This document shows, one piece after another, positions 1 through 64,000 of a DNA stretch of 64,000 nucleotides. Below the pieces are notes generated by a model. That model saw only the letters and a program-made list of their open reading frames with translations. It was not told where the DNA came from and did no database searches. How positions within the stretch are numbered: the first letter of the stretch is position 1; each line of letters begins with the position of its first letter. Origin of the DNA: Candidatus Spongiihabitans thiooxidans (GTDB taxonomy: Bacteria > Pseudomonadota > Gammaproteobacteria > Arenicellales > Poriferihabitantaceae); assembly GCA_001543005.1 (NCBI GenBank), contig LFLB01000031.1:2637-66636 (forward strand), given 5' to 3'. The position numbers were made by a program, and so were the translations under genes.

Positions 1-385
1 ATGGGAATAATCTATCGTGCTGCTTTGCAGTTTCCTGAATATTGGCCAGAATACAGCCGGCCTGAACGGTCATGGTATAGTCCGTTGGATTCACCTCAAC
101 GATCTTGTTCAAACGCTTAAGATTGACAATCAGTTGATCTTTATTGGCGACAGCACCGCCCATGGCGCCGGTATTTCCGCCCTGGGGAACCAGGGTTAGA
201 TTTTGTTGTCCGCAAAACTTGACGATGTCTGATACTTCTTCTGTCGTTTCAGGCAGCACAACTGCCAGGCAATCGCTGGCATATCGCCCACGTGGCTCTT
301 CAGTGTAAATTGTGGATTTCTGTTTATCGGTTATAACGTATTGTTGACCGACAATACGTTCTAAGCCCTTAATTACGTCAGTCAT
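1..385 (-). CDS. FAD-binding (PCMH-type) oxidoreductase, GlcD/D-2-hydroxyacid dehydrogenase-like; N-terminal part only, the rest lies outside the window
   Basis: My reverse-strand translation from the ATG at 385-383 reads MTDVIKGLERIVGQQYVITDK...LAVVLPETTEEVSDIVKFCGQQNLTLVPQGGNTGAMGGAV...TMTVQAGCILANIQ. This is typical of the FAD-binding N-terminus of GlcD-like oxidases. It is absent from the ORF track because it runs off the window. Confidence 0.7.
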   Translation of the reverse strand, partial: MTDVIKGLERIVGQQYVITDKQKSTIYTEEPRGRYASDCLAVVLPETTEEVSDIVKFCGQQNLTLVPQGGNTGAMGGAVANKDQLIVNLKRLNKIVEVNPTDYTMTVQAGCILANIQETAKQHDRLFP

Positions 386-571
386 TGCGATAGTAAGATT
401 TGCAAGCAGGCCGCGCAAATTTGCACGGCCAGATTCGCACTATTGTTGGTTCATTCACTGTTGCGCATCGTTGGAAATTAAATTGCATGGACAAGGAATT
501 ACCGATAATCTTACACCAAACAAATAATATAAGAATGTTGGGAAGTCAATTATTTCAAATTCGGCCTCAGC

Positions 572-595
572 AAAAACGACAATAAAAACGACAAT
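572..595. repeat. 12-bp perfect tandem duplication (aaaaacgacaat x2) immediately upstream of, and overlapping, the DUF192 start codon
   Basis: Read directly from the sequence. Confidence 0.9.
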
Positions 596-1121
596 GAAAA
601 CCGCGATAAAAATTTCTGTCCTGCTTACCGGTATCACCATAGGCATCACGGCTATTTTGTTATTTTTCATCAACGGGTTGGAGACCTCCGCGCAATGCCA
701 GGATTCCATTGAACGCTTGTCGAAAATGCACGTCGAAGAAATATCCCTGCTTAACGATTCCGGAAAGATCATTAAACTTGAATCTCATATCGCCAATGAC
801 AACCGGGAGCGCGCTGATGGTTATCAGCATATATGCGAGGAGGTTATAAATAAAACCAATATCCTGTTCGTCTATTCACAGCCAGTGGGTGGTCGATTTC
901 ATATGCAAAATGTTAGAGTGCCGTTAGACATCGGTTTTTTCGACGGCGCGGGAAAGTTAATTCGAACCATGGTCATGGATACCTACGACGATGGAAATAA
1001 AAGACTTTATCATCCGGGTCAACAATTTCAATATGCCCTTGAGGCGCGTGTTGGATTTTTCAATGAACATAAGTTGTCTGAGGGTAAAGCCCGACTTGTG
1101 GTGCAGTCTGTGAACGACTAA
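594..1121 (+). CDS. DUF192 (COG1430) family protein with an N-terminal signal/anchor
   Basis: The 175-aa ORF has a hydrophobic N-terminus. The segment RFHMQNVRVPLDIGFFDGAGKLIRTMVMD...YALEARVGFF resembles the DUF192 core. Confidence 0.65.
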   Translation: MKTAIKISVLLTGITIGITAILLFFINGLETSAQCQDSIERLSKMHVEEISLLNDSGKIIKLESHIANDNRERADGYQHICEEVINKTNILFVYSQPVGGRFHMQNVRVPLDIGFFDGAGKLIRTMVMDTYDDGNKRLYHPGQQFQYALEARVGFFNEHKLSEGKARLVVQSVND

Positions 1122-1143
1122 CTCGGCCAATAGTATATTGCAT

Positions 1144-3282
1144 ATGAACGACCAGACAGCCGGCAAAAAGGAGAGACCCTATGGGTTGTGGAAAAGCGCT
1201 GTCACCATTGAATCGCTGATTGAGCAAGCATCGACTCCAGCTTATCCGTTTAAAAATAATGGCAAGCTATATTGGTTGGAGGCGCAATCCCGGGAAGATG
1301 GTCGAATCGCGCTAATGCAGAAAAATCTATCCGGGCCATCCGGGCCATCCGGGCAACCGATTTGTATTACCCCTGAGAATTTCAATATCAGAACCGCAGT
1401 CCATGAATATGGTGGACGATGTTTTTGTGTCGTCGATGACAACATTGTTTTTAATAACTATAAAGACGGTAATTTATATTGGCAATCGCTAAAGCCGTCG
1501 CTTACGCGAAAATCAACACCACAACAACTGAGCCGTAACCCAAATCCTCATAACTGTTGTGGATATGCCGATCTGGTTGCTATCGGAAATGGAAAATTTA
1601 TACTGGGAATTATGGAGACGACTCAGAATAATGGACAGAATTGCAATTGCATTGTCGCACTATCACTTGGCATGGGTTCAGAAGGTGATCAAATCATTGA
1701 ATCCGAGCCAATCATTCTCGCCCAGGGTGCAGATTTCTATGCCAATCCGGTCATTTCCAGCGATGGCAAAAAAATCGCCTGGTTTGAGTGGAGTCACCCC
1801 AATATGCCCTGGGATCAAAGTCGCCTGGTGTGTGCCCAACTCAAGGTTGAAAGTCATGCGATTTTCCTTGATGACCGGGAAGTTATTGTCGATGAGCAAA
1901 ATTGTGCGGTGTGCCAACTTGGGTTTTTGGATGACAACAAACTGATATTTGTGAGCGATAGTGATACCTGTGACTACTGGAGTATGTTTCAGTATCACCA
2001 CGGAGAAATTACTCGGTTAACTCATGGCAATGAAGAGTTTGGTGAGGCGCATTGGATATTCGGGCAACGCAGATGGCAGCCGGTCGGCGATGGCATGATC
2101 ATTGCAGTAGCGACCCGGGAGGATCGAGATGTGCTCGTAGCAGTGGATAGCAGCGGCAATAATAGCAATGGCCATAACTGTACGGTACTGGATCAAGAGT
2201 TTTCGGCGTGTAGCCACTTACAGATAGTTGATGCCAGCGAGCTATTATTCATTGCACACTATTCAAACCGTTGCGCTGAAATTGTCAGTTTAAGCATTCC
2301 GTCCGGAGGCATTTGGCAATCGCTCCTGCATTGCTCTAATAAGCTACGTCCAGGTAGCGAAAAGACTTTGCCGGCAGTATTATCGGGCGCTGATTCTGAT
2401 GGTCATGGCCAGGGCCACAGTAAGCCCAGGTTAATTAAATTTCCAACCACAGAGAGGGACGCAGAGAGAGCCACAGAGATAGATATGGCTTATGGCTATT
2501 TCTATCCGCCCTATAACCCGATGTATTGCGCCCCTGAAAACACATTGCCACCGCTAATGATCGTTATCCACGGCGGCCCTACAAGCAGAGCGACCTCAGA
2601 GTATTCGAGTCTGAAACAATATTTTTGCTCCTTGGGATTCGCGCTCCTGGATATCAATCATCGTGGTAGTACTGGACTGGGCAGAAAATACCGGCAATCG
2701 CTGTTGGGGAATTGGGGAGAGTTCGATGCCGACGATATTGCCAGCGCCATTGATTTTGTAAGCAATAAAAAATGGATCGACAAAACGCTTGTGTTTATCC
2801 GTGGTAGCAGTGCCGGAGGGTACGCCGTGCTTCGATCGTTAACCCAATTTCCTCGGCGATTCGCTGGCGGCGCATGTTATTATGGCATTGGAAATTTAGT
2901 TACATTAAGCCAGAGTACCCACAAATTTGAATCGAAATATACCGACCGGCTGGTTGGTGAAAAATTCGATCCGGAAACATCCATGAATCCTGAAAGTCGG
3001 TTTGTGACCCGTTCCCCGGTTTTTCAGATTGATAAGTTGTCCAGCCCGCTTATCTTGTTTCAAGGCGCACAAGACAAGGTTGTTCCACCCGCCTTGTCCC
3101 GTGAGGTGGCTAAGCGACTGAAAACAAAAGGCATAAAACACAGCTATACAGAATATCCAGGAGAGGGACATGGTTTTCGTCAAACTCAAACAAGGGTGGA
3201 CGCATTACGCAAGGAAACCGCATTTTTTGCTAAAGTCATCAGGCGCGCGCAATCCAACCGAAAAAAAGATGATTTTGAATAG
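1144..3282 (+). CDS. S9 family serine peptidase (prolyl oligopeptidase/acylaminoacyl-peptidase-like)
   Basis: The C-terminal alpha/beta-hydrolase region shows HGGP, the nucleophile elbow GSSAGGY, and EGHGF. A long N-terminal beta-propeller-like region precedes it. The ATG at 1144 was chosen over the TTG at 1138. Confidence 0.85.
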   Translation: MNDQTAGKKERPYGLWKSAVTIESLIEQASTPAYPFKNNGKLYWLEAQSREDGRIALMQKNLSGPSGPSGQPICITPENFNIRTAVHEYGGRCFCVVDDNIVFNNYKDGNLYWQSLKPSLTRKSTPQQLSRNPNPHNCCGYADLVAIGNGKFILGIMETTQNNGQNCNCIVALSLGMGSEGDQIIESEPIILAQGADFYANPVISSDGKKIAWFEWSHPNMPWDQSRLVCAQLKVESHAIFLDDREVIVDEQNCAVCQLGFLDDNKLIFVSDSDTCDYWSMFQYHHGEITRLTHGNEEFGEAHWIFGQRRWQPVGDGMIIAVATREDRDVLVAVDSSGNNSNGHNCTVLDQEFSACSHLQIVDASELLFIAHYSNRCAEIVSLSIPSGGIWQSLLHCSNKLRPGSEKTLPAVLSGADSDGHGQGHSKPRLIKFPTTERDAERATEIDMAYGYFYPPYNPMYCAPENTLPPLMIVIHGGPTSRATSEYSSLKQYFCSLGFALLDINHRGSTGLGRKYRQSLLGNWGEFDADDIASAIDFVSNKKWIDKTLVFIRGSSAGGYAVLRSLTQFPRRFAGGACYYGIGNLVTLSQSTHKFESKYTDRLVGEKFDPETSMNPESRFVTRSPVFQIDKLSSPLILFQGAQDKVVPPALSREVAKRLKTKGIKHSYTEYPGEGHGFRQTQTRVDALRKETAFFAKVIRRAQSNRKKDDFE
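1331..1355. repeat. 9-bp in-frame tandem repeat (ccgggccat x2.7) encoding SGPSGPSG in the S9 peptidase
   Basis: Read directly from the sequence. Confidence 0.85.
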
Positions 3283-3447
3283 GTTTGATGCCCCTGATGA
3301 AGATATCGTTGCAGGCGATTTCCCCGGCTTCCGCTGGCATGACCAAAGTTTATGGCGATTATTGTCTCCCTGTATTTTCGCACTATATTTCTCTGTGGGT
3401 AATATGGGATAATGATTAAAATTAATACGCTCTGTTAGAGGACATTC

Positions 3448-5850
3448 ATGGTAACCATTTTAATTCTTTTGTTATTGGTGTTTGGGTTTTTATGGCTAAA
3501 GCTGCCATTTAAAAACTGGCTGATCACGTCCTTGGTTGTACTGTCGGTAACGATGATATTCGGCATTACCAATCTATTCCTGTCGCTGGTATTCATCGTT
3601 ATTTTCTCGGTGATGATGGTGTTGCTGTATTTTTTGCCCGATATCAGAAAGCAGTTTGTCAGCGCCCGACTATTTAGCATGGTAAAGCGGATGATGCCGC
3701 CGATTTCTCAAACAGAACGAGACGCAATCGATGCCGGAACGGTATGGTGGGACGCGGAATTGTTTTCGGGAAATCCAAATTGGAAAGTTTTGTTTAACGC
3801 TAAAACACCCGGGCTCACGAAAGCGGAGCAGGCGTTTATGGATGGCCCGGTTGAACAGCTATGTGCCATGACCGATGATTGGCAGATTACGTACGAGTTG
3901 AATGACCTGCCGGACGCGGTTTGGGACTTTATTAAAAATAATAATTTTTTCGGGCTTAATGCTGCAAAGGAATATGGCGGTTTGGCATTTTCTGCGTATG
4001 CTCAGTCTTGCATCGTGCAAAAACTGGCGACTCGGAGCGGCACCGTTGCAGTGACGGTTATGGTGCCGAATTCCCTCGGCCCTGCAGAGCTGTTGCTGCA
4101 CTATGGCACCGACCAGCAGAAGGCACACTACTTGCCGCGTTTGGCAAGCGGCGAAGAAGTCCCGTGTTTTGGCCTCACTAATCCCTGGGCCGGGTCTGAT
4201 GCCGTGGGTATGCCGGATTGTGGCGTGGTCTGCAAAGGTAAATACAAGGGTAAATCGGTGTTGGGGTTTCGGGTTAATTGGGAAAAACGATATATCACCC
4301 TCGGCCCGGTTGCCACCTTGTTGGGGCTGGCGTTTAAAGCCTACGACCCCGACCATTTATTGGGGCCTGAGCGGGAACTCGGCATTACCTGTGCGCTGGT
4401 GCCGACCAAGACCAAAGGGGTGTTGATTGGAAGACGGCATCTTCCGCTGAATGGGTCGTTCCAAAATGGTCCAAACTGGGGTAAAGATGTATTCATTCCG
4501 ATGCAATGGATTATCGGAGGTCAGGAAAAAGTGGGTCAGGGCTGGCGCATGCTGATGGAATCCCTGGCCGCAGGAAGGGGAATATCGTTGCCGGCGGCAG
4601 CGGCTGGCGCGGCAAAAGTGTCAGCGCGGACCAGTGGCGCCTATGCCCGAATTCGTGAACAATTTGGTATCGAGATCGGCAAGTTTGAAGGCATCGAAGA
4701 AGTGCTCGCTCGAATTGGCGGTCTGACTTATTTGCTGGATAGCGGCAGGATACTGATGACCACGGCCTTGTCATTGGGACAAAAACCGGCGGTGATGTCG
4801 GCTATCGTCAAGCAGCAATGTACGGATTTATCGCGCCGGGTGATAAACGACGCCATGGACCTGCATGGTGGCAAGGGAATCTGTATGGGTCCGGGAAACT
4901 ATTTGGCTAGAATTTACCAACAAATTCCGATTGGAATTACCGTCGAAGGCGCCAATATTTTAACCCGCAGCTTGATCATATTTGGACAGGGCGCGATGCG
5001 CTGCCATCCGTATTTACTGAAAGAGATTCAAGCGGTATCCATGCCGGATGCGGCCGAGGGTCTTGAGCAATTTGATGAAGCCATAGTCGGTCATATCGAA
5101 CATATAACGAGTAATAAAATGCGCTCTTTTGGCTATGGGCTAAGCCGTGGTTGGTTGGCGAAAGGGAGCGGTCAAGGCTTGATTAAAAAGCATTCTCGAA
5201 CCATTGAGCACTTGAGTGCCGGTTTTGCCTGGCTCGCCGACATAACCCTGTTTTCGTTGGGGGGAGACTTGAAACGAAAAGAAATGTTATCCGGAAGATT
5301 CGCCGATGTCATGAGCAATCTCTATTTGGCATCCGCGGCCTTGAAACGATTCAAGGACACTGGTGAACCGGAAAACGATGCGCCATTGGCAGACTGGGCC
5401 TGCCAATACGCTTTATATCAGGCGCAACAGGCATTAGACGGCATATTGCGTAATTATCCCAATCGGACTTTTGGACGACTACTGAGATTAGTTGTTTTTC
5501 CTGGCGGTCGGTATTTGCATATGCCGGCAGACACGCTTTCCCATGCCGTATCAGATTTGTTACAAACGCCGGGGGGTGCGCGAGACCGACTGACCCAGGA
5601 TATGTATATCTCAACCGACACGGATGATATTATTGCTCAACTTGAGTCCGCATTTGAATTGATGGTGGAAACCAGGGATTTACGCAAGCGATTAAAAAAA
5701 TCCGCGCAAGAGCCGACCGAAACACAAAACTACACCGATTGGCTGAAACAATTAGTGAAACAAAAAGTCATTACCAAAGAGGAATCGTCATTACTGAGTC
5801 AAACCCGCACCATGGTCAGAAAAGTGATTGATGTTGATGACTTTGATTGA
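3448..5850 (+). CDS. fadE: Large acyl-CoA dehydrogenase, FadE type
   Basis: 800 aa with an N-terminal membrane-like segment followed by MMPPISQTERDAIDAGTVWWDAELFSGNPNW. This is colinear with enterobacterial FadE, and acyl-CoA dehydrogenase core motifs follow. Confidence 0.9.
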   Translation: MVTILILLLLVFGFLWLKLPFKNWLITSLVVLSVTMIFGITNLFLSLVFIVIFSVMMVLLYFLPDIRKQFVSARLFSMVKRMMPPISQTERDAIDAGTVWWDAELFSGNPNWKVLFNAKTPGLTKAEQAFMDGPVEQLCAMTDDWQITYELNDLPDAVWDFIKNNNFFGLNAAKEYGGLAFSAYAQSCIVQKLATRSGTVAVTVMVPNSLGPAELLLHYGTDQQKAHYLPRLASGEEVPCFGLTNPWAGSDAVGMPDCGVVCKGKYKGKSVLGFRVNWEKRYITLGPVATLLGLAFKAYDPDHLLGPERELGITCALVPTKTKGVLIGRRHLPLNGSFQNGPNWGKDVFIPMQWIIGGQEKVGQGWRMLMESLAAGRGISLPAAAAGAAKVSARTSGAYARIREQFGIEIGKFEGIEEVLARIGGLTYLLDSGRILMTTALSLGQKPAVMSAIVKQQCTDLSRRVINDAMDLHGGKGICMGPGNYLARIYQQIPIGITVEGANILTRSLIIFGQGAMRCHPYLLKEIQAVSMPDAAEGLEQFDEAIVGHIEHITSNKMRSFGYGLSRGWLAKGSGQGLIKKHSRTIEHLSAGFAWLADITLFSLGGDLKRKEMLSGRFADVMSNLYLASAALKRFKDTGEPENDAPLADWACQYALYQAQQALDGILRNYPNRTFGRLLRLVVFPGGRYLHMPADTLSHAVSDLLQTPGGARDRLTQDMYISTDTDDIIAQLESAFELMVETRDLRKRLKKSAQEPTETQNYTDWLKQLVKQKVITKEESSLLSQTRTMVRKVIDVDDFD

Positions 5851-5968
5851 AGAAAATTCACTATTGCCACAACATTTATTTTTCAGGATGTGGAATAGCA
5901 CGAGTCGGAAACCAATTCGAGAAGCCCCATTCGGGTTTGGATTTTTTAGTTAATTATTTTGTGAGGAA

Positions 5969-6973
5969 ATGAGAATGAGTCAAATTAAGAGATTTTGGTG
6001 TCGTATGATGCAAGTCGCCCTGATCGTGGGATTCGGCGTTGCCGCCAGTCTGCTTTGGAACCCGGTGCAAGCGGCGGAAATTGAAAAAATTCACTTTCTG
6101 ATTCCGGGAGGGGCTGGAGGCGGATGGGATGGAACAGCTCGCGGGACCGGGGAAGCGTTGACCAAATCCGGGCTACTGAAGCATGCGTCTTACGAAAACA
6201 TGTCCGGTGGCGGCGGAGGAAAAGCCATTGCCCACATGATTGAAACCGCGGAACGACAAAAAGGAACGCTGATGGTGAACTCCACCCCGATTGTGGTGCG
6301 TTCCATCACCAAAGTGTTTCCGTATTCGTTTCGTGATTTGACCCCGATTGCAGGCATTATCGCGGATTCCGCTGTTTTTGTCGTTCAGGTGGATTCCAAG
6401 TTTCAATCCTGGAAGGATGTGGTTGCCGCTTTTAAATCAGATTCAAAAAAAGTTAAAATAGGCGGCGGTTCCGTGCCTGGAGATTTGGATCATATTGCCG
6501 TCGCTTTAGCCATCCAGGCAGCCGGTGAAAATCCTAAAAAAGTCAAATATGTCCCTTATGACGCCGGCGGGAAGGCGATGGCAGGGTTGTTATCTGGTGA
6601 AATCAATGTGTTGTCTACTGGATTTGGCGAAGCATTGGAGTTAGCCAAGTCTGGACAAATTCGCATTCTGGCAATCACTTCCGCCACTCGTTCTAAAGAC
6701 GCTCCGAATGTCCCCACTGTGAAAGAATTGGGATATGACATGACCTTTGCTAACTGGCGTGGGTTTTTCGGTGCGCCGGGGCTATCCTACAAAGAGGCTC
6801 AGGCCTATGCCAGTTTGCTCCGCGACATGTACGCAACTTCGGAATGGGAAACCGTTCGTGCCCGCAGAGGCTGGACCAATCAGTATGTGCCTGGATTCCA
6901 ATTCTATCGTTTTCTGGAAGAACAGGAAGAAGCGATTGGCAGCATGTTGAGGGAATTAGGGTTTTTGCAATAA
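5969..6973 (+). CDS. tctC: Tripartite tricarboxylate transporter substrate-binding protein (Bug/TctC family)
   Basis: 334 aa with a signal peptide. It sits directly upstream of TctB- and TctA-like genes and looks Bug-family throughout. Confidence 0.8.
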   Translation: MRMSQIKRFWCRMMQVALIVGFGVAASLLWNPVQAAEIEKIHFLIPGGAGGGWDGTARGTGEALTKSGLLKHASYENMSGGGGGKAIAHMIETAERQKGTLMVNSTPIVVRSITKVFPYSFRDLTPIAGIIADSAVFVVQVDSKFQSWKDVVAAFKSDSKKVKIGGGSVPGDLDHIAVALAIQAAGENPKKVKYVPYDAGGKAMAGLLSGEINVLSTGFGEALELAKSGQIRILAITSATRSKDAPNVPTVKELGYDMTFANWRGFFGAPGLSYKEAQAYASLLRDMYATSEWETVRARRGWTNQYVPGFQFYRFLEEQEEAIGSMLRELGFLQ

Positions 6974-7016
6974 ACATATCGCTTCTGGGGGCGCGTAGCA
7001 GACCACGAAAGGCGCA

Positions 7017-7526
7017 ATGAATTTTAGCCGGATTCGTAAAGCCCATGTTCATAAGGACAAGGTCGGCGCCTTAATATTTCTGATCTTTTCCGTTGCGTAT
7101 GGCGTGTCTTCCCAGGATATTGAGATTCCTTTCTTTGCGGAAGAAGATGCCTTTAATTCGCGAACCTTGCCCATCGCATTGGCAATTTTGGGAGGGGTAA
7201 CCGCCTTGTTGTTGTTGATTTTGCCGTCTTCTTCTTCTGAAAAAGAAGCCAGCATCGGGCAAGCATTTCGTGGTCTGTACTGGAAAGAAGTGATTTTGCT
7301 GTTGATTTTGATGGTCGTTTATGGATTGACCATCAAAGTCGTCGGTTTCATTGTCTCTACCACTCTTTTCCTGGCATTGGGGTTTTGGGTTTTAGGAGAA
7401 AGACGAATCAAAGTGATCTTGTTGACGTCGGTTCCTCTGGTGCTCATCTTTTGGTATATCCTGAGCCAATTGTTGGATATCTATATTGATCCGGGAAGTT
7501 TTTTCCATTTTCTGGGGGGAGTGTGA
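7017..7526 (+). CDS. tctB: Tripartite tricarboxylate transporter small membrane subunit, TctB family
   Basis: 169 aa with 4 hydrophobic segments. It lies between tctC and tctA, with a 4-bp overlap with tctA. Confidence 0.7.
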   Translation: MNFSRIRKAHVHKDKVGALIFLIFSVAYGVSSQDIEIPFFAEEDAFNSRTLPIALAILGGVTALLLLILPSSSSEKEASIGQAFRGLYWKEVILLLILMVVYGLTIKVVGFIVSTTLFLALGFWVLGERRIKVILLTSVPLVLIFWYILSQLLDIYIDPGSFFHFLGGV

Positions 7527-9031
7527 TGTTAGAAGGAATTCTTGCCGGATTAGCGACTACTTTTTTACCCATCAACTTGTTCCTGGTGTTGGTCGGATGT
7601 TTTGCCGGAACCTTCATTGGGATGTTACCAGGGCTGGGGCCAATTTCCGCCATTGCTTTGATGATCCCCATTACTTATGGGTTTGACCCGGCCTCCGGGA
7701 TGATTCTAATGGCCGGGGTGTATTATGGCGCGATTTTCGGCGGTTCCACTTCCTCCATTCTGCTCAATGCTCCGGGAGTCGCCGGAACCGTCGCCACCGC
7801 GTTTGACGGCTATCCGCTTGCCCAACAAGGAAAAGCCGGAAAAGCTTTAGCACTGGCTGCATATTCTTCTTTTGCAGGTGGGACGATTGCTGCTATTTTT
7901 TTGTTGGTTGCCGCTCCGACTCTGGCTTCAGTTTCGTTAAGTTTCCAATCTTCGGATTACTTTGCCTTGATGGTGCTGGGGTTGACCGCCGTGTCTGCTT
8001 TTGCAGGCAAGGGCGGATTCCTGAAGGCGATACTGATGACGGTGTTGGGTTTGATGCTGTCAACCGTGGGCACGGATGCATCCGCCGGCATTCAACGGTT
8101 CACCTTTGGGCGCGTGGATTTGATTGACGGAGTCAGTTTTCTTCTGTTAGCGATGGCTACATTTGCTTTATCCGAAGCCTTGATGGTGATTCTCAAAAGA
8201 ACAAAAATCTCGAAAAAAGCGCAACAAGCGACTCAATGGAATCTTGGCAGTCTGAAAGTATCCAGGCAAGAATTCAAAGAAATTACGCCCACGATTGCAC
8301 GCTCTTCGGTGCTGGGGTTTTTTGTTGGGGTTTTGCCCGGGGCCGGCGCGACGATTGCGTCTTTTCTCGCCTATGGAATGGAAAGAAATTTAGCCAAAGA
8401 TCAAGATAAAGCTCAATTTGGGAAGGGGAGCCTCAAAGGGTTGGTTGCGCCTGAAACCGCGAACAACGCTGCCTGTTCAGGTTCTTTTGTGCCGTTACTG
8501 ACGTTGGGAATTCCCGGTTCCGGAACCACAGCGGTGATGCTGGGCGCTTTGCTGTCTTATGGAATTCAGCCCGGCCCACGGTTGTTTGTGGAACAGCCGC
8601 AAGTGTTTTGGTCGGTGATTATATCCATGTATATCGGCAATATCATTTTGCTGATTTTGAACCTGCCATTGATCCCTTACATCGCCAAATTATTGATGTT
8701 GCCCAAGCAGCTTCTGACTCCGCTGATTTTGTTTTTTTCGCTGATTGGCGTATACTTGGTATCGTTCAATCCGTTTGACATCCAGATGATGATCTTTTTT
8801 GCGATTGCGGCATTGCTCCTGAGAATACTGGATTTTCCGATGGCGCCGATGTTACTGGGATTCGTTTTAGGGGGAATGATGGAAGAGAATCTCAGACGGG
8901 CATTGTTGATCAATGATGGTTCGTTTTCTTTTCTATGGGAGCGTCCAATCACTTTATCGATTCTGGTCATCATCGTGCTGACGTTCCTCGCCCCGGTGGT
9001 GTCTTACTTCAAACCGGCGGTGCCCGATTAG
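7523..9031 (+). CDS. tctA: Tripartite tricarboxylate transporter permease, TctA family
   Basis: 502-aa polytopic protein. The motifs GMLPGLGP and VGVLPGAGATIASFLAYG are typical of TctA. Confidence 0.9.
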   Translation: MMLEGILAGLATTFLPINLFLVLVGCFAGTFIGMLPGLGPISAIALMIPITYGFDPASGMILMAGVYYGAIFGGSTSSILLNAPGVAGTVATAFDGYPLAQQGKAGKALALAAYSSFAGGTIAAIFLLVAAPTLASVSLSFQSSDYFALMVLGLTAVSAFAGKGGFLKAILMTVLGLMLSTVGTDASAGIQRFTFGRVDLIDGVSFLLLAMATFALSEALMVILKRTKISKKAQQATQWNLGSLKVSRQEFKEITPTIARSSVLGFFVGVLPGAGATIASFLAYGMERNLAKDQDKAQFGKGSLKGLVAPETANNAACSGSFVPLLTLGIPGSGTTAVMLGALLSYGIQPGPRLFVEQPQVFWSVIISMYIGNIILLILNLPLIPYIAKLLMLPKQLLTPLILFFSLIGVYLVSFNPFDIQMMIFFAIAALLLRILDFPMAPMLLGFVLGGMMEENLRRALLINDGSFSFLWERPITLSILVIIVLTFLAPVVSYFKPAVPD

Positions 9032-9084
9032 CGGCACGGCGCGGAATTAATCAGTCCAAAATTGATCGTTGTCAGGTTGTAATT

Positions 9085-11034
9085 ATGCACGCTGCAAAAA
9101 TTCGTACCGCAACAATTTATGCGGATTGCGCTATTGAAGAAAATAAGCATCGGTGTGATGTTATTGATGCCGAAACCACCGCCACCATTCCTGGGTTATT
9201 TGAGGAAAGGGTAAGACGTAGCCCGGACAAAAAAGCCTATTCGCAATTCGATCCAGTCCGCAATGAATGGATTGAATACACTTGGCGGGATATGGCGAAT
9301 GACGTCAATCATTGGCGCAGAGCCATTGCTGCTGATGGCTTCAAAACCGGGGAACGTGCGGCAATTCGCATGTCCAACTCCAAAGAATGGATTTTATTCG
9401 ACCAGGCGGTATTGGCCCAGGGCTTGGTCGTGGTGCCGGTTTATGTCGAAGATCGTGCAGACAACATTGCCTACATTCTTAAGGATACCGAAGCTCGGTT
9501 GTTGTTGCTTGAAAAATATTCGCAGTGGTTAGAGATGGAACGGGAGTCGCCGTCGTTAACGGCCGTAAAGCGTGTCGTCATTGTTCATGACGATCATCAG
9601 GGGGGCGATCATCAGGGGGACGATCATCAGGGGGACGATCATCAGGGGGGCGATCATCAGGGGGACGATAATGATGGAATTGAAAACTGTGACGATGCCA
9701 GGGTAATGTCATTGAATGCCTGGTTGGCTACGGCGATGCCGGTTCTGCCTCAAACCCCGGCGATTGATGCAGACGATTTGGCGACCATTGTGTACACCTC
9801 AGGCACAACAGGAAAACCAAAAGGAGTGATGCTTTCTCACGCAAACATGTTTTTGAATGCCTATGGCGGATTACAAAGCGTGGCGGTGTATCCAACAGAT
9901 CAATTTCTTTCTTTTTTGCCATTGTCGCACATGTTTGAACGAACGGCGGGGTACTATTTGAGCATGATAGCGGGCGCCGCCGTTGCGTTCAACCGGTCAA
10001 TTCCACAACTATTGGAAGATATGGTGGCAATCAAGCCTACCTGCATGATTGCCGTTCCGAGAATTTTCGAACGAGCCTGCTCGAAAATTAAAACCCGGTT
10101 GGACGAAGGGCCAAAATTAAAAAAATGGTTGTTTGAACAAGCAGTTGCGGTGGGTTGGCAATGTTTCGAAAATCAGCAAGGTCGATCAAAGTGGCACTTT
10201 AGACAGTGTTTCTGGCCGATATTCAAGACTCTGGTTGCCGGTAAAGTGACACAGCAATTTGGTGGTCGATTGCGCTTTGTGGTCAGTGGTGGCGCTCGAT
10301 TATCGCCGAATATCGCCAAAGTGTTTATTGGTCTAGGCATTAAAATCTTGCAGGGTTATGGATTGACTGAAAGCAGTCCGGTATTGACCGCGAATACCGT
10401 GTCCCGAAATAAACCGTGTTCCATCGGATTGCCGATTCGCGGCGCCGAACTACGATTGGGAGACAATGATGAATTGCAAGCCAAAGGGAGGTACATCATG
10501 ATGGGTTATTGGAACAACCCGCAAGCCACAGCCAAAGTTATAGATTCGGAAGGTTGGCTGATGACCGGCGATATCGCCGATATTTCTGAGCAAGGTTTTA
10601 TTTCCATTATCGGCAGGATCAAGGAGATAATCGTTTTGACGAATGGTGAAAAAGTGCCGCCGGCGGATATGGAGTCAGCGATAATTGACGATCCGTTGTT
10701 CGAGCAAGCGATGGTGATAGGAGAAGGCAAAGCCTACCTCACCGCCCTTATTGTGTTAAGCCCTGAGGTTTGGCCCGAAGTCGCCTTATCGCTTGGCGTT
10801 GATCGGTCTGATAAAATGGCGTTGGCAAGCGAAAAAGTGAAACAATTTGTTTTGGATAAAATCGCCGATCAATTAACCGAATTTCCGGGCTACGCATTCA
10901 TTCGACAAGTAACGCTTTTTACCGATGTATGGGGCGTTGGCGATGGCGCCATCACGCCCACCCTAAAGCTCAAGCGGTCGGTACTCATGGGGCGATTCAA
11001 GACCGAGATTGAATTGATGTATAACCCGCCCTGA
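9085..11034 (+). CDS. AMP-dependent synthetase/ligase (long-chain fatty acid--CoA ligase-like)
   Basis: It shows the AMP-binding motif IVYTSGTTGKPKGVMLSH, plus GYGLTESSP and TGDI...G...I.GR.K. The start is set at ATG 9085 because the longer ORF (8935) overlaps tctA. Confidence 0.85.
   Translation: MHAAKIRTATIYADCAIEENKHRCDVIDAETTATIPGLFEERVRRSPDKKAYSQFDPVRNEWIEYTWRDMANDVNHWRRAIAADGFKTGERAAIRMSNSKEWILFDQAVLAQGLVVVPVYVEDRADNIAYILKDTEARLLLLEKYSQWLEMERESPSLTAVKRVVIVHDDHQGGDHQGDDHQGDDHQGGDHQGDDNDGIENCDDARVMSLNAWLATAMPVLPQTPAIDADDLATIVYTSGTTGKPKGVMLSHANMFLNAYGGLQSVAVYPTDQFLSFLPLSHMFERTAGYYLSMIAGAAVAFNRSIPQLLEDMVAIKPTCMIAVPRIFERACSKIKTRLDEGPKLKKWLFEQAVAVGWQCFENQQGRSKWHFRQCFWPIFKTLVAGKVTQQFGGRLRFVVSGGARLSPNIAKVFIGLGIKILQGYGLTESSPVLTANTVSRNKPCSIGLPIRGAELRLGDNDELQAKGRYIMMGYWNNPQATAKVIDSEGWLMTGDIADISEQGFISIIGRIKEIIVLTNGEKVPPADMESAIIDDPLFEQAMVIGEGKAYLTALIVLSPEVWPEVALSLGVDRSDKMALASEKVKQFVLDKIADQLTEFPGYAFIRQVTLFTDVWGVGDGAITPTLKLKRSVLMGRFKTEIELMYNPP
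9592..9666. repeat. 15-bp in-frame tandem repeat x5 (gatcatcaggggg[g/a]c) encoding DHQGG/DHQGD units inside the acyl-CoA ligase
   Basis: Read directly. The protein reads HDDHQGGDHQGDDHQGDDHQGGDHQGDDNDG. Confidence 0.95.
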
Positions 11035-11192
11035 TTGTGCAACAGCGGCATCGGACGTATTGATTGGCAGCCTTTGAAATTCCCATTTGCGATTCATAAT
11101 ATGGCATAATCGGCGCGCAAAAACGCTGGCCGCAAAAATGATGGCCATCCAGTAACATCAAACATTCAACATCACCTTTTTAAGGAATTAAC

Positions 11193-11516
11193 ATGAATTT
11201 ACTGATTTCAGACGCTTGGGCACAATTTGGTGGAGAGGGCGGTAGCGGACTGTTTGGCATTCTGCCAATGATTCTCATCTTTGCGGTTTTCTATTTTTTA
11301 CTGATTCGCCCCCAGCAAAAACGCTCGAAGGAACACAAAGCGATGGTGGCTACCATATCCAAAGGTGACGAAATCGTAACCAATGGCGGCGCGCTCGGTA
11401 AAGTGACCGCTGTGGATGATAATTTCGTCTCCGTGGAAATCGCTGCCGGTGTTACCATCAAAGTTCAGCGCATGGCGATAGCCCAAATGATGCCCAAAGG
11501 AACGGTGAAATCGTAA
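11193..11516 (+). CDS. yajC: Preprotein translocase subunit YajC
   Basis: 107 aa containing FYFLLIRPQQKR...GDEIVT.GG..G.V. It lies upstream of secDF. Confidence 0.9.
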   Translation: MNLLISDAWAQFGGEGGSGLFGILPMILIFAVFYFLLIRPQQKRSKEHKAMVATISKGDEIVTNGGALGKVTAVDDNFVSVEIAAGVTIKVQRMAIAQMMPKGTVKS

Positions 11517-11598
11517 ACAATATCATTAGGATGCTTGTCCGCAATGCGCCTGTCATTTCCCGCGCGCGCCGCCATTAACCTCGTAACTTCAATTCTCT

Positions 11599-13482
11599 AT
11601 GCTTAACCATACTGCCTGGTGGAAATTCCCGGTGATTATCACCGTTGTGCTGCTGGGCCTGATTTATGCCGTGCCGAATATTTTCGGTAACGATCCGGGT
11701 ATTCAAATACGCGGCGCCAGAGGGTTAAGCATTGACTCATCCGTTCTTGGGCGCGCGCAAGCTGTATTGGACGCACAGTCTATTCCATTCAAATCCATTT
11801 CCCAGGATGCAAAGGGCATTAAAATTAGATTTGAAAATGATGAATGGCAATTGCGCGCGAAAGAGTTAATAGAAAAAGAATTGGGGAATAACTATTCATC
11901 GGCGCTGACGTTATTAACAGGCGCGCCGAGCTGGCTCACCAATCTAGGTGTATTGCCGATGTATTTGGGTCTTGATCTGCGCGGCGGCGTCCATTTCCTG
12001 CTGCAAGTGGATATGCAAAGTGCAATTAAACGTGCCCAGGAACGCTATCGGGACAATATAAAAACGATATTGCGAGAGAATAAATTGCGCTACAGAACGG
12101 TAATACTGAACCCTCAGGGCCAATTGGAAACGACCATTCGTAATCCTGAACATCGGCAGCAAGCCTACGATATTCTGATTAAGGAGTTATCCGATCTGGA
12201 AATCAGTAACGACGACAGTCGAGCGGAAATTATTTTGGCACAACTGAGCCAAACCCAAATCGATGAAATCAAAAAGTTTGCGCTGGAACAAAACCTCACT
12301 GCATTGCGTAATCGGGTTGACCAATTAGGGGTGGCCGAGCCGGTAGTGCAACAACAAGGCAATGATCGTATCGTGATCCAGCTTCCCGGGGTTCAGGATA
12401 CTGCCAGGGCGAAAACCATTCTCGGTCGAGCGGCGACCCTGGAAATGCATTTGGTGGACGAAGAAAATAACACTTCGGCGATTGCTTCTGGACAAGCTCC
12501 ACCCGGCTCTCGAATTTTTAAATTCCGTGATGGTCGGAAAATTTTGCTTAACAAACGAGTCATTTACGCCGGTGACAGTATTGTCGATGCGGCCGCCAGT
12601 CTGGATGCTCAAACGGGTGGTCCAATTGTTAGCATCACTCTGGATTCTGCCGCAGCAACCATCAATAGCCGGGTGACCGGTGAAAATATCAATAACCGTA
12701 TGGCGGTGGTGTATCTTGAAATAACCTCCACAATCAAGAAAGATGCTAACGGCAATATTGTTCTCGACAATGACGGCAAGCCAGTGCGCGTGACCCATCG
12801 GTTGGAAGAGGTGCTGACCGCGCCGGTAATCAGGGATCAACTGGGCAAACGCTATCAGATTGAAGGTCTCGATTCTGTGGAAGAGGCGCGGGATTTGTCA
12901 TTGATGTTGCGTTCTGGCACTTTGGCAGCGCCAGTTGAAATAATCGAAGAGCGTACTGTTGGCCCCAGTTTGGGGCAGGCGAATATCAGTCAGGGCTTTC
13001 GTTCGGTGATGGTTGGATTCATGTTGGTATTAATTTTTATGCTGGTTTATTACCGCGTATTCGGTTTTACCGCGATGCTCGCGTTGACCCTGAACTTGAT
13101 ACTCATCGTTGCTGTTTTGTCACTGCTACAGGCAACTCTCACTCTGCCCGGTGTCGCCGGGATCGTATTAACCGTGGGTATGGCGGTCGATGCCAATGTT
13201 TTGATATTCGAACGCATACGCGAAGAAATCAGGAATGGCAACTCGCCCCAAGCCAGTATTCACCTGGGCTATGACCGCGCACTTTCTACCATTGTGGATG
13301 CCAATATAACCACGCTGATTGCGGCTGTGGTTTTGTTCAACTTTGGTACCGGCCCGATCAAGGGATTTGCAGTTACCCTGAGTATCGGCATTATCACTTC
13401 GATGTTTACCGCAATCATGCTAACCAGAATGTTAATAAACCTGTTTTATGGCGGTAAAACTGTCAAACGGCTGGCGATCTAA
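11599..13482 (+). CDS. secD: Protein translocase subunit SecD
   Basis: 627 aa with a large periplasmic loop. The C-terminal TM bundle (TLPGVAGIVLTVGMAVDANVLIFERIREE) is SecD-typical. Confidence 0.95.
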   Translation: MLNHTAWWKFPVIITVVLLGLIYAVPNIFGNDPGIQIRGARGLSIDSSVLGRAQAVLDAQSIPFKSISQDAKGIKIRFENDEWQLRAKELIEKELGNNYSSALTLLTGAPSWLTNLGVLPMYLGLDLRGGVHFLLQVDMQSAIKRAQERYRDNIKTILRENKLRYRTVILNPQGQLETTIRNPEHRQQAYDILIKELSDLEISNDDSRAEIILAQLSQTQIDEIKKFALEQNLTALRNRVDQLGVAEPVVQQQGNDRIVIQLPGVQDTARAKTILGRAATLEMHLVDEENNTSAIASGQAPPGSRIFKFRDGRKILLNKRVIYAGDSIVDAAASLDAQTGGPIVSITLDSAAATINSRVTGENINNRMAVVYLEITSTIKKDANGNIVLDNDGKPVRVTHRLEEVLTAPVIRDQLGKRYQIEGLDSVEEARDLSLMLRSGTLAAPVEIIEERTVGPSLGQANISQGFRSVMVGFMLVLIFMLVYYRVFGFTAMLALTLNLILIVAVLSLLQATLTLPGVAGIVLTVGMAVDANVLIFERIREEIRNGNSPQASIHLGYDRALSTIVDANITTLIAAVVLFNFGTGPIKGFAVTLSIGIITSMFTAIMLTRMLINLFYGGKTVKRLAI

Positions 13483-13501
13483 TCGGTTGATTTAATTGGT
13501 T

Positions 13502-14515
13502 ATGGAAATACTAAAAAAACAAACTCGTTTTGATTTTCTGGGCAAGCGAAAAATCGCGCTGGTTATTTCCAGCGTATTATTGGTGGTAAGTATTGTCAGT
13601 CTTTTTGCCAAAGGATTAAATCTGGGCATCGACTTTACCGGCGGAACGCTTGTGGAAGTGGGTTATCAGAACGCCGTACAAATCGAATCAGTTAGAGCTG
13701 CATTACAGGATAACGGGTTTAATGATGCCGTGGTTCAGCATTTCGGTACTCCGAGAGATGTCATGGTGCGCTTGCCGGCCACGTTTTCCAGAGAAAGTGT
13801 CAACGCAGCGGAAATAAGCAATAGTGTAATGGAAGCGTTACGATTGCCATTCGGTGAATTGTTGGTTGAGTCGTCCAATTCCGTGCAGCAGCAATGTGTT
13901 TTAAATGAAACGACGGTCGATTGTCAGGTGCAGATGCGGCGGGTGGAATTCGTCGGCCCGCAAGTGGGAGATGAACTGGTAAACGAGGGTGGATTGGCAA
14001 TGTTATACGCCCTGCTTGGCATCCTGATTTACGTTACCTTTCGATTTGAATGGCGGTTCGCGGTTGGTTCGGTTATCGCGCTGGTACATGATGTGGCAAT
14101 TACCGTTGGGACTTTTTCCCTGTTTCAATTGGATTTTTCGCTGCCGGTACTGGCAGCGGTACTGGCGGTAATCGGTTATTCCCTGAACGACACCATCGTG
14201 GTGTATGACCGCATCCGCGAAAACTTCCACAAAATGCGCAAAAGCGATATCGTGGATATCATGAATTCCGCCATCAATCAAACGCTTCCGCGGACAATCT
14301 TGACTTCGTTGACGACATTACTGGTTGTGGTTACGTTATTGCTATTGGGTGGCGAGGTGATTCGTGGATTTTCCTTCGCATTGTTTATCGGCGTTATCAT
14401 TGGTACCTATTCATCAATTTTTGTGGCCAGCCCGGCGGTAATGATGCTCGGCATAAGCCGTGAAGACATGATGCCGGTACAAAAAGAGGGTGAAAACATT
14501 GACGCTCAACCCTAA
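13502..14515 (+). CDS. secF: Protein translocase subunit SecF
   Basis: It contains GIDFTGGT, SLNDTIVVYDRIREN, and TILTSLTTLL. Confidence 0.95.
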   Translation: MEILKKQTRFDFLGKRKIALVISSVLLVVSIVSLFAKGLNLGIDFTGGTLVEVGYQNAVQIESVRAALQDNGFNDAVVQHFGTPRDVMVRLPATFSRESVNAAEISNSVMEALRLPFGELLVESSNSVQQQCVLNETTVDCQVQMRRVEFVGPQVGDELVNEGGLAMLYALLGILIYVTFRFEWRFAVGSVIALVHDVAITVGTFSLFQLDFSLPVLAAVLAVIGYSLNDTIVVYDRIRENFHKMRKSDIVDIMNSAINQTLPRTILTSLTTLLVVVTLLLLGGEVIRGFSFALFIGVIIGTYSSIFVASPAVMMLGISREDMMPVQKEGENIDAQP

Positions 14516-14530
14516 CCGTGCCAAAACATC

Positions 14531-15043
14531 ATGCGCTGCCCATTTTGCTCAAGTAGCGACACTCGAGTAGTCGACTCGAGATTGGGGGATGGCGGTGAAA
14601 ATGTTCGCCGTCGACGGGAATGTCAGGAATGTTCACAAAGGTTCACTACCTTTGAGCAAGTGGTTTTTGAAATGCCCCGAGTAATAAAATCTGACGGTCG
14701 GCGGGAAAAATTCGATGAGGCAAAGCTGCGTAGAGGTATTGCCCGCGCGCTTGAAAAAAGACCGATTGAAATGAAATCTGTCGAAAGCGCAATAAATCGC
14801 ATCATGCGTCTATTTACCCGCAAAGGTGATCGAGAAATTAACGCCAAACAAATCGGTGAGGCGGTCATGGATGCGCTCAAACAGTTGGACGAAGTTGCTT
14901 ATGTACGATTCGCATCGGTTTACCGCAGTTTCCAGGACCCCGAAGCGTTTAGCGATGAAGTAGAAAAATTACGAGAGACGGGTCCCGGTCGGGAAAGTGA
15001 ATTCCAATTGTCGCTATTGCCGGATAAGGATAGTAAGCGATGA
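14531..15043 (+). CDS. nrdR: Transcriptional repressor NrdR
   Basis: MRCPFCSSSDTRVVDSR...RRRRECQECSQRFTTFE forms a zinc ribbon, followed by an ATP-cone. Confidence 0.95.
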   Translation: MRCPFCSSSDTRVVDSRLGDGGENVRRRRECQECSQRFTTFEQVVFEMPRVIKSDGRREKFDEAKLRRGIARALEKRPIEMKSVESAINRIMRLFTRKGDREINAKQIGEAVMDALKQLDEVAYVRFASVYRSFQDPEAFSDEVEKLRETGPGRESEFQLSLLPDKDSKR

Positions 15044-16227
15044 GTTTGTTTTCGGGACTTAAGGTGCAATCGGAGCGGATAACGGTGGCCGATGCGACCG
15101 AGCAAACCGGCGACAACATTAAACCTGGCCCCGGTGAGGACGAGGGCTATATGGCCAGGGCGCTACAACTCGCACGAAAGGGGGTTACCACTTGCCACCC
15201 CAATCCGGCGGTTGGCTGCGTAATCGTTAACCATGGGGAAATTATGGGTGAAGGATGGCATGATTTCGCCGGGCACGCCCATGCAGAAATCAATGCGTTG
15301 AAACAAGCGGGGAAGTCATCGGTCGGAGCGACTATGTATGTCACCCTGGAGCCTTGCAGCCATCATGGCAAAACGCCGCCCTGTGTCAAGTCAATTATCA
15401 AATCCCGAATCAGTCGGGCAGTCATCGCCACCGAAGATCCAAACCCGTTAGTGAATCGCTCTGGAATTTCCGAATTGCAAGGTGCTGGAATCGACGTAAC
15501 CCTGGGCGTTGGGCAGGCTCAGGCGAAAACCATTAACCGGGGATTTCTAAAACGCATCACCACCGGCATCCCTTGGGTGACGCTTAAGATCGCAACCAGC
15601 ATGGATGGAAAAACTGCCATGGCGGACGGTGAAAGCCAATGGATTACGTCCTCACCAGCACGTAAGGATGCACAGCAGTTAAGAGCAGCGGCTTCAGGCA
15701 TACTGACCGGAATCGGTAGCGTGTTGCGAGATGACCCGAATATGAATGTTCGTCTCGATGGCGTCCAAAGACAACCACTACGCATCATTCTCGATACCAA
15801 TTTAAGTATCCCGGTTGATGCAAAAATTCTGAGTCGCCAAGATGGCGTAATCGGCGATGTATTGATCGTTACCGCAAATTCTGAAGACAGCGCAGCGGAA
15901 ATTTTTCAGGAGGGCTCGGTTGAAATTATCAATTGCCGCACCTCGGGCGGCAAAATAGATTTGCACGCAGTGATGCTTGAACTGGGACAACGAGAAATGA
16001 ACACGATCTTGCTTGAAGCGGGCGCAAGACTCAGCGGTAGCATGCTCGAACAAGGTTTGGTCGATGAAATCGTTGTTTATATGGCCCCTGATTTGTTGGG
16101 CAGCGATGCTATGGATATGTTCACAATCCCAGGGCTCGAACAACTTGCTGACAAACTATCGCTGGAATACAAAGATGTTACCCGGGTCGGTCGTGATCTT
16201 CGATTGACGCTATCGGTAGCCAAATAG
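15040..16227 (+). CDS. ribD: Bifunctional riboflavin biosynthesis protein RibD (deaminase/reductase)
   Basis: It has the deaminase motifs HAEINAL and PCSHHGKTPPC plus a C-terminal reductase domain. The start forms an ATGA overlap with the nrdR stop. The N-terminal ~35 aa extension is uncertain. Confidence 0.9.
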   Translation: MSLFSGLKVQSERITVADATEQTGDNIKPGPGEDEGYMARALQLARKGVTTCHPNPAVGCVIVNHGEIMGEGWHDFAGHAHAEINALKQAGKSSVGATMYVTLEPCSHHGKTPPCVKSIIKSRISRAVIATEDPNPLVNRSGISELQGAGIDVTLGVGQAQAKTINRGFLKRITTGIPWVTLKIATSMDGKTAMADGESQWITSSPARKDAQQLRAAASGILTGIGSVLRDDPNMNVRLDGVQRQPLRIILDTNLSIPVDAKILSRQDGVIGDVLIVTANSEDSAAEIFQEGSVEIINCRTSGGKIDLHAVMLELGQREMNTILLEAGARLSGSMLEQGLVDEIVVYMAPDLLGSDAMDMFTIPGLEQLADKLSLEYKDVTRVGRDLRLTLSVAK

Positions 16228-16236
16228 TGCCAGGAC

Positions 16237-16866
16237 ATGTTTACCGGCATTATACAGAGCATCGGGTCGGTTACCGCAATTTCATCCGTTGCGGATGGGG
16301 CGAGGTTATCAATTGATCTCAAACAACTGGATTTAGAACGGATTCGCCTTGGTGACAGTATCGCGGTAAACGGGGCTTGTCTCACGATTAACAGACTCGA
16401 ACAAAATATTGTTCATTTTGATGTGTCCAGCGAAACATTAGCAACATGTTTGATGGGAGGTTGGCAGGCCGATGATTGGGTAAATCTGGAACTTGCCTTA
16501 ACGCTGCAAACGCCTATCGGTGGGCATCTGCTATCGGGTCATATCGACGGTACGGCAAAATTGGTTAACCGACAAGATAGGCAGGGATTTGCTGTCATGC
16601 GGTTTGAAACGGAGCGTGCCATTGGGAAATTTATCGCGGTCAAAGGATCGGTGGCCATTGATGGCGTCAGTTTGACCACCAATAAAGTGACGGACAGCGA
16701 CCATCGGACGCAGTTCGAAATCATGTTGGTTGCCCACACCCTTGAGCGAACAACGCTGGGAAAACTCGAAAAAAATTCGCGGGTTCATGTTGAAGTGGAT
16801 CAAGTTGCCCGGTACATTCAAAGGCTAAGCGAATGTGTAGAAAATCAAGATGTTGAACCCATATAA
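16237..16866 (+). CDS. ribE: Riboflavin synthase (alpha chain)
   Basis: MFTGIIQSIG...GDSIAVNGACLT plus a second lumazine-binding repeat GSVAIDGVSLT. Confidence 0.92.
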   Translation: MFTGIIQSIGSVTAISSVADGARLSIDLKQLDLERIRLGDSIAVNGACLTINRLEQNIVHFDVSSETLATCLMGGWQADDWVNLELALTLQTPIGGHLLSGHIDGTAKLVNRQDRQGFAVMRFETERAIGKFIAVKGSVAIDGVSLTTNKVTDSDHRTQFEIMLVAHTLERTTLGKLEKNSRVHVEVDQVARYIQRLSECVENQDVEPI

Positions 16867-16901
16867 TTCAAAAGCAAACAGGTAATTCAAAAGCAAACAG
16901 T
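16865..16901. repeat. Tandem duplication of 18 bp with a 19-bp period (taattcaaaagcaaacag), starting on the ribE stop codon
   Basis: Read directly from the sequence. Confidence 0.9.
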
Positions 16902-16903
16902 CA

Positions 16904-18082
16904 ATGGATAAAACAGCCATAACCGCGAATAAAATCGAACAGGTCATTGAAGATTACCGGCAGGGTAAGATGGTCATTATGGTCGATGATGAAGACCGGG
17001 AGAACGAAGGCGATTTACTGGTTGCAGCAACGTGTATTACTGATGAGCATATCAATTTCATGGCCTCCAAAGGGCGCGGTCTGATCTGCCTGACGCTAAC
17101 CGAGGAACGCTGCAATCAGCTCGACTTACCCTTAATGGTTAGTCGAAATAGTGCACGTTTTTCAACAAATTTTACCGTTTCAATTGAGGCCGCAGTCGGC
17201 GTTACCACGGGAATTTCTGCCCAGGATAGAGCGATTACAATTCAAGCAGCAGTCAACCCGGACGCACAACCCAATGACTTGGTAACGCCGGGACATATTT
17301 TTCCCATAAAAGCGCAAGTGGGTGGCGTATTAACTCGCGCAGGTCATACCGAGGCAGGCGTCGATATGGCGAGATTGAGTGGATTCGAGCCGGCCAGTGT
17401 CATTTGTGAAATTTTGAAAGACGATGGCAGCATGGCGCGGTTGCCGGATCTGGTTGAGTACCAAAAAGAACACAATTTAAAAATGGGCACTATTGCTGAT
17501 TTAATCCGCTACCGACTGAAAAATGACCCTACCTTGAAAAGAGTCTCGACAGAGAGCTTACAGCTAAAGCAGGGCGGGTTTCAGTCTTATGTTTATCACG
17601 ATGTGGTAGAAGGCGGCACCCATCTGGCGTTGGTAAAAGGGGAGATTCATCCCGGTGATGTCGTTCCGGTGCGGGTTCATGTACATCGCGGATTACTCGA
17701 CGCCGTACTCGACCCAACGCCATGGAGTTGGACCTTGGAAAATGCACTGCGGGCAATTTCCGCTCAACCAGCTGGTGTTGTGGTTATATTGTCTTATAAC
17801 TCGTCTGTTGACGAGTTGGTCAGCCGTATCAAGCTAAACAGCGATACCAAAAGACGATCTTCAAGAAAACCAGCAACGCCCGAGGATGACCCCGGCAATT
17901 TGAGAATGTTAGGTGCCGGCGGGCAAATTTTGGCTAATCTTGGTTTGACAAAAATTCTGGCCTTGGGACGACGAAAGAAAACCCATGGATTATCCGGGTT
18001 TGGATTGGAAATCGTGGATTATATTGAAAATCGGCAACAACTGTTGCAGTGGAATAAAGATAATGGACGCCACCAAAAATAA
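16904..18082 (+). CDS. ribB: 3,4-dihydroxy-2-butanone-4-phosphate synthase with a degenerate GTP-cyclohydrolase-II-like C-terminal domain
   Basis: The N-terminal DHBPS motifs are [13 protein letters not shown] and GHTEA. The C-terminal domain aligns with RibA, but [13 protein letters not shown] replaces the RVHSEC.TGD zinc/cysteine motif. Confidence 0.85.
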
Positions 18083-18086
18083 GGTC

Positions 18087-18566
18087 ATGCAGATAGCCCT
18101 GAAAAATAATCAAGCCGACGGTAGTTTTAAAAATTGTGCTGGCCGATACGCTTTGGTGGCCGGTCGATTTAATCGCGCCATAACCGATCAGTTGGTGCAA
18201 GGCGCCACAGCGGCATTAGCCGGCCACGGTATTGACATCGCTGAGATTGACTGCAAGTGGGTGCCCGGGGCGTTTGAAATACCGATGGTGGCAAAAAAGC
18301 TGGTTGAAACCAGACGCTATATGGCGGTGATTGCCTTAGGGGCGGTTATTCGCGGGGCTACCGCTCACTTCGACTTTGTTGCCGGCGAGTGTGCCAGAGG
18401 TATTGCTCAATTGAATCTGCAAAGCGACATTCCCGTTATTTTCGGGGTGTTGACCACGGAAACCCTTGAGCAGGCGGTTGAGCGGGCGGATGCCAAGGCC
18501 GGCAACCAAGGCGCCGATTACGCATTGGCGGCGTTGGAAATGGTGAGTTTGCTGAAACAGTTGTGA
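18087..18566 (+). CDS. ribH: 6,7-dimethyl-8-ribityllumazine synthase
   Basis: It contains ALVAGRFNRAITDQL..GA, VPGAFEIP, and GVLTTETLEQAVERA. The start could also be ATG 18063. Confidence 0.9.
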   Translation: MQIALKNNQADGSFKNCAGRYALVAGRFNRAITDQLVQGATAALAGHGIDIAEIDCKWVPGAFEIPMVAKKLVETRRYMAVIALGAVIRGATAHFDFVAGECARGIAQLNLQSDIPVIFGVLTTETLEQAVERADAKAGNQGADYALAALEMVSLLKQL

Positions 18567-18600
18567 ATGTTTCCAGCGTAAAACCTTACTCGATAGCATA

Positions 18601-19017
18601 ATGGCGCGTAGCGGGCGACATCTCGCCAGACGGTGTGCGGTGCAGGCGCTCTACCAGTGGAATGTGACCGGGCAATCTCCCTCTGAGATTGAAAGCAGTT
18701 TTATAAAAAATGAAAACTTGTCCGGGCGGCATCTGGATTATTTTTTAGCATTAATAAAAAATATACCGTTAAACATAGAAGTGATTGATAACCTTATTAC
18801 CCCTCATCTTGACCGTAAACTGGACAAAGTTGATTTGATCGAACATGCTATTTTAAGAGTCGGGACTTATGAGTTAAAGTTTCAACCGGACGTGCCGGCT
18901 CGAGTGGTGCTCGACGAAGCCATTGATATTGCAAAAGTATTTGCCTCGGAACACAGCTATAAATACGTCAATGGCGTGCTAGATAAAATCGCTCGTGAGG
19001 TAAGAGATCATGTGTAG
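18601..19017 (+). CDS. nusB: Transcription antitermination factor NusB
   Basis: R.ARRCAVQALYQW...ILRVGTYEL...DEAIDIAK.F....YKYVNGVLDKIA matches NusB. Confidence 0.95.
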   Translation: MARSGRHLARRCAVQALYQWNVTGQSPSEIESSFIKNENLSGRHLDYFLALIKNIPLNIEVIDNLITPHLDRKLDKVDLIEHAILRVGTYELKFQPDVPARVVLDEAIDIAKVFASEHSYKYVNGVLDKIAREVRDHV

Positions 19018-19516
19018 AATTACCCGCCAGCATCTATTTCAGTCTCCACTCCATTTTCTGGCATTCGGGTTTGGATGCGGGTTGTCACCCAAAGCCCCAG
19101 GTACAATGGGCACATTAGCAGCAGTTCCGCTGGTTTGGATAATGTCGCAATTCCCAAACCTGATTTACACATCCGTCACTTTGTTCTGCGTATTGGCTGG
19201 CTCAGCAATTTGCAACGCTGCATCAAGAACGTTAAATGAGCATTCTGGGCGTAATCATTATGTGCATGATCACCCGGCAATAGTATGGGACGAAATTGTC
19301 GGCATGATGCTGACCATGATTTTTATCCCGGTTACATGGCTAACGTTGCTAATCGGATTTTTGTTGTTTCGGTTTTTTGATATTTTAAAGCCTTGGCCCA
19401 TTCGTTATTTTGATCAACGTGTCCACGGCGGCATTGGCATCATGCTGGACGATATTATCGCCGCGATATTCGCTAATATTATACTCAGAGTTTTATTGCC
19501 GTACTTGCCGCTTTAA
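19010..19516 (+). CDS. pgpA: Phosphatidylglycerophosphatase A
   Basis: It contains GFGCGLSPKAPGTMGTLAA, WDEIVGM, FRFFDILKPWPI and GGIGIMLDD. It overlaps the nusB 3' end by 8 bp. Confidence 0.85.
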   Translation: MCRITRQHLFQSPLHFLAFGFGCGLSPKAPGTMGTLAAVPLVWIMSQFPNLIYTSVTLFCVLAGSAICNAASRTLNEHSGRNHYVHDHPAIVWDEIVGMMLTMIFIPVTWLTLLIGFLLFRFFDILKPWPIRYFDQRVHGGIGIMLDDIIAAIFANIILRVLLPYLPL

Positions 19517-19674
19517 ACCGACGTGCGCGGTCTGTCCGGCGCGACTTGTCGATGGCAACCTGTTAAGAGCCCGGTTAAGCGTCATCTGCCGGTCACAGTG
19601 ATTTTATGGTAGATTATTGCCATTAAATATTTGGAGACTCGCAAGGCGCGATGTTTCGTACCTTAACATTATAA

Positions 19675-20265
19675 TTGATGCTGAACATCACCCAACCCAT
19701 ACTCAGAACCGATGTGTCGGGAATGCCTCTGGAATGGATTCATTTCAGGCACGCCGTAACCCTGATTACCTTGGACCAGGTGGCTTATACCTGCGGTGAA
19801 TTTGTGATGACGGTAAGAGGCGGCATAAACCGCCGTACCCAATGTCAAAGCAAACTTGAGGTTAATTCAATTCTGGCGACCTGTGGCGCCAGTCAGGCCG
19901 ATAGAAAAGGACGCGACAGATATACGCCACCGTTGCATAATATCCCGCTTTTTCAACGAGATGCGTGTATTTGTTTATATTGTGGTGAGCAATTTAAACC
20001 GGCGGCATTGTCCCGAGATCACGTCACGCCATTCTCCCAGGGTGGGCAGGATAGTTGGAATAATGTGGTGACTGCTTGCGTTCGATGCAATAATTTCAAG
20101 GCCGGCAGAACGCCGGAACAGGCAGGCATGAAATTAATTGCGGTGCCATTCACGCCCACCCACGCAGAATATGTTTATTTGCAGGGCCGGAGAATTCTTG
20201 CTGATCAAATGGAATTTTTGAAATCCCATTTCCCCAGGACCAGTCCACTACATCAGCGAATTTGA
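19675..20265 (+). CDS. Stand-alone HNH endonuclease family protein
   Basis: The HNH core reads C.YCG...LSRDHVTPFSQGGQDSWNNVVTACVRCNNFKAGRTPEQAGM. Confidence 0.8.
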   Translation: MMLNITQPILRTDVSGMPLEWIHFRHAVTLITLDQVAYTCGEFVMTVRGGINRRTQCQSKLEVNSILATCGASQADRKGRDRYTPPLHNIPLFQRDACICLYCGEQFKPAALSRDHVTPFSQGGQDSWNNVVTACVRCNNFKAGRTPEQAGMKLIAVPFTPTHAEYVYLQGRRILADQMEFLKSHFPRTSPLHQRI

Positions 20266-20320
20266 CTCCACCCCAATAAAACACTAACACTAGCACTTAA
20301 CATAGTATCTGGAACTAGAC

Positions 20321-21313
20321 ATGTCATCATTTCGGGCTTTTAGAATTCATCAAGTTGAAAAAAATATAGTTGCAAAATTCGAGGATATGACGGTCGATGG
20401 ACTGACCGAGGGCGAGGTCGTTATCAGCGTTAAGTGGTCCGGGATAAACTTCAAGGACGTGTTGGCGGTCACCGGCAACGGAAAGATTTTACGCCAATAT
20501 CCGCTAAACGGCGGTATTGATCTTTCCGGTGTGGTAATGAGTTCAACCGATGATCGATTTAAGCAAGGCGATGAGGTTTTGGTGGCCGGATGCGGGTTGT
20601 CTGAAACCGCTGATGGTGGATACGCTGAAGTTGCCAGAGTCAAAGGCGACTGTGTTGTTGCCTTGCCGGAAGGGCTAAGTTTGAGGGAGTCGATGGCCTT
20701 GGGCACTGCCGGGTTTACCGCGGCCATGGCCGTAGTGCGCATGGAAACCAATGGCCAAACGCCAGATGATGGCCCAATAGTCGTCACCGGCGCAAGCGGC
20801 GGCGTTGGCAGCATTGCCATAGATATCCTTACTTCAAATGGCTATCAGGTGACTGCTTTCACAGGAAAAAAAGACCAACACGATTACTTAAAACAACTGG
20901 GCGCCAGTGAGTTCATCGATAGACATACCATCGAAATGGGCACCCGGCCGCTTGAATCGGCAATCTGGGGCGGCGCCGTGGATAATGCTGGCGGAGAAAC
21001 GCTGGCCTGGCTTACCCGAACCGTGAAACCTTGGGGAAATATCGCTAGCATTGGCTTGGTGGATGATTACAAACTCAACACCACAGTGATGCCTTTTATC
21101 TTGCGCGGCGTCTCCCTGCTGGGCATCAATTCCATTGAAATGCCTAATCATATTCGCAACCAGATATGGAGCAGCCTGGGCGCCGAATTAAAACCCAGAC
21201 ATCTGGATAACATCGTCACCAATGAAATCGCGTTTGAATATTTGGCCAGTGCATTTGACAATTATCTAAATGGCAGCAATTGGGGTCGAACCCTGGTAAA
21301 AATTCAGGACTAA
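20321..21313 (+). CDS. acuI: YhdH/AcuI-family NADPH-dependent quinone oxidoreductase-like enzyme (acrylyl-CoA reductase family)
   Basis: It is colinear with E. coli YhdH, for example WSGINFKDVLAVTGNGKI.R.YP...GIDLSGVV, GTAGFTAA and VVTGASGGVGS.A. Confidence 0.8.
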   Translation: MSSFRAFRIHQVEKNIVAKFEDMTVDGLTEGEVVISVKWSGINFKDVLAVTGNGKILRQYPLNGGIDLSGVVMSSTDDRFKQGDEVLVAGCGLSETADGGYAEVARVKGDCVVALPEGLSLRESMALGTAGFTAAMAVVRMETNGQTPDDGPIVVTGASGGVGSIAIDILTSNGYQVTAFTGKKDQHDYLKQLGASEFIDRHTIEMGTRPLESAIWGGAVDNAGGETLAWLTRTVKPWGNIASIGLVDDYKLNTTVMPFILRGVSLLGINSIEMPNHIRNQIWSSLGAELKPRHLDNIVTNEIAFEYLASAFDNYLNGSNWGRTLVKIQD

Positions 21314-21315
21314 TT

Positions 21316-22623
21316 ATGACTGGGACAGATAGCGCGCTAAAACGCAGTTTTCACAGAAAGCCGGACAATACGCCAAACGATAATGATCGCATTGAGACTG
21401 GTCCGAGCCAGTTAGCTTTTGATGAATGGGCGGCGCTGGACTTGCCGCCGCCGGACCTGGTGGCGTTGCGTCAGTATCGCCTGGAGCGGGTCAAACAGCA
21501 GTTGCGCCAACGCGACTATGCCGGCATCTTGTTGTTCGACCCGCTTAATATTCGCTATGCCACCGACAGTGCCAATATGCAGCTTTGGATTATGCATAAC
21601 CAGGCCAGAGGCTGTTTTATCGCCACCGATGGTCCGGTGGTGATGTTTGATTTTCATAATTGCGAACACCTGAACCAGCATCTGCCGTTGATTGACGAGG
21701 TGCGCAATATGACCAGTTTTTTCTATTTTCTGGGTGGCGCAAGGAGCGCCGAATTCGCGGCAAAATTCACCGCGGAAATTGATCAACTCTTGCGCCAACA
21801 CGGTGCCGGGAATCGCCGCCTGGCGGTGGACCGACTGGAAATAGTCGGGGTTCGAGCCCTGGATCGTGCGGGTATCGAGATCATGGACGGAATGGAGTTG
21901 ATGGAAACGGCGCGGGAAATAAAAAACCACAATGAAATTCGCGCCATGAAGTGTGCGGTCGCCGCTTGCGAGGCGGCTCTGGTTGAGTTTGAACATGCAA
22001 TGCAACCGGGAATTAGCGAAAATGAACTCTGGGCTTACCTGCATTTTGGCAATATCAAACGTGGTGGAGACTGGATTGAAACCCGGATTTTATCATCGGG
22101 ACCAAGAACAAATCCGTGGATGTCTGAGTGCGGCCCGAGAATTATTCAGGATGGAGATATGGTTGCGCTTGATACCGATTTGATTGGTGTTTACGGCTAT
22201 TGTGTGGATATATCACGTACCTGGGTTGCCGGCGACGTGAAAGCGACTGCACAACAGAAACAACTTTTCCAGGTTGCCCATGAACATATCATGGAAGATA
22301 TGGAGTTGCTTAAACCGGGATTGACCTTTAAAGAGTTAACCTTTGGCGGCAATCGACTCAAGCAGAAATATCGTCAGCGGCAGTATGGGGTTAAATATCA
22401 TGGCGTGGGATTGTGCGATGAATATCCGGCGATCATGTACCCCGAAAATTGGGAATCCAGCGGCTATGATGGTGTGTTGCAGCCTGGAATGTGTTTATGT
22501 GTGGAAGCCTATATCGGCGAAGTTGGCGGCAAGCAAGGGGTCAAACTTGAGGATCAGGTTTTGATTACAGAAACGGGTTATGAGTTGCTGACGCTTTTTC
22601 CATACGACCAAAAGTTGGTTTAA
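21316..22623 (+). CDS. dddP: M24 (pita-bread) metallopeptidase-fold protein, DddP-like DMSP lyase candidate
   Basis: Several blocks match my recollection of roseobacter DddP proteins: LLFDPLNIRYATDSANMQLW, GGDWIETR.LSSGPRTNPW..ECGPR, DTDLIGVYGYCVDISRTW, HGVGLCDEYP and KLEDQVLITETGYELLT. The metal-ligand pattern seen is D-x-D-x9-D ... H-x34-E-x14-E. The start lies 2 nt after the acuI stop. Confidence 0.6.
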   Translation: MTGTDSALKRSFHRKPDNTPNDNDRIETGPSQLAFDEWAALDLPPPDLVALRQYRLERVKQQLRQRDYAGILLFDPLNIRYATDSANMQLWIMHNQARGCFIATDGPVVMFDFHNCEHLNQHLPLIDEVRNMTSFFYFLGGARSAEFAAKFTAEIDQLLRQHGAGNRRLAVDRLEIVGVRALDRAGIEIMDGMELMETAREIKNHNEIRAMKCAVAACEAALVEFEHAMQPGISENELWAYLHFGNIKRGGDWIETRILSSGPRTNPWMSECGPRIIQDGDMVALDTDLIGVYGYCVDISRTWVAGDVKATAQQKQLFQVAHEHIMEDMELLKPGLTFKELTFGGNRLKQKYRQRQYGVKYHGVGLCDEYPAIMYPENWESSGYDGVLQPGMCLCVEAYIGEVGGKQGVKLEDQVLITETGYELLTLFPYDQKLV

Positions 22624-22699
22624 TAATTGAAAAGGGTATATTTTCGACTTGGTTTGCCTTCGCGCACTATCCGTGTTATCTGGTTTCGACGTCAACTAT

Positions 22700-23105
22700 G
22701 AAATTTTTCTAGCAGACTTGATGCCCACTGGGGAGCATGGTTTTTCTTCCAGTTACCGCCGCATACTTATTTACTTTCATCCATGTCGGATAGGCGTGAA
22801 TGGTTCCGAGGATTTTATTCAACCCAATCCGTGACGCATAGCGAGTACGAATTCAGCAATTAGGTTGCCGGCGTGTTTGCCGATTATGGTAACGCCAAGA
22901 ATTTTATCTTTGCCCGATCAAGTTCGCCAAGACCGTACCGGGTCACTTCGTATTTAATATTTTGTTGGTTTGCATCCGGTTCGTTTAAGTCCCGGATAGT
23001 ATCCGAAGTGTAATAACTGATTTTATCGATACCCTCAATAGGTGCACGAACGGTGAGCCACTCGCACCGGTTACGATAAGGTTGGCATCATATTTTGCCC
23101 CATAT
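22700..23105 (-). pseudogene. Decayed remnant of a FAD-dependent pyridine nucleotide-disulfide oxidoreductase (dihydrolipoamide dehydrogenase/mercuric reductase-like)
   Basis: My reverse-strand reading finds several fragments. KYDANLIVTGA matches the Rossmann start. PIEGIDKISYYTSDTIRDL jumps directly to IKYEVTRYGLGELDRA. Then comes DKILGVTIIGKHAGNLIAEFVLAMRHGLG, followed by a stop/frameshift and LNKILGTIHAYPTW. Large internal deletions and frame breaks are evident. Confidence 0.6.
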
Positions 23106-23801
23106 TTAACCGGCCTTGTTTTTAATTGCCTTGTTTTTAATGAGTGTCAGGACATATTTCGCCACGTAAGGAAATATCGCCAGCAACACAAAAGAGGCGA
23201 TTAGTCCTGGCGACAAAAGTCCTTTGAGCGAGTCAATCTTGGCAAGTTGGGTTCCGGCATTAACAAACACCATGCTGCCCGGCGCCATACCAAGTAATGA
23301 GGCAAAAAAATAAGTAACTGTTTTTATTGAGGTCAATCCCATCAAAAGATTGATTGCAAAAAATGGAATCACCGGCACCAGGCGCATGGAGAATAAATAT
23401 AACGCGCCTTCGGCACGAAAGTTTTTACGAATCTTTACCACACGCTGGCCCATTTTCGCTTGCACCCAATCATCGAACAGATATCGTGCGACTAAAAAAG
23501 CAAGGGTTGCGCCAATGGTTGCGGACACCAAGGCGATGATTGATCCCCAGATAAAACCGAATATTGCGCCACTGCAAAGGGTCAGCACCAAGGCTCCAGG
23601 TATGGATGCTGCGGTAACTGCGATATAAATTGATGCGAATATCAATCCAGTTAATAACGGTTTTTCTTCTTTAAACGCAATCAATTGTCCTAATCTTGAT
23701 TTTATATATTCCAGATTCAGATACTTTTCCGGCCCAATATAAATCAACAGACCGACAATAAGTAATATCGCAATGATCAGCGCTATTTTTCCTTTCGACA
23801 T
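23106..23801 (-). CDS. TVP38/TMEM64 (DedA-related) family membrane protein
   Basis: 231 aa and polytopic. The segment R.VPVIPFFAINLLMGLT is typical of the family. Confidence 0.85.
   Translation of the reverse strand: MSKGKIALIIAILLIVGLLIYIGPEKYLNLEYIKSRLGQLIAFKEEKPLLTGLIFASIYIAVTAASIPGALVLTLCSGAIFGFIWGSIIALVSATIGATLAFLVARYLFDDWVQAKMGQRVVKIRKNFRAEGALYLFSMRLVPVIPFFAINLLMGLTSIKTVTYFFASLLGMAPGSMVFVNAGTQLAKIDSLKGLLSPGLIASFVLLAIFPYVAKYVLTLIKNKAIKNKAG
23113..23142. repeat. 15-bp in-frame tandem duplication at the 3' end of the TVP38 gene (encodes KNKAIKNKA)
   Basis: Read directly from the sequence. Confidence 0.9.
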
Positions 23802-24020
23802 GAGATGTTGTTGTAGTTTGCTATTGTTCCAAATCCGGAAATCATGATCATGGTGTAAATTACCGTAGCAGTGCTTCTTGCGGACACCCTGATTTTGAAA
23901 AGTTTATAACCCGGGTTGTTCTCAAACGCGTTGATGATGATCCCAGATCAATGCTGCTGGCGGCGAATAATCAATAAAGTTGCGTTTGCCATATCAGTTG
24001 CCGCAAGAATCAATACTAAA

Positions 24021-25271
24021 TTACCCGTTGATTTTGCCAATCAACGCATCAGCGAAGTTGCTGGTCGATAATGTGGTCGCGCCCTCCAGCAATCTGGCGA
24101 AGTCATAGGTGACGGTTTTGTCTGCCATCACCGAAATGAAAGCCTCGGTTATTAAATCAGCGGCCTGATTCCAGCCAATATATTCCAACATCATTACTCC
24201 CGAAAACATCAACGATGATGGATTGACTTTATTCTGATTCGCATATTTCGGCGCGGTGCCGTGAGTGGCCTCGAAAACCGCGATGTGATCGGCAATATTG
24301 GCGCCGGGCGCGATGCCGACGCCGCCCACTTCCGCGGCCACCGCATCGGACAAGTAGTCGCCATTTAAATTCATTGTGGCAAGCACCTCAAATTCAGCCG
24401 GGCGTAATTGTAGCAGTTGAAAAATAATATCGGCGATTCGATCTTTCACCAATATTTTACCCTCAGGTATAGTGCCATTATGTTCATCCCAAAGCTCTTG
24501 TTCGGTAACGATGTGGTCACGGAATTCTTCTTTTGCAACTTCATAACCCCAATTTCGAAATGCACCTTCGGTGAATTTCATGATATTACCTTTATGTACC
24601 AGGGTTACGTCGGTTTTGTTATTGTCGATTGCATATTGGATCGCTTTTCTGACCAAGCGTTTGCTGGCGAATGGGCTGATTGGCTTGACGCCGAGACCCG
24701 CATCTTCAAAAAACTCCGCGCCCATTTCTTCGCGCAAGAACTTCGCCAGTTTTTTATTGGCATCCGAGCCGCTTTCATATTCGATGCCGGCGTAAACGTC
24801 CTCGGTGTTTTCACGAAAAATAATCACATCGACTTCCTCCGGTTTTTTCAGTGGAGAAGGCACGCCGGAGTAATATCGCACTGGTCGAACGCAGGCATAC
24901 AAATCCATTTTCTGGCGCAATGAAACATTCAAGGAACGAAAACCGCCACCAATCGGCGTAGTCAGCGGGCCTTTTATAGAAACAATCAACGCCTTCATGG
25001 CGTCCAATGTTTCCGCCGGAAAATAATCGCCCGCATAAATGCCCGCGGCTTTTTCCCCCATGTATAACTCGCACCAATGAACTTTGCGTTTTCCGCTATA
25101 GGCTTTTTCTATCGCTGCATCCCACACGCGCAACGATGCCGCGGTTATATCCGGGCCAATGCCATCGCCCTCCACAAATCCAAGGATAGGTTGCTTCGGT
25201 ACAACCAGCTTGTCGTTCTTTATCGTGATTTTCTCGCCGCTTTCCGGCAGTTTGATATGTTGATAGGTCAT
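24021..25271 (-). CDS. icd: NADP-dependent isocitrate dehydrogenase (homodimeric type)
   Basis: 416 aa. The blocks [43 protein letters not shown] and GTAPKYA are Icd-typical. Confidence 0.95.
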
Positions 25272-25475
25272 TTTCGCTGTTGTGATTATTTGGGGATTGC
25301 TCGGAGTTGGTGATCAGGCATTCTTGTTTACGATAAAATAAATGAGGCTGGCACCTAATAAATTATCCAGGGTAGCGCCTGATATTGATTTAATGCGATT
25401 TAATAGCATATCTCTCCCTGACCATCCGAATAAGTAATATCTTGTTCAATAAAGACCAGACGAAATCGCATCAGT

Positions 25476-25742
25476 CTAAATTTTGCTCTTGAGTATTGTA
25501 TCCGAAATCAGGACAGCTTTCTTTGCCGCTTTCATTAAGGACTTCATCAACTTTTCGTACTCGGTGTAAACACTTATCATCTCGCGCTTTGCAATTTCAT
25601 CTGTTGGGTCATCCCAAACAGCATTCTCCAGATTGCCTATATCCTTCTGCATGTTATTTAGTGTCCACCAGCGACACCACCGGTCATAGTCCATCTCTAG
25701 CTCTTCACTACGTTCACTATAAGATTTTATTTTTTCGTTCAT
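25476..25742 (-). CDS. Hypothetical small protein (88 aa from the ATG; no family recognised)
   Basis: ORF MNEKIKSYSERSEELEMDYDRWCRWWTLNN... has a GAGG-like Shine-Dalgarno (SD) sequence ~10 nt upstream. It is the last gene of the AT-rich islet. Confidence 0.4.
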   Translation of the reverse strand: MNEKIKSYSERSEELEMDYDRWCRWWTLNNMQKDIGNLENAVWDDPTDEIAKREMISVYTEYEKLMKSLMKAAKKAVLISDTILKSKI

Positions 25743-25813
25743 ATCTAACACCAACCTCTGTTTGGACGCTTGCGGCGACCTTGTGTTCTTCAGAATACCC
25801 TGAATTTGCCAAA

Positions 25814-25999
25814 TTAAAAATTGTGAACAAGATTCGCTAAATCAGAATACGTGTAAGTTTCAATCATTTTACCAGATAAGCATGCATACAAGTTTTTCCC
25901 ATCCCACTCCAAATTATCATAGGGTTCGGTGGTGGTCTTGAAATACTGTTGAATCAAATCATACTGCCGTTGCAGTCTTTCATGCTCTTGCAATTTCAT
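25814..25999 (-). CDS. Hypothetical 61-aa protein, translationally coupled to the upstream nuclease(-pseudo)gene
   Basis: Its ATG overlaps the stop of the upstream frame by 4 bp (25996-25999). No family was recognised. Confidence 0.35.
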   Translation of the reverse strand: MKLQEHERLQRQYDLIQQYFKTTTEPYDNLEWDGKNLYACLSGKMIETYTYSDLANLVHNF

Positions 26000-26712
26000 G
26001 GCAGATCTCCCAAGAGATTAGTCTTCATGCTTTGCCCATGCCAATTAGCCAATTTATCATAATTTATAAACTCAACCCTTTTCTGTATGGGGTGATATTC
26101 ATCGCGCGATATTTTTTCTTTGAATTCATGTCCTCTACTTTGATTGGATACAATATAAAATTTTATGTTGAAATCTTGTAACGCAATATATTTAGACAAC
26201 GCGTTGGTGAAATCAGTTGAATGTTCAACCTCAAACGCAGCATACGGCATATTGCGTCTGTTGAACCAGACAACATCAATCATGCGTGCCCGGTTCACTG
26301 TGTTTTGATAACTAAACTTGTAGATTTATTGCAATTTTCTCGTCTCTCCCAAAGTGGTATTCAGGAAAATTTTATTTTTGTCTTGGTTGGGAGCAAATGT
26401 TTGGTAGTTTTGTATATTCCCAATCTCTAGCAACAGCCCCTGATAATAATAATGGTTTAGTTTCTCTCTCTTGTCAGCAGGTTGGCTCTCACCGATCAAG
26501 TCACCGAGGTTTTCTTGGTAGGTATTCAGCCCCCACAACCCAGGTTTTATTCTGAAAAAATATTTGTGTTCTGAACAATGCGACGAATGGTTGCGTAAGG
26601 CGTACCCGTTCCCCAACTGCTGATATCCACCATTTGGTTTAACTTTCCTAAAGTGGCAAAGCCACCAAGATTCTCCATAACTTCAATAACTTGGTCACGT
26701 TGAGACATAACT
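25996..26712 (-). pseudogene. Disrupted gene for a winged-helix (HARE-HTH-like) + PD-(D/E)xK restriction-endonuclease-fold protein
   Basis: My reverse-strand translation from ATG 26712 reads MSQRDQVIEVMENLGGFATLGKLNQMVDISSWGTGTPYATIRRIVQNTNIF. The frame is lost at a T6 run near 26550. The shifted frame continues FRIKPGLWGLNTYQ...HYYYQGLLLEIGNIQ...LGETRKLQ. An in-frame TAA follows at 26323-26325. The same frame then continues ...RMIDVVWFNRRNMPYAAFEVEHSTDF..., a nuclease core. Confidence 0.55.
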
Positions 26713-27051
26713 ATTGCCTGAGATAATTGCGTTTGTGGATACTGTGGTTCTCAAAAATTTTGCGCCAACTATAAACTACCGAAAATGCAATCAAAAGATG
26801 TTGCAGATTCCTTTCTCAAAGCGCTTTCGGAAATTGGTAAACTTCCCCGCCAATCCTGGAAACGGGACTTTAGTTCTGCTATCCTGGCAACGGCTCTGTA
26901 CGGCTAAAGCCACGCTTCCGGCAATGATACAAAAGTCTTATCTCCGCTATTTGCTCATGTATTTTCATCTATTAAAACGCCTGTTAGTAAATCCCATAAT
27001 TCCGAAATTATAACCTATTCATTCAGCGCCTTTACATTCTAATCACCGGCG

Positions 27052-27546
27052 TTAGCGGTAATGGTATTCAATACATTCATTTTTATTCGGCCCGACTACC
27101 TTCCAAATCATCCGCACTTTTTTATCGGTGTGGGTAAGCTCCAACGTGTAGCTATCTTCATTACAGATATGTGGCGTTACCGTATGCCATTGCCGCTTTC
27201 CTGTGGCTACGAGTGCAATCAATTGCACGGGATTATCCGCGCCATATCGAAGGTGCGCCAGTTGTATCGAATTTTGCTCTTCATTTAACCGCCATCGATA
27301 CCGATTTGAAAACCTCAGTTCGGCGCCCGCGTGGGTGGTCCATTTTCCGGCTTCTGAAAAAGTCATGGTTTTATCGTCTATCACGGCAACCACCACAGTC
27401 CCCGTACCACTGCCATTCCAGCCGGTTTCGCCGTTGCTGGACTTGGCAGTAAAGCAAACTTCGGAGGTATTTTTCAGACTGCTCCAAAGGGCGATCCCTG
27501 AAGTAATCTCTGAAGTAATTCTTGTGGCTGGGCGACTTCGCTCCAC
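27052..27546 (-). CDS. Hypothetical protein, possibly DUF6314-like beta-barrel
   Basis: 164 aa. The pattern F.EAG.W......L.F.N.YRW.........I...H.......H.C..D.Y.......W.V.GP.K resembles what I recall of DUF6314. The family call is tentative. Confidence 0.45.
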   Translation of the reverse strand: MERSRPATRITSEITSGIALWSSLKNTSEVCFTAKSSNGETGWNGSGTGTVVVAVIDDKTMTFSEAGKWTTHAGAELRFSNRYRWRLNEEQNSIQLAHLRYGADNPVQLIALVATGKRQWHTVTPHICNEDSYTLELTHTDKKVRMIWKVVGPNKNECIEYHYR

Positions 27547-27573
27547 TTTCTATATTTGCCGCTTTAATATTGA

Positions 27574-28827
27574 TCAGTGGTTTATTGCGTGGTCCAGCGC
27601 CATCAGTATTTTTTCCACTTCTTCAGTGCTGTTGTAATGCACCAAAGAAATACGCACCACACCATCATCGGCATCAATACCCAGATCGGTGAGTAAGCGA
27701 TGAGCGTAAAAGTGCCCGCTTTCGCAGCCGATTCCCATATCCTGAATTTTTGTGGAAACCGCCAGCGCACTTTGTTTCAGAGGTTGAAAAGCGATGGTCG
27801 GCACTCTGTCATTATCCCGGGTATGGTTTTTGCCTATGAGTCGCACTTTGTCGTCATTACCTAGAAAATCCAGAATAGGTGCTGTCAATTCGGTTTCATA
27901 GGCGGATATCAACGAATGCAGTTGCGTCATTCGTTGTGGCGCCATTCTTTGTGGCGCGCGGGGGGTGTCCTTAAAATGATGCTGATGCAGCGCGTCGAAA
28001 TAGTCCAGCACCCCGGCGCAGCTTGCAACCTGAGCGTGTTGCGGCCCAGCTGGGTTGAATAATTTGCTGTCGCAGCCAGTGTTAAAGTAGTGGCATTGCG
28101 GCGTTAGACCGGAAACAATTTCCCGATTGACATACAACAAGCTTTGATGGGGTCCATACACCTTATACAAACTAAACGCATAACCATCCACCCCTAACTC
28201 CTTCAAGTCGCATATATGGTGCGGGGCCTGAGCCACCGCATCGACGAATACTTTTGCATTGGAATTCTGTTTGACTCGCCGGGTGATTTCGCTGACAGGA
28301 TTAGAGGTGCCAACGATATTAGAGCAATGCGCGAAAAATACCCATTTGGTATTTTGGTTGACCAGGCAATCGAGTTGTTCCAGATCAAGCAATCCGCTTT
28401 CAAGGTTGACTTTCCATTCACAAATTTCCGCACCTTTTTCTGCCGCTTTTCTGCGCCACACCCCGCTGTTGGCTTCGTGGTCTTGATTGGTGACAATAAT
28501 TTCGTCTGTTGCCCCCAAATCAACGCCTATCGCTTGGGCCATAACGTAAGTATTCATTGAGGTAGAGGGCCCTATGGTTAATTCATTGGCTGAGATATTA
28601 AGCGCCTCGGCCCAACCCTCAATCGCCCGATCCATTGCTTCCCCGGCCTGGCTTGATGGCGCATAACGCTCGTAAGGCTGCACCCTAGTGTGGGAATTGT
28701 AGTGGTTCATCAAGGTATTGACCTGATTAGCCACATAACTGCCCCCTGCGTTTGAACAAAACACAAATTCCGGGTTATCATGCAGCTGGTTGAATTGTTT
28801 TCTGACGAATTCGATGTCTAGTTTCAT
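27574..28827 (-). CDS. Class V aminotransferase-fold PLP-dependent enzyme (cysteine desulfurase/SufS-like)
   Basis: 417 aa. The pattern ...HEANS..W......G......HCSN.VGT...........VDAV..APH...D........FS.YK.YGP matches class V enzymes. Confidence 0.8.
   Translation of the reverse strand: MKLDIEFVRKQFNQLHDNPEFVFCSNAGGSYVANQVNTLMNHYNSHTRVQPYERYAPSSQAGEAMDRAIEGWAEALNISANELTIGPSTSMNTYVMAQAIGVDLGATDEIIVTNQDHEANSGVWRRKAAEKGAEICEWKVNLESGLLDLEQLDCLVNQNTKWVFFAHCSNIVGTSNPVSEITRRVKQNSNAKVFVDAVAQAPHHICDLKELGVDGYAFSLYKVYGPHQSLLYVNREIVSGLTPQCHYFNTGCDSKLFNPAGPQHAQVASCAGVLDYFDALHQHHFKDTPRAPQRMAPQRMTQLHSLISAYETELTAPILDFLGNDDKVRLIGKNHTRDNDRVPTIAFQPLKQSALAVSTKIQDMGIGCESGHFYAHRLLTDLGIDADDGVVRISLVHYNSTEEVEKILMALDHAINH
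27928..27957. repeat. 15-bp in-frame tandem duplication inside the aminotransferase gene (encodes RAPQRMAPQRM)
   Basis: Read directly from the sequence. Confidence 0.85.
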
Positions 28828-28919
28828 TAGTCTTTAATTTCTGGTAAAATCCCCCCATATACCATATATATCAGGCAAGATACATTTCCATGATATTATT
28901 TGCCGCAACGGACAATATT

Positions 28920-29279
28920 ATGCCCAAGCCCACACAAGCCGAACCTATACAAGCCGATCTAAAAATCTCCAGCGACGCGATGAGTAGAATCACCGAGTTG
29001 CTTGCCACCAAGGACAATCCAGACTTGATGCTTCGCGTCTATATCCAGGGTGGCGGTTGTTCTGGTTTTCAGTACGGTTTTCAGTTTGACGAAAATCAGG
29101 AAGAAGATGACATCACCGTAGAACGCGACGGCATCAAAGTGTTAATCGATATGCTCAGTTTGCAGTATCTGAGCGGAGCGGAAATTGATTACAAGGATGA
29201 TCTGATGGGCAGCCGATTTCTGGTAAACAATCCTAATGCCTCAGCCACCTGCGGCTGTGGGTCTTCGTTTTCGATATAG
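28920..29279 (+). CDS. erpA: Iron-sulfur cluster insertion protein ErpA (A-type carrier)
   Basis: RVYIQGGGCSGFQYGFQFDE...VNNPNASATCGCGSSFSI. The start is set at ATG 28920. Confidence 0.9.
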   Translation: MPKPTQAEPIQADLKISSDAMSRITELLATKDNPDLMLRVYIQGGGCSGFQYGFQFDENQEEDDITVERDGIKVLIDMLSLQYLSGAEIDYKDDLMGSRFLVNNPNASATCGCGSSFSI

Positions 29280-29295
29280 ACGCATAACATTCGAC

Positions 29296-29557
29296 TCCAT
29301 GGAAGGGGGAGGTACGACCCCATGGAAGGGGGAGATAGAACTGAGTCTGGAACAGAAGTCGAGAGCGACGCAGGATGCCAAAGCCGACGACTCCAGGGAT
29401 GGGGGAGGTACGACCCCATGGAAGGGGAGATAGAACTGAGTCTGGAACAGAAGTCGAGAGCGACGCAGGATGCCAAAGCCGACGACCCCATGGAAGGGGG
29501 AGATAGAACTGAGTCTGGAACAGAAGTCGAGAGCGACGCAGGATGCCAAAGCCGACG
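29296..29557. repeat. Three tandem copies (96, 95 and ~71 bp) of a repeat unit in the erpA-grpE spacer
   Basis: Copies lie at 29296-29391, 29392-29486 (one G missing from a G-run) and 29487-29557 (lacks the first ~24 bp). The unit ends ...gcaggatgccaaagccgacgac. Confidence 0.95.
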
Positions 29558-29565
29558 GGGAGCAT

Positions 29566-29593
29566 TGACGGCTCTCTTGCGCTTTTGAATTTT
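29566..29593 (+). promoter_or_regulatory. Putative sigma32 (heat-shock) promoter of grpE
   Basis: CTTGCGC-13 nt-CCCCATAT compares with the sigma32 consensus CTTGAAA-N13-15-CCCCATNT. It lies ~50 nt upstream of the first grpE ATG. Confidence 0.55.
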
Positions 29594-29641
29594 ATCCCCA
29601 TATTTCCGCAATAATTTACAACTGTACCTATTAAGTCAATT

Positions 29642-30412
29642 ATGAGTCGAAAGTCAACAAAGTCCAACGATCAACGCTATCAGGAACCGCTTGGAAATAT
29701 CCATAAGAATATCCCTGAAGAACCAAATATCCTTGAACAAACCGCCGATGAGTTGGTTGATGAATCACCGCTTGGTGTTTCTGAGGACGACTGCATGGAT
29801 GCCAAAGCCGACGACCCCAGGGACGGGGGAGGTACGACTCCAAGGAAGGGGGAGGTAGAACTGAGTCTGGAGCAGAAGTCGAGGGCGACGCAGGATGCCA
29901 AAGCCGATGATTCCAGAGAGGATTTGATTGAAAAATTGGTCGCCGCGCACAGCCAGATCGATGAATTAAAAGACGGTTATATTCGGGCTAAAGCTGAAAT
30001 GGAAAATATTCGGCGGCGTAGCCAGAATGAAATGGTATCGGCCCGCAAATACGCAATCGAAGGATTTGCCCAGGAATTACTCGGTGTTGTTGATAGTCTG
30101 GATCAGGCGACCAGGGTTGAGATGGATAAGCCAAACGGAGAAACCGCCATTAATATGAAAGAGAATATGAAACAGGGGCTGGAATTGACCCTGAAGCAGT
30201 TTGATAAAGTAATGGAAAAGTTTGGCGTTATTGCGGTGGAGGCAGAACCCGGGGTAAAGTTTAATCCCGAAGTACATCAGGCGATTAGCGTGATTGCGAG
30301 CGATGAGGTTGAGCCTGAACATATTGTAAACGTGGTGCAAAAAGGTTTTTCCTTAAAAGATAGGTTATTACGTCCAGCGATGGTTGTGATTGCTAAAAGT
30401 CCCGAAAAATAG
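29642..30412 (+). CDS. grpE: Nucleotide exchange factor GrpE
   Basis: The core reads [18 protein letters not shown]...FNPEVHQAI...[17 protein letters not shown]. The start is ambiguous: ATG 29642 has no clear SD, while ATG 29795 is preceded by GAGGA. Confidence 0.9.
29797..29911. repeat. Fourth, diverged copy (plus an 18-bp partial) of the 96-bp erpA-grpE repeat, lying inside the grpE 5' coding region
   Basis: 29816-29911 aligns over 96 bp with 29296-29391 with a few substitutions. In the grpE frame it encodes [32 protein letters not shown]. Confidence 0.9.
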
Positions 30413-30422
30413 TGAAAAATCA

Positions 30423-30450
30423 CTTGTTATTCAATCGTTAACCCTTATAT
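30423..30450 (+). promoter_or_regulatory. Possible sigma32-type promoter of dnaK
   Basis: CTTGTTA-12 nt-CCCTTATAT is a weaker match than the grpE promoter. Confidence 0.35.
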
Positions 30451-30497
30451 CAAAGTCAGTTGTTTTAAGACCCAGGTTTATAGAGGACCCTAAAAAA

Positions 30498-32417
30498 ATG
30501 TCAAAAATTATAGGTATTGATCTTGGTACTACCAATTCCTGCGTTGCAGTGATGGAAGGCGGTACGCCCAAGGTTATCGAAAATAGTGAAGGTGATCGTA
30601 CCACGCCCTCCATCGTCGCGTTTACTAAAGATGGTGAGGTTTTAGTGGGGCAGTCAGCCAAACGTCAATCCGTTACTAACCCGGAAAATACAATCTTCGC
30701 AGTTAAACGTTTAATCGGACGTCAGTTCGACGAAGACGTGGTGCAGCGCGATATGGACTTAATGCCTTATAAAATTATTAAAGCCAAAAATGGTGATGCT
30801 TGGGTAGAGGCTGGCGGCAAACAAATGGCTTCACCAGAGGTCTCGGCGCGAATACTACAGAAGATGAAACAGACGGCTGAGGATTATCTGGGGGAAAAAG
30901 TGACCGAAGCGGTTATCACTGTACCCGCGTATTTCAATGACTCTCAGCGTCAGGCGACCAAAGATGCTGGAAAAATCGCTGGACTGGAAGTTAAACGAAT
31001 TATCAACGAACCTACCGCAGCAGCCTTGGCTTATGGCATGGACAAATCCAGGGGAGATCGAAAAATCGTGGTCTATGATTTAGGCGGCGGCACTTTCGAC
31101 ATCTCGATTATCGAGATTGCGGAAATTGAGGGCGAGCACCAATTTGAAGTGCTTTCAACCAATGGCGATACTTTCCTCGGCGGCGAAGATTTCGATCGGC
31201 GTTTGATCGATTATTTAGCCGATGAGTTTAAGAAAGACCAAGGCATGGATCTTCGAGGCGACCCGCTGGCAATGCAACGGCTCAAGGAGGGCGCTGAAAA
31301 AGCGAAAATCGAATTGTCTTCCAGCTCTCAAACCGAAGTCAACCTGCCGTATATCACCGCGGATGCCAGTGGACCGAAGCATTTGAATATGAAATTAACC
31401 CGCGCTAAATTGGAATCTCTGGTAGATGATTTATTGCAACGTACTTTGGGACCTTGCAAAATCGCCCTGCAGGACGCGGGACTAAAAGCCTCTGAAATCG
31501 ATGATGTCATACTGGTCGGTGGTCAAACACGGATGCCCAAAGTCCATGAAGTTGTTGAAAACTTTTTTGGAAAGGAGGCACGCAGAGATGTTAACCCCGA
31601 CGAGGCGGTAGCGGTTGGCGCCGCGATTCAAGGTGGCGTACTGGGCGGCGACGTTAAAGATGTATTGTTGCTGGACGTTACGCCATTGTCGTTAGGGATA
31701 GAAACGCTGGGCGGTGTTATGACTAAATTGGTCGAGAAAAATACCACAATCCCAACCAACGCCAGTCAGATATTTTCGACTGCTGACGACAACCAGAATG
31801 CGGTAACAGTCCATGTGCTACAGGGCGAGCGTGAAATGGCGAGTGGAAATAAGTCTTTGGGCCGATTCGATCTGACTGAGATTCCGCCGGCGGCGAGGGG
31901 AATTCCCCAAATTGAAGTCTCGTTTGATATCGATTCCAACGGCATTCTAAATGTATCGGCGAAAGACAAGGTCACCGGTAAAGAAAACAAAATTGTCATT
32001 AAATCGAGCTCTGGATTGTCTGACGCAGAAATTGATAAAATGGTTCGGGATGCTGAAGAGCATGCTGATGAAGACAGAAAAACCAGAGCATTAGTTGATG
32101 CACGCAACCAGGGTGAATCTCGGATACACGGTGTCAGGAAATCTTTGGATGAGCTTGGCGATAAAGTTGAGGCTACGGAAAAAGAAAACATCGAGTCTGC
32201 AATTTCAGAACTTGAACAAGCGCTAAAAGAAGATGACCTGGAAGCCATCACAGCTAAAACCGAAGCATTGACCCAGGCATCCCACAAATTAGCTGAGCAA
32301 GTGTATGCCCAGGCGCAAAGTGATCAATCCGGTGGTGATCATGGTGATGGTGACTCAGCTGACGATGTCGTGGATGCCGAATTTGAAGAAGTAGATGATG
32401 AGGACAAAAAATCCTGA
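30498..32417 (+). CDS. dnaK: Molecular chaperone DnaK (Hsp70)
   Basis: [18 protein letters not shown]..., DLGGGTFD, and the full Hsp70 architecture. Confidence 0.98.
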
Positions 32418-32424
32418 ATACATA

Positions 32425-32458
32425 ATAAGCGCCCATAAATAAGCGCCCATAAATAAGC
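32425..32458. repeat. 14-bp tandem repeat x2.4 (ataagcgcccataa) just after the dnaK stop
   Basis: Read directly from the sequence. Confidence 0.9.
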
Positions 32459-32464
32459 AAGCAG

Positions 32465-32488
32465 AAGCGGGGCCATGACCCCGCTTTT
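32465..32488 (+). terminator. Rho-independent terminator-like hairpin after dnaK
   Basis: AAGCGGGG-ccatga-CCCCGCTT is followed by TT(G). Confidence 0.7.
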
Positions 32489-32527
32489 GCATGTCAATTA
32501 TTAAACGGCGCGTATACAACGACAAAT

Positions 32528-33655
32528 ATGTCAAAAAAAGATTATTACGAAGTTCTGGATGTAAGCAGGGATGTCAGCGATCAAGACTTGAAAAAGGCCT
32601 ATCGTCGGCTGGCAATGAAACACCATCCAGATCGTAATCAAAATAGCGCGGAGTCCGAAGCTAAATTCAAGGAAGCCAAGGAGGCTTACGGTGTTTTGGG
32701 GGACGCTCAAAAACGTGCGGCATACGACCAGTTTGGCCATGCCGGGGTTGATCCCGCCAGTGGCATGGGCGGCGGTGCTGGAGTGGGTGGTTTTGGGGAC
32801 ATATTCGGGGACATATTTGGGGATATCTTCGGTGGCGGTGCAGCCGCAGGTCGTCGCAGAAATCGTGGCTCAGATTTACGATACCGTTTGAATCTGACCT
32901 TGGAGGAAGCGGTTATGGGCGTGGAAAAACAAATTCGCGTTCCGAAGATGGCAAATTGTGCGACTTGTGATGGCTCTGGATCGAGACCGGGTTCGAAAGC
33001 CAAAACATGTGATACCTGTCATGGACAGGGCCAGGTAAGAATGCAACAGGGATTTTTCTCGGTGCAACAGACTTGCCCACATTGCAAAGGGCAAGGAAAG
33101 GTAATTTCAGACCCATGCACATCGTGTCGTGGGCAAGGGGTGGTTAAACAGGAAAAAAACCTATCTGTGAAAATTCCTGCGGGCGTGGATGACGGCGATC
33201 AAGTGCGGTTGTCCGGTGAAGGCGAAAGTGCTGGTCAAGGCACTTCTCCCGGGGATTTGTATGTTCAGGTCAGGATAAAAAAGCACGATATATTTGAAAG
33301 GGATGGGGATAATTTGTATTGTGAGGTGCCGGTTAGCTACGTCAAATTGGCATTAGGCGGCGAGTTGGAAATACCCACATTATCCGGTCGCACGAATTTG
33401 AAAATTCCGGCTGAAAGCCAGTCAGAGCGAGTTTTCAGATTGCGCGGCAAAGGCGTGCGTAATGTACGCACTGGCAATCAAGGATATTTAGATTGTAAAG
33501 TGGTTGTGGAAACCCCGGTGAATTTAACCAGGGAACAGAAAAAGCTATTGAAAGATTTTGAAAAAAGTTTAACCGAGGGCGGAAATCGACATTCTCCACG
33601 CAGCAGTTCATGGACTGGCAAGATAAAATTTTTCTTTGACGAGTTGGTGCCTTGA
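32528..33655 (+). CDS. dnaJ: Molecular chaperone DnaJ
   Basis: It has a J-domain ([16 protein letters not shown]), a G/F region and four CxxCxGxG zinc motifs. Confidence 0.97.
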
Positions 33656-33721
33656 ATAGAACCTGCTCTTGCTGATGAATCACCCGGGAACAGGTGCACC
33701 AAAAAACCGGTTAATCTTTTA

Positions 33722-35641
33722 ATGTCTGAAAGTTACAACGTATTGGCAACCGGTGGACTGTTTCACCAGCAGATCGAAGACTTCACACCGAGATTGGCGC
33801 AGCAAGAGATGGCACAGGCGGTTGAGGATTCTCTAGCCTTTTCAGGCCGGCTGGTGGTTGAATCCGGCACCGGCACCGGCAAGACTTACGCCTACCTTGT
33901 TGCCGTGGTGCTCAGTGGAAAACGTACTATTATTTCGACCGGCACGAAACATTTGCAGGCGCAAATTTTTGATCGTGATCTGCCGGTTGTGCTCAGCGTG
34001 CTTGATGAAACTGTCAGTGCGCAAATGCTGAAAGGGCGTGCCAATTATTTGTGCCGGTATCGCCTTAAACTAAACAGTCAGCAAAGCGATTTGGTGGGAA
34101 AAGCAAATCAGCTTGCATATGACGTGATCGATAAATGGGCTGCGCGGACGAAATCTGGCGATATTTCAGAAGTTTCTGATGTGAATGAGGATGATCCAGT
34201 ATGGAAACAGGTTACTTCGACAACGGATAACTGCCTCGGTGGAAAATGTCCCGACTACAGAAACTGTTTTGTCAACCAGGCTCGGCAACGCGCCATGAAG
34301 GCGGACATCGTGGTGGTAAATCATCATCTGTTCTTTTCTGATTTGACCCTTAAAACCGAAGGGTTTGGTGAGTTGTTGCCCGACCATGAGGCGGTAATTT
34401 TTGATGAGGCGCATAGTATTGCCAATATTGCGTCACAGTTTTTCGGGTTTTCATTGTCCAGTTTTCAATTAAAGGAGTTAACTAAAGATGTATTGGCGGC
34501 GGAAAAGGAGGAAAAAAGCACAGTAGATTTTGACGTTTGTATTCCTGCTCTGGAAAATCAAATAGATAAAATTCAGGGATATTGCAAGCGGCTTAAAAAT
34601 TCTACAGAAGTCCTGGCTAATTTAAAAAACGCCAAATTCGATGAATTGCTTGAATCTTTAGTGGTAAAGCTGGACGACCTGCAAAATGCTTTAAGCCTTG
34701 CCGCGCCCGTCGGTGAGGGTTTGTCACGTTGCCAAAAGCGTTGCTTGAAAATTCAAAATCAACTGGATCGTTGGTGGGAAAATCGAGATAAAAATTCTGT
34801 GTGTTGGCTGGAGGCCGGAAAATTCTGGTTCAGAATTAATTTAACGCCGCTTAATGTCGGCGTTCATTTTTCAAAATTTATTGAAAACGCTGGCAACCCT
34901 AGCGTGTCGTGGATTTTTACCTCCGCGACTTTGGCGGTGAAGGATGATTTTACCGCGTTTTGCAGCGAGATTGGTTTGGAGAATGCAGAAACGCGACGAT
35001 GGGAAAGTCCGTATGATTTTCAACAAAATGCGATGATGTACCTGCCGGCGGGATTGCCCGACCCCAGAGAATCAAATTTCTTTCAGGCATTGGCGGCTAC
35101 CATACTGGATGTGACTAGCGCCAGCAACGGGCGGGCATTTTGTTTATTTACCAGTCACGCCATGATGGAAAATGTTTATCAATTGCTGCATGGCAATTGC
35201 AAATGGCCATTGTTTGTGCAGGGACGGGCTGCAAAACAACAGCTGCTGGAACAATTCCTCCAGTCTGAAAATGCAGTTTTGTTGGGCACCTCAAGTTTTT
35301 GGGAGGGGGTCGATGTCAAAGGCGAGGCACTCAGTTGCGTAATCATAGATAAACTGCCGTTTGCATCGCCTGCAGAACCGGTACTGAAGAGTAAATTGCA
35401 AAATAGTGAGGAACAGGGCGGGAATCCGTTTATGGATATTCAAATTCCCAATGCAGTGATTGCACTTAAACAGGGAGCGGGGCGTTTAATTCGCTCTGAA
35501 TCCGACCGCGGAATACTGGTCATTTGTGATCAGAGGATGACCACGAAAGCCTATGGCAGTTTGTTTTTGAAAAGCCTGCCACCGATGCCGGTAACTCAAA
35601 GTCTTTATGATGTGCAACGATTTTTTGCGTCGTGTCGATAG
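33722..35641 (+). CDS. yoaA: ATP-dependent DNA helicase, DinG/YoaA (XPD-like, Fe-S) family
   Basis: Walker A is ESGTGTGKT and DEAH-like is FDEAHS. Fe-S cysteines occur in C..GKCPDYRNCF. The length of 639 aa resembles YoaA. Confidence 0.75.
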   Translation: MSESYNVLATGGLFHQQIEDFTPRLAQQEMAQAVEDSLAFSGRLVVESGTGTGKTYAYLVAVVLSGKRTIISTGTKHLQAQIFDRDLPVVLSVLDETVSAQMLKGRANYLCRYRLKLNSQQSDLVGKANQLAYDVIDKWAARTKSGDISEVSDVNEDDPVWKQVTSTTDNCLGGKCPDYRNCFVNQARQRAMKADIVVVNHHLFFSDLTLKTEGFGELLPDHEAVIFDEAHSIANIASQFFGFSLSSFQLKELTKDVLAAEKEEKSTVDFDVCIPALENQIDKIQGYCKRLKNSTEVLANLKNAKFDELLESLVVKLDDLQNALSLAAPVGEGLSRCQKRCLKIQNQLDRWWENRDKNSVCWLEAGKFWFRINLTPLNVGVHFSKFIENAGNPSVSWIFTSATLAVKDDFTAFCSEIGLENAETRRWESPYDFQQNAMMYLPAGLPDPRESNFFQALAATILDVTSASNGRAFCLFTSHAMMENVYQLLHGNCKWPLFVQGRAAKQQLLEQFLQSENAVLLGTSSFWEGVDVKGEALSCVIIDKLPFASPAEPVLKSKLQNSEEQGGNPFMDIQIPNAVIALKQGAGRLIRSESDRGILVICDQRMTTKAYGSLFLKSLPPMPVTQSLYDVQRFFASCR

Positions 35642-35674
35642 CATCAAATCGACAACATCGGCTGAATACAATCT

Positions 35675-36406
35675 ATGAAAATACTTGCCATAGACACCGC
35701 GACTGAAGCTTGTTCTGTGGCGCTATCAACCGCTCAGGAAATTATTCAGAAGTATGACATTCAGTCCATCGGGCAGCCGGCCGCACATTCGAGATTAGTA
35801 TTGCAAATGGTGGAAGATGTACTACAAAAATCAAACTTCAGACTGGGCAATTTGGATGCCATTGCGGTAAACACTGGACCGGGATCATTCACGGGCGTCA
35901 GAATCGGTTTGGGCGTGGCCCAGGGCTTGGCTTATGGTGCGGACTTGCCGGTTATTGGTGTCTGTTCGTTGGCAGTGTTGGCCGCATCAATTGAGAGTGG
36001 TGTGGTATTGCCGGCTATTGATGCACGAATGAATCAGGTTTATTGCGGACTCTATGAAGTGGTTAAAAGTTCTAAACCGATTCAACTGTATCACCCGGTG
36101 GTGGTTAATCCGGGTTCAATGCCGTTTCCGGTAAACAAATCCGCCTGCGGCTTAGGCAGCGGTTGGGATGTTTATGGCGACGCCATTATCGCGGGTATTG
36201 GGCACAACGAAATAAACCGCTTATCGGTGCGCTATCCCGAAGCAAAATATCTGGCCAAAGTCGCGCAACAATCGGGCTTGGAGTCGGCGGTGGCACCCAT
36301 GCAACTGCAGGCAACTTATGTCAGAAATAACATCGTTGAATCCCGAAAGCGGCTTCCTCCGGGAACACGTCCTGTCCGGCACGCCGACCACGCCCGGGGT
36401 CACTGA
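35675..36406 (+). CDS. tsaB: tRNA t6A biosynthesis protein TsaB (YeaZ), with a non-native C-terminal tail
   Basis: MKILAIDTATEACSVAL...GPGSFTGVRIG. After ...ATYVRNN (~36330) the frame runs into G+C-rich foreign DNA, reading ...RKRLPPGTRPVRHADHARGH. Confidence 0.85.
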   Translation: MKILAIDTATEACSVALSTAQEIIQKYDIQSIGQPAAHSRLVLQMVEDVLQKSNFRLGNLDAIAVNTGPGSFTGVRIGLGVAQGLAYGADLPVIGVCSLAVLAASIESGVVLPAIDARMNQVYCGLYEVVKSSKPIQLYHPVVVNPGSMPFPVNKSACGLGSGWDVYGDAIIAGIGHNEINRLSVRYPEAKYLAKVAQQSGLESAVAPMQLQATYVRNNIVESRKRLPPGTRPVRHADHARGH

Positions 36407-36577
36407 ATTGACCTATACGGCCACCGACAGTGCCACGGCGCAAGGTGTTTCGGCTTCCCGTGGTCTATCGAGCCATGGCCGGACTGGACGGCCACCGACA
36501 GTGCCACGGCGCAAGGTGTTTCGGCCCAGCACAAGAGGCAAAAATTGAGAACCAAAGCAAATACAACCGCCGCGTAA
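36330..36577 (+). pseudogene. Fragment of a cadherin-like/putative-Ig (He_PIG-like) repeat protein gene, frame-broken
   Basis: It reads SLNPESGFL..SGTPTTPGVTELTYTATDSATAQGVSA, the usual L.P.TG.LSGTPT..G.Y.FTVTATD pattern. A 38-bp stretch (36417-36454) recurs at 36488-36525 in another frame. No plausible full-length gene exists. Confidence 0.4.
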
Positions 36578-36646
36578 TCGTGGTGTTTGGTGAGGGGAAG
36601 GGGTGAGAACGAGTGAGGAATGAAATTTCCCTGCCTGTTTTCCGTC

Positions 36647-38209
36647 TCAGTCGTACACCACTCTGAAGCCTATGCTGTCAGAGCGGTGAGTGAGGGGCAG
36701 CAGTCGCCCAAACATGCTGCGCGCTGTGGTTTTGCCGGGTAACAGCCAGTTACCGCCCTGCACCCAGGCGGCGTAGTCGCCTCGTTCGGCGGTTATAGAG
36801 AGGGTCCACTCCGAGACGTTGCCGGCCAGGTCGTACACGCCGTTGGTGGTGCTGTCGTGTACTGCGTCCGCGCACTGGCGCGGCCCCGGTTCGGTCTGAT
36901 CGCCGGTGGCGGCGTTGTTCACCACATAATCACCGCCCCAAGGGTACGGATTGGCATCCGGCCCTGCGGCTAACAGTTGCCACTCTTCAACCAGGGGCAA
37001 TCGTCCGCCGGCCCAGCGGGCAAATGCGTCCGCCGCCCACCAGTTGATTCCGCTTACCGGCAGTTCGGGTCGCTGCAGTTGCTGTTCCCAGTTTTGCGGC
37101 ATGTAGTTTTGCCAGCGTGGTTCGTGTTCGTTGGCAAACAGACCGAGGCGCACCAGTGGATGACGTAAAAATGAGCGGTATTCGCTACGACTGACTTCGC
37201 AACGGCTTACCTCCATACGCCGTGCCCTCTGGGTTTGACTGATGAGACTGCGCGCTTTGCGTTGCCGTGCCGCCGGCAACAGTACCGCAATCCGGGCCAG
37301 CCGTAAGTCCCGTGGTACACCGAGCGGATAGTGGCCAACGGGAATCACCACCGATTTCGGCATCGCGCCCCACGGCAGGGTCGTCGCCGGTGGTTGTTGA
37401 TAGACGCAACGAAAACCCAGATGGTGGCTGCGCGTTTGTGGCTCAATATCAAGCCGGGCAGCGGCCAGTGCATACAGCGGCCGCCCGCGTGCGCGCATCG
37501 CCGGCGCACCGTGCGCCCCTGGCTGCCGTTCCAGAGGGTGTATGCCGCGCTGACCGCGGCTCCACTCCATCACATTGCCGGCCAGATCATGCACGCCTTC
37601 GGGTGTTGCCGTCGTTGGGTGCAGCGCGCAGGGTTTCGCGGCGTTGCGATGAGCGCTTTGGTAGGGCCAGGGGCTGTCATCGAAGGTGTCGCCCCATGGA
37701 TACAAACGCCCCTCACGCCCAACCGCCATCGCTTCCCATTCCTCGGCCCAAGGCAGGCGGCCGCCCGCTGCTGCGCAGTAGGCGACGGCGCCGTTGTAGT
37801 TCACTCCGCTTGCCGGAGACTGTAGCAATCCGGCGATGCGATGGCCGCTGGATGAACTGTACAATGCCTCCGGGTCGGACACCGGTGCACCGTCGCGTTG
37901 TTGCCAGCGTGCGAAACGCTCAAAGTCAAGTTGCCGCACTTCGCAGGTATCAGCCCAGAAGGAATTGATTTGTGTAGTATAAGCCGGTCGGTCCAGACGT
38001 CGCCGTAGCTCAGTGCCGAAATACCCGCGCTCCAGCGCTTCAAACAGAAACTGGTCAAACGCCCGGGCACGGGAGCTGTGCGATGCTTCAAAGCCGAGTT
38101 CCACGGTCACGGTATCGTTGTGCAACGCCCGAGAATCGAACTGGGTCAGTAACAACAGCAACAACACCAATGTGCCAAGACCGAATGCGGCGATGCGGTA
38201 TTGCTTCAT
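36647..38209 (-). CDS. Tandem FGE-sulfatase-fold (SUMF1/EgtB/PvdO family) protein with an N-terminal signal/anchor; the catalytic Cys pair is absent
   Basis: Domain 1 has YCAAAGGRLPWAEEWEAMA, RLYPWGD, HDLAGNVMEWS and HLGFRCVY. Domain 2 has FARWAGGRLPLVEEWQLLA, NPYPWGG, YDLAGNVSEWT and SIGFRVVYD. The start is set at MKQYRIAAFGLGTLVLLLLLL (ATG 38209), forming an ATGA overlap with the upstream stop. Confidence 0.85.
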   Translation of the reverse strand: MKQYRIAAFGLGTLVLLLLLLTQFDSRALHNDTVTVELGFEASHSSRARAFDQFLFEALERGYFGTELRRRLDRPAYTTQINSFWADTCEVRQLDFERFARWQQRDGAPVSDPEALYSSSSGHRIAGLLQSPASGVNYNGAVAYCAAAGGRLPWAEEWEAMAVGREGRLYPWGDTFDDSPWPYQSAHRNAAKPCALHPTTATPEGVHDLAGNVMEWSRGQRGIHPLERQPGAHGAPAMRARGRPLYALAAARLDIEPQTRSHHLGFRCVYQQPPATTLPWGAMPKSVVIPVGHYPLGVPRDLRLARIAVLLPAARQRKARSLISQTQRARRMEVSRCEVSRSEYRSFLRHPLVRLGLFANEHEPRWQNYMPQNWEQQLQRPELPVSGINWWAADAFARWAGGRLPLVEEWQLLAAGPDANPYPWGGDYVVNNAATGDQTEPGPRQCADAVHDSTTNGVYDLAGNVSEWTLSITAERGDYAAWVQGGNWLLPGKTTARSMFGRLLPLTHRSDSIGFRVVYD

Positions 38210-39945
38210 TTTCGCCACGCCGTGGCCAAGCGTCGCACCAGCAACAGGAAGCCGAGCAGGCAAACTATCAATATGGCGTACAACGTTACCAGCCAACCGC
38301 GTGTCCCGAACCCGGCTTCTTGGTACGGTGTCAGCAGCGGGCGACCGTTCAGGCGTACCCGGTTGTCCTCGGCTTGCACCACCAGCCGCCCGTCGGCATC
38401 AATGCTGGCATCAATGAAGCCGATGATAAAGTCATCAAACTTGGGCGCGATGTAGGCCACCGCTCGCCAACGCAACTGGTTGGCACGTTGTTGTTTCGGC
38501 GGCATCAACAGTATTGAGTTCCATTCAAGCGGTAGCGAAAGGCCGCGCCACACGTCGGGATGGGTGTTTAGCTGCAGTAGTGGACGCGCTACCGCAGGCA
38601 GCGACGCGGCATTATGTCGTGCCTGCCCGACCGAGACCTGCTGTAGCCGCCGATTGGGCTCAATGATAAGTGCCGTGTTCGCCTGCTCCTCAAACTCAAG
38701 CGAGATGACTTTGAGTTGCGGTTGGTTGCGCCCATCGGCGGCAGGCGGTTGGATTCCCATAGCCAGGTCTTCGGGAAAATTTTGTGCCAGATTCTGGAAT
38801 ACATCCCAAACCAGCGTGCTCACCAGTGTGCGTGTTTGCGGATCAAGTTCCAGCGGCGCAGTGAATGCACGGCTGAGCAGTTGCTCAAAATTTGCCAGCT
38901 GGGCGCTCGGTGAGGCACCCGCATCCAGGGTTGCTTGCAACTTGCCGATGAAATCAAACAGCACCATTAGCACCCGTTCTACTGTCGGTTCGGTGTCGCC
39001 CCAGTTGAGCGCCTGAGCGCTATCCGGGCGCAGCGACTCCGGCGTGGAAAGCCGAAAACGGATGCGCCCGTCGCCCTCGCCCGCCGGTGCACCGAGCAAC
39101 CCTTGAGACTGCGAGCCGGGACGCGCATTGGGAAAACTGCCGCCCAGAGCGCTACTGCCGAAGTTGGTCGCGTCTGCAAACGAGCCGAAACCGGTCGCGC
39201 CCGGTAACGGACCGGGGACGGCCCCGCCTGGGAATGCACCGAAGCCGGCCGCCGCACCTTCGTCGGGTGCTCCCGGAAAACCCGGCGGCGGCCAGGTTTC
39301 ATCGCCACCGCCACCGCCGTCGCCCTGCGCCAGTGTCGGCAAGGCCGATGCCGCCGCCGAGCCGGTGCCCGCACCACAATCCTGGGCGGCGACAGCGGGC
39401 GGGCACTGGCCAGCCTGGGCCAGATCCAGCCCGCCAGAGAGAAAATGCCAATGCTGCACGGTGATGTCGTGGTCGCGCAAAATTGACATGGCCAGATAGA
39501 ATTGGGCGATGTCATACACGTCGGCGCGCAGACGCCGTTTGCGATCCTGGTCAAAATCGGCAAGCCAAGCGTCCATGCCGTTCGGTTCGCGCAATAACTG
39601 TTCTCGACGCCAGATTGTCCCGCTGTAAAATTCACGCACGAAGCCGCGGTGTAATTCAATAATCGGCAACACGTCGGGGTCGTACTGTTGATCGAGCGGC
39701 GAGTTGCGGTAGTCGTGCAACTGTGCCGGCCTGCTCGCCGCCAGGCTGTTCAGTACCAGCGAGGTGCTGAAGCGGCGGCTCATCATCGTTGCCACTTCTT
39801 CTATCTGCGAAGCGGTACGTTGTTCGTGTTCGCCGCGCGCGGCGATGCTGAGCACGATGACGATAATCAGCATCGCCAGGCCGTTGGCGAGGATATCCAC
39901 TAACGCAGTGCCAGAGAAATCGGGCATTTGCATCCGCCGTTTCAT
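38206..39945 (-). CDS. Hypothetical bitopic envelope protein with an ExbD/TolR-like N-terminal anchor, a Gly/Phe/Pro-rich spacer, a large unknown domain and a C-terminal TM
   Basis: The 579 aa show these parts. The N-terminus is KRRMQMPDFSGTALVDILANGLAMLIIVIVL. Low complexity spans ~aa 180-293 (GFPGAPDEGAAAGFGAFPGG...TGFGSFADATNFGSS). The C-terminal TM is GWLVTLYAILIVCLLGFLLLVRR. ATGA overlaps occur at both ends. Confidence 0.6.
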   Translation of the reverse strand: MKRRMQMPDFSGTALVDILANGLAMLIIVIVLSIAARGEHEQRTASQIEEVATMMSRRFSTSLVLNSLAASRPAQLHDYRNSPLDQQYDPDVLPIIELHRGFVREFYSGTIWRREQLLREPNGMDAWLADFDQDRKRRLRADVYDIAQFYLAMSILRDHDITVQHWHFLSGGLDLAQAGQCPPAVAAQDCGAGTGSAAASALPTLAQGDGGGGGDETWPPPGFPGAPDEGAAAGFGAFPGGAVPGPLPGATGFGSFADATNFGSSALGGSFPNARPGSQSQGLLGAPAGEGDGRIRFRLSTPESLRPDSAQALNWGDTEPTVERVLMVLFDFIGKLQATLDAGASPSAQLANFEQLLSRAFTAPLELDPQTRTLVSTLVWDVFQNLAQNFPEDLAMGIQPPAADGRNQPQLKVISLEFEEQANTALIIEPNRRLQQVSVGQARHNAASLPAVARPLLQLNTHPDVWRGLSLPLEWNSILLMPPKQQRANQLRWRAVAYIAPKFDDFIIGFIDASIDADGRLVVQAEDNRVRLNGRPLLTPYQEAGFGTRGWLVTLYAILIVCLLGFLLLVRRLATAWRK

Positions 39946-40475
39946 GGCGTTTTCTCGACGTAGTTCTGGATGTAGTCGGGGATGTCGTTCAGCGTCACCG
40001 ATTTGAGCAGTTCATTATCGGCGATTACCCAGCCGATGGCTAATACCTGTTGCGGCCACATCTGGCGTAAACACTCGCGCGCTAACGCCATGCTTAGCAC
40101 ACTGCCTTCCAGCATGAAAAACACCAGCTGGTTGCCGTTGTCCTGGTAAACGCGCCGGGCATAGTCAACGAAGGGGCTACCCGCCGCGCACACCTCAGCC
40201 GGGTTGATGCTGATGCCGGTTTCAATGATACGTAACTCGTCAGGAAAGGTGATCACCACGTAACCGCTACCGCCGTCAAGGCGTTCAATGCGGTACAGAC
40301 CGTCTTCGCTGTTGCGCTCCAGCCGTTCGCGTTGTGCCGCATCGGAATATAGGTTGACCACTACCAGAAACACCAACAGCACGCCAAACACGCCGCCGAA
40401 AATGGCCATCATTGGCGCGTTGTTCTCTTCTTGCAAGGCGTCCGCGGCAACGCGCCGCGCCGATGTGCGTCTCAC
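39942..40475 (-). CDS. Hypothetical single-pass membrane protein, ExbD/TolR-like by topology and N-terminal pattern
   Basis: 177 aa. The GTG start is preceded by GAGGAG. The N-terminus is ...EENNAPMMAIFGGVFGVLLVFLVVV, followed by a ~125-aa soluble domain. Similarity to ExbD was judged by eye only. Confidence 0.5.
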   Translation of the reverse strand: MRRTSARRVAADALQEENNAPMMAIFGGVFGVLLVFLVVVNLYSDAAQRERLERNSEDGLYRIERLDGGSGYVVITFPDELRIIETGISINPAEVCAAGSPFVDYARRVYQDNGNQLVFFMLEGSVLSMALARECLRQMWPQQVLAIGWVIADNELLKSVTLNDIPDYIQNYVEKTP

Positions 40476-40650
40476 TTCGGACTCCTCAGATTTTCAAGGC
40501 ACGAGTACGGGCATGAATTCAAGATCAAACTTAAGCATCGCCTATACTCGATGCCACGTTCTACTTCGCACCCCTTAGATTTTAAAGGAACGAGCACGAG
40601 CATGAATTCAAGATCAAACTTCAACATAGTCTATACTCAATGCCAAGTTC
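40474..40650. repeat. Two tandem ~89-bp AT-rich repeats inside the G+C-rich cassette
   Basis: 40474-40562 and 40563-40650 align with ~80% identity by eye. Copy 1 supplies the SD and GTG of the 177-aa gene. Confidence 0.9.
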
Positions 40651-40713
40651 AAAGAATTTATAAACGAGGTGAAAGAATTTATAAACGAGGTGCAGAAATT
40701 TATAAACGAGGTA
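40651..40713. repeat. 21-bp tandem repeat x3 (aaagaatttataaacgaggtg), overlapping the stop codon of the MotA/ExbB-like gene
   Basis: Read directly from the sequence. Confidence 0.95.
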
Positions 40714-41782
40714 AGGCATCCGACCGGGTTTTTTGCAAACGCCGTTCAAGAGTGGCGAGCAAGCGTTCTTCGCTACGTTGCACCAGTGCCAACACCAGCA
40801 TCAGCAGCACGCTCAACGACAGCGCGATTAAGGTAGTGTCAAAGGCGATGCCGAGCGGAGCGATGGCGGCGTCCAGGTCGCTCGACAGGCTGGCCAGCCC
40901 GGCATCCGAGGCGATGATACGGCGGATGCCATCAGCCGCCAGCGAAATACCGAGCACGGTGCCGATGAAACCCAAAATCGGCACGGCCCAACAGATGTAG
41001 CGTGGAATCAACCAAGATTCCTCGTGCCGCCGCCATAACAACTGCATAGACATGTCAAGGTCGGTGGGGTTTGCGCTGAGCACATCCAGGCTGGCGGCGA
41101 AGGGCGAAACTCGCATGCGCGGGTTGGTGCGCCAACCTGTCAGTACCCGGCGCAAGTACCAGCCGTTCCACGATTTGCCGAGCAACAGCAACATACCCCA
41201 GAAAAACAGTAGCATGGTGATCGGCGGAATCACGCCGCGTTCCAGAAAGCGCCGCGTCAGTGATTGCACATCGGCGGCGCCGCGCGCCAGTAGCTCAAGG
41301 CCGAGAATCGTGCCGGCACACAGAATCAGCGCGGTGATTAGCGACGGCAATATGCCCGGGCCGTAGATCAGGCGCGCCAGACGTTCAAGGCTTTGTTCGT
41401 GTTCGCCGGAGTTCACAGTGGCAACCCACAGGTTACAGGCGTGGAGCGCGAGCACGGCGATAAACATTGGCATCATGCGCCCGGCCCAGGCACCGCTGGC
41501 GCCGGCGCTAATCACCTGCCAGGCGGGCACCGCCAGTACCAGCGCCACCGCCACCAGAGCGATTGTGCCCAGCGCCAATAGACAAGTGAACAGTGCGTGG
41601 CGGGTGCCGAGGAAAAACCAGGTAATCACCAGCGCCCCGAGTGCAAGCACCGATGATACTGTGGCCAGCCACACGGGTAGTTCCAGTACCCGTGTCAGAT
41701 TGATGGCGACGAGTGTTAGCAGGATGAAATAAAGAAGCAGCGACAAGCGGGCAGGCCAGTATAAAGTCATGGGCGGTCTCAA
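40700..41782 (-). CDS. MotA/TolQ/ExbB proton-channel family protein with an extended polytopic N-terminal region
   Basis: The C-terminal part WAVPILGFIGTVLGISLAADGI...LDAAIAPLGIAFDTTLIALSLSVLLMLV matches the LG(L/F)xGTVxG ... G(I)xxAxxTTxxGL signature of MotA_ExbB. About six further hydrophobic segments lie N-terminal. Confidence 0.75.
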   Translation of the reverse strand: MRPPMTLYWPARLSLLLYFILLTLVAINLTRVLELPVWLATVSSVLALGALVITWFFLGTRHALFTCLLALGTIALVAVALVLAVPAWQVISAGASGAWAGRMMPMFIAVLALHACNLWVATVNSGEHEQSLERLARLIYGPGILPSLITALILCAGTILGLELLARGAADVQSLTRRFLERGVIPPITMLLFFWGMLLLLGKSWNGWYLRRVLTGWRTNPRMRVSPFAASLDVLSANPTDLDMSMQLLWRRHEESWLIPRYICWAVPILGFIGTVLGISLAADGIRRIIASDAGLASLSSDLDAAIAPLGIAFDTTLIALSLSVLLMLVLALVQRSEERLLATLERRLQKTRSDALPRL

Positions 41783-41827
41783 GATGTTGGTTTTTGTGGT
41801 AGCGGTAGGGTCAGGCTCAATTCAATT

Positions 41828-42721
41828 TCAGCCGCTGAGTAGTAATTCATTGACAAAGCGTGTTCCAAAATAAGCTAAAAAAAGAATTCCGAATGCGATA
41901 ATTGTCCATTTTGCGGCAGTTTGCCCCCGCCAACCCGCAATTTTACGCCCGGACAGTAAACATGCAAAGCAAAACCATGCCAATATGGAAAACAATATGT
42001 GGTGATTGAAATCCAGCAATGCGCCAAAATTTTTTAAATTAGAGATCATGCCGACAACTAAATTGGTTGTCATCAGTAAAAATCCCAATAGCGTCAGCCA
42101 AAACAGATTTGCCTGCATGGTTTGTATGGCTGGAAAAGCGGGCAGCCTGTTGCCCGGGTTAGGTTTGTGTAGTAACCGATCCTGTATAATCAACAAACAC
42201 GCTTGGGCAAAGGCGACGCATAATATGCCATAAGTCGGAATAGCCAGGGCAATGTGCCAGCCCATTCCCCGAGGGATTGGATTATGCGAAATTTGATTTA
42301 TTGAAAAGGCGTGATTAGTTGATGTTGCGTCAACTGATGTGAAGCCAATCAACACCGCGATCAATCCTAATGGAAGTACAATGATTCCAAGATTAATGGT
42401 TTTCTTGATAAACGAAATACATAAATATAATGCGACCGAAATCCATCCTGCCATTGATATTGCCAGTCCTAAAGAAATATTTGGATCGCCTTGTGAATAG
42501 ACCTGTGAATAGCCCGGTGAATCGACCTGAGAATAGATGCTGTGATAGAGTAAATAGCCATGCACGACGATTGCCAGGGTGGTCAATCCCGGTATCAGAA
42601 ACCTGGCATGACCGTTGTTGGAACGAGTGATGGTATAGCCATACGCTTCACGCCAAAGGAAAAATGTACCGAGGCAGTAAATTGCGACACAGGCCGTTAC
42701 CAAAATTAATGACCACGACAT
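41828..42721 (-). CDS. ypjD: Cytochrome c assembly (CcsA-like) family inner-membrane protein YpjD
   Basis: It is polytopic and divergent from ffh, as in E. coli. The start is set at ATG 42721 because the longer ORF would overlap ffh. Confidence 0.75.
   Translation of the reverse strand: MSWSLILVTACVAIYCLGTFFLWREAYGYTITRSNNGHARFLIPGLTTLAIVVHGYLLYHSIYSQVDSPGYSQVYSQGDPNISLGLAISMAGWISVALYLCISFIKKTINLGIIVLPLGLIAVLIGFTSVDATSTNHAFSINQISHNPIPRGMGWHIALAIPTYGILCVAFAQACLLIIQDRLLHKPNPGNRLPAFPAIQTMQANLFWLTLLGFLLMTTNLVVGMISNLKNFGALLDFNHHILFSILAWFCFACLLSGRKIAGWRGQTAAKWTIIAFGILFLAYFGTRFVNELLLSG
42489..42536. repeat. Imperfect 12-bp in-frame tandem repeat x4 inside ypjD (encodes YSQVDSPGYSQVYSQG)
   Basis: Read directly from the sequence. 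Confidence 0.8.
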
Positions 42722-42874
42722 ATCTAATACATAATTAGAGGGAATATACAGATGCGGTGAATTATACACTTCCATGAATCGGGCAAAGTCACTCATTAGC
42801 CTTTCTTGCATGGCTTTATCTTGGGCGCGCAAAAATAATTTTAACTCATCATTAACAGCAGGACGATTAAAAGC

Positions 42875-44236
42875 ATGTTTAACCAACTAAGCGATAAACT
42901 TCGCGGCACCATAAAAACCCTAAGTGGTCGAAGTCGTCTCACCGAAGCAAATATATCCGATGCGATGCGTGAGGTTCGGATCGCATTATTGGAAGCGGAT
43001 GTTTCACTTGAGGTTACTAAAAGTTTTATTGAACAGGTAAAGGTTCGGGCCGTTGGAGCCGAGGTGTTGGGCAGCTTGCAACCCGGTCAGGCGGTTATAA
43101 AAATCGTTCAAGACGAGCTGGTCAAATTGATGGGCGATGCAAATGAAGTGCTTAATCTGTCAGCACGTCCGCCGGCAACGATTTTCGTGGTCGGCCTTCA
43201 GGGTTCAGGTAAAACGACCACAGTGGGCAAACTGGGTCATTTTCTCAAAACCCGTCAGAAAAAATCTGTTTTGGTGGTTAGCACTGATATTTATCGTCCG
43301 GCAGCCATTGCTCAGCTTAAAGCCATTGCCGATGATCTTGGGTTAAATTTTTATCCAAGCAGTCAATCACAAAAACCCGTGGACATTGCCATGAATGCTT
43401 TGCAGCATGCGCGTAAAAACAGCATCGATGTGGTTATCGTCGATACCGCGGGACGCTTGCATGTGGACGAAAAAATGATGGGGCAAGCCAAGGCATTGCA
43501 GCAAGCGGTGCAACCCATAGAAACCTTGTTCGTGGTCGATAGCATGACCGGACAAGATGCGGTCAATAGTGCCCAAGCGTTTGCTCAGGCACTACCCTTG
43601 ACCGGGGTGATTTTGACCAAAACCGATGGCGACGCGCGCGCGGGTGCGGTGCTGTCTATTCGTCGGGAGACCGGCAAACCGATTAAATTTTTAGGCACCG
43701 GCGAAGCTATGGATGCGTTGCAGCCGTTTCACCCTGAGCGCGTTGCTTCGCGGATTCTGGGCATGGGGGATGTATTGTCGCTGGTCGAGGAAGTAGAGCG
43801 CAAGACGGACCAAGACCAGGCGGAAAAACTGATGAAAAAAATAACCCAAGGCAAAGGATTTGATTTGGAAGATTTTCGCGATCAGATGATGCAAATACAG
43901 AACATGGGCGGAATGATGGGGATGGTTGAAAAACTTCCCGGTATGGGCAAGCTATCACAACAGGCTCTGGATCAGGTTGGTGACAAGAAAACCGATCAAT
44001 CTATCGCGATTGTTAATTCGATGACGCCGCACGAACGAAAATTCCCCGCAGTCATTCGCGCTTCCAGAAAACAGCGCATAGCCGCCGGATCTGGCACACA
44101 GGTGCAGGAGGTTAATCGTTTGTTGAAACAATTTCTGCAAATGCAAAAAATGATGAAAAGGATGAAAAAGAAGGGGGCAGTGAAAGGCCTGCTCGATCAA
44201 TTTCATGGCGGTGCAATGCCTGGCAGACGGTTTTGA
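42875..44236 (+). CDS. ffh: Signal recognition particle protein Ffh
   Basis: MFNQLSDKLRG..., GLQGSGKTTT, DTAGR, and a Met-rich M domain. Confidence 0.97.
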   Translation: MFNQLSDKLRGTIKTLSGRSRLTEANISDAMREVRIALLEADVSLEVTKSFIEQVKVRAVGAEVLGSLQPGQAVIKIVQDELVKLMGDANEVLNLSARPPATIFVVGLQGSGKTTTVGKLGHFLKTRQKKSVLVVSTDIYRPAAIAQLKAIADDLGLNFYPSSQSQKPVDIAMNALQHARKNSIDVVIVDTAGRLHVDEKMMGQAKALQQAVQPIETLFVVDSMTGQDAVNSAQAFAQALPLTGVILTKTDGDARAGAVLSIRRETGKPIKFLGTGEAMDALQPFHPERVASRILGMGDVLSLVEEVERKTDQDQAEKLMKKITQGKGFDLEDFRDQMMQIQNMGGMMGMVEKLPGMGKLSQQALDQVGDKKTDQSIAIVNSMTPHERKFPAVIRASRKQRIAAGSGTQVQEVNRLLKQFLQMQKMMKRMKKKGAVKGLLDQFHGGAMPGRRF

Positions 44237-44305
44237 CGGTGTTAATGCAAACTCTTGGAAACTCGTATTAAATATCGTTATACTCGGTGGTTATTAGTAT
44301 GTGGC

Positions 44306-44326
44306 AAGTCCCGGTGCGGACTTTTT
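44306..44326 (+). terminator. Weak terminator-like hairpin after ffh
   Basis: AAGTCC-cggtgc-GGACTT is followed by TTT. Confidence 0.4.
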
Positions 44327-44341
44327 AACCAAAGGTAATCA

Positions 44342-46072
44342 ATGATTTTAAAAGGTGCAGATATTCTCGTCCGTTGTCTCCAGGATGAAGGAATCGAATA
44401 CATTTTTGGATATCCCGGTGGGGCGGCATTGCATATTTACGATGCGGTGTATCGTCAGGACAAAATAAAGCATATATTGGTGCGCCACGAGCAAGGTGCG
44501 ACCCATGCCGCGGATGGCTATGCACGGGCCACAGGCAAGGCTGGCGTGGTATTGGTCACCTCCGGTCCGGGTGTGACCAATACCGTCACTGGCATCGCCA
44601 CCGCTTTTATGGATTCCATCCCAATGGTGGTTATCACGGCGCAGGTTTCATCCCACTTGATTGGCGATGACGCATTTCAGGAGGTCGATACCGTCGGCAT
44701 CACCCGCCCATGCGTAAAACATAATTTTCTGGTTAAGGATGTTAACCAACTGGCTGAGACCATGAAGAAAGCGTTTTATGTTGCGACTTCTGGTCGACCA
44801 GGCCCGGTGGTGGTTGATGTCCCCAAGGACATCACCGCCCAGACGGCTGAATATAAATACCCCAAAACCATCAATATGCGTTCTTACCAGCCTCGTACCA
44901 AAGGCCACATCAAGCAGATTGAGCGCGGCATCGAAATTTTGCTTCAGGCGAAAAAGCCGATCATTTATAGTGGTGGAGGGGTAGTCATTGCCAATGCCGG
45001 ACCTGCGTTAACGCAGCTCGTGGACATTCTGAAATTTCCAAGCACAAGCACCCTGATGGGACTCGGCGCAATCCCGGCTTCCAATCCATGCTTTCTTGGA
45101 ATGCTGGGTATGCATGGCACCTATGAATCCAACATGGCCATGTATGAATGCGATGTCATGTTAGCGATTGGCGCCCGCTTCGATGACCGGGTAACCGGAG
45201 AACTTGCGAAGTTTTCGCCTAATTCTAAAATTGTGCAAATTGATATTGACCCAGCGTCTATCGGAAAAAATGTTGCAGTGGAAGTTCCTATTGTCGGCGA
45301 CTGCAATGAAGTTCTGTTGGTTATGAATGAACAATTAAAAACCAAAGTAGACAAAATTGATCGCGCTGCGGTTGAGCAGTGGTGGGAAATAATTAACCAG
45401 TGGAAAACCAAGGATTCTCTGGCATACGACCTCGACGACAAGGTAATAAAACCGCAATATGTGGTGCAAAAACTATTGGAGATAACCAAAGGCGACGCCT
45501 ATATCACTTCCGATGTCGGGCAACATCAAATGTGGGCGGCGCAATATTATACCTTTGAGCAGCCGCGTCGTTGGATCAATTCCGGTGGATTAGGCACCAT
45601 GGGATTTGGGTTGCCGGCCGCCATGGGCGTGCAACTGGCATTTCCGCATGAGGTCGTGGTTTGCATTACCGGCGATGCCAGTATTCAAATGTGTTTGCAG
45701 GAACTGTCCACCTGTTTGCAATATGGATTGCCGATTAAAATAATTAACCTGAATAACCAGTATATGGGCATGGTTCGGCAGTGGCAGGAGTTTTTTTATG
45801 ATCGCCGATATTCACATTCCTATATGGATGCACTGCCGGATTTTGTAAAACTGGCGGAGAGTTATGGTCATATCGGTATGCGGGTCGAGGATCCCGGGCA
45901 GGTGGACGACGTTTTGGAAGCAGCATTTTCCATGAAAGACCGACTGGTTTTTGTGGATGTGATTACGGACCGCACCGAAAACGTTTATCCCATGATTGCG
46001 GCCGGAAAAGGGCATAACGAAATGCACTTGAAACCGGGCGACCAGGATGCCCAGGAACGGGAGTTAGCTTAA
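44342..46072 (+). CDS. ilvI: Acetolactate synthase large subunit (biosynthetic type)
   Basis: It shows ThDP enzyme motifs: GYPGGA, GPG.TN and [15 protein letters not shown]. Confidence 0.95.
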
Positions 46073-46578
46073 TGAGGAGGATAATCGCGGTCTTGCTTGA
46101 AAACGAATCCGGGGCGTTATCGCGTGTTGCGGGTCTGTTTTCCGCGCGCGGCTACAATATTGAATCGCTGACCGTGGCCCCGACGGACGACCAATCGCTA
46201 TCGAGGATGACCATCGTAACCAGTGGTACCGATGCCATCATTGAGCAAATAACCAAACAGCTCAATAAACTGATTGATGTCGTCAAATTGCGTGACCTGA
46301 CCGAAGGCAGACATCTTGGGCGAGAACTCATGCTGGTTAAGGTATGTGCAGCAAATATAGATCAAAAAGATGAAATTAAACGATTGGTTGATATATTCCG
46401 TGGTCATATTATTGATGTAACCGAATCAACCTATACTCTGGAAATGACCGGTAGCAGTGAAAAAGTTGATGCTTTCCTTGAAGCATTGTCACAAATCGAA
46501 TTGGTTGAAGTTGTGCGCTCAGGAATTCTGGGTATTAGCCGAGGCAAGAACGCGCTTAAGGCGCCCCCTCTTTCATAA
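46072..46578 (+). CDS. ilvH: Acetolactate synthase small (regulatory) subunit
   Basis: The ACT domain reads RRIIAVLLENESGALSRVAGLFSARGYNIESLTV. Confidence 0.95.
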   Translation: MRRIIAVLLENESGALSRVAGLFSARGYNIESLTVAPTDDQSLSRMTIVTSGTDAIIEQITKQLNKLIDVVKLRDLTEGRHLGRELMLVKVCAANIDQKDEIKRLVDIFRGHIIDVTESTYTLEMTGSSEKVDAFLEALSQIELVEVVRSGILGISRGKNALKAPPLS

Positions 46579-46805
46579 TATTCTTAGATAGAGCGTACAT
46601 ACACCCTTTGTTTAAGATTCGGGGGTAAGGTTAGGCTCGTGTCGGTTCCTTAAAAATAGACGTGTATCAGGTGTAAAGCGGTTGTTTTAAGCCGCAAGAA
46701 ATTTTTTTCAGTAATTATCGCGGCATTTTTCTGATTACCCGAAACAGCAATAAAGGGTAAAAATGTCAGTGTCGGTACGATTAACCGTAATAGAGTGAAT
46801 TAAAT

Positions 46806-47819
46806 ATGAAAGTGCATTATGACAAAGATGCGGATCTTGAAAAGATTCGCAGTAAAAAAGTTGCCATTATCGGCTATGGTTCTCAGGGCCATGCCCATGC
46901 CAACAATTTGAAAGACAGCGGTATTGATGTGATGGTAGGGCTTCGCCACGGTTCAAGTTCGAACGACAAGGCTGAACAAGCGGGATTGAATGTGGCCGAG
47001 GTCAATGATGCGGTGGCTCAGGCCGATATCGTCATGATGCTATGTCCGGACGAATCGATGGGCGCAATTTATAAGGACATTGAGTCCGATTTCAAGCCCG
47101 GCGCATCACTGGCTTTTGCCCATGGCTTTAATATTCATTTTGGTTATATCAAACCCAGAGCAGACCTGAACGTAATTATGATCGCGCCGAAAGGCCCCGG
47201 TCATTTGGTGCGCTCGACTTACGAACGCGGGGCCGGCGTGCCGTGCCTGGTGGCGATTCATCAAGACGCAACCGGCGATGCGCTGGATATTTCCGTGGCT
47301 TATGCTTCGGTGATTGGCGGCGGTCGCGCCGGCATCATTGAAACCACATTCAAAGAAGAAACCGAAACCGATTTATTCGGCGAGCAGGCGGTGCTGTGCG
47401 GCGGCGCGACGGCTTTAGTGCAAGCTGGATTTGAAACTCTGGTTGAGGCCGGTTATGCGCCGGAGATGGCGTATTTTGAATGTATGCACGAGCTCAAGTT
47501 GATTGTTGACTTGATGTACGAGGGTGGCATTGCTGATATGCGATATTCAATTTCAAATACCGCTGAATTCGGTGACTTGACCCGCGGGCCGAGAATCGTA
47601 AATGAGCAAACCAAGGCTGAAATGAAAAAAATTCTTGGCGAAATTCAATCCGGTGAGTTTGCGCGGGAATGGATGGATGAAAATGCTTCTGGCGGTAAAC
47701 GATTCCCGGAACTGCGCCGCAAAGGCCAGGAACATCAAATCGAACAAGTCGGCGCCAAACTGCGTTCGATGATGTCCTGGATCGGTGACAGTAAGATTGT
47801 GGATAAAACTAAGAATTGA
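46806..47819 (+). CDS. ilvC: Ketol-acid reductoisomerase (class I)
   Basis: [17 protein letters not shown], plus colinear IlvC motifs. Confidence 0.97.
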
Positions 47820-47902
47820 CGGCATCTAAAATTTGATGAACGCAAATAAAGTGCTTGAGTTATGTAACATTGAGGATGTAGAGAAACATATTTCGCGTCT
47901 CG

Positions 47903-48562
47903 ATGATGCCTATGACTCCGTTTAACTATCCAATTCTGGCCAAGGAAGGTATTGTACATTTAATCATAGCGACTCTGCTTGGTGTGGGTGCAACATGGTG
48001 GTTTGGATACGGTTCGATTGTCGTATGGATTGGCGTTTTACTGGTGTTCCAGTTTTTTCGTGATCCGAAACGCAACATCACCACCGAGCCCGGCGCCATC
48101 GTGTCCCCGGCAAGCGGAAAGGTGGTTTTTATCAGTGAGCAGGAAAATCCCTATCAGGATAATGCCAAAGCACTCAAAGTCAGTGTGTTTATGAATATAT
48201 TTTCTGTGCATTCCAATCTCATCCCGATTTCGGGAATCATCAAGCACAATTGGTACTACCCGGGTAAATTTGTCAACGCTGCACTGGACAAATCCTCCAG
48301 CGAAAATGAACGAAATGCAATTTGTATTGAAACCAGTGCCGGTTTCGATGTCTATAGCATTCAAATAGCAGGATTGATTGCCCGACGAATCCTGTGTTAT
48401 GTAAAACCGGGCGATACTGTGCAAACCGGGCAACGCTATGGCTTTATCCGTTTTGGCTCAAGGGTGGATTTATATATGCCTCTGGAGTGCAGATTAACGG
48501 TAAAATTAGGGCAGTGGGTAAGTTCGGGAAATAATATTATCGGATATTTGCCCGGTTATTAA
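47903..48562 (+). CDS. psd: Phosphatidylserine decarboxylase family protein (short form)
   Basis: 219 aa. The self-cleavage region is F..FGSRVDLY. It lies directly upstream of pssA. Confidence 0.8.
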   Translation: MMPMTPFNYPILAKEGIVHLIIATLLGVGATWWFGYGSIVVWIGVLLVFQFFRDPKRNITTEPGAIVSPASGKVVFISEQENPYQDNAKALKVSVFMNIFSVHSNLIPISGIIKHNWYYPGKFVNAALDKSSSENERNAICIETSAGFDVYSIQIAGLIARRILCYVKPGDTVQTGQRYGFIRFGSRVDLYMPLECRLTVKLGQWVSSGNNIIGYLPGY

Positions 48563-48599
48563 GCCATGATGATTAAGCCAGGATGATTAAGCCATGATT
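48558..48599. repeat. 14-bp tandem repeat x3 (attaagcca[t/g]gatg), the first copy containing the psd stop codon
   Basis: Read directly from the sequence. Confidence 0.9.
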
Positions 48600-48624
48600 G
48601 TAAGAAAAGAAATATAATCTTGTT

Positions 48625-49467
48625 ATGGAAATAAACGATCCACCGTCGCAGAACAGCCGCAAAGGCATTTATTTTTTACCCAGTCTGTTTACAACAGCCG
48701 GGTTGTTTTTCGGTTTCTACGCTATCATCCGGGCTACCCAAGGTGATTTTGCCAATGCGGCGGTGGGCATATTAATTGCGATGATAATGGATGGGCTGGA
48801 TGGCAGGGTCGCTCGATGGACCAATACGGTAAGTGATTTCGGCAAGGAATACGATAGTTTGGTGGATTTGGTTGCATTTGGTGTTGCGCCGGGCATGATC
48901 ATGTATTTTTGGTCGTTGCAATATATTGGCAAGACCGGCTGGTTAATTGCATTTCTGTATGCGGCGGCAACGGCGTTACGATTGGCCAGGTTCAACACCT
49001 TGACCATTAAAGACGATCGATATTTTTATGGCATAGCTTGCCCGGCGGCGGCGGCCTTGATCGCATTTTGGGTTTGGAATTTCCATGAAACCGGAATTTC
49101 CGGGCAATCAATGTCCTGGATAAGCGCACTGATCACATTGCTCATGGCCATTTTAATGGTCAGCAATGTCAAGTTTCGCAGTTTCAAGGATTTCGATCCC
49201 AAGCACAAAGTTCCGTTTTTCGTATTGATTGCTATTTTGGGCATCATTGTCTTGATTTCGTTTGACCCGCCACGCGTGCTGTTTTTGATGGCGCTGGCCT
49301 ATGGCGCATCAGGCCCCATCGGTTGGGTTATTCGCAGACAGCGCGGCATTATTGAAAACCCGGCGTTTCTACCGGATGAAGATGAAGATGAAGATGAAGA
49401 CGATGACAATAGTCATACGGATTCTGGAAAAATACAGTCGATTAACGCTAAAAAGAAATCAAAATAG
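48625..49467 (+). CDS. pssA: CDP-diacylglycerol--serine O-phosphatidyltransferase (CDP-alcohol phosphatidyltransferase type)
   Basis: The motif is DGLDGRVAR....S.FG.EYDSL.D. An acidic DEDEDEDEDDD tail comes from a 6-bp repeat at 49375-49407. Confidence 0.9.
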   Translation: MEINDPPSQNSRKGIYFLPSLFTTAGLFFGFYAIIRATQGDFANAAVGILIAMIMDGLDGRVARWTNTVSDFGKEYDSLVDLVAFGVAPGMIMYFWSLQYIGKTGWLIAFLYAAATALRLARFNTLTIKDDRYFYGIACPAAAALIAFWVWNFHETGISGQSMSWISALITLLMAILMVSNVKFRSFKDFDPKHKVPFFVLIAILGIIVLISFDPPRVLFLMALAYGASGPIGWVIRRQRGIIENPAFLPDEDEDEDEDDDNSHTDSGKIQSINAKKKSK

Positions 49468-49808
49468 TGCAGAAAATGCCGAAACTTCGATTGATCTGTA
49501 CAGAATCTAAGGTCTAAATTAAGTGTTGCAACATCATGATTAGTTTTATAGACTACCGACATGAATAAAGCATCTGTAAAATTCTGCTCACCATTGCCGC
49601 AATTTGGTTGCTCATTCGATTGCCGGGGAATCCTGGCGGTTGCTTTGTTGCACCTCCTGCCTGCTCGACTACTGCGCCTCCCAGCGCAATAAAACCTTAC
49701 CCTCATCCACCAGCGTACCATTTTCTGCCTACCAGGCAGAATAGCCCTATTGTAATAGGCCTATAATATTCACCTTAGCCAAATCGGCAATACCAAGCAG
49801 GCAATACG

Positions 49809-51446
49809 ATGAAAGACAACACGATAAAAAACAGCGGGATAAAAAACAGCGGGATAAAAAACAGCGGGATAAAAAACAGCAGGATAAAAAACAGCAGGAC
49901 AAAACAAAGGTTAATCATTTTTGATACAACGTTAAGAGACGGCGAACAGAGTCCCGGTGCTTCGATGACTCAGGAAGAAAAAATCCGTATCGCTTGTTTG
50001 CTGGAGAAAATGCGGGTGGATGTCATTGAAGCGGGTTTTCCCGCAGCCAGCCCAGGCGATTTTAATTCTGTGAAAGCAATTGCAAAGCGGATTAAAGACA
50101 GCATTGTATGCGGGCTGGCCCGCGCCAACCCGAAAGATGTGGCACTCGCTGGTGACGCACTCAAATCAGCAAAATCAGGTCGAATTCATACCTTTATTGC
50201 CACCTCTCCAATTCATATGCAGCATAAATTGTGCATGACGCCAGACCAGGTTATCGACCATGCGGTTGCTGCCATAAAACAGGCAAGAGGATACACCGAC
50301 GACGTAGAGTTTTCTCCAGAGGATGCCGGGCGTTCCGAGTTTGATTTCCTGTGTCGGATTATCGAACAGGCAATTAAAGCGGGTGCGCGGACGATTAACA
50401 TACCGGATACAGTGGGTTATAACCTGCCGGTCCAATTTGGCAGGTTAATCGAAAAATTGCGCGAAAAAATCCCGAATTCGGATAAAGCCGTTTTTTCCGT
50501 TCATTGTCATAACGATCTTGGCTTGGCGGTTGCAAATTCATTATCTGCGGTTACGGCGGGCGCGCGCCAGGTTGAGTGCACCGTCAATGGATTGGGAGAG
50601 CGTGCCGGCAATGCTTCTCTGGAAGAAATTGTGATGGCGGTTCGCACTCGACAGGATGAATTTATTTGCGATACAAATATTGACACTACTCAAATCGTAC
50701 CTGCCAGCAGGTTGGTTTCCCATATCACCGGGTTCCCGGTGCAACCGAATAAAGCCATAGTCGGCGCTAATGCGTTCGCGCATGAAGCAGGGATACACCA
50801 GGACGGCGTCATCAAGGCGCGGGAGACGTATGAAATAATGTCGGCGGAAGAGGTTGGCTGGGGTTCAAATCGTATGGTGTTGGGCAAACATTCGGGCAGA
50901 AATGCGTTCAAACAACGATTGAAAACGCTGGGGTTCGAGTTCAGTTCTGATGACAAAATGAATAAAGCATTTGCGCGTTTCAAGGATATGGCAGATAAAA
51001 AACATGAAATTTTTGACGATGATCTGCAAGCGTTAGTCACCGAATCAGGCAATGCAGCCGAAAATGAACGATTTATACTTAAGCATTTGCAAACCTATTC
51101 GGCTACGGATCAAACGCCCAGCGCGAAAGTGGTTATGGGGGTGGACGGAATAGAAGCCAAAGCCGAAGAAACCGGTAACGGTGCGGTAGATGCGACGTTC
51201 AAGGCGATCGAGAAAATCATTGAATCCGGCAGCAAATTACAACTGTACTCGGTTAACAGCATAACCAGCGGCACCGATGCTCAAGGCGAGGTTAGTATAC
51301 GGCTGGAGAAAGAGGGTGTTATCGTAAATGGTCACGGCGCGGATATGGATATCATTATTGCTTCGGCAAAGTCGTACATTAATGCATTAAACAAGCTTTA
51401 CAATGCTGAAATCCGAACCCATCCTCAGCGCGCCCAAGCGGTATAA
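49809..51446 (+). CDS. leuA: 2-isopropylmalate synthase
   Basis: [27 protein letters not shown], and a C-terminal LeuA dimerisation/regulatory domain. Confidence 0.95.
49823..49897. repeat. 15-bp in-frame tandem repeat x5 (gataaaaaacagc[g/a]g) encoding [10 protein letters not shown] units at the leuA N-terminus
   Basis: Read directly from the sequence. Confidence 0.95.
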
Positions 51447-51447
51447 G

Positions 51448-52215
51448 ATGCCTGATCTTGACCACCGCCAGTTGGAGATTCTCGATAAAATGGGCATCGA
51501 CATCTGGCGGCTCAGGCATCGGCAATCCGGCGAAAATGCCGCTCAGATTGATGATGATGCACAGACGGATGGCAAAAGTGCCGAACCGCTAGTCCAACCA
51601 ACAAGCGCCATTGCGCTTGAAAGGCAACCAGGATTGACCCCGGATGCCCTGAATACCCTGGACCTGGACAACGTGGCAATGGAAATTAACCAGTGCCAGC
51701 GTTGCCCACTACACGCCACCCGGATTAAAGCGGTTCCAGGGGTCGGGAGTCTTCAAGCGCAATGGATGTTCATCGGCGAAGCGCCGGGACAAAATGAAGA
51801 TCAACAGGGCTTGCCTTTCGTCGGCCGGGCCGGTCAATTACTCGATGCCATGATCGCCGCCTTACGAATGCAGCGGTGCGATGTATTTATTGCTAACGTG
51901 ATTAAATGTCGCCCACCTGGAAATCGAGACCCCTTGCCCGAGGAAATAGCCGAGTGTGCGCCTTATTTGCACCGTCAATTGGCGTTGGTTAAGCCGAAAG
52001 TAATTGTTGCATTGGGTCGGGTCAGCGCTCAGGTATTGCTGAAAACAAACAAATCTCTTGGCAATCTCCGAGGAAAAGTGTATCGGTATGGGTCGTCAAA
52101 TACGCCGTTGGTGGTTACCTATCATCCTGCATATTTGCTCCGAAGCCCACAGCAAAAAGCGAAATCGTGGGAAGATTTATTATTGGCCAGGTCGGTCGTC
52201 AATTCAGTGTCATAA
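51448..52215 (+). CDS. Uracil-DNA glycosylase, family 4 (Fe-S type)
   Basis: C.RCPL, GEAPGQNEDQQGLPFVGRAGQLLD, KCRPPGNRDP and YHPAYLLR. The ATG lies 1 nt after the leuA stop. Confidence 0.85.
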   Translation: MPDLDHRQLEILDKMGIDIWRLRHRQSGENAAQIDDDAQTDGKSAEPLVQPTSAIALERQPGLTPDALNTLDLDNVAMEINQCQRCPLHATRIKAVPGVGSLQAQWMFIGEAPGQNEDQQGLPFVGRAGQLLDAMIAALRMQRCDVFIANVIKCRPPGNRDPLPEEIAECAPYLHRQLALVKPKVIVALGRVSAQVLLKTNKSLGNLRGKVYRYGSSNTPLVVTYHPAYLLRSPQQKAKSWEDLLLARSVVNSVS

Positions 52216-52361
52216 AAGCGACCTGAACCAGCACCTGAACTAATGGGGCTTCAACGGCTTGCTGTTGGACAAACCTCTATCGATGCTACCCAGGATGTCA
52301 TGATTGCCGATATGGAATCCAGGCGTTACATTATAAAACACACACATTTGAGGTCTTAAAT

Positions 52362-53339
52362 ATGAAAAAATCGGTCAAAGTTGCGCTAACCGGCGCCGCG
52401 GGCAACATTTCTTATGCCTTGTTGTTTAGAATCGCAGCAGGGGATATGCTGGGGAAAGATCAGCCGGTCATATTACAGCTTTTAGAAATCCCAGCGGCGA
52501 TGAATGCCCTTGAAGGCGTCGTTATGGAACTACACGATTGTGCATTTCCATTGGTGAGCGGAATCGTTGCAACGGATAATCCAGATATTGCTTTTAGCGA
52601 AGTGGATTATGCGATGCTGGTAGGCGCAAAACCTCGAGGTCCGGGTATGGAGCGGAGTGACTTGTTGAAGGACAACGGCAAAATATTTTCGGTGCAGGGT
52701 AAATCGCTGAATGACCATGCCTCAAGAGATGTAAAAGTGCTGGTGGTGGGCAATCCAGCGAATACCAATGCGCTAATTGCCGCCGCAAACGCGCCGGATT
52801 TAGAAGATTCACAGTTCACCGCGATGACCCGATTGGATCACAATCGCGCCAAATACCAACTAGCGGAAAAATTGGGCATCCACCATGAACAAATCAGTCG
52901 AATGACCATCTGGGGCAATCATTCATCAACCCAATATCCTGATATTTCAAATGCGCTGGTTGATGGCAAGGTGGTAAGCGACCGGGTTGAGCAACAATGG
53001 CTGGAAGACGTTTTTATTCCCACCGTGCAGCAGCGCGGAGCCGCCATCATAAAAGCGCGTGGTGCATCCAGCGCCGCATCGGCGGGCTCGTCTGCGGTTG
53101 ATCATATGCGCGATTGGGTGTTGGGCACCGCAGACGGAGACTGGGTAAGCATGGCGATTTCTTCGGATGGCAGCTATGGTATAGAACCGGGGTTAATGTA
53201 TTCATTTCCGGTTACCTGCAAGGCGGGTAAATACGAAATTGTTCAGGGTCTTGAAATCAGCGATTTCAGTCGTGATCGAATGCAGCTAACCGAGCAAGAA
53301 CTCAGTCAAGAAAAACAGGCGGTGGCACAATTACTGTAG
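52362..53339 (+). CDS. mdh: Malate dehydrogenase
   Basis: [36 protein letters not shown] and TRLDHNRA. Confidence 0.95.
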
Positions 53340-53371
53340 CGCGGCTGACGATCATGCTACCGTGCGCCTAA

Positions 53372-54250
53372 ATGAATATCAGCGTTGTCATACCCACATT
53401 CAATCGCATGCATCTGGTTGAGCGGGCGATTCAATCCGTATTTGATCAAAGTTATCCAGTGCACGAAATAATCGTGGTTGATGATGGTTCAACTGATCAT
53501 ACCGTTGCCAATATCACACAGAAATTTCCTCGGGTAAAGATGATTACCCAACCTAACCAGGGCCAACCTCAGGGAGTGAGTAGCGCGAGAAATGTCGGCA
53601 TTAGATTCGCTACGGGTGACTGGATTGCATTTTTGGATTCAGATGATGAATGGCGCGAACATAAATTGGCCCGCCAGGTTGAAGCCTTGTCTCAATCATC
53701 GGGGCAATCATCGGGGCAATCATCGGGGCACTCACTTGATTTCGAAATTTGTCACACCGATGAGATTTGGATTCGCCATGGTAAGCGCGTCAATCCGATG
53801 AAAAAACATGCCAAGCCTGATGGCTGGATTTTCGAGCAATGTCTGCCGTTATGTTGTGTTTCACCGTCGTCGGTGCTGGTCAAGAAGACGTTATTGGAAA
53901 GCGTTGGATTTTTCGATGAATCACTGCCTGCCTGTGAAGATTATGATCTGTGGCTAAGAGTGTTTTCTCGAGTCCAGGTTTTGCTGGTTGCCGAGCAACT
54001 GCTTATTAAATACGGTGGGCATAAGGATCAGTTATCACAAAAGTATTGGGGTATGGACCGGTTCAGGGTAGCGTCAATCATTAAATTGCTTGAGCGACAT
54101 GATTTGAGTGAACATTATCGACAATGTGCTGTAAATATGTTGTTGTACAAGCTCGCAATATTAATCAAGGGTTTTGAGAAGAGAAAAAACACGACTGATT
54201 TAACACGCTATCAGGCATTGTATGAACGCTGGGGTGAGCGGGTGTGTTAA
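53372..54250 (+). CDS. Family 2 glycosyltransferase
   Basis: ISVVIPTFNR......S...Q......IIVVDDGSTD....., and FLDSDDEW. Confidence 0.85.
   Translation: MNISVVIPTFNRMHLVERAIQSVFDQSYPVHEIIVVDDGSTDHTVANITQKFPRVKMITQPNQGQPQGVSSARNVGIRFATGDWIAFLDSDDEWREHKLARQVEALSQSSGQSSGQSSGHSLDFEICHTDEIWIRHGKRVNPMKKHAKPDGWIFEQCLPLCCVSPSSVLVKKTLLESVGFFDESLPACEDYDLWLRVFSRVQVLLVAEQLLIKYGGHKDQLSQKYWGMDRFRVASIIKLLERHDLSEHYRQCAVNMLLYKLAILIKGFEKRKNTTDLTRYQALYERWGERVC
53693..53728. repeat. 12-bp in-frame tandem repeat x3 (caatcatcgggg) encoding QSSGQSSGQSSG in the GT2 gene
   Basis: Read directly from the sequence. Confidence 0.95.
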
Positions 54251-54882
54251 ACATCATTACTGCGTTAAAAGTAGAAGCTGCACCGTTAATCGAGGGACTT
54301 TCACTCAAGCCGCAGCCATTGTCAAAACACTCAATTTTTTCGGGATGCGGTGTTCAGCTTGGAATCAGTGGACCGGGTTGCGCCAATGCCCGGGCTTTGA
54401 CCCGTTATTTTCTGGGACGGCAAAATCCAGAGAATCAGAATCCAGAGAGCCACAATCCAGAGTATCAGCGCGAATTAACCTATTGGCTGAATTTTGGTAT
54501 AGCGGGTAGTGCGGTTTGGGAGATTGGCGACCTGGTTCTGGCGCACACCGTTACCGATCAATCCCCTGGCAAAACTGGGAAAAACTGGACTTTGGGAAAT
54601 GGCATCAATCTGAATTTACCCGGCGCGCATATATGTACTGTGGAATCCCCACAAGCAGCCTATCAAGGTCACAACGTCTATGATATGGAAACGGCGGGAA
54701 TGATATCCGTATTGTCTGATTGGAATTTACTGGAGCGCGCATTTATCGTAAAAATAATCTCCGATGGACCAAGCAAACCCGTCAAATCATTGACAAAACA
54801 GGACCTGCAACAAATGATTCACGGCAGAAAAAAAGATATACTCGCTATCACGGAAAAGATTTATTCTGCATCGTTGAAATAA
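54244..54882 (+). CDS. Nucleoside phosphorylase superfamily (PNP_UDP_1-like) protein
   Basis: ALKVEA.P......GPG...A.......NFGIAGS......YDMETAG matches by pattern. It overlaps the GT2 gene by 7 bp. It contains an imperfect 15-bp-period repeat at 54424-54468 (NPENQNPESHNPE). Confidence 0.5.
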   Translation: MLNIITALKVEAAPLIEGLSLKPQPLSKHSIFSGCGVQLGISGPGCANARALTRYFLGRQNPENQNPESHNPEYQRELTYWLNFGIAGSAVWEIGDLVLAHTVTDQSPGKTGKNWTLGNGINLNLPGAHICTVESPQAAYQGHNVYDMETAGMISVLSDWNLLERAFIVKIISDGPSKPVKSLTKQDLQQMIHGRKKDILAITEKIYSASLK

Positions 54883-54940
54883 TCAGTGCCATTGCCCCAT
54901 ATTATTGCCCCATATTAGTGGATTAGACCAGGAATTCAAA

Positions 54941-55426
54941 ATGCCTTCATTTGATATCGTTTCAGAAGTGGATTGGCAGGAAGTGAAGAATGCTGTTAAT
55001 CAAGCGAACAAGGAAATCACCAACCGTTTTGATTTCAAAGGGAGTCAATCGAAGATTGACGAAAGCGATCCTAATTTAACGCTGTATGGCGACGATGATT
55101 TCAAAGTCGGGCAAATGCTGGAGATATTGCAGCTCAAGCTGGCGAAACGTAGCGTGGATTTAGGCTGTCTTGATAAAGGCGAGGTAAAAGAAAGTCCGAC
55201 CGGTAAAGCGGTGCAAGCCGTTCAGGTGCGCCAGGGTGTTGATATAGACCTGGCCAGAAAAATTGTTAAATTGATAAAAAATCAAAAATTAAAGTTGCAG
55301 GCCGCAATTCAGGGCAACCAGATACGGGTAACCGGAAAAAAACGTGATGACCTGCAACAAATTATGACGTTTTTAAAAGAACAGAAACTGGGATTGCCCT
55401 TGCAATATACGAACTTTAGAGAGTAA
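54941..55426 (+). CDS. yajQ: YajQ family (UPF0234) nucleotide/c-di-GMP-binding protein
   Basis: MPSFDIVSEVDWQEVKNAVNQANKEITNRFDFKGS... is YajQ-typical. Confidence 0.9.
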   Translation: MPSFDIVSEVDWQEVKNAVNQANKEITNRFDFKGSQSKIDESDPNLTLYGDDDFKVGQMLEILQLKLAKRSVDLGCLDKGEVKESPTGKAVQAVQVRQGVDIDLARKIVKLIKNQKLKLQAAIQGNQIRVTGKKRDDLQQIMTFLKEQKLGLPLQYTNFRE

Positions 55427-55477
55427 ACTGTCTGATTGCTATTGAATTTAAATATAACTAAATTTAGAAATTTACTT

Positions 55478-56833
55478 ATGACACAATTAATAAAACAGGG
55501 AATAGCGAGATTAAAGTGGTTTTTTGCACAACGCTCATTATCTAAATCCCGATTCGTGATTGGTTTTCTGGGTTTATTCGGCTCGGGACTGCTGCCAGCC
55601 GTGGTACATGCCCAAGATGTTCTCGATAGCGGCGATACAGCCTGGATTTTGGTAGCCACCGCGCTGGTCTTGTTGATGACGCTGCCCGGACTCGCGTTTT
55701 TCTACAGCGGCCTGGTGCGTTCCATCAACGTGTTGTCGGTGATGATGCAGTGTTGCGTAGTGGCCTGCGTATCATCGATATTGTGGCTGGCGGTCGGCTA
55801 CAGCATCGCCTTTGGGGACGGTGGTGCCGCCAATGCCTGGTTCGGCGGTTTCGGTAAGTCCTTCCTGATAGGTGTCGGCGTTGATGACCTGACGGGCACC
55901 ATCCCGGAAGTGTTGTTCTGCTTGTTTCAGATGACCTTCGCGATCATCACCCCGGCGCTGATCATCGGTGCTTATGCCGAGCGCATCAAGTTCATGCATG
56001 TTGTGCTATTCAGTGGCTTTTGGATGCTGATCGTGTACGCGCCGGTGGCGCACTGGATTTGGGGCGGCGGCTTCCTTGCTGACCTTGGAGTACTGGATTT
56101 CGCTGGCGGCTTGGTGGTGCATGCAACCGCCGGGACCGCGGCCTTGGTGTTGGTGATAATGCTTGGTCCGCGTAACGGGTTTTCTCATGGTGGTTCCCCG
56201 CCGCACAACCCGGGCATGACTATGGCCGGTGCCGCATTGTTATGGGTCGGATGGTACGGCTTCAACGGCGGCAGTGCCCTGACAGCCGGCGGCAATGCCG
56301 CGATGGCGGTTCTGGTGACCCATATTTCCGCGGCCACGGCGGCTCTGGTCTGGGTCGTGATTGAAAACTTGCGTTTCGGCAAGTCCAGCCTAGTGGGGCT
56401 GGTGACTGGTCTGATCGCGGGGCTGGCCTCAATTACTCCAGCGTCGGGGTTCGTGGGACCCGTCGGCGGTCTCGCGATTGGTTTTGCGGGCGGCGTGGTC
56501 TGCTATTTGGCAGTGGACTGGGTGAAGGTCAAACTAGTTATTGATGACACTCTTGATGTATTTGCGGTGCACGGCGTGGGCGGCGTTCTCGGCACTATCC
56601 TGACCGCGATATTCGGCGCGACCACGTTTGGCGGTCTTGGACTCGAAGTCAGCATCGGCAAGCAATTGGTGAGTCAGCTAACGGGGGTGGTCGTAACCAT
56701 GGCATGGACTGCATTGGGTACTTGGCTGATCGTTTTGGTGGTTAGGAAACTGGTCGGTTTGCGGGTGGATCCTGCTGATGAGTCCGAGGGTCTCGATTAC
56801 GTTGCCCACGGCGAGCGTGGTTATCACTTATAA
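55478..56833 (+). CDS. amt: Ammonium transporter (Amt family)
   Basis: DSGDTAWILVATALVLLMT.PGLAFFY.G, VVHATAG, and DDTLDVFAVHGVGGVLG. Confidence 0.92.
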   Translation: MTQLIKQGIARLKWFFAQRSLSKSRFVIGFLGLFGSGLLPAVVHAQDVLDSGDTAWILVATALVLLMTLPGLAFFYSGLVRSINVLSVMMQCCVVACVSSILWLAVGYSIAFGDGGAANAWFGGFGKSFLIGVGVDDLTGTIPEVLFCLFQMTFAIITPALIIGAYAERIKFMHVVLFSGFWMLIVYAPVAHWIWGGGFLADLGVLDFAGGLVVHATAGTAALVLVIMLGPRNGFSHGGSPPHNPGMTMAGAALLWVGWYGFNGGSALTAGGNAAMAVLVTHISAATAALVWVVIENLRFGKSSLVGLVTGLIAGLASITPASGFVGPVGGLAIGFAGGVVCYLAVDWVKVKLVIDDTLDVFAVHGVGGVLGTILTAIFGATTFGGLGLEVSIGKQLVSQLTGVVVTMAWTALGTWLIVLVVRKLVGLRVDPADESEGLDYVAHGERGYHL

Positions 56834-56845
56834 TAGGAGGTTGAA

Positions 56846-57190
56846 ATGAAAATAATTGTCGCAACAATCAAGCCGCACATGTTTGACCGGGTAGTGCAAG
56901 CACTGATAGAAGAAGATGTCCCCGGCTTGACCACCCACGAAATCCATGGGTTCGGCCGGGAACGTAAGGACTCCACCGAGATTTCCCGTGGCGTAACCTA
57001 CCGCACCAAACTAAAACCGATGATGCTGATGATGGCGGCAGTCACCGATGATCGCGTTGACCGTATTAAAAAGATCATCGCCGAATACGCCAACACCGGC
57101 CAAATCAGCAGCGGCAAAATATTCGTGTTGAATCTTGAAGATGTGACCAGAATCCGGACTGGGGAAATTGGCGAGACGGCCTTATTGTAA
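56846..57190 (+). CDS. P-II family nitrogen regulatory protein (divergent T-loop)
   Basis: MKIIVATIKP...V..AL......G.T..E..GFGRE......, and GKIFV..LEDV.RIRTGE is colinear with GlnB/GlnK. Confidence 0.8.
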   Translation: MKIIVATIKPHMFDRVVQALIEEDVPGLTTHEIHGFGRERKDSTEISRGVTYRTKLKPMMLMMAAVTDDRVDRIKKIIAEYANTGQISSGKIFVLNLEDVTRIRTGEIGETALL

Positions 57191-57580
57191 ATCCCGGATT
57201 TTACGCGCCGCGCATCGCTCGTTTGTTGTAACCGGATACGAAGCCACGAACGGCTCGCCAATCTGCGTGTGATTCCCAGGCGATGGCAGCATTGCCCCAT
57301 GCTTGATCCGGTACGTAAGCACCTTGGGATTTATACCCGAAGCCACAATATCGTGTCGTTCTCACTTTCTTCTTATAGTCGGCTAATCGGATAACCGCAA
57401 ACCCCGGTGGCGAAACATATAATTTAGGATAAAAATAGGCGTTCTGGGTATGTTAATCATTGCCGAATACCGGCACAAAGGTAATTCCTGAGCTTTTACC
57501 TCCAGATCAGCCATTTACCGAAGTAGAAATGGATGTCGATTGAAATTAATATTTCCAAAGGAAATTCTTATTGATTATTC

Positions 57581-57916
57581 TTACTGATGGAAAGAACTGG
57601 TTATTTCGCTTAACAAATCATCCGTGAATTTTAAGGACGCGAGTCGTTGCTCTATTTTGCCAGTTTTTCCGTCTCGCCTGGAATAGTAATAATCCCATCG
57701 GTCTTTATGAAACGGGTCGTTGATTAGCGGATAGCCGACTATCCGGGTAACCTCAAGCTTGGTCATGCCGATTTCTAATTTTGATACTATCTGTGCGGTA
57801 ATATCGTTGCCCTGTTGCACATCAACTTTGTAAACAAAACATCCGCCGAGAGACAACACGGCACAAATAACAACCGCCTTCACTATAAAACCTGATGTTA
57901 CAAAATGTGCTTTCAT
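57581..57916 (-). CDS. bamE: Outer membrane protein assembly factor BamE (SmpA/OmlA)
   Basis: It has a lipoprotein signal (LSLGGC), followed by YKVDVQQGN......KL..GMTK.EV....G.P...DPF...RWDY. Confidence 0.85.
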   Translation of the reverse strand: MKAHFVTSGFIVKAVVICAVLSLGGCFVYKVDVQQGNDITAQIVSKLEIGMTKLEVTRIVGYPLINDPFHKDRWDYYYSRRDGKTGKIEQRLASLKFTDDLLSEITSSFHQ

Positions 57917-57969
57917 AAAATTTTCCCAAATAAATTTGCTACATAAAAATTTAGTGGTCCAGAGGACAG

Positions 57970-58452
57970 CTAATCAATATATTTTAGTACCGCTATTTCA
58001 TCACAATTTTGAAATTTATGACAATTGATGCAAGCACCCCAGACTTTTTCTGGCAATTCACTCATTTCCACCACCTCGAAATTTAGTTTCTCGAAAAAAT
58101 CCACCACATAGGTTAAGGCCATCAATTTTACCAGGCCGATATTATCTGCATCTTGTTCAAGGCGCTGCACCATTTTATTACCAAGCCCTAATTTCATATA
58201 CGCTGGATGCACTGCCAGACTTCGAACTTCTCCAAGTTCTTTGGTATAAATCAACAGCGCCGCGCACGCAATTATTTTCCCGCCCTCTTCTACAACATAA
58301 AAATCTCGCAATGAACCGTATATATCGCTTTGCGGTCGCGGTAATAATATACCTTTATCGCTAAATTGTTTTAGCAACGAATAAATGCCAGGCACATCCC
58401 CCAGTTGAGCGTGCCTGATTTGATAATCGCTGTTAGCGGTAGTAGCGTTCAT
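57970..58452 (-). CDS. GNAT family N-acetyltransferase
   Basis: 160 aa. The acetyl-CoA binding region is R.LAVHPAYMKLGLGNKMV. The start has a 4-bp overlap with the recN stop. Confidence 0.85.
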   Translation of the reverse strand: MNATTANSDYQIRHAQLGDVPGIYSLLKQFSDKGILLPRPQSDIYGSLRDFYVVEEGGKIIACAALLIYTKELGEVRSLAVHPAYMKLGLGNKMVQRLEQDADNIGLVKLMALTYVVDFFEKLNFEVVEMSELPEKVWGACINCHKFQNCDEIAVLKYID

Positions 58453-60137
58453 GCTGATTCGAGCATTTCCTGGGCCTGGGCCAATGCCTGTTTGGTAATT
58501 TTTTCGCCCGCCGTCATGCGTGCAATTTCTTCTATCCGTTGTTCGGCGGTTAACTTAACTACCCTGGCTTCCACTTGGTCAAGTCTTTGCTTATGTTTTT
58601 GATTGGGCCCGTGCTTGGAAACACTAAAATGATGATCACTCTTGGCCGCGACCTGAGAAAGATGGGTTATACAGATAACTTGATTGGATCTCCCCAGCTC
58701 TTTTAGTTTCTGACCGACTACGTTTGCGACTTCACCGCCAATGCCCACATCCACCTCATCAAATATCAATGTTGGCGTCTGTGTTTTATTCGCCAGCACA
58801 ACTTGAATGCCCAGAGAAATTCGGGACAACTCGCCGCCAGATGCTACCTTTGTCAGAGGTTGGAGCGGTTGGCCGGGATTGGCGGCGACCACAAACTCCA
58901 CGGTCTCGTTACCGAATCGAGTGTGGCTTCCGCTCTCAATAGGTATAAGCCGAATGTCGAACTGACCGCCTTTCATACCCAGCTCCTGCATCAATGTGGT
59001 CACTTCGTTTGCAAGATACCGAACTGATTTATTTCGACTCGCGCTGATTTTCGTTGCAATACCCTGATACGTTTCCGATTCGGTTTTCAGTAGATCGTTG
59101 AGACGTCCCAATTCTCGTTGCGGATCTTTTAGACCAACCAGTTCACGTTTCATCGATTCAAGGTGATCAGCGAGTAATTGTGGCAGTAATCGATGTTTTC
59201 TGGCCAGGCTGTGGTACAGTGAAAAGCGCGTTTCTATTTTCTCCATTTCCTCCGGGTCAATTTCGTTATCTTGATAAAAAGATCGAAGTTGGTTTGCGAC
59301 TTCTTCAATATTAACCTGAGCTTCATCAATCATTGTTGCGATGGATTTTAACCGGTCGTCGAATTGAGAAAGCCGTTCAAGTTGCAGACTGCATTGAATT
59401 AATTGGCTGCTTAAATTATGGTCTTCGGATTGGTGCAGGATTTTCGCCACGGTGTGGGTGCCAGCCGACAGTTCCTGTTGATGATTTAATCGTTTATGTT
59501 TGTTTTCCAGAGACAACCACTCATCGGCTTCAGGGGCAAGTTCATTCAATTCTTCAATTTGAAACTTAAGCAAGTCTGTACGCTCCTGTGCAGCATGGCT
59601 TTGATCATTGAGTTGGTCGATTTGTTTCTGGATATTATTAATCGCATGGTAGCAATCGCCTAGTTCAGCGACCCGCTCAATATTGCCGGCGGCACTGTCC
59701 AGCAACATTTGTTGGACCGGCTTTTTCAGCAAAGAGTGGTGTTCTTTTTGTCCATGAATATCTACAATATCTTTGCCAAGATCGCGCAATTGCGACACAG
59801 TTGCGGCATGGCCATTAATATAACCTTTACTCGATCTATCCCGTCGAATAACCCTCCGCAACAGGCACTCATTGTCGTTAGCCATACCGTGTTGTTCCAG
59901 CCAATGCAGGCAGGGGTGGTCAGGCGGCAAGTCAAAACTTGCCTGAAGTTCAGCGGTATTATGATTATGGCGGATGTAACTATTATCGGAACGGTGACCG
60001 AGCAAAATACTGATGGCATCAACAATTAACGATTTTCCAGAGCCCGTTTCCCCGGTCACTGTGGTAAAACAGCGATCAAACTCAAGTTCGATATGATCGG
60101 CAATTATAAATTGTTTGATTTCCAGCCAATCAATCAT
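58449..60137 (-). CDS. recN: DNA repair protein RecN
   Basis: Walker A is VTGETGSGKS. There is a long coiled coil, and the C-terminus has SGGELSRISL and LIFDEVDVGIGG. Confidence 0.97.
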   Translation of the reverse strand: MIDWLEIKQFIIADHIELEFDRCFTTVTGETGSGKSLIVDAISILLGHRSDNSYIRHNHNTAELQASFDLPPDHPCLHWLEQHGMANDNECLLRRVIRRDRSSKGYINGHAATVSQLRDLGKDIVDIHGQKEHHSLLKKPVQQMLLDSAAGNIERVAELGDCYHAINNIQKQIDQLNDQSHAAQERTDLLKFQIEELNELAPEADEWLSLENKHKRLNHQQELSAGTHTVAKILHQSEDHNLSSQLIQCSLQLERLSQFDDRLKSIATMIDEAQVNIEEVANQLRSFYQDNEIDPEEMEKIETRFSLYHSLARKHRLLPQLLADHLESMKRELVGLKDPQRELGRLNDLLKTESETYQGIATKISASRNKSVRYLANEVTTLMQELGMKGGQFDIRLIPIESGSHTRFGNETVEFVVAANPGQPLQPLTKVASGGELSRISLGIQVVLANKTQTPTLIFDEVDVGIGGEVANVVGQKLKELGRSNQVICITHLSQVAAKSDHHFSVSKHGPNQKHKQRLDQVEARVVKLTAEQRIEEIARMTAGEKITKQALAQAQEMLESA

Positions 60138-60139
60138 GC

Positions 60140-61003
60140 TCAGCTATTCCAACCGAGTTTTGAGTGTAAGGTTTCAAAGTAGTTGAATCCCTTAATTCGT
60201 ATCATTTTCAGTTTCTTTGCCGCACGTTTTATGGCGATGGTTTCGTCCCCTTTTAGCTGAGCGGTGATGACGCCGTCGAATGCCAGATTTGCGGGTGATT
60301 CTTGAACTTTCAATGCGGTGATTTCCACCTCATCATTTTCGTCCAAAATGATTGGACGATTGCTTAAAGTATGCGGGCAAATGGGCGATATGCTGATTAC
60401 CGGAAGATTCGGGTAGATGATCGGGCCTCCGGCGGACAGGGCGTAAGCGGTTGACCCGGTAGGGGTCGAGAGAATCAATCCATCGCTTCTTGGTTGGCTG
60501 ACGAATTGACCGTTAACCCAGATTTCAAACTCTATCAATCGACCGGTGTTGCCTTTTGAGATAACCATATCGTTAAGCGAAATTCCAGAACAGATTTCCG
60601 TGCCATTTTGGGTTACCTGGCATTGCAGCATAGTGCGGTGCTCGATAGTATAATCACCTTCTAAAATTGACGACATACTGCTATCAAGATCAGAAAGCGC
60701 AATATCTGTGAGAAACCCCAAACGACCGAGATTCACCCCGATGGCAGAGACGCCGTGGTCGGATAATTCTCGTGCCACACTTAACATGGTGCCATCGCCG
60801 CCGACCACAATAGCGAGATCAATGGCCTCCTGCAGAGGCTGGTCGTAATCGTCAATTCTAGCGCCCTCGATTTTCGTGGAAGTGGTGTTGCCGAGTAGTA
60901 CGGACAAGTTTTTGTCCTTAAGAATCGCTTGAACTCGGGCAATGGCATCAGCCACACTGCTGTCGTTGAATTTTCCGAATAGACCAACTTTTGTAATTTT
61001 CAC
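60140..61003 (-). CDS. nadK: NAD kinase
   Basis: VVGGDGTML, GVNLGRLGFL, and STPTGSTAYALSAGGPI. Confidence 0.95.
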   Translation of the reverse strand: MKITKVGLFGKFNDSSVADAIARVQAILKDKNLSVLLGNTTSTKIEGARIDDYDQPLQEAIDLAIVVGGDGTMLSVARELSDHGVSAIGVNLGRLGFLTDIALSDLDSSMSSILEGDYTIEHRTMLQCQVTQNGTEICSGISLNDMVISKGNTGRLIEFEIWVNGQFVSQPRSDGLILSTPTGSTAYALSAGGPIIYPNLPVISISPICPHTLSNRPIILDENDEVEITALKVQESPANLAFDGVITAQLKGDETIAIKRAAKKLKMIRIKGFNYFETLHSKLGWNS

Positions 61004-61188
61004 CGTAATACCAGCCGCTTAAACTGATATTATACATCAGCAATTTAATTTGGGCTTAAAATTGATTTGGGTTAAAATCCATCTTGACAGAATAGTGATT
61101 AAATTGGTAGCGTTCCACCTAATTGCGCCATACTCGTAAATCAATGTTCCACTGGCCCAACAATCAAGCACATTTGCTCAATAATTTT

Positions 61189-62271
61189 ATGGCTGAAAGC
61201 GAAAATATTAACCTCAGCGAACGCGCCCAATCAGTATTAAAGGGGCTGATTCGTTGCTATGTTGATGGTGGTACGCCCGTAGGTTCTCGGACATTGGCAA
61301 AGGAAACGGAGCTGGCACTCAGTCCAGCAACCATTCGCAAGGTCATGGTAGATCTTGAGGGTTACGGTTTAATTCGTGCCCCTCATACCTCTGCAGGCCG
61401 TGTGCCCACGGTTAAAGGCTATCGATTTTTTATCAATAGTTTGCTAAAAGTCGGGTCTATTGCCAATAAATCTTCAGGACGCTTGCCGGGAGCATACATG
61501 AGACAAATGACTGAACGGTTGAGCGGAATCTCTGATCAGACGAGTATATTAACCGAGGCAACGGAAATGCTCTCTCAAATAACATCTTTTGCGGGTATTG
61601 TTTCAACGCCAAGCAATAGCCATGCACAAATTCGCCAGATTGAGTTTTTGAATTTATCGGAAAAGCGCGTGTTGGCTATTCTCATTACCAACGATGGGCA
61701 AGTCCAAAATAAAGCGCTCTCGGCGCATCGCGAATACTCCGAATCGGAGCTGATTGAAGCGGCAAATTTTTTCAATGCCAAATACAGCAGCAAATCTGTG
61801 CATGGTGTAAGAAAGCAATTATCTGCGCTTATGAAACAAGATCACAAAAGCATGCACCGGGAAATGCGCACCGCAATGAGAATGGCAGGTCAACTGCTTG
61901 ATGATGACGCTGTTCAAGCCAATGAAAATATGTTGGTTAGCGGAGAAAATAATTTACTGTCGATCCCGGAATTTTCGGAGCTGAATAAACTGCGACAGTT
62001 ATTTGATGCCTTTAAAACCAAGCAGGTATTATTCGATCTATTGCAAAAAAGCATGTTCACTGAAGGCGTCAATATTTTCATTGGCGAAGAATCCGGCTAT
62101 GAACCCTTTAGGGATTGCAGTGTAATCGCCGCGCCCTATGAAGTAGATCATAAAAAAGTCGGGGTGCTCGGCGTCATTGGGCCGACCCGGATGCAATATG
62201 ACGAAGTGATTTCCGCAGTTGACGTTACCGCAAAATTAGTCGGTAGCGCGTTAAGTTTTAACAGCACCTAG
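61189..62271 (+). CDS. hrcA: Heat-inducible transcription repressor HrcA
   Basis: LSERAQSVLKGLIRCYVDGGTPVGSRTLAK...SPATIR..M.DLE..GL...PHTSAGRVPT..GYR. The start is set at ATG 61189. Confidence 0.9.
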   Translation: MAESENINLSERAQSVLKGLIRCYVDGGTPVGSRTLAKETELALSPATIRKVMVDLEGYGLIRAPHTSAGRVPTVKGYRFFINSLLKVGSIANKSSGRLPGAYMRQMTERLSGISDQTSILTEATEMLSQITSFAGIVSTPSNSHAQIRQIEFLNLSEKRVLAILITNDGQVQNKALSAHREYSESELIEAANFFNAKYSSKSVHGVRKQLSALMKQDHKSMHREMRTAMRMAGQLLDDDAVQANENMLVSGENNLLSIPEFSELNKLRQLFDAFKTKQVLFDLLQKSMFTEGVNIFIGEESGYEPFRDCSVIAAPYEVDHKKVGVLGVIGPTRMQYDEVISAVDVTAKLVGSALSFNST

Positions 62272-62336
62272 TAACCATCCTTGAGCGGGTGCTTTATTGT
62301 GCCCTTTGTCGGACACTATCGGGGGCCTCCTGACGT

Positions 62337-62897
62337 ATGTCGGATTTAAATGTGCTTTTTGATCAACTGGAAGCATTGAAGCTTGCGCCTATCGATAACT
62401 GGAAGCCGGTAAGAATCGTCGATATCGATATTCGAATCGCTGCAAACGGTGATTGGTTTTATCTGGGATCGCCCATTCAACGGCATCGCATCGTTAAATT
62501 ATTTTCGTCAGTATTGCGGCTCGAAGGCGAACAATATTTTTTGGTAACGCCACCTGCGAAATATCGAATTCAGGTGGATGATGTGCCGTTTACTGCGGTG
62601 GAAATGAATCAAGTTAAAGAAAAGGAAATACAAAAATTGTATTTCCGTACTAATATGGATGAAGTGGTTTTAGCAGACCATATTCATCCGCTAACCGTAA
62701 TAACAAACGCAAAAAACAACGAGCCTTCCCCGTACATTACTGTACGCAGCGGTTTAAAAGCCAAAATCACCCGATCGGTTTTTTATCAGTTGGCAGAGCT
62801 GTTGCAGCCAGATCCCAATCAAAGTGATGCCTCTAATGCTATTGGGGCGGTCGGAGTTTTCAGCGCCGGTGAGTTTTTTTCTTTCGGAACGGTGTGA
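62337..62897 (+). CDS. DUF1285 family protein
   Basis: I...G.WFYLGSPIQRHRIVKLFSSVLRLEGEQYFLVTPPAKYRIQVDDVPFTAV resembles DUF1285. Confidence 0.7.
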   Translation: MSDLNVLFDQLEALKLAPIDNWKPVRIVDIDIRIAANGDWFYLGSPIQRHRIVKLFSSVLRLEGEQYFLVTPPAKYRIQVDDVPFTAVEMNQVKEKEIQKLYFRTNMDEVVLADHIHPLTVITNAKNNEPSPYITVRSGLKAKITRSVFYQLAELLQPDPNQSDASNAIGAVGVFSAGEFFSFGTV

Positions 62898-63178
62898 TTT
62901 ATTTTTTCACTATCATATACAATGATAAAAATCTAACCTGAAAGCATAATAAATACCAAATCAACAGAGGTTTTAATTACGCTCATTCCGAGAATGATCG
63001 TTTGTATCAACTTGATAACCCGTAAATATCAACCCACACTAATCCGCGCAGATCCAAAAATTTAAATGCGTTGGTTGCGACCACCTTAAAGACTGGAAAA
63101 CCTCACTCGGAACATCAATTGTGGGTGTTATGCTTCTATCTCGGGATTTGGGTTATTGCTGATGAGCAGTTGGACGTG

Positions 63179-63886
63179 TCAGGGTTGCTCTAATTTCTCT
63201 GGTTCCACTACCTCGGTATCGTTTAAATTTCTAACCCAACCATCCATCCCGTCAGCATACCAATAAATTTGTCGATAACCGTATTGCAGTAAACGTTTCG
63301 CAGCATTCCATGAAATCCAGCAATTTTCTCGGCAGAAAAGAACCACAGGATAAGTAAGATTATTTTGGGTCATAGCCTGCATGAACTTTTTGTAGGCGAT
63401 CTCAACCATTTCATCAATTGTGCCAAAACCGATTTCAGGCAGCCAGTAAGCTGATGGTATAGTCAGATGCGACGGTGGCAGCCAAACTTGTTCTTGAGGC
63501 CACCAGGCTGGTTTTTTTGATTTCGGCAAAACATCAATTAACAGTGGCCGCATGGTCTGTTTTTCAGCCAGCAACGCCTCCAACTCTGCAGTATTGATCG
63601 TCGTAGCCCCGGTCAAGGATTTTGGCACGGGCGCACGATAGTCTGTTAACCGAAACCCAATCGGTTCATCACTGTAAGCCGCGTCGTTTGCTACATTTAT
63701 GTGCTGTCCAGCTGCACCACCTGTCAGTGCATCATCATGATTATTTTGTTGTTGTTGGGCGTGGCTGCTGAAACTTTTGACGGGAGACAATGCAAGCAAA
63801 ATGGACGCCAATATGATGCGAGAACTGATCAGTAATAAAGATACGCAGTTCAAGAGGCTGCCTTCGTCTGAAATAACCCTGCACAA
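63179..63886 (-). CDS. Rhodanese-like, PQQ-dependent catabolism-associated CXXCW-motif protein
   Basis: It has a signal peptide, and then LIDV...........W.P....IP.A.WLP..G, FC..NCW.SWNAAKR....GY. The CRENCW sequence is the CXXCW motif. Confidence 0.65.
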   Translation of the reverse strand: MCRVISDEGSLLNCVSLLLISSRIILASILLALSPVKSFSSHAQQQQNNHDDALTGGAAGQHINVANDAAYSDEPIGFRLTDYRAPVPKSLTGATTINTAELEALLAEKQTMRPLLIDVLPKSKKPAWWPQEQVWLPPSHLTIPSAYWLPEIGFGTIDEMVEIAYKKFMQAMTQNNLTYPVVLFCRENCWISWNAAKRLLQYGYRQIYWYADGMDGWVRNLNDTEVVEPEKLEQP

Positions 63887-63922
63887 ACGGGAAACGTAAT
63901 CACAAGGCTTGAACCAAGGTCT

Positions 63923-64000
63923 TCATTCGGCCACTTTATCCACTAAGGGCACCCCATACTCCCCTAATATTTGATCGACAGCTGGTTGTAATTTGGCAAG
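63923..64000 (-). CDS. 3' end of a gene (25 codons), possibly a MoxJ-like periplasmic binding protein
   Basis: The reverse frame reads ...LAKLQPAVDQILGEYGVPLVDKVAE then a stop at 63923-63925. The family call rests only on context and a short C-terminal resemblance. Confidence 0.3.
   Translation of the reverse strand, partial: LAKLQPAVDQILGEYGVPLVDKVAE

Follow-up and report, generated by a model that had tools for sequence, protein, structure and literature searches.

What does the G+C-rich DNA between tsaB and ypjD encode in this 64,000-nucleotide stretch (the window), and does it correspond to a known envelope machine? The original prediction was of a horizontally acquired machine powered by the proton-motive force (pmf), with a tandem FGE-fold protein as its output or sensor. 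We show that the island forms a self-contained operon for four envelope proteins (A to D) that was acquired horizontally. It probably encodes an inner-membrane motor, driven by protons, that is coupled to a binding protein in the periplasm. The features of the locus are:

36330..41827, minus strand: G+C-rich island, the four-gene cassette and, on its left, approximately 300 bp of relic DNA (G+C content, tetranucleotides, GC3)
35675..36406, plus strand: tsaB, left boundary gene, C-terminal tail replaced (open reading frame, comparison with locus L006)
36330..36646, plus strand: relic DNA separating tsaB from the D stop, with a fragment of a He_PIG repeat gene (Pfam He_PIG)
36647..38209, minus strand: gene D, 520 aa, anchored in the membrane by its N-terminus, with two FGE-sulfatase-fold domains (Pfam PF03781, PDB, hydropathy)
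38206..39945, minus strand: gene C, 579 aa, a transmembrane (TM) helix at each end (alignment, AF2, hydropathy)
39942..40475, minus strand: gene B, 177 aa, single-pass, N-terminus inside, periplasmic alpha/beta domain (AF2, Foldseek, hydropathy)
40474..40708, no strand: A-B intergenic spacer of tandem repeats (2 x 88 nt, 3 x 21 nt), lower in G+C, copying the ribosome binding site and start region of B
40700-41782, minus strand: gene A, polytopic inner-membrane protein (open reading frame, hydropathy, MotA_ExbB/ZorA HMMs)
41828..42886, minus strand: ypjD/ccsA-like gene, right boundary, co-directional and 45 bp upstream of A

The composition of the island differs sharply from that of its flanks. 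The G+C content of positions 36320-41827 is 0.596, versus 0.475 ± 0.013 (maximum 0.496) in the 95 other 5.5-kb intervals, so the predicted contrast (above 60% against the mid-40s) was real but slightly overstated at 59.6% versus 47.5%. At 400-nt resolution, values are 0.57-0.72 across 36.3-41.8 kb and 0.40-0.50 in the flanks. The tetranucleotide distance of the island lies 20.8 standard deviations above that of the other intervals (z≈21), and GC3 is 0.67-0.72 in the four cassette genes and 0.44-0.52 in dinG, tsaB, ypjD, and ffh. Long antisense open reading frames (100-233 aa) fill 36.33-41.83 kb, as had been noticed earlier. The 64 kb hold no second compositional island; two other G+C-richer 1-kb bins are the ordinary fadE and amtB genes.

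At the left border, where loss of the natural tsaB C-terminus had been proposed, comparison with L006, which has the same insertion site, shows that the last 5 codons were exchanged for 15 codons provided by the G+C-rich relic DNA; the protein ends in ...KRFPYGKIQ in L006 and in ...KRLPPGTRPVRHADHARGH in the window. The relic contains a perfect 38-nt direct repeat and matches He_PIG, a putative Ig/cadherin-like repeat, at E = 0.0087, compared with 8.5e-9 for the longer fragment in L006. On the right, 45 bp separate the ypjD stop from a TTG start of A, and because ypjD is co-directional and this close, read-through transcription into the cassette is possible. The ypjD junction is also present in L006 and L002/L007. 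The insertion is older than the split from a sister genome and hence not recent. Within the island, the four minus-strand reading frames lie where they had been placed, and the coordinates reproduce the 4-nt stop/start overlaps at 39942-39945 (B/C) and 38206-38209 (C/D). The 360-aa frame of A from TTG at 41782 exists, but ATG at 41770 (356 aa) is the most likely start since the same start is called in a relative. The repeat-built A-B spacer was seen only in the window organism (the window and an identical Logan contig, L001); A and B abut or overlap in most relatives.

Among approximately 75 related loci, the order A-B-C-D is retained in each one with enough sequence, the most distant members included, which bears out the four-gene unit. 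All four genes are under purifying selection (dN/dS 0.11-0.23). No further gene is common to cassette loci beyond a single clade, and neither plasmid nor phage copies of the cassette were found. Nearly every locus has a cassette richer in G+C than its flanks, the excess reaching 0.16. At 70-75% identity, the window proteins are closer to their counterparts in Alphaproteobacteria, Nitrospirales, and Myxococcota than to those in other Gammaproteobacteria (approximately 50%). These identities conflict with taxonomy and show, at the level of sequence comparison, that the operon moves between bacterial phyla as one unit; together with the foreign composition, they back the horizontal acquisition proposed originally.

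Gene A supplies the predicted motor core. Hydropathy gives 7-8 hydrophobic helices: 4-5 additional N-terminal helices, then three helices of MotA/ExbB/TolQ type, the first and second of which are joined by a basic loop of 61 residues, and an end 28 residues past the last helix. Pfam MotA_ExbB matches residues 244-346 with E = 4e-4 and 20.5 bits, under the gathering score of 22.9. The relationship proposed for A is thus sub-threshold in the window protein, yet 25 of 29 family members show it, and the PADLOC ZorA models (MotA/ExbB-type), which are the best-scoring HMMs for A, match 27 of the 29 (best 2e-6). These matches fall on the last two TM helices. The motifs P268-x-L-G-F-x-G-T-V-L-G and G311-I-A-F-D315-T-T-L are invariant in the family alignment, and one A cluster is named by NCBI as "MotA/TolQ/ExbB proton channel family protein." A PDB sequence search with the family profile found no ExbB, TolQ, MotA, or ZorA chain.

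Stator proteins of this type have single-pass partners, and the assignment of that role changed in our analysis. B is the most conserved cassette protein, with 196 relatives at mostly 56-91% identity to the window protein (37% in the most distant, L075) and two invariant Cys residues. The few B clusters that carry a name are all "hypothetical protein," and no match was found in Pfam, PADLOC, NCBIfam, or PDB sequences. AF2 gave medium-quality models for both B and C (pLDDT 65-66), poor in the TM parts; the model of B reaches pLDDT 80-90 over residues 70-150. Foldseek ranked TolR 5by4 (E 0.07, probability 0.82) and ExbD 8vgd_B (probability 0.89, TMt 0.70) best for B, both non-significant (E 0.07-0.9). 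The ExbD-like label originally given to B has these non-significant fold matches as its sole basis, and the single TM helix of B (residues 23-43) has Ala at the Asp position of ExbD and no Asp elsewhere. An Asp in the TM helix is the defining residue of ExbD/TolR/MotB. Judged from the alignments, this Asp is carried by the 579-aa C, not by the 177-aa B: the N-terminal helix of C has an invariant Asp17 within an ExbD/TolR-like ALVDILANG. Pfam ExbD matched neither protein, and the best local hhalign alignment, which is non-significant and used provisional E. coli ExbD/TolR sequences, sets Asp17 of C on Asp25 of ExbD. The TM helices of both B and C hardly vary, a pattern expected of helices that lie buried in a complex.

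The rest of C has no counterpart in the collections searched. C had been predicted to be bitopic, but hydropathy places a TM helix at both ends rather than one. Between them lie a periplasmic alpha/beta domain (approximately 80-190, C181/C190 invariant), a disordered Gly/Pro-rich linker of variable length (192-293), and, in the AF2 model, a helical domain (296-390) and a beta domain (410-530); the C-terminal TM helix (552-572) is followed by a basic tail. Searches of Pfam, PADLOC, NCBIfam, PDB sequences, PDB folds, and BFVD folds gave no match, and at 50% identity the family makes up only 159 clusters in a set of 1.84e9 proteins. C is thus an orphan protein with three periplasmic domains that have no match in the PDB.

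The FGE-sulfatase fold foreseen for D is strongly matched (PF03781, E = 7.6e-50, 170 bits) in two domains, approximately 65-277 and 284-518. The closest solved structure is human SUMF2/pFGE (1y4j, 7.7e-20). As in SUMF2, the fold motifs are kept and the catalytic Cys pair is absent (the segments preceding the two GFR motifs hold no conserved Cys), which suggests that D is a binding module. Unlike SUMF2, D is bacterial, periplasmic, tandem, membrane-anchored, and linked to a motor component by gene position and sometimes by fusion. The anchor is supported by hydropathy, which gave no lipoprotein signal, and by natural in-frame C-D fusions (one of 1118 aa), in which the last TM helix of C, a short basic loop, and the TM helix of D form a hairpin. 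B, C, and D each have an invariant Cys pair, and from this and the positive-inside topology we infer that the soluble domains are located in the periplasm.

The cassette matches none of the characterised Ton, Tol-Pal, MotAB, Zorya, or GldKLMN systems, although several resemble it in part. It could be a divergent Ton-like energiser for outer-membrane uptake, with C in the role of TonB and D binding the periplasmic substrate. A resembles ExbB, B (by fold) and C (by its Asp helix) resemble ExbD, and the long Gly/Pro-rich spacer of C recalls the proline-rich region of TonB. In 25 Azotimanducaceae/Pseudomonadales loci, a 1133-aa TonB-dependent receptor (Plug and barrel) follows D on the same strand. 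However, only a single clade related by vertical descent has this neighbour, its distance from D varies, and all other lineages, the window included, lack it, so it counts as one event; receptors of this kind are generally numerous in genomes of this clade. Pfam, PDB sequence, and fold searches revealed no TonB C-terminal domain in C, which, unlike TonB, re-enters the inner membrane, and we consider this reading unlikely. Even less probable is a counterpart of GldK-L-M-N, the core of gliding and type IX secretion, in which the motor would drive C as a periplasmic shaft against an FGE-fold ring of D to move or secrete surface proteins. The parts run parallel, since both systems combine a stator driven by protons with a cysteine-less FGE-fold protein and a long bitopic protein of the periplasm. 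In addition, D shows similarity to TIGR03525 GldK (4.9e-9) and to PorK/GldK structures (5e-7), and He_PIG/cadherin-like surface repeat relics or genes adjoin the cassette in three loci. Yet D scores 36 bits with the GldK model, whose cut-off is 350, and is anchored in the inner membrane rather than being an outer-membrane lipoprotein. Neither sequence nor fold comparison revealed a likeness to GldL, GldM, or GldN, no outer-membrane or type IX secretion component is conserved nearby, and the carriers are not Bacteroidota.

A role in envelope defence had also been suggested and gained no specific support. A Zorya-like anti-phage or anti-invader system, sensing envelope perturbation through its MotA/ExbB-type membrane protein and protecting in the periplasm, would agree with the ZorA matches of A and with the mobile, patchy, and compositionally foreign character of the cassette; Zorya itself is horizontally mobile. 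Defence-type genes lie nearby in L002 (type I restriction enzyme, D12 methylase, SLFN/AlbA_2) and L005 (GmrSD_N, 3 kb away), and sponge symbionts are reported to be rich in defence genes (PMC5649159). The ZorA similarity, however, is limited to generic MotA/ExbB helices, A lacks the ZorA tail, B and C lack the OmpA/peptidoglycan-binding domain of ZorB, and the neighbouring genes include no conserved ZorC/D/E-like effector, nuclease, helicase, or NTPase. No cassette protein has a sizeable cytoplasmic domain for signalling to or attacking DNA, and most contexts are housekeeping (tsaB/ffh, grpE-dnaK, cobyrinate synthase, nuo). Defence systems are rarely limited to one host niche, as the cassette is (see below), and we rate defence as improbable.

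We favour, with moderate confidence, a pmf motor of the Ton/Tol kind whose periplasmic output is novel; the original proposal of a pmf-powered machine is supported, and none of the contrary findings it named was made. The likeness lies in the helix-hairpin signature of A, the invariant Asp in C, the weakly TolR/ExbD-like fold of B, the low-complexity spacer of C, the confinement of all parts to the inner membrane or periplasm, and translational coupling. Unlike Ton and Tol, A has 7-8 rather than 3 TM helices and a cytoplasmic loop of only 61 residues, the Asp helix and ExbD-like fold sit on different proteins, and the unit has no TonB/TolA C-terminal domain, Pal, TolB, or receptor; C has an anchor at each end and a tandem FGE-fold protein as its partner, and sequence similarity stays under curated thresholds. 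In such a motor, A would build a ring, most likely a pentamer, around an axle formed by the Asp17-bearing helix of C. The Asp-less helix of B could be a second axle subunit, as in AglQ/AglS, or a peripheral partner, as TonB/TolA. AglR-AglQ-AglS of Myxococcus gliding combines one TolQ-like protein with two different TolR-like single-pass partners, a precedent for B plus C, although no sequence relation to that system is known, Glt partners are lacking, and C is far larger with two TM helices. Protons passing through the A/C-Asp17 pathway would move A relative to the axle. C would be tethered twice, by its N-terminal helix in the axle and by its C-terminal helix in the hairpin with the D anchor, presumably outside the ring, with the disordered linker spanning the two ends. 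Like a Ton-type winch, the motor might then wind up or tug on this linker, shifting the two novel periplasmic domains of C and the ligand-binding "hand" formed by the tandem non-catalytic FGE folds of D. Since all soluble domains are placed in the periplasm, the output would act in the cell envelope, not in the cytoplasm.

The carriers span at least six phyla, and the cassette was found only in symbionts of sponges (and one coral), a distribution in which the origin of many metagenome-assembled genomes (MAGs) was taken from record names or accession series and in which sponge long-read MAGs are abundant in the databases used. This restriction suggests that the cassette aids bacterial life inside these animals and that its ligand or selective benefit is specific to the sponge body, conceivably a host matrix or surface molecule, or envelope stress in the sponge. 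Exchange within sponge holobionts is the best reading of its spread. No paper describing the cassette was found in the literature; published papers confirm the sponge origin of several carriers. Every carrier with a verified source came from a sponge, one further MAG is labelled coral by name only, and record titles of carriers name sponge-symbiont taxa. A scan of 241 M metagenome records returned 4 confirmed matches, all four in sponge metagenomes.

The cassette lies on an island whose composition sets it apart from the rest of the window. Measured in 400-nt windows, GC climbs from 0.40-0.50 outside to 0.57-0.72 inside 36.33-41.83 kb and drops again at ~41.8 kb. Taken as a whole, the island (36320-41827) has a GC of 0.596 compared with 0.475 ± 0.013 (maximum 0.496) for the 95 other 5.5-kb windows, and in tetranucleotide usage it differs from the remaining sequence by a distance 20.8 sd above that of the same 95 windows, which bears out the sharp shift at both edges described in the original prediction. 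GC3 is 0.67-0.72 in the four cassette genes and 0.44-0.52 in dinG, tsaB, ypjD, and ffh. No second compositional island was found in the 64-kb window; two 1-kb bins of raised GC considered as further islands, 4001-5000 (0.545) and 56001-57000 (0.577), hold an ordinary fadE-like acyl-CoA dehydrogenase gene and an amtB-glnK pair, respectively.

The same prediction had placed four minus-strand genes on the island, with stop/start overlaps at B/C and C/D and long antisense ORFs throughout. ORFs were found at these positions, both overlaps measure 4 nt, and long antisense ORFs are numerous alongside the four genes, as expected in G+C-rich coding DNA. The start of A is probably the ATG at 41770, giving a protein of 356 aa and matching the call in a close relative.

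Genes of the cassette
40700-41782, minus strand: gene A (ORF), a MotA/ExbB-like polytopic protein
39942-40475, minus strand: gene B (ORF), a 177-aa protein
38206-39945, minus strand: gene C (ORF), a 579-aa orphan
36647-38209, minus strand: gene D (ORF), a 520-aa tandem FGE-fold protein

Our scan of one genome per species (185,579 species) identified 69 cassette loci, and individual homologue look-ups added more. The conserved gene order that had been proposed was recovered throughout: A-B-C-D on one strand in every locus with enough sequence, including the most divergent (L075 and L076). No gene beyond these four was common to the loci, apart from a TonB-dependent receptor in one clade. All four genes are under purifying selection, with dN/dS values of 0.11-0.23 (window compared with two relatives). 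In nearly every locus the cassette is richer in G+C than its flanks, by up to 0.16; the difference is smallest (~0.02) in one gammaproteobacterial clade with conserved synteny, where the cassette thus looks long-resident. The window copies of A, B, and D are 69-77% identical to those of one alphaproteobacterium, two Nitrospirales, and one Myxococcota MAG, but their identity to the copies in several other gammaproteobacterial groups is just 46-58%, and all four genes shift together in identity between lineages. This identity pattern shows transfer between phyla. Several of these carrier genomes are single-contig chromosomes, which makes mis-binning unlikely. Further carriers belong to the Spirochaetales and Thermodesulfobacteriota, and carriers span at least six phyla.

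The record titles of the carriers are dominated by sponge-symbiont taxa (Ca. Spongiihabitans, Ca. Poriferihabitaceae). The JYIN series derives from a sulfur oxidiser of a cold-seep sponge (PMC5361782), the MPMU and MKWU series from Aplysina aerophoba (PMC5649159), and the WASV series from Antarctic sponges (PMC6971038). In an independent scan of 241 million metagenome records, at least four loci were confirmed with the B profile, those four coming from these sponge metagenomes, and the JYIN carrier is the most distant full-length cassette member that we examined. Sponge hosts of the carriers include Antarctic, Mediterranean, and cold-seep sponges. Reef and Arctic hosts are presumably also represented, judging from the MAG series; the sponge origin of many other carrier MAGs is likewise assumed from their accession series, and the isolate name Plut_88873 of one carrier MAG presumably refers to the coral Porites lutea. 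The collections searched contain a disproportionate share of long-read sponge metagenomes; that the cassette has so far been found only in sponge or coral holobionts is well supported, with strict restriction not yet proven. This ecological distribution is unusual and was previously unnoticed.

The cassette proteins carry membrane topology signals, and every soluble domain is periplasmic. Family-averaged hydropathy gives seven clear hydrophobic helices and one weaker helix in A, with a 61-residue Lys/Arg-rich loop preceding the final helix pair and a basic tail of 28 residues after it. Residues 244-346 are the sole part of A resembling anything known. The window protein matches Pfam MotA_ExbB (PF01618) at E=4e-4, with 20.5 bits compared with a gathering score of 22.9; 25 of 29 A relatives match the same model at E<0.01 (best 5.9e-5), and one relative has a precomputed PF01618 match. 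PADLOC ZorA models match the window protein with E down to 1.4e-5 and are matched by 27 of the 29 relatives, and one A cluster is named "MotA/TolQ/ExbB proton channel family protein" by NCBI. No ExbB, TolQ, MotA, or ZorA chain in the PDB was matched by the A family profile. Residues invariant in 29 sequences are P268, L270-G271-F272, G274-T275-V276-L277-G278, and G311-I-A-F-D315-T316-T317 (followed by L in the motif), which we take to be the ExbB/TolQ signature of Pro-x-LG-x-x-GTV-x-G and then a G-I-x-x-acidic/Thr-rich helix. Set against this reference motif, the MotA/ExbB/TolQ signature is present in the last two helices of A. Because the matches are sub-threshold yet recurrent, the signature is invariant, and no PDB chain was matched, A is, by its sequence, probably a very divergent MotA/ExbB protein that has gained four or five helices at its N-terminal end relative to the family core, which agrees with its original designation as MotA/TolQ/ExbB-like. 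The adjacent partner transmembrane helix of this family, with a conserved Asp near its cytoplasmic end, is found in C (D17) and not in B.

C is the signature protein of the cassette. Its N-terminal helix carries the invariant ALVD17ILANG-x-A-x-LII, with D17 invariant in 32 sequences, and helices of this type follow the pattern of ExbD/TolR/MotB helices with an essential Asp. The remainder of the protein is organised as follows.

Regions of C, by residue
~80-190: periplasmic alpha/beta domain with invariant C181 and C190
after ~190: Gly/Pro-rich segment, highly variable in length among relatives
~296-390: helical domain
~410-530: beta-rich domain
C-terminus: conserved helix (FG-x-RGWL...), then basic residues

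The AlphaFold2 model of C has its domains at good confidence and residues 192-293 disordered. By eye, the 80-190 domain has the strand/helix order of the TolR/ExbD fold, with no fold match; Foldseek searches with the model against the PDB and BFVD (viral folds) returned nothing below E=0.1. Neither C nor B had a relevant match in Pfam, PADLOC, NCBIfam, or PDB sequences (including profile searches), neither matched Pfam PF02472 at E<=1, and no ExbD/TolR chains appeared in the PDB profile searches with either. When 1.84 billion representative proteins were searched exhaustively by HMM, the C family came to only 159 clusters, 146 of them at E<=1e-10, with no tail of remote relatives.

B has a single helix near its N-terminus (23-43), and two cysteines are invariant in its periplasmic domain. 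Of the cassette proteins it is the most conserved, its relatives being mostly 56-91% identical across phyla and 37% identical in the most distant (L075), and the helices of B and C are nearly invariant. In its AlphaFold2 model, the periplasmic domain has a pLDDT of 80-90. The best Foldseek match of this model was TolR (5by4; E 0.07, probability 0.82), which is not significant, and comparison with the ExbD periplasmic domains 8vgd_B (target TM-score 0.70) and 8p9r_A gave target TM-scores of 0.67-0.70, none at E<0.001. The helix of B reads PMMAIFGG, with Ala opposite the Asp of ExbD in the best, non-significant alignment. Comparison by hhalign of B and of the C N-terminus with E. coli ExbD and TolR was not significant. 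B and C were also considered as paralogues, and hhalign of one against the other was not significant.

D combines an N-terminal hydrophobic anchor with two FGE-sulfatase domains (PF03781, E=7.6e-50, 170 bits compared with a cut-off of 23.3), both of which keep the FGE-fold motifs. In PDB profile searches, the FGE/SUMF matches ranged from 1e-10 to 8e-20; the closest solved structure was human SUMF2/pFGE (7.7e-20), followed by true FGEs, EgtB/OvoA-type domains, and PorK/GldK (5e-7). SUMF2 is a non-catalytic FGE-fold protein. We take the catalytic Cys pair of FGE to be a CxxxxC before the C-terminal GFR motif, positioned as in human SUMF1. In D there is no Cys between GG485/486 and G514-F-R, or before G265-F-R-C268, in the window sequence or in conserved columns; D has lost the FGE catalytic residues. 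Since neither domain has a cysteine at the catalytic-pair positions, D is an FGE-fold module and not an FGE enzyme, and the double FGE fold that had been read from the sequence holds.

C and D form a single reading frame in two related loci, L067 (7863-11279) and L071 (6969-10451), and a 1118-aa C-D fusion (P0246) is present in the representative protein library. At the joint in L067 and L071, a short, basic, cytoplasmic loop (RRVFPAHLRAR) separates the last helix of C from the hydrophobic segment of D. This Rosetta-stone fusion shows that the N-terminus of D is a membrane anchor paired with the C-terminal helix of C and that C and D function together.

We compared the cassette with the known systems built on similar parts. 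In its proposed working, it is most like the Ton and Tol motors. Two features suggest a Ton-like energiser of uptake: the spacer in C and, in 25 loci (L027 at 11643-15044 and 24 loci within L028-L069), a 1133-aa TonB-dependent receptor (Plug + barrel) that lies after D, on the same strand and at variable distance. All 25, however, belong to one Azotimanducaceae/Pseudomonadales sponge-symbiont clade and therefore count as one event; no such receptor adjoins the cassette in any other lineage, C is without a TonB C-terminal domain, and TonB_C matched none of the four proteins. The cassette differs from Tol-Pal in having no TolA, TolB, or Pal domains and no conserved neighbours, and no genuine tolQR or exbBD genes were found in the window or the loci. 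A case for Zorya-like defence can be made from the matches of A to ZorA HMMs, from mobility, and from restriction or GmrSD genes near two copies. PADLOC, though, matches ZorA models only, and partially, and NCBIfam ZorA scores 13 bits against A with a cut-off of 100. The ZorA tail is absent, A ending 28 residues after its last transmembrane helix, as are the ZorB domain and the effectors, and the genomic contexts are mostly housekeeping. Neither B nor C has the OmpA-like peptidoglycan-binding domain of MotAB and Zorya.

All that suggests a GldKLMN-like machine is the similar set of parts and the weak match between D and PorK/GldK. Against the GldK model of type IX secretion (TIGR03525), D scores 36 bits with a cut-off of 350, and against GldJ 13.6 with a cut-off of 458; its N-terminus is without a Cys lipobox, and there were no GldL, GldM, or GldN matches. 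The original prediction had listed a TonB C-terminal domain, Pal/TolB, an OmpA-like domain, and ZorC/D/E as missing, and none was found in the cassette. Its further claim, that the genes map onto no characterised Ton, Tol, Zorya, or gliding system, stands as well: the cassette fits only the broad MotA/ExbB superfamily and the FGE fold and fails as Ton, Tol-Pal, MotAB, Zorya, or GldKLMN. We rate it a new system of motor plus output within the MotA/ExbB superfamily. No description of it turned up in full-text searches of the literature, and a 2025 survey of MotAB homologues goes no further than "generic ion transporters", left unnamed, with various domains whose function is unknown (PMC12505986).

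As a motor-plus-output system, the cassette most likely works as follows. A would make up the ring in a proton-driven 5:2-type motor, with the Asp helix of C as axle and B as either a second axle subunit or a peripheral partner resembling TonB or TolA. C would be held in the axle and, by its C-terminal helix together with the anchor of D, probably also outside the ring, so that movement of the ring could pull or wind the Gly/Pro linker, as winding has been proposed for TonB around ExbD, and shift the novel domains of C and the binding module of D. Nothing points to a cytoplasmic output. Given the niche restriction, the most economical guess for the ligand is a molecule made by the host, or else a stress particular to the sponge body. 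A fuller version of this model, which we put forward tentatively and regard as rather doubtful, is a new class of symbiosis factor: a proton motor with a heteromeric axle (C and the Asp-less B) that winds a tether to operate a periplasmic tandem pseudo-FGE receptor for a sponge-derived molecule (e.g., sulfated matrix or a host surveillance factor), exchanged among unrelated sponge bacteria as needed for persistence. If true, no earlier 5:2-type motor would have been linked to a symbiosis between animals and microbes, and the cassette would mark the sponge-associated lifestyle across phyla.

MotA/ExbB-type motors are the only known route carrying inner-membrane energy to the rest of the bacterial envelope, and with each partner set discovered to date (Ton, Tol, flagella, gliding/T9SS, Zorya) a new biological function has come to light. 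The new elements here are a predicted ring protein with extra helices, an Asp helix and a possible ExbD-like fold split between C and B, a doubly anchored orphan C with three periplasmic domains without a PDB match, and a tandem non-catalytic FGE module as the proposed output. The cassette is a concrete candidate in the long-standing question of which genes let unrelated bacteria live in sponges, and we offer it as a simple genomic marker for that lifestyle.

At the site in the window, the flank proteins are 87-97% identical to those of Candidatus Spongiihabitans MAGs. The sister genome (L006) has the same arrangement, with ilv-ffh-ypjD, A B C D, and tsaB-dinG, and another of these MAGs (L002/L007) shares the ypjD side only. 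Synonymous divergence between the window and L006 is 0.21-0.24 for the cassette and 0.22-0.30 for flanking genes. Because these values are equal, the cassette is an old insertion, present before the two lineages split, that has retained its foreign composition. No empty tsaB/ypjD site was found among the loci examined, L006 already having the cassette there; the copies in other Spongiihabitans genomes are more distant (62-82% identity) and sit elsewhere. The window contains no tRNA, no integrase marks the island, no direct or inverted repeats bracket it, and no cassette copies were matched on plasmids, phages, or viral contigs (IMG/VR). Two further features lie at the left edge and within the island.

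Other features of the island
36330-36646, plus strand: pseudogene relic of a He_PIG (putative Ig/cadherin-like) repeat gene, ~300 bp of G+C-rich DNA just past the stop of D
40474-40708: A-B intergenic spacer with two 88-nt tandem copies, 85% identical, duplicating the RBS/start region of B

The relic matches Pfam He_PIG at E=0.0087, and the longer relic in L006 (~11300-11560, reverse strand) at 8.5e-9; within the window relic, a 38-nt sequence is perfectly repeated in direct orientation (36417-36454 and 36488-36525). The window has lost ~480 bp compared with L006, and this deletion fused tsaB to the relic, replacing its last 5 codons by 15 new ones. The proposal that the left junction replaces the C-terminus of tsaB is thereby upheld. 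Intact He_PIG or PKD surface-repeat genes adjoin the cassette in L075 and L005.

The A-B spacer also contains three 21-nt tandem copies overlapping the stop codon of A, and its GC falls to about 0.47. Apart from the identical Logan contig (L001), neither the rest of the window nor any related locus has these repeats, and A and B overlap in most relatives. Rfam identified no RNA families in 36.0-42.2 kb, and promoter and terminator scans scored no better than in shuffled sequence.

Neighbouring genes vary among the other copies. The cassette is flanked by a type I restriction subunit, a D12 methylase, and an SLFN/AlbA_2-HATPase gene in a Spongiihabitans genome (L002, 13.7-21.7 kb), and it lies beside a GmrSD_N (DUF262) gene located between dnaK and dnaJ in a Nitrospirales locus (L005, 16.2-17.9 kb). 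The window ypjD is 67% identical to its L002 counterpart, and neighbouring genes are 86-97% identical. The longest window ORF for ypjD (41828-42886), which opens with a TTG, extends over the beginning of the divergent ffh (42875-44236), so the true start of ypjD is probably further in.

Follow-up and report, generated by a model that had tools for sequence, protein, structure and literature searches.

Results

A four-gene cassette in an inserted block

The window analysed here is a 64,000-nucleotide stretch of a contig from Candidatus Spongiihabitans thiooxidans. Between tsaB and a ccsA-like gene it carries an inserted block with a cassette of four genes, here called G1 to G4 (positions are those of the window):

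36407..41827, no strand: inserted G+C-rich block with the four-gene cassette
40700..41782, minus strand: G1, a polytopic membrane protein of 360 aa with putatively MotA/ExbB/TolQ-like C-terminal ~100 residues
39942..40475, minus strand: G2, a single-pass protein of 177 aa with invariant C96 and C135 in its periplasmic domain
38206..39945, minus strand: G3, 579 aa, characterised by alignment, AF2 model and structure searches
36647..38209, minus strand: G4, a tandem FGE-fold protein of 520 aa (stop codon 36647-36649; AF2 pLDDT 86, pTM 0.78)

G4 starts at the ATG at 38209, which forms an ATGA overlap with the stop of the gene upstream and corresponds to the start used by its homologues. In composition, the cassette has a GC of 0.60 versus 0.47 and a GC3 of 0.67-0.72 versus 0.43-0.51, and in the congener G002 the tsaB-ccsA site is found without the insert. 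No sulfatase gene lies on the contig of G4, as the first-pass annotation had supposed from its surroundings; the two of the genome are on contigs C22 and C5, and the other FGE-domain genes of the genome are also on contigs other than that of G4.

Conservation and spread of the cassette

All 46 related loci with enough DNA carry the four genes in the order G1-G4, extending to homologues the link with stator-like genes that the first-pass annotation had drawn from the window. The four genes are translationally coupled, with G4 in last place, the overlap of the G3 stop and the G4 start is conserved among relatives, and in three loci of a single clade (L041, L042, L060) G3 and G4 form one open reading frame, a fusion also present in the independently called P0149.

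MAGs of sponge symbionts from at least five phyla contain relatives of the cassette, and judged by the titles of their genome records the hosts are almost only sponge-associated bacteria, including Pseudomonadota, Nitrospirota and others. The gene tree of these relatives conflicts with taxonomy, and the cassette has passed horizontally between sponge-dwelling bacteria that belong to several phyla. Beyond G1-G4, any one flanking family occurs in at most 8 of 50 loci, and the cassette is thus self-contained. Across the same 50 loci neither defence genes nor biosynthetic genes recur in the flanks, and those recurring families that were run against Pfam include no sulfatase. CreA lies downstream of the cassette in two metagenomic loci and shows no recurrence in the 50 genome loci. 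Two distant relatives of G4, P0166 and P0186 (33-35% identity), have no motor genes within 7 kb, and the FGE-fold protein may therefore be able to work alone. Among the sequencing runs listed for the sequence there was no RNA run, a result that bears on expression in neither direction.

G4 carries two FGE-fold domains

The following features were assigned within G4:

38144..38209, minus strand: N-terminal basic residues and hydrophobic helix, residues 1-22 (AF2 helix 2-22)
37394..38119, minus strand: FGE-fold domain 1, residues ~31-272 (Pfam, genome search, human FGE alignment)
37418..37561, minus strand: domain 1 segment at the position of the FGE catalytic cysteine pair, residues 217-264, cysteine-free and strongly conserved
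36650..37357, minus strand: FGE-fold domain 2, residues ~285-520 (Pfam, genome search, pFGE alignment)
36674..36805, minus strand: domain 2 segment equivalent to the FGE catalytic loop, residues 469-512, cysteine-free

Pfam finds two FGE-sulfatase stretches, of C-type-lectin-like fold, in the protein (PF03781, E = 1.1e-49), and a search of the genome places its matches at window positions 37403-38011 and 36656-37360. Each domain has a full series of motifs: AAGGRLPWAEEWE (147-159), YPWG (170-173), DLAGNVMEW (208-216) and GFRCVY (265-270) in domain 1, and WAGGRLPLVEEWQ (399-411), YPWG (422-425), DLAGNVSEW (460-468) and GFRVVY (514-519) in domain 2. The domains share 34% identity with each other (E = 6e-19). 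Against FGE structures, the G4 model gives Foldseek E-values of 1e-10 to 1e-8 and VIA Z-scores of about 19-20. More broadly, VIA links G4 to all FGE-fold proteins, including PorK and PvdO, at Z 18.6-21.8, a range that does not separate catalytic from non-catalytic members. By both Foldseek and phmmer, the top PDB match of either domain is pFGE/SUMF2 (1y4j), which is also the best match in sequence (domain 1, E = 2e-12; domain 2, E = 7e-10).

The catalytic cysteine pair is absent from both domains

In human FGE, the catalytic copper-binding pair is Cys336/Cys341 (PMC4505483). The stretch that holds it aligns by phmmer to gaps in domain 1, where G4 instead has the pattern HGAP...R...R..YAL...TRSHH. 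Domain 2 reads VQGGNWLLPG at this place, within a conserved W.QGGNWLLPG...FGR..PL.HRS, and the non-catalytic paralogue pFGE reads LRGASWIDTADG. Not one of 97 members of the G4 family has a cysteine in either catalytic-loop segment. As the copper-binding pair is lost in both domains, G4 is a pseudo-enzyme and not a sulfatase maturase.

Six other cysteines of G4 are invariant. C145 and C268 (YC...GFRC, domain 1) occupy the positions of the structural disulfide of human FGE, C218-C365 (PMC4505483), and domain 2 is without the YC/GFRC cysteines. The pairs C89/C194 (domain 1) and C337/C446 (domain 2) are specific to the family and are lost jointly in distant relatives. The invariant cysteines support a periplasmic location.

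The N-terminus consists of two basic residues followed by an uncharged helix of about 19 residues. The first ~35 residues are cysteine-free in 92 of 97 relatives, and likewise in the window protein; there is therefore no conserved lipobox cysteine. The helix is either a signal anchor or a cleavable signal peptide: at a possible cleavage site, position -1 is small (S/A/G/T) in 87 of 97 proteins and position -3 is leucine in 46 of 97, figures that neither affirm nor exclude cleavage. In sum, G4 faces the periplasm and bears the FGE fold twice, both copies being enzyme-dead. The first-pass annotation had described two complete motif series, a missing cysteine pair in both, a hydrophobic signal or anchor without lipobox cysteine, and a protein that does not mature sulfatases. 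Every motif that it quoted was found and assigned to residues, its two cysteine-free segments being residues 217-263 and 470-512, and the remainder agrees with the alignments to human FGE and pFGE, the counts among relatives, the AF2 helix and the tested flank families.

G1, G2 and G3 as possible parts of an ion-driven motor

The last ~100 residues of G1 (PILGFIGTVLGIS ... APLGIAFDTTLIALS) appear MotA/ExbB/TolQ-like and follow a large, polytopic, membrane-embedded N-terminal extension. The window protein scores E = 4.2e-4 and 20.5 bits against Pfam MotA_ExbB, under the cut-off of 22.9, and 18 of 24 relatives match at E <= 0.01 (best E = 3.9e-6); in a sequence search, the family profile matched no solved MotA, ExbB or TolQ chain. 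G1 is thus a putative, divergent MotA/ExbB/TolQ-like channel.

G2 has a conserved periplasmic domain and an alanine where G3 has its transmembrane aspartate. It gave no consistent Pfam match at E <= 1, its profile matched no solved PDB chain significantly, and an Atlas search returned unnamed clusters only. By hhalign, its transmembrane region weakly matches the ExbD/TolR alignment of relatives (E = 0.059), and the protein matches the N-terminus of G3 at E = 0.066.

According to its AF2 model, G3 is composed of a transmembrane helix with Asp17, a TolR/ExbD-like domain (~90-170), a disordered Gly/Pro-rich linker (193-292), a helical and beta domain (322-524) and a second transmembrane segment (548-578). 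Asp17, within ALVDILANG, is kept in all 27 relatives with a modelled N-terminus, of 28 aligned. Among 48,161 chains, TolR 5by4 ranked first for the G3 domain (VIA Z 6.7, rmsd 3.2, 93 aligned residues), a Z-score that lies under the VIA caution level of 8; TolR 2jwk gave Z 5.4 at rmsd 2.2, ExbD 8pek a TM-score of 0.54, and the top Atlas match was an ExbD cluster. The domain thus appears TolR/ExbD-like by three structure searches, each with modest scores. This likeness went undetected by sequence profiles, and Foldseek of G3 against the PDB returned nothing at E <= 0.001. The Atlas's own model of G3 is poor and gave no useful matches.

Predicted contact between G3 and G4

Prediction of a G3-G4 complex gave a median ipSAE of 0.56 (runs 0.69, 0.40 and 0.56) versus 0.02 for the best control, with at least 75% contact agreement between runs and a partner pLDDT of at least 73. 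In calibration, the pass mark was reached by 58 of 80 solved pairs and 2 of 110 mismatched pairs, and passes scoring 0.60 or less comprised only 7 of those 80 solved pairs plus both mismatched ones. The predicted complex therefore lends weak support to a physical coupling of the two proteins. Of the earlier proposal that G4 is a binding or scaffold module coupled to the stator genes, the coupling is supported by synteny, overlap, fusions and this prediction; binding or scaffolding is what we infer.

Discussion

In this study, we relate a tandem FGE-fold protein to the motor-like genes with which it is encoded. We consider it most likely, with reasonable confidence, that G4 is non-catalytic and serves a PMF-driven motor of the 5:2 type as a lectin-like module for output or binding. 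Within a machine of four proteins at the inner membrane, G4 would then be the head that binds a ligand or partner, its periplasmic part held by, or released from, the N-terminal hydrophobic helix. G1 would form an ion channel ring of the MotA/ExbB/TolQ type, into which G3, possibly together with G2, would put its TolR/ExbD-like helix with the protonatable aspartate. Ion flow may turn or pull G3, and this movement could pass along the long, flexible Gly/Pro-rich linker to the C-terminal domain of G3, which is predicted to stand beside G4 through adjacent transmembrane helices and probably binds it. The conserved grooves of G4, which in FGE form the peptide-substrate site, may instead hold an envelope glycan or an extended peptide.

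A different view of G4 is that it is an enzyme after all, working by another chemistry as an oxidase or as a periplasmic modifier of small molecules or peptides, through the His/Arg loop of domain 1. Other chemistry has been proposed for the cysteine-less FGE-fold proteins PvdO, CalU17, ToxD and CarF. The His/Arg-rich loop (H233, R239, R243, R260, H262, H263) is strongly conserved and might form a novel type of catalytic or metal site: H233, G234, A235, R243 and S261 are invariant in 97 close relatives, and R239, T259, R260, H262 and H263 are kept in at least 90% of them. However, H233, H262 and H263 are not retained in the more distant, cassette-linked relatives P0160 and P0171, Pfam finds neither a DinB nor any other cofactor domain in G4, and biosynthetic genes do not recur near the cassette. 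Biosynthetic FGE-fold proteins lead the structural neighbours by Z (CalU17 21.8, EgtB 21.5, CarF 21.2), although catalytic and non-catalytic proteins are tied in this score, and in sequence both domains come closest to the inactive pFGE. Like G4, pFGE has the FGE fold without the catalytic pair; it is, however, a single-domain, soluble protein of the eukaryotic ER, whereas G4 comes from a bacterium, has two domains in tandem and may be anchored in the membrane, with conserved cysteine pairs of its own and a place in a motor cassette. We therefore think an enzymatic G4 unlikely. That it is one of the established members of its superfamily is more improbable by far, whether as a sulfatase-maturing FGE, an EgtB/OvoA-type sulfoxide synthase or the variable protein of a diversity-generating retroelement (DGR). 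G4 does have the FGE-sulfatase Pfam domain, partial NCBIfam matches to EgtB, SenA and OvoA, and TvpA and Mtd among its structural neighbours. We reject the maturase for want of the catalytic cysteine pair and with the sulfatases on other contigs. EgtB, OvoA and SenA are rejected as Pfam finds no DinB domain with the iron-binding triad of three histidines; their NCBIfam models cover the FGE-like part only (EgtB 57.9 bits versus 360, SenA 54.8 versus 420, OvoA 16 versus 400), which answers the first-pass call for an alignment check on EgtB-type iron ligands. PvdO falls at 20.5 bits versus a cut-off of 500, with no pyoverdine genes in the flanks. As for the DGR, there is no RVT_1 reverse transcriptase in the genome (96.9% complete) and no template/variable repeat pair, the domain duplication being the sole internal repeat, and the loop positions that ought to vary are among the most conserved of G4.

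Known motors offer two further readings. The FGE-fold protein PorK/GldK acts together with a 5:2 motor, PorLM/GldLM, and the cassette would resemble this arrangement in joining a cysteine-less FGE-fold protein to an ion-driven inner-membrane motor of the 5:2 type. G4 could accordingly be a ring or track component, similar to PorK/GldK or GldJ, of a type IX secretion or gliding-type apparatus. PorK 9mzu is a structural neighbour (Z 19.9, rmsd 3.2, 213 aligned residues; Foldseek E = 8.9e-7), and the NCBIfam GldK model matches G4 in part (E = 6.3e-9). Yet that match amounts to 35.6 bits versus a cut-off of 350 and spans residues 411-502 only, Pfam finds no GldL, GldM or GldN family in G1-G3, and the cassette hosts are not Bacteroidota. 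PorK is, moreover, a lipoprotein of the outer membrane and builds a ring together with PorN, whereas G4 has two FGE domains and no lipobox cysteine and would be anchored at the inner membrane beside G3. We regard this reading as very unlikely. The other concerns the biological role and is compatible with a non-catalytic G4: the cassette may be an anti-phage or conflict system of the Zorya type, its motor sensing envelope damage and G4 serving as the periplasmic sensor. With ZorA-ZorB it would share a MotA-like/MotB-like core and a mobile habit, and the ZorA models are the sole PADLOC matches of G1, over its channel helices and at a weak E of 1.4e-5 to 5e-3. The cassette is also G+C-atypical and sits in variable neighbourhoods, some with toxin-antitoxin and restriction-modification genes, and the transmembrane region of G2 has a weak, non-significant profile match (E = 0.69) to an 8qyd chain labelled 'Membrane protein', which we take to be ZorB. 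Conversely, PADLOC has no match for G2, G3 or G4, and no defence gene recurs in the flanks. The long cytoplasmic tail of ZorA is absent from G1, whose extension is N-terminal and embedded in the membrane; no peptidoglycan-binding domain of the ZorB type was detected in the cassette, and there is no cytoplasmic effector, be it a nuclease, a helicase or an equivalent of ZorC/D. A defence role is thus improbable, and we keep to a non-catalytic output or binding module as the preferred reading of G4.

Few routes carry energy beyond the bacterial inner membrane; ion-driven 5:2 motors (Mot, Tol, Ton, GldLM, Zorya) belong to them, and to our knowledge every newly found output module of such a motor has disclosed new envelope biology. 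More tentatively, the cassette might represent a new class of ion-driven 5:2 envelope motor, traded horizontally as a trait of sponge symbiosis and gripping or sensing host or cell-wall glycans, a possibility that we hold to be doubtful. Were it true, the TolR-like axle would carry a linker and a head of its own, with this head paired to a double lectin-like pseudo-FGE, the cassette would stand apart from Tol, Ton, Mot, Zorya and T9SS and vary none of them, and envelope remodelling or escape from host digestion might be served. Sponge symbiosis is one of the oldest animal-microbe symbioses. Since the cassette is, by record titles, nearly confined to sponge-associated bacteria from several phyla, with exchange evident from the gene tree, it is a candidate for a habitat-specific, transferable envelope function, and its four genes make a compact unit for expression and imaging.

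In the literature that we searched there is no description of the four-gene cassette, and the full texts covered by the search gave nothing that joins FGE-sulfatase with MotA, operon or ExbD. The titles and abstracts on sponges, symbionts, formylglycine and ExbB pointed to no relevant paper, and a sponge metaproteome study mentions Thioalkalivibrio sp. HK1 without the cassette proteins (PMC6081418). The public label carried by these proteins, 'SUMF1/EgtB/PvdO family nonheme iron enzyme', is probably misleading.

A fusion of the kind seen in G3 has a predicted precedent in the TPH-vWA 'monomeric force transducers' of Williams-Jones et al. (Mol Biol Evol 2025; PMC12204202), in which one polypeptide joins a TolR-like transpore helix with a conserved aspartate to a linker and a globular head in the periplasm. 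Their genes form heterologous pairs adjoining a tolQ-like gene (PMC12204202). The heads are vWA domains, however, whereas the cassette has a helical/beta domain and a separate tandem FGE-fold protein; FGE, sulfatase and sponge are all absent from the main text of that paper. Set beside TolQ-TolR and ExbB-ExbD, the cassette has putative MotA/ExbB/TolQ C-terminal helices in G1 and, in G3, an Asp-bearing transmembrane helix with a TolR/ExbD-like domain; with TolA and TonB, G3 further shares a disordered Pro/Gly-rich linker leading to a globular C-terminal domain. Unlike in Tol and Ton, the TolR-like subunit itself carries the linker and the head, and its second transmembrane segment re-enters the membrane, G1 bears a large N-terminal polytopic extension not seen in TolQ or ExbB, a TonB/TolA helix of the SHLS type is absent, and the output head is paired with the double pseudo-FGE. 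The genome keeps its own ordinary ExbD/TolR gene elsewhere.

The tandem FGE-fold protein and its active site

The gene under study, G4, lies in a minus-strand open reading frame spanning 36647-38296. We took the ATG at 38209 as its start, giving a protein of 520 aa (P0001); this is most likely the true start codon, since it overlaps the upstream gene's stop as ATGA and all homologues begin there. Pfam recognises two FGE-sulfatase domains (E 1.1e-49), placed by a family search of the genome at:

37403-38011, minus strand, FGE-sulfatase copy (domain 1, N-terminal)
36656-37360, minus strand, FGE-sulfatase copy (domain 2, C-terminal)

The two domains are 34% identical (E 6e-19), and a 45-nt DNA repeat within the gene, at a spacing of 756 nt, marks their duplication. 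The FGE-fold motifs quoted in the first-pass annotation, and the two segments it gave for the cysteine "gap", were all found as written. AF2 models the protein with confidence (pLDDT 86, pTM 0.78), and the result is similarly close to all FGE-fold structures, among them CalU17 (Z 21.8), EgtB (21.5), CarF (21.2), pFGE (20.3), PorK (19.9), human FGE (19.7) and PvdO (18.6), so that the fold by itself does not settle function; the absent residues do.

Human FGE has Cys336 and Cys341 in its active site, and structural disulfides Cys346-Cys235 and Cys365-Cys218 (PMC4505483). When domain 1 is aligned to it by phmmer, the catalytic-cysteine stretch falls in gaps, and the cysteines of the YC and GFRC motifs, C145 and C268, align to the C218-C365 disulfide. 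Domain 2, whose VQGGNWLLPG is aligned to pFGE LRGASWIDTADG, has neither catalytic cysteines nor a structural pair equivalent to C218-C365. For both domains the closest solved relative is pFGE/SUMF2, a non-catalytic paralogue (E 2e-12 and 7e-10). The earlier claim that neither domain carries a catalytic cysteine pair extends to the family, as both segments are cysteine-free in all 97 aligned relatives. The same alignment has six invariant cysteines. Family-specific pairs occupy equivalent positions in domain 1 (C89/C194) and domain 2 (C337/C446), and their joint loss in distant relatives is the behaviour expected of disulfide partners in an oxidising compartment.

The proposed N-terminal hydrophobic signal or anchor without a lipobox cysteine is borne out: about two basic residues precede some 19 uncharged ones, and the region has no conserved cysteine, so the protein is not a lipoprotein. 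A possible signal-peptidase site lacks clear conservation. Together with the conserved cysteine pairs, the hydrophobic stretch places both domains in the periplasm, whether anchored or released.

A conserved four-gene cassette

G4 is the last of four minus-strand genes with a G+C content of 0.60 (GC3 0.67-0.72), against 0.47 (GC3 0.43-0.51) for the region. The other three are:

40700-41782, minus strand, G1, polytopic; last ~100 residues match MotA_ExbB
39942-40475, minus strand, G2, 177 aa, single-pass; two periplasmic cysteines are invariant
38206-39945, minus strand, G3, opening with the TM helix ALVDILANG

G1 itself scores 20.5 bits against Pfam MotA_ExbB, just under the threshold of 22.9, and 18 of 24 G1 relatives match the family (best E 3.9e-6). 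For G2, no family was detectable by Pfam, profile or shape searches. Asp17 of G3, within ALVDILANG, is kept wherever the N-terminus of a relative is complete. The AF2 model of G3 (pLDDT 74) comprises a long helix, an alpha/beta domain that is predicted well (~90-190), a disordered stretch rich in Gly and Pro whose length varies greatly (193-292), a helical and a beta domain (together 322-524) and a C-terminal TM segment. The alpha/beta domain is likely TolR/ExbD-like, judging from three structure searches with modest scores: TolR 5by4 ranks first of 48,161 chains (Z 6.7, rmsd 3.2, 93 residues; 2jwk, Z 5.4, rmsd 2.2), ExbD 8pek gives a TM of 0.54, and an ExbD cluster ranks first in an Atlas shape search. 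This relationship is invisible to sequence profiles.

Most of the cassette's sole intergenic gap, between G1 and G2, is occupied by two tandem AT-rich units of ~89 bp (40474-40650); in most relatives the two genes adjoin or overlap. Since the unit is dispersed in the host genome (17 more matches on 7 contigs, often tandem), a resident repeat has invaded the acquired operon, parting G1 from G2-G4.

The suggested coupling of G4 to stator-like genes proved constant. Of 50 related loci drawn from a species-level collection of genomes, 46 extend far enough upstream to show the gene order, and all of these read G1-G2-G3-G4, an order that three more distant metagenomic relatives (32-43% identity) also keep. 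G3 stop and G4 start adjoin or overlap in most loci, and in one clade, of two gammaproteobacterial MAGs and one Thermodesulfobacteriota MAG, G3 and G4 form a single ORF of about 1,100-1,160 aa:

L041, 6144-9545, G3-G4 fusion ORF
L042, 6231-9518, G3-G4 fusion ORF
L060, 6051-9533, G3-G4 fusion ORF

An independently called protein of 1,118 aa (P0149) has the same fusion. At another locus (that of P0072) G3 is split into genes of 265 and 405 aa, and the C-terminal half of G3 thus acts together with G4 as a module. When G4 was modelled in complex with residues 294-579 of G3, the median ipSAE was 0.56 (0.69, 0.40, 0.56; best control 0.02), in a range (≤0.60) where, in the tool's calibration, only 7 of 80 solved pairs passed along with both mismatched pairs that ever passed, so that such a pass counts only for a pairing already likely beforehand, as the natural fusions make this one. 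At least 75% of contacts are common to the runs and partner pLDDT is at least 73; the prediction lends weak support to G4 binding the C-terminal part of G3.

Outside G1-G4 no gene recurs in these surroundings, the largest flank families (HEAT-repeat, Ser/Thr kinase, TPR, PhyH, TonB-dependent receptor and peptidase genes) reaching at most 8 of 50 loci. None of those tested by Pfam is a sulfatase, in keeping with the absence of a sulfatase link, and the genome's two sulfatase genes lie on other contigs (C22 and C5), as do its other FGE-domain genes:

C7, 252067-252715, FGE-sulfatase-domain locus
C5, 54984-55735, FGE-sulfatase-domain locus

Both matches contain in-frame stops and are possibly pseudogenes, frameshifts or split genes. 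HEAT, TPR (eukaryote-like repeat) and Ser/Thr kinase genes adjoin the cassette in subsets (L038, L049, L056 and others) and are outside the conserved unit; such genes are typical of sponge-symbiont genomes.

Function of the cassette

G4 is best read as the head of a PMF-driven machine, lectin-like and non-catalytic. G1 would be the channel ring and G3, perhaps with G2, the Asp-bearing axle, whose movement would pass through the flexible linker to the G3 C-terminal domain and G4. This agrees with the earlier proposal of a binding or scaffold module coupled to stator genes, for which the missing catalytic residues and the synteny argue, binding itself being presumed. A sulfatase maturase was rejected on the absent catalytic cysteines and the location of the sulfatases, and EgtB-type chemistry because G4 has no DinB domain and scores far under the cut-offs of the EgtB, SenA and OvoA models; it falls equally far short of the PvdO and GldK cut-offs. 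That the conserved His/Arg loop of domain 1 has a new enzymatic activity seems improbable; distant relatives retain the scaffold residues and C145/C268 and lose the His residues of this loop. A Zorya-like defence system is possible, with weak ZorA matches over the MotA_ExbB-like helices of G1, but the cassette has no effectors and PADLOC does not support the assignment. G4 as a DGR target was also rejected.

The proposed machine resembles Tol/Ton and, more strongly, the "transpore-helix" transducers that PMC12204202 predicts; the main text of that paper makes no mention of the cassette. PorK with PorLM offers a parallel to G4 with its motor genes; G4 differs from PorK/GldK in lacking a lipobox and in its place at the inner membrane, and it fails the GldK model. 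No account of the cassette turned up in the literature searched, and the public label of G4, "SUMF1/EgtB/PvdO family nonheme iron enzyme", probably misstates its function.

Distribution and transfer

Among 1.84 billion representative proteins, a profile search gave 313 matches at E ≤ 1e-30, ~45 of them full-length in a single stretch (480-580 aa). The window derives from a sponge metagenome and is most closely related to Candidatus Spongiihabitans (Arenicellales, Poriferihabitaceae). Relatives at 48-91% identity bear the MAG names Ca. Poriferihabitaceae, Ca. Porisulfidus, Thioalkalivibrio sp. HK1, Azotimanducaceae, Pseudomonadales, Alphaproteobacteria, Nitrospirales (two chromosome-level assemblies), Myxococcota, Spirochaetales and Thermodesulfobacteriota, and many of these records seem to originate in sponge genome projects like those of PMC12859430 and PMC12988363.

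Several observations point to repeated horizontal transfer among bacteria sharing sponges. In the G4 tree, non-proteobacterial rows are nested on well-supported branches in gammaproteobacterial clades, and Poriferihabitaceae are spread over at least four separate clades. Cassette G+C exceeds that of the flanks in nearly every locus. The closest relative, L012 (Ca. Spongiihabitans OZ250154), has the cassette at the window's tsaB/ccsA site, in L011 just the ccsA side is shared, and more distant congeners carry it elsewhere. Lastly, the tsaB-ccsA junction of a congener genome (G002) is empty, at about 120 bp. Draft bins could be affected by mis-binned MAG contigs, a caveat that does not apply to the megabase chromosomes.

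A perfect 38-bp direct repeat (36417-36454 and 36488-36525, 71 bp apart) lies at the left edge of the G+C-rich block, with the extended tsaB end on one side and the G4 stop on the other; tsaB here runs ~20 codons beyond the end of its G002 orthologue. L012 has ~2.6 kb of extra DNA within the stretch that runs collinear with the left flank of the window (28000-36400) and ~0.7 kb between the G4 stop and tsaB homology, so the left junction is not alike in close relatives.

Five distant relatives have contigs long enough to show neighbours, and three keep the cassette. The other two (P0166 and P0186, 33-35% identity) have no G1-G3 homologues within 7 kb:

L087, 7001-8572, solo tandem FGE-fold gene, membrane-anchored
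L089, 7001-8587, solo tandem FGE-fold gene, membrane-anchored

The solo gene of L089 is divergent from an adjoining Cytochrom_C_asm (ccsA-like) gene, as is the cassette in the window.

Follow-up and report, generated by a model that had tools for sequence, protein, structure and literature searches.

A leashed ExbD/TolR-like protein as a possible axle subunit of a motor cassette in Candidatus Spongiihabitans thiooxidans

We asked what function might be served by a protein that combines an ExbD/TolR-like unit, a disordered leash, an adaptor domain and a second transmembrane segment (TM) in one chain of 579 aa. The protein (P0001) is encoded at 38206..39945 in Candidatus Spongiihabitans thiooxidans (GCA_001543005.1, contig LFLB01000031.1). 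The window, i.e., the whole stretch of DNA that was analysed, is 64,000 nt long; coordinates are those of the window, and all genes and protein parts described here lie on the minus strand. A first-pass annotation had proposed a bitopic, TonB-like arm with an FG-type spacer. The open reading frame (ORF), read from 39945 to 38206, contained the N-terminus, motifs and C-terminal tail quoted in that annotation, and both neighbouring genes overlapped it by 4 bp (ATGA), at its start and stop. A contig from a second run (X2), spanning 37169-40561, aligned gap-free with 24 substitutions; within the ORF, 5/6 substitutions were synonymous. The dN/dS was 0.24-0.48 in the spacer compared with 0.10-0.21 in the folded parts. 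Among 8000 scored candidates, 235 were homologues, with 160 representatives, and 107 sequences entered a deep alignment with a mean column identity of 17%. The ORF is genuine and evolves under purifying selection; the homologues and representatives, together with the gap-free second run, ruled out an assembly artefact and a fusion artefact, the latter a possibility raised in the first-pass annotation.

Hydropathy predicted two membrane segments, at about residues 14-34 and 550-570, and the C-terminal TM was present in 105/107 homologues. Therefore, the protein is not bitopic, although the periplasmic loop with an anchor at each end, as proposed earlier, agrees with the prediction. ExbD/TolR B subunits are single-pass proteins of about 140 aa, whereas P0001 has 579 aa and two TMs. 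Single-sequence searches of Pfam, NCBIfam, PADLOC and PDB sequences returned nothing at cut-off for the 579-aa protein, and Pfam ExbD (PF02472) matched neither this protein nor its 177-aa neighbour. When four distant homologues were scanned singly, the sole family match was to the FGE part of one fusion. Distant homologues were annotated only as "hypothetical protein", under Gammaproteobacteria or Chromatiales labels.

Residues 1-193 look like a complete ExbD/TolR-like unit, with a modest match at the level of the predicted fold. TM1, a transpore-type helix (residues 14-34 by hydropathy; 39844..39906), carries Asp17 (codon 39895-39897), which was invariant in 107/107 homologues; D17 and N21 were the only invariant columns. 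Asp17 was in register with TolR Asp23 and with B subunits of the vWA type encoded in this genome; that is, the 579-aa protein has the conserved Asp in the N-terminal TM that typifies ExbD/TolR. A helical stalk follows (residues 35-75; 39721..39843; conservation 0.53), modelled as part of a helix at 11-69, with low pLDDT at residues 53-76 in the AF2 model. The periplasmic domain (residues 76-193; 39367..39720) was the best conserved soluble part, with a mean conservation of 0.55 vs 0.22 for the spacer. In VIA-align, its first-ranked match was TolR 5by4 (Z 6.4, rmsd 3.9, 93 aligned residues) and its second was TolR 2jwk (Z 5.5, rmsd 2.1, 64 aligned), both Z values lying in the range that the tool calls "common"; in Foldseek, ExbD 8pek had the highest probability among the matches listed (prob 0.63, E 0.66). 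A Cys181-Cys190 loop was limited to closer homologues, Cys being present in about 31% of the 107. The likeness to ExbD/TolR noted in the first-pass annotation was thus upheld, but that annotation described an anchor alone and overlooked the folded domain.

The spacer (residues 194-292; 39070..39366) is Gly/Pro-rich by composition and predicted to be disordered, as pLDDT was <50 over residues 194-290 in the AF2 model. The low-complexity region had been placed at residues 180-293, which maps to nt 39408-39067 as claimed. Its recurring GF/FG motifs did not hold up: Phe adjoined Gly in 4/8 cases, shuffles gave 3.77 (P=0.58), and pooling over 102 homologues yielded 191 FG/GF occurrences vs 235 expected. 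In addition, 53/107 homologues had no Phe adjoining Gly in the spacer, indicating neither enrichment over chance nor conservation, and the FG-repeat reading was dropped. Spacer length ranged from 61 to 328 residues across homologues, and the composition became acidic in distant members. Disorder was upheld, whereas the FG type was not. Pro239 recurred in 79% of the 107, although the alignment of spacer-type regions is unreliable.

The C-terminal module (residues 293-545; 38311..39069) was predicted as a helical bundle plus a beta domain, with pLDDT 92.3 and pTM 0.88. As the first-pass annotation had claimed, this region of ~250 aa matched no Pfam or NCBIfam family at cut-offs. The structure search that it had suggested gave a confident model and no match in PDB (Foldseek, VIA-align), BFVD or ESM Atlas, the best Z in VIA-align being 2.4 among 48,161 chains, which does not prove a new fold. 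The module ends directly in a second inner-membrane helix; TM2 and a basic cytoplasmic tail (residues 548-579; 38209..38304) were supported by hydropathy, the model and the alignment, as proposed earlier.

The gene immediately downstream (36647..38209) encodes a protein of 520 aa that is anchored at its N-terminus and contains a pair of FGE/SUMF1-fold domains, seen as two stretches matching PF03781 (E 1e-49). Cys was found in 0/93 homologues in either catalytic-loop region; the loop position was set by alignment to human FGE in domain 1 and assigned by motif in domain 2. The best solved relative was SUMF2, which we take to be an inactive paralogue. Co-folding of the adaptor with the FGE protein, another step suggested in the first-pass annotation, was informative: the score was 0.73 (runs 0.73, 0.74 and 0.62), whereas the best of 3 controls scored 0.00. 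A score of 0.73 was reached by 116/157 solved complexes and by 2/215 mismatched pairs. The runs shared at least 73% of contacts, and partner pLDDT was at least 77. The predicted contact on the FGE protein is the domain 2 loop (residues 487-492; 36734-36751) where true FGE enzymes have the catalytic cysteine. Interface residues were more conserved than other residues (P 0.04 for the FGE protein; P 0.007 for the 579-aa protein in the close set); in the deep alignment, interface conservation was not significant (P 0.10). Natural fusions of the two proteins occurred in P0125, P0198, P0488, P0489 and L065, in which a loop of about 10 residues links TM2 to the TM of the FGE protein. We predict from the models that residues 293-545 form an adaptor binding the downstream double-FGE protein. 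FGE folds without the catalytic cysteine pair that make protein-protein contacts are also found in SUMF2, TagR and GldK/PorK; the cassette protein differs from these in its tandem domains, N-terminal hydrophobic anchor, lack of a nearby cysteine and partner of unmatched fold.

Upstream lies a gene for a 177-aa, single-TM protein (39942..40475), the presumed second axle subunit. Its Ala24 (nt 40404-40406) sits where ExbD has Asp, in a D17 register taken from a weak hhalign match (probability 2.6%, E 0.018). Across 37 sequences, this position was Glu in 19, Ala in 17 and Ser in 1, and the partner had no acidic TM residue at 18/37 loci, the present locus included. The second acidic residue was lost once, and its absence has been passed on stably (16 loci in one clade with support 1.0); no compensating acidic residue specific to the Ala clade was seen in membrane segments compared by eye. 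Since the second axle subunit lacks an acidic residue in this clade, a one-carboxylate 5:2 motor is suggested. In the models outlined in parts of PMC12905483, the two axle Asp residues of 5:2 motors are thought to swap protonation state; a partner without any acidic TM residue does not fit such two-aspartate stepping.

The fourth gene (40700..41782) encodes a MotA/TolQ/ExbB-family channel subunit with about 8 hydrophobic segments. Its PF01618 match (E 4e-4) stayed under the Pfam cut-off when the protein was searched and passed it in the genome search. The pore threonines, to which parts of PMC12905483 ascribe a role in ExbB/TolQ, correspond to Thr275 and Thr317, and T275, D315, T316 and T317 were at least 90% conserved in 36 sequences. 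As with ExbD/TolR, the 579-aa protein is thus encoded together with a MotA/TolQ/ExbB gene whose product retains these threonines. Between this gene and that for the 177-aa protein lies a dispersed repeat (40476..40699, unstranded) in two copies of about 90-110 bp each, with many blastn matches on 8 contigs and about tenfold the contig depth. The gap is longer here and in L001/L002 than at other loci; the repeat is an insertion outside the system.

The gene order MotA/ExbD/ExbD-fusion/FGE was kept in 31/42 loci; 9 were cut by contig ends and 2 were true exceptions. One genome (G175) kept all four genes though scattered, and another of the same genus (G004) had no match to any of them; at one locus (L030), the whole 579-aa protein occurred, and the 9.9 kb downstream of it contained no FGE gene. 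Carriers were mostly uncultured bacteria, the named members being sponge symbionts. Genome size was 1.5-2.7 Mb in 13/14 class-level carriers, and 0/400 genomes of a phylum-level draw had the cassette protein. A FliG-sized match was found in only 1/28 carriers, giving little sign of a flagellar link.

We judged the odds to be about even that the 579-aa protein is one of two different axles of an inner-membrane 5:2-type motor and also couples its output. This motor reading builds on the architecture, conservation, co-inheritance, fusions and absence of catalytic cysteines observed here; the ExbD/TolR fold and the adaptor-FGE binding are model predictions, and the 5:1:1 assembly, ion flow, rotation, winding and ligand binding are proposed by analogy. 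Five MotA-like copies would ring TM1 of the 579-aa protein and the TM of the 177-aa protein, Asp17 would be the ion-binding site, and the periplasmic parts of both axle subunits would sit above the pore in ExbD/TolR fashion. A sequence-indifferent leash would tie the axle to the separately anchored adaptor, which would clamp the second FGE domain at its dead active-site loop, and the first FGE domain would stay free for an envelope ligand. Upon ion flow, the ring would turn against the axle, and the leash would be wound or tensioned; the force would travel along the inner membrane, reaching the adaptor-FGE complex with its cargo, and would not cross the periplasm to a transporter in the outer membrane. 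Of the earlier idea of a force-transmitting arm, transfer of force from motor to effector is still plausible, whereas bridging of the periplasm in TonB/TolA style is not retained. Several points count against the motor reading: the fold match is modest, Pfam ExbD matches neither B-type protein, the partner has no acidic TM residue at 18/37 loci, interface conservation is not significant in the deep alignment, the whole 579-aa protein occurs at L030 with no FGE gene in the downstream 9.9 kb, and a covalent leash joining two membrane anchors would permit a limited number of turns.

The closest described system is that of TolQ-like motors with paired TPH-vWA subunits (Williams-Jones et al. 2025, PMC12204202). 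As set out in parts of that paper, these motors share with the cassette a TolQ-like ring, two different B subunits, an effector domain on the transpore helix and no separate TonB/TolA. TM1 of the 579-aa protein reads like TPH-vWA helices around Asp. The cassette ring subunit falls into one subfamily with the vWA-type motor that this genome encodes (E 3e-17, vs 0.011 for the genome's TolQ), and an FGE-domain gene lies beside that vWA-type motor as well. However, neither cassette B subunit had a Pfam vWA match, unlike the genome's C5 pair, and hhalign of the cassette B proteins to that pair covered the TM only. The cassette B subunits instead have putative ExbD/TolR-like domains, and one of them is extended by a leash, by an adaptor whose fold is unmatched and by a second TM. 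Parts of the paper give Asp in both TPH-vWA subunits, whereas the second cassette subunit has Glu or Ala; the word FGE had 0 occurrences in its main text. Hetero-axle precedents appear in section 8 of PMC12204202 and in the predicted AglQS pair (PMC11761067). Myxococcus AglR-AglQ-AglS likewise has one ring gene and two different TolR-like subunits in a predicted 5:1:1 arrangement, although AglQ and AglS are short and both described with Asp in parts of PMC11761067 and PMC9389320; Glt-like genes did not recur beside the cassette. The four-gene cassette was undescribed in the literature searched (listings and abstract starts), and the supplement of PMC12204202, outside that scope, might list it. 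A putative motor axle leashed to a domain predicted to grip an FGE protein is likewise an arrangement undescribed in that literature.

Information might instead flow inward, a reading that we consider rather unlikely: the FGE protein would sense damage to the envelope or a ligand in the periplasm, and a relay through adaptor and leash would unplug a MotA/ExbD-type channel, the output being a gated ion flux or signal. The single carboxylate in this clade favours such gating, as does the absence of any outer-membrane, peptidoglycan-binding or other output gene recurring beside the cassette in the loci viewed. Weak ZorA matches across the shared channel region point the same way. Zorya combines ZorA with a long tail, ZorB with an OmpA-like domain and ZorC/D/E effectors. 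We rejected Zorya (ZorAB) as the identity of the cassette, as the ZorA match covered only about 80 channel residues and the other three proteins had no PADLOC match. An FGE-domain loop of TagR engages PpkA in membrane-damage sensing, according to parts of PMC13713981. Against gating, the cassette has neither a cytoplasmic signalling domain nor a Zorya-type effector, and D17 and both pore threonines are kept as in working motors.

The TonB/TolA analogue of the first-pass annotation, with an FG-type spacer that bridges the periplasm as a loop to pull on an outer-membrane partner, is in our view improbable. A long, disordered periplasmic linker is a feature of TonB/TolA transducers that the 579-aa protein shares, its Gly/Pro-rich spacer could in principle reach outward, and a few spacer columns recur within the unreliable alignment. 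Nevertheless, FG/GF stood at chance and was missing from half of the family, and spacer length and composition drifted. TM1 is an Asp-bearing transpore-type helix, not an SHLS helix; TM2 of this protein lacks an S-x3-H, and 6/107 homologues have such a motif anywhere near the C-terminus. For the C-terminal domain, TonB_C, OmpA and LysM gave no Pfam match and were absent from the fold matches listed. TonB-dependent receptor matches occurred in 14/28 carrier genomes and in neither this genome nor 13/27 others. In ExbB-ExbD-TonB and TolQ-TolR-TolA, the axle is homodimeric as described in parts of PMC12905483, whereas the cassette axle is hetero, with the linker fused to it, no SHLS helix, no TonB/TolA C-terminal domain and no outer-membrane partner gene; the genome has a separate tolQRAB-pal operon, where its only PF03544 match falls. 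Because TM2 returns the C-terminal domain to the inner membrane, where its predicted partner is anchored too, there would be no free end to bind the outer membrane. This re-anchored module is fused to or co-folds with the FGE protein and thus argues against a TonB analogue; an axle subunit leashed to an adaptor is more likely.

There is also a small chance that the cassette is an energy-independent scaffold of motor origin, in which the role of ring and axle is only to keep a lectin-like FGE complex membrane-bound. The single, stably inherited loss of the second acidic residue and the divergent ring subunit are consistent with this reading, but D17, N21 and both threonines are kept despite the low column identity, and a passive scaffold would need none of them. 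It is highly unlikely that the cassette serves an enzyme of FGE type, be it for sulfatase activation or for EgtB/SenA-like chemistry, with the 579-aa protein as membrane tether, since the PF03781 match and weak NCBIfam matches to EgtB, SenA and PvdO are set against NCBIfam scores all far under cut-offs, the missing loop cysteine, SUMF2 as the best solved relative and a domain 2 loop buried by the adaptor in the model.

Returning to the motor reading, we tentatively propose a fuller version, possible if on balance doubtful. The cassette would be a self-contained one-carboxylate 5:1:1 motor; a covalent leash would link its axle to an adaptor of new fold, which would hold a lectin-like head of two FGE domains, and rotation would reel in or cycle an inner-membrane-anchored effector. 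It would form a new Mot/Exb/Tol output class, and its spread through sponge symbionts would serve a host-related task at the envelope. As the position of the second carboxylate differs between lineages, with Glu in some and Ala throughout a well-conserved clade, the family offers a natural test of the need for two carboxylates, and with only four genes the cassette is expressible in a laboratory strain. The C-terminal module is a confident 250-residue domain without a solved relative, for which the co-fold gives a concrete partner and surface. Finally, the cassette is kept in small genomes, suggesting a function worth keeping for host-associated bacteria.

The gene for the 579-aa protein runs on the minus strand from 39945 to 38206, as the first-pass annotation had placed it, and the sequence features quoted there were present. 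It is third in a unit of four minus-strand genes: a MotA/TolQ/ExbB-like ring subunit gene (41782-40700) comes first, a gene for a 177-aa single-TM protein (40475-39942) second, and a gene for a double-FGE protein (38209-36647) fourth. Both neighbouring genes share four-base overlaps with the 579-aa ORF. The protein was matched by 235 of 8000 scored candidates, mostly across almost the whole length, and a profile search gave 160 representatives at 50% clustering; five named relatives were Candidatus Spongiihabitans or Poriferihabitaceae, and the run that matched best, perhaps where this DNA comes from, bears the label sponge metagenome. A contig from a second run covered the ORF without gaps, five of the six differences being silent, and dN/dS against three relatives was lower in the folded parts (0.10-0.21) than in the spacer (0.24-0.48). 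Together, the homologues, this contig, the silent differences and the dN/dS values ruled out an artefactual ORF.

In an AlphaFold2 model built on 102 sequences, residues 11-69 form a long helix at the N-terminus and residues from about 80 to 193 a confident domain. Residues 194-290 are disordered, and a helical bundle at 320-390 and a beta domain at 410-540 precede the last helix (548-578). Hydropathy placed TM segments at about 14-34 and 550-570. The C-terminal TM occurred in 105 of 107 homologues, so that the label 'bitopic' does not fit. Of the 105, 81 had more Lys/Arg on the C-terminal side of this TM than on its N-terminal side. By the positive-inside rule, both termini are most likely cytoplasmic and everything between them periplasmic.

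The N-terminal third appears to form a complete ExbD/TolR-like unit, of which the first pass had named only the anchor. The assignment relies on modest fold scores that agree with a conserved Asp and the gene context. Among 48,161 chains searched with VIA-align, the two top matches were TolR structures, both with modest scores (5by4: Z 6.4, rmsd 3.9, 93 aligned; 2jwk: Z 5.5, rmsd 2.1, 64 aligned). Foldseek listed ExbD 8pek among its matches (probability 0.63, but E 0.66), Atlas listed ExbD clusters below its naming bar, and Pfam ExbD did not match the protein. D17 and N21 were the sole invariant positions in 107 homologues (17% mean column identity), and D17 was in register with Asp23 of the TolR and with the Asp of vWA-type motor subunits from the same genome.

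Over 105 columns, hhalign aligned the 177-aa protein weakly to this unit (probability 2.6%, E 0.018) and set position 24 of the 177-aa protein opposite D17. Of 37 loci, 19 have Glu at this position, 17 have Ala and one has Ser, and the Ala/Ser versions had no other acidic TM residue. The Ala/Ser proteins formed one clade of 16 (FastTree support 1.0), indicating that the acidic residue was lost once and then inherited; the protein is still well conserved in that clade. In addition, T275 and T317, retained in the ring subunit, line up with the pore threonines of TolQ, residues whose role in ExbB/TolQ is described in PMC12905483.

The spacer is no FG element but a leash. From C190 to R298, Gly adjoined four of eight Phe residues, compared with a mean of 3.77 in 20,000 shuffles (P 0.58), and the pooled count over 102 homologues was below expectation (191 observed, 235 expected). 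This stretch measured 96-215 residues among the 102 homologues. In a deeper set of 107, stretch 169-297 spanned 61-328 residues, with Gly content from 3% to 42%; 20 spacers were at least 20% acidic, and 53 lacked any Phe next to Gly. The proposed FG-type spacer was not upheld.

The C-terminal module (293-545), hereafter the adaptor, folded confidently alone (150 sequences; pLDDT 92.3, pTM 0.88). VIA-align reached Z of at least 2 in just 4 of 48,161 chains (best 2.4), all on the helical part, and Foldseek (PDB, BFVD) and Atlas gave no matches. No relation to TonB_C, OmpA or LysM, any of which would have refuted the first-pass reading, appeared in these fold searches; such a blank falls short of proof that the fold is new. 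Conservation within the module was highest at N431, P463, G468, W493, G509, F510 and N528.

Five records fuse a protein of this type to the FGE protein (P0125, P0198, P0488, P0489 and locus L065), some of them possibly near relatives of one another. Inspection of three of them showed a short basic loop between the C-terminal TM and the FGE protein's own TM, an arrangement that places the adaptor and FGE modules next to each other on the periplasmic side of the inner membrane. Co-folding of residues 293-579 with the 520-aa FGE protein, a check suggested at first pass, scored 0.73 (runs 0.73, 0.74 and 0.62), whereas the best of three controls scored 0.00. Among solved complexes 116 of 157 attain this mark, and among mismatched pairs 2 of 215 do, proportions that apply approximately to the alignments used here. 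At least 73% of contacts recurred between runs, and pLDDT of the FGE partner was 77 or more. Memorisation by the predictor is unlikely, since fold searches found no similar complex. The tightest contacts joined FGE 488-491 and 502-510 to residues 345-347, 462-464, 493, 512 and 526-527. Judged by motif, FGE 487-492, which comes after Gly-Gly, corresponds to the place of the catalytic cysteine in human FGE; an equivalent alignment was obtained for domain 1. None of 93 FGE-protein homologues had Cys in either catalytic-type loop. Conservation was higher at the interface than elsewhere for the FGE protein (P 0.04) and for close homologues of the 579-aa protein (P 0.007), but not significantly so for the deep set of the latter (P 0.10). 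The model supports, and does not show, binding of the adaptor to the FGE protein.

We compared gene order at 42 loci (L034 duplicates L063, and several loci are close kin). All four genes occurred in the same order at 31, and contig ends cut nine. At L030, a 901-aa gene (11684-14389) with a weak FN3 match replaces the FGE gene. L062 holds the gene for the 579-aa-type protein alone; its genome, G175, keeps the four genes apart on contig C1, at about 347, 1120, 1174 and 1960 kb (L080, L076, L078, L062). No fifth gene recurred among the flanks listed, and flanking genes varied from lineage to lineage. Searches recovered the cassette from 13 of 60 close relatives and from 14 of 400 genomes in a class-wide draw, and a phylum-level draw of 400 genomes yielded none; G004, of the same genus, matched no cassette gene, one weak FGE hit spanning a short stretch. 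Third-position GC was 0.67-0.72 in the cassette versus 0.42-0.53 in flanking genes, and in a tree of 34 loci (three without motA excluded) members of one genus separated and families intermixed. Both observations suggest that the cassette may have been transferred horizontally. At several loci, ORFs whose motifs suggest DNA methyltransferase or restriction genes lie close by (L001:1181-2116, L034:5333-8456, L060:87-2795, L068:5213-6544). The interval between motA and the 177-aa gene (40476-40699) contains a dispersed repeat twice. This repeat measures about 90-110 bp and occurs on eight contigs of the genome, and L001 and L002 have a related copy in the equivalent position. An exact 38-bp direct repeat (36417-36454, 36488-36525) lies between tsaB and the FGE gene end, and repeated sequence at 29190-29660, between an iron-sulfur insertion gene and grpE, shows up as recurring peptides in three ORFs that overlap.

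Among described systems, the nearest is the TolQ-like motor in which two different transpore-helix vWA proteins are paired (PMC12204202). The window's genome has one on contig C5, adjoining a PEGA-FGE gene, and the cassette ring subunit is considerably nearer to that system's (E 3e-17) than to TolQ (E 0.011). Compared with that kind, the cassette lacks vWA and the second Asp and adds a fused leash-adaptor-TM extension. The C5 locus (L071:4161-10786, about 52-59 kb) contains a TPR-like gene, the PEGA-FGE gene split over three ORFs, a MotA-like gene and two Asp-bearing vWA transpore-helix genes, matching that family. On contig C3 (L072:6605-9350), a third MotA-like gene of the same subfamily accompanies an Asp-bearing B subunit without a Pfam family, followed by a gene for a membrane-anchored Ala/Glu/Lys-rich repeat protein. 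Contig C7 (252067-252715, L074) has another FGE-domain gene with internal stops within the match. Five carrier genomes without a FliG-sized match (G087, G175, G298, G404, G434) carry, away from the cassette, open frames of 652-793 aa matching the FliG C-terminal domain (E 1e-12 to 1e-19). Precedents are AglRQS for a predicted hetero-axle (PMC11761067, PMC9389320) and TagR for the FGE fold as a docking surface (PMC13713981). No description of the cassette itself was found in the literature listings searched.

By analogy, we give even chances to the following mechanism. The ring and two unlike axle subunits would form a 5:1:1 ion motor, whose turning would wind or tension the leash between the axle and the inner-membrane adaptor-FGE complex and in this way act on a ligand bound to the free FGE domain. 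The same parts might instead signal inward, with adaptor and leash relaying to a gated channel, which we regard as a doubtful alternative. The TonB analogue proposed at first pass, with the spacer spanning the periplasm, is improbable: the protein has neither an SHLS helix nor a free C-terminal domain, and a TonB-dependent receptor match was absent from the window's genome (97% complete) and from 13 of 27 other carriers. That genome also carries a separate tolQRAB-pal operon. A passive scaffold is equally hard to credit, and an enzyme tether is very improbable. The cassette is real and conserved, and it is more probably a form of the 5:2 motor family than a TonB analogue.
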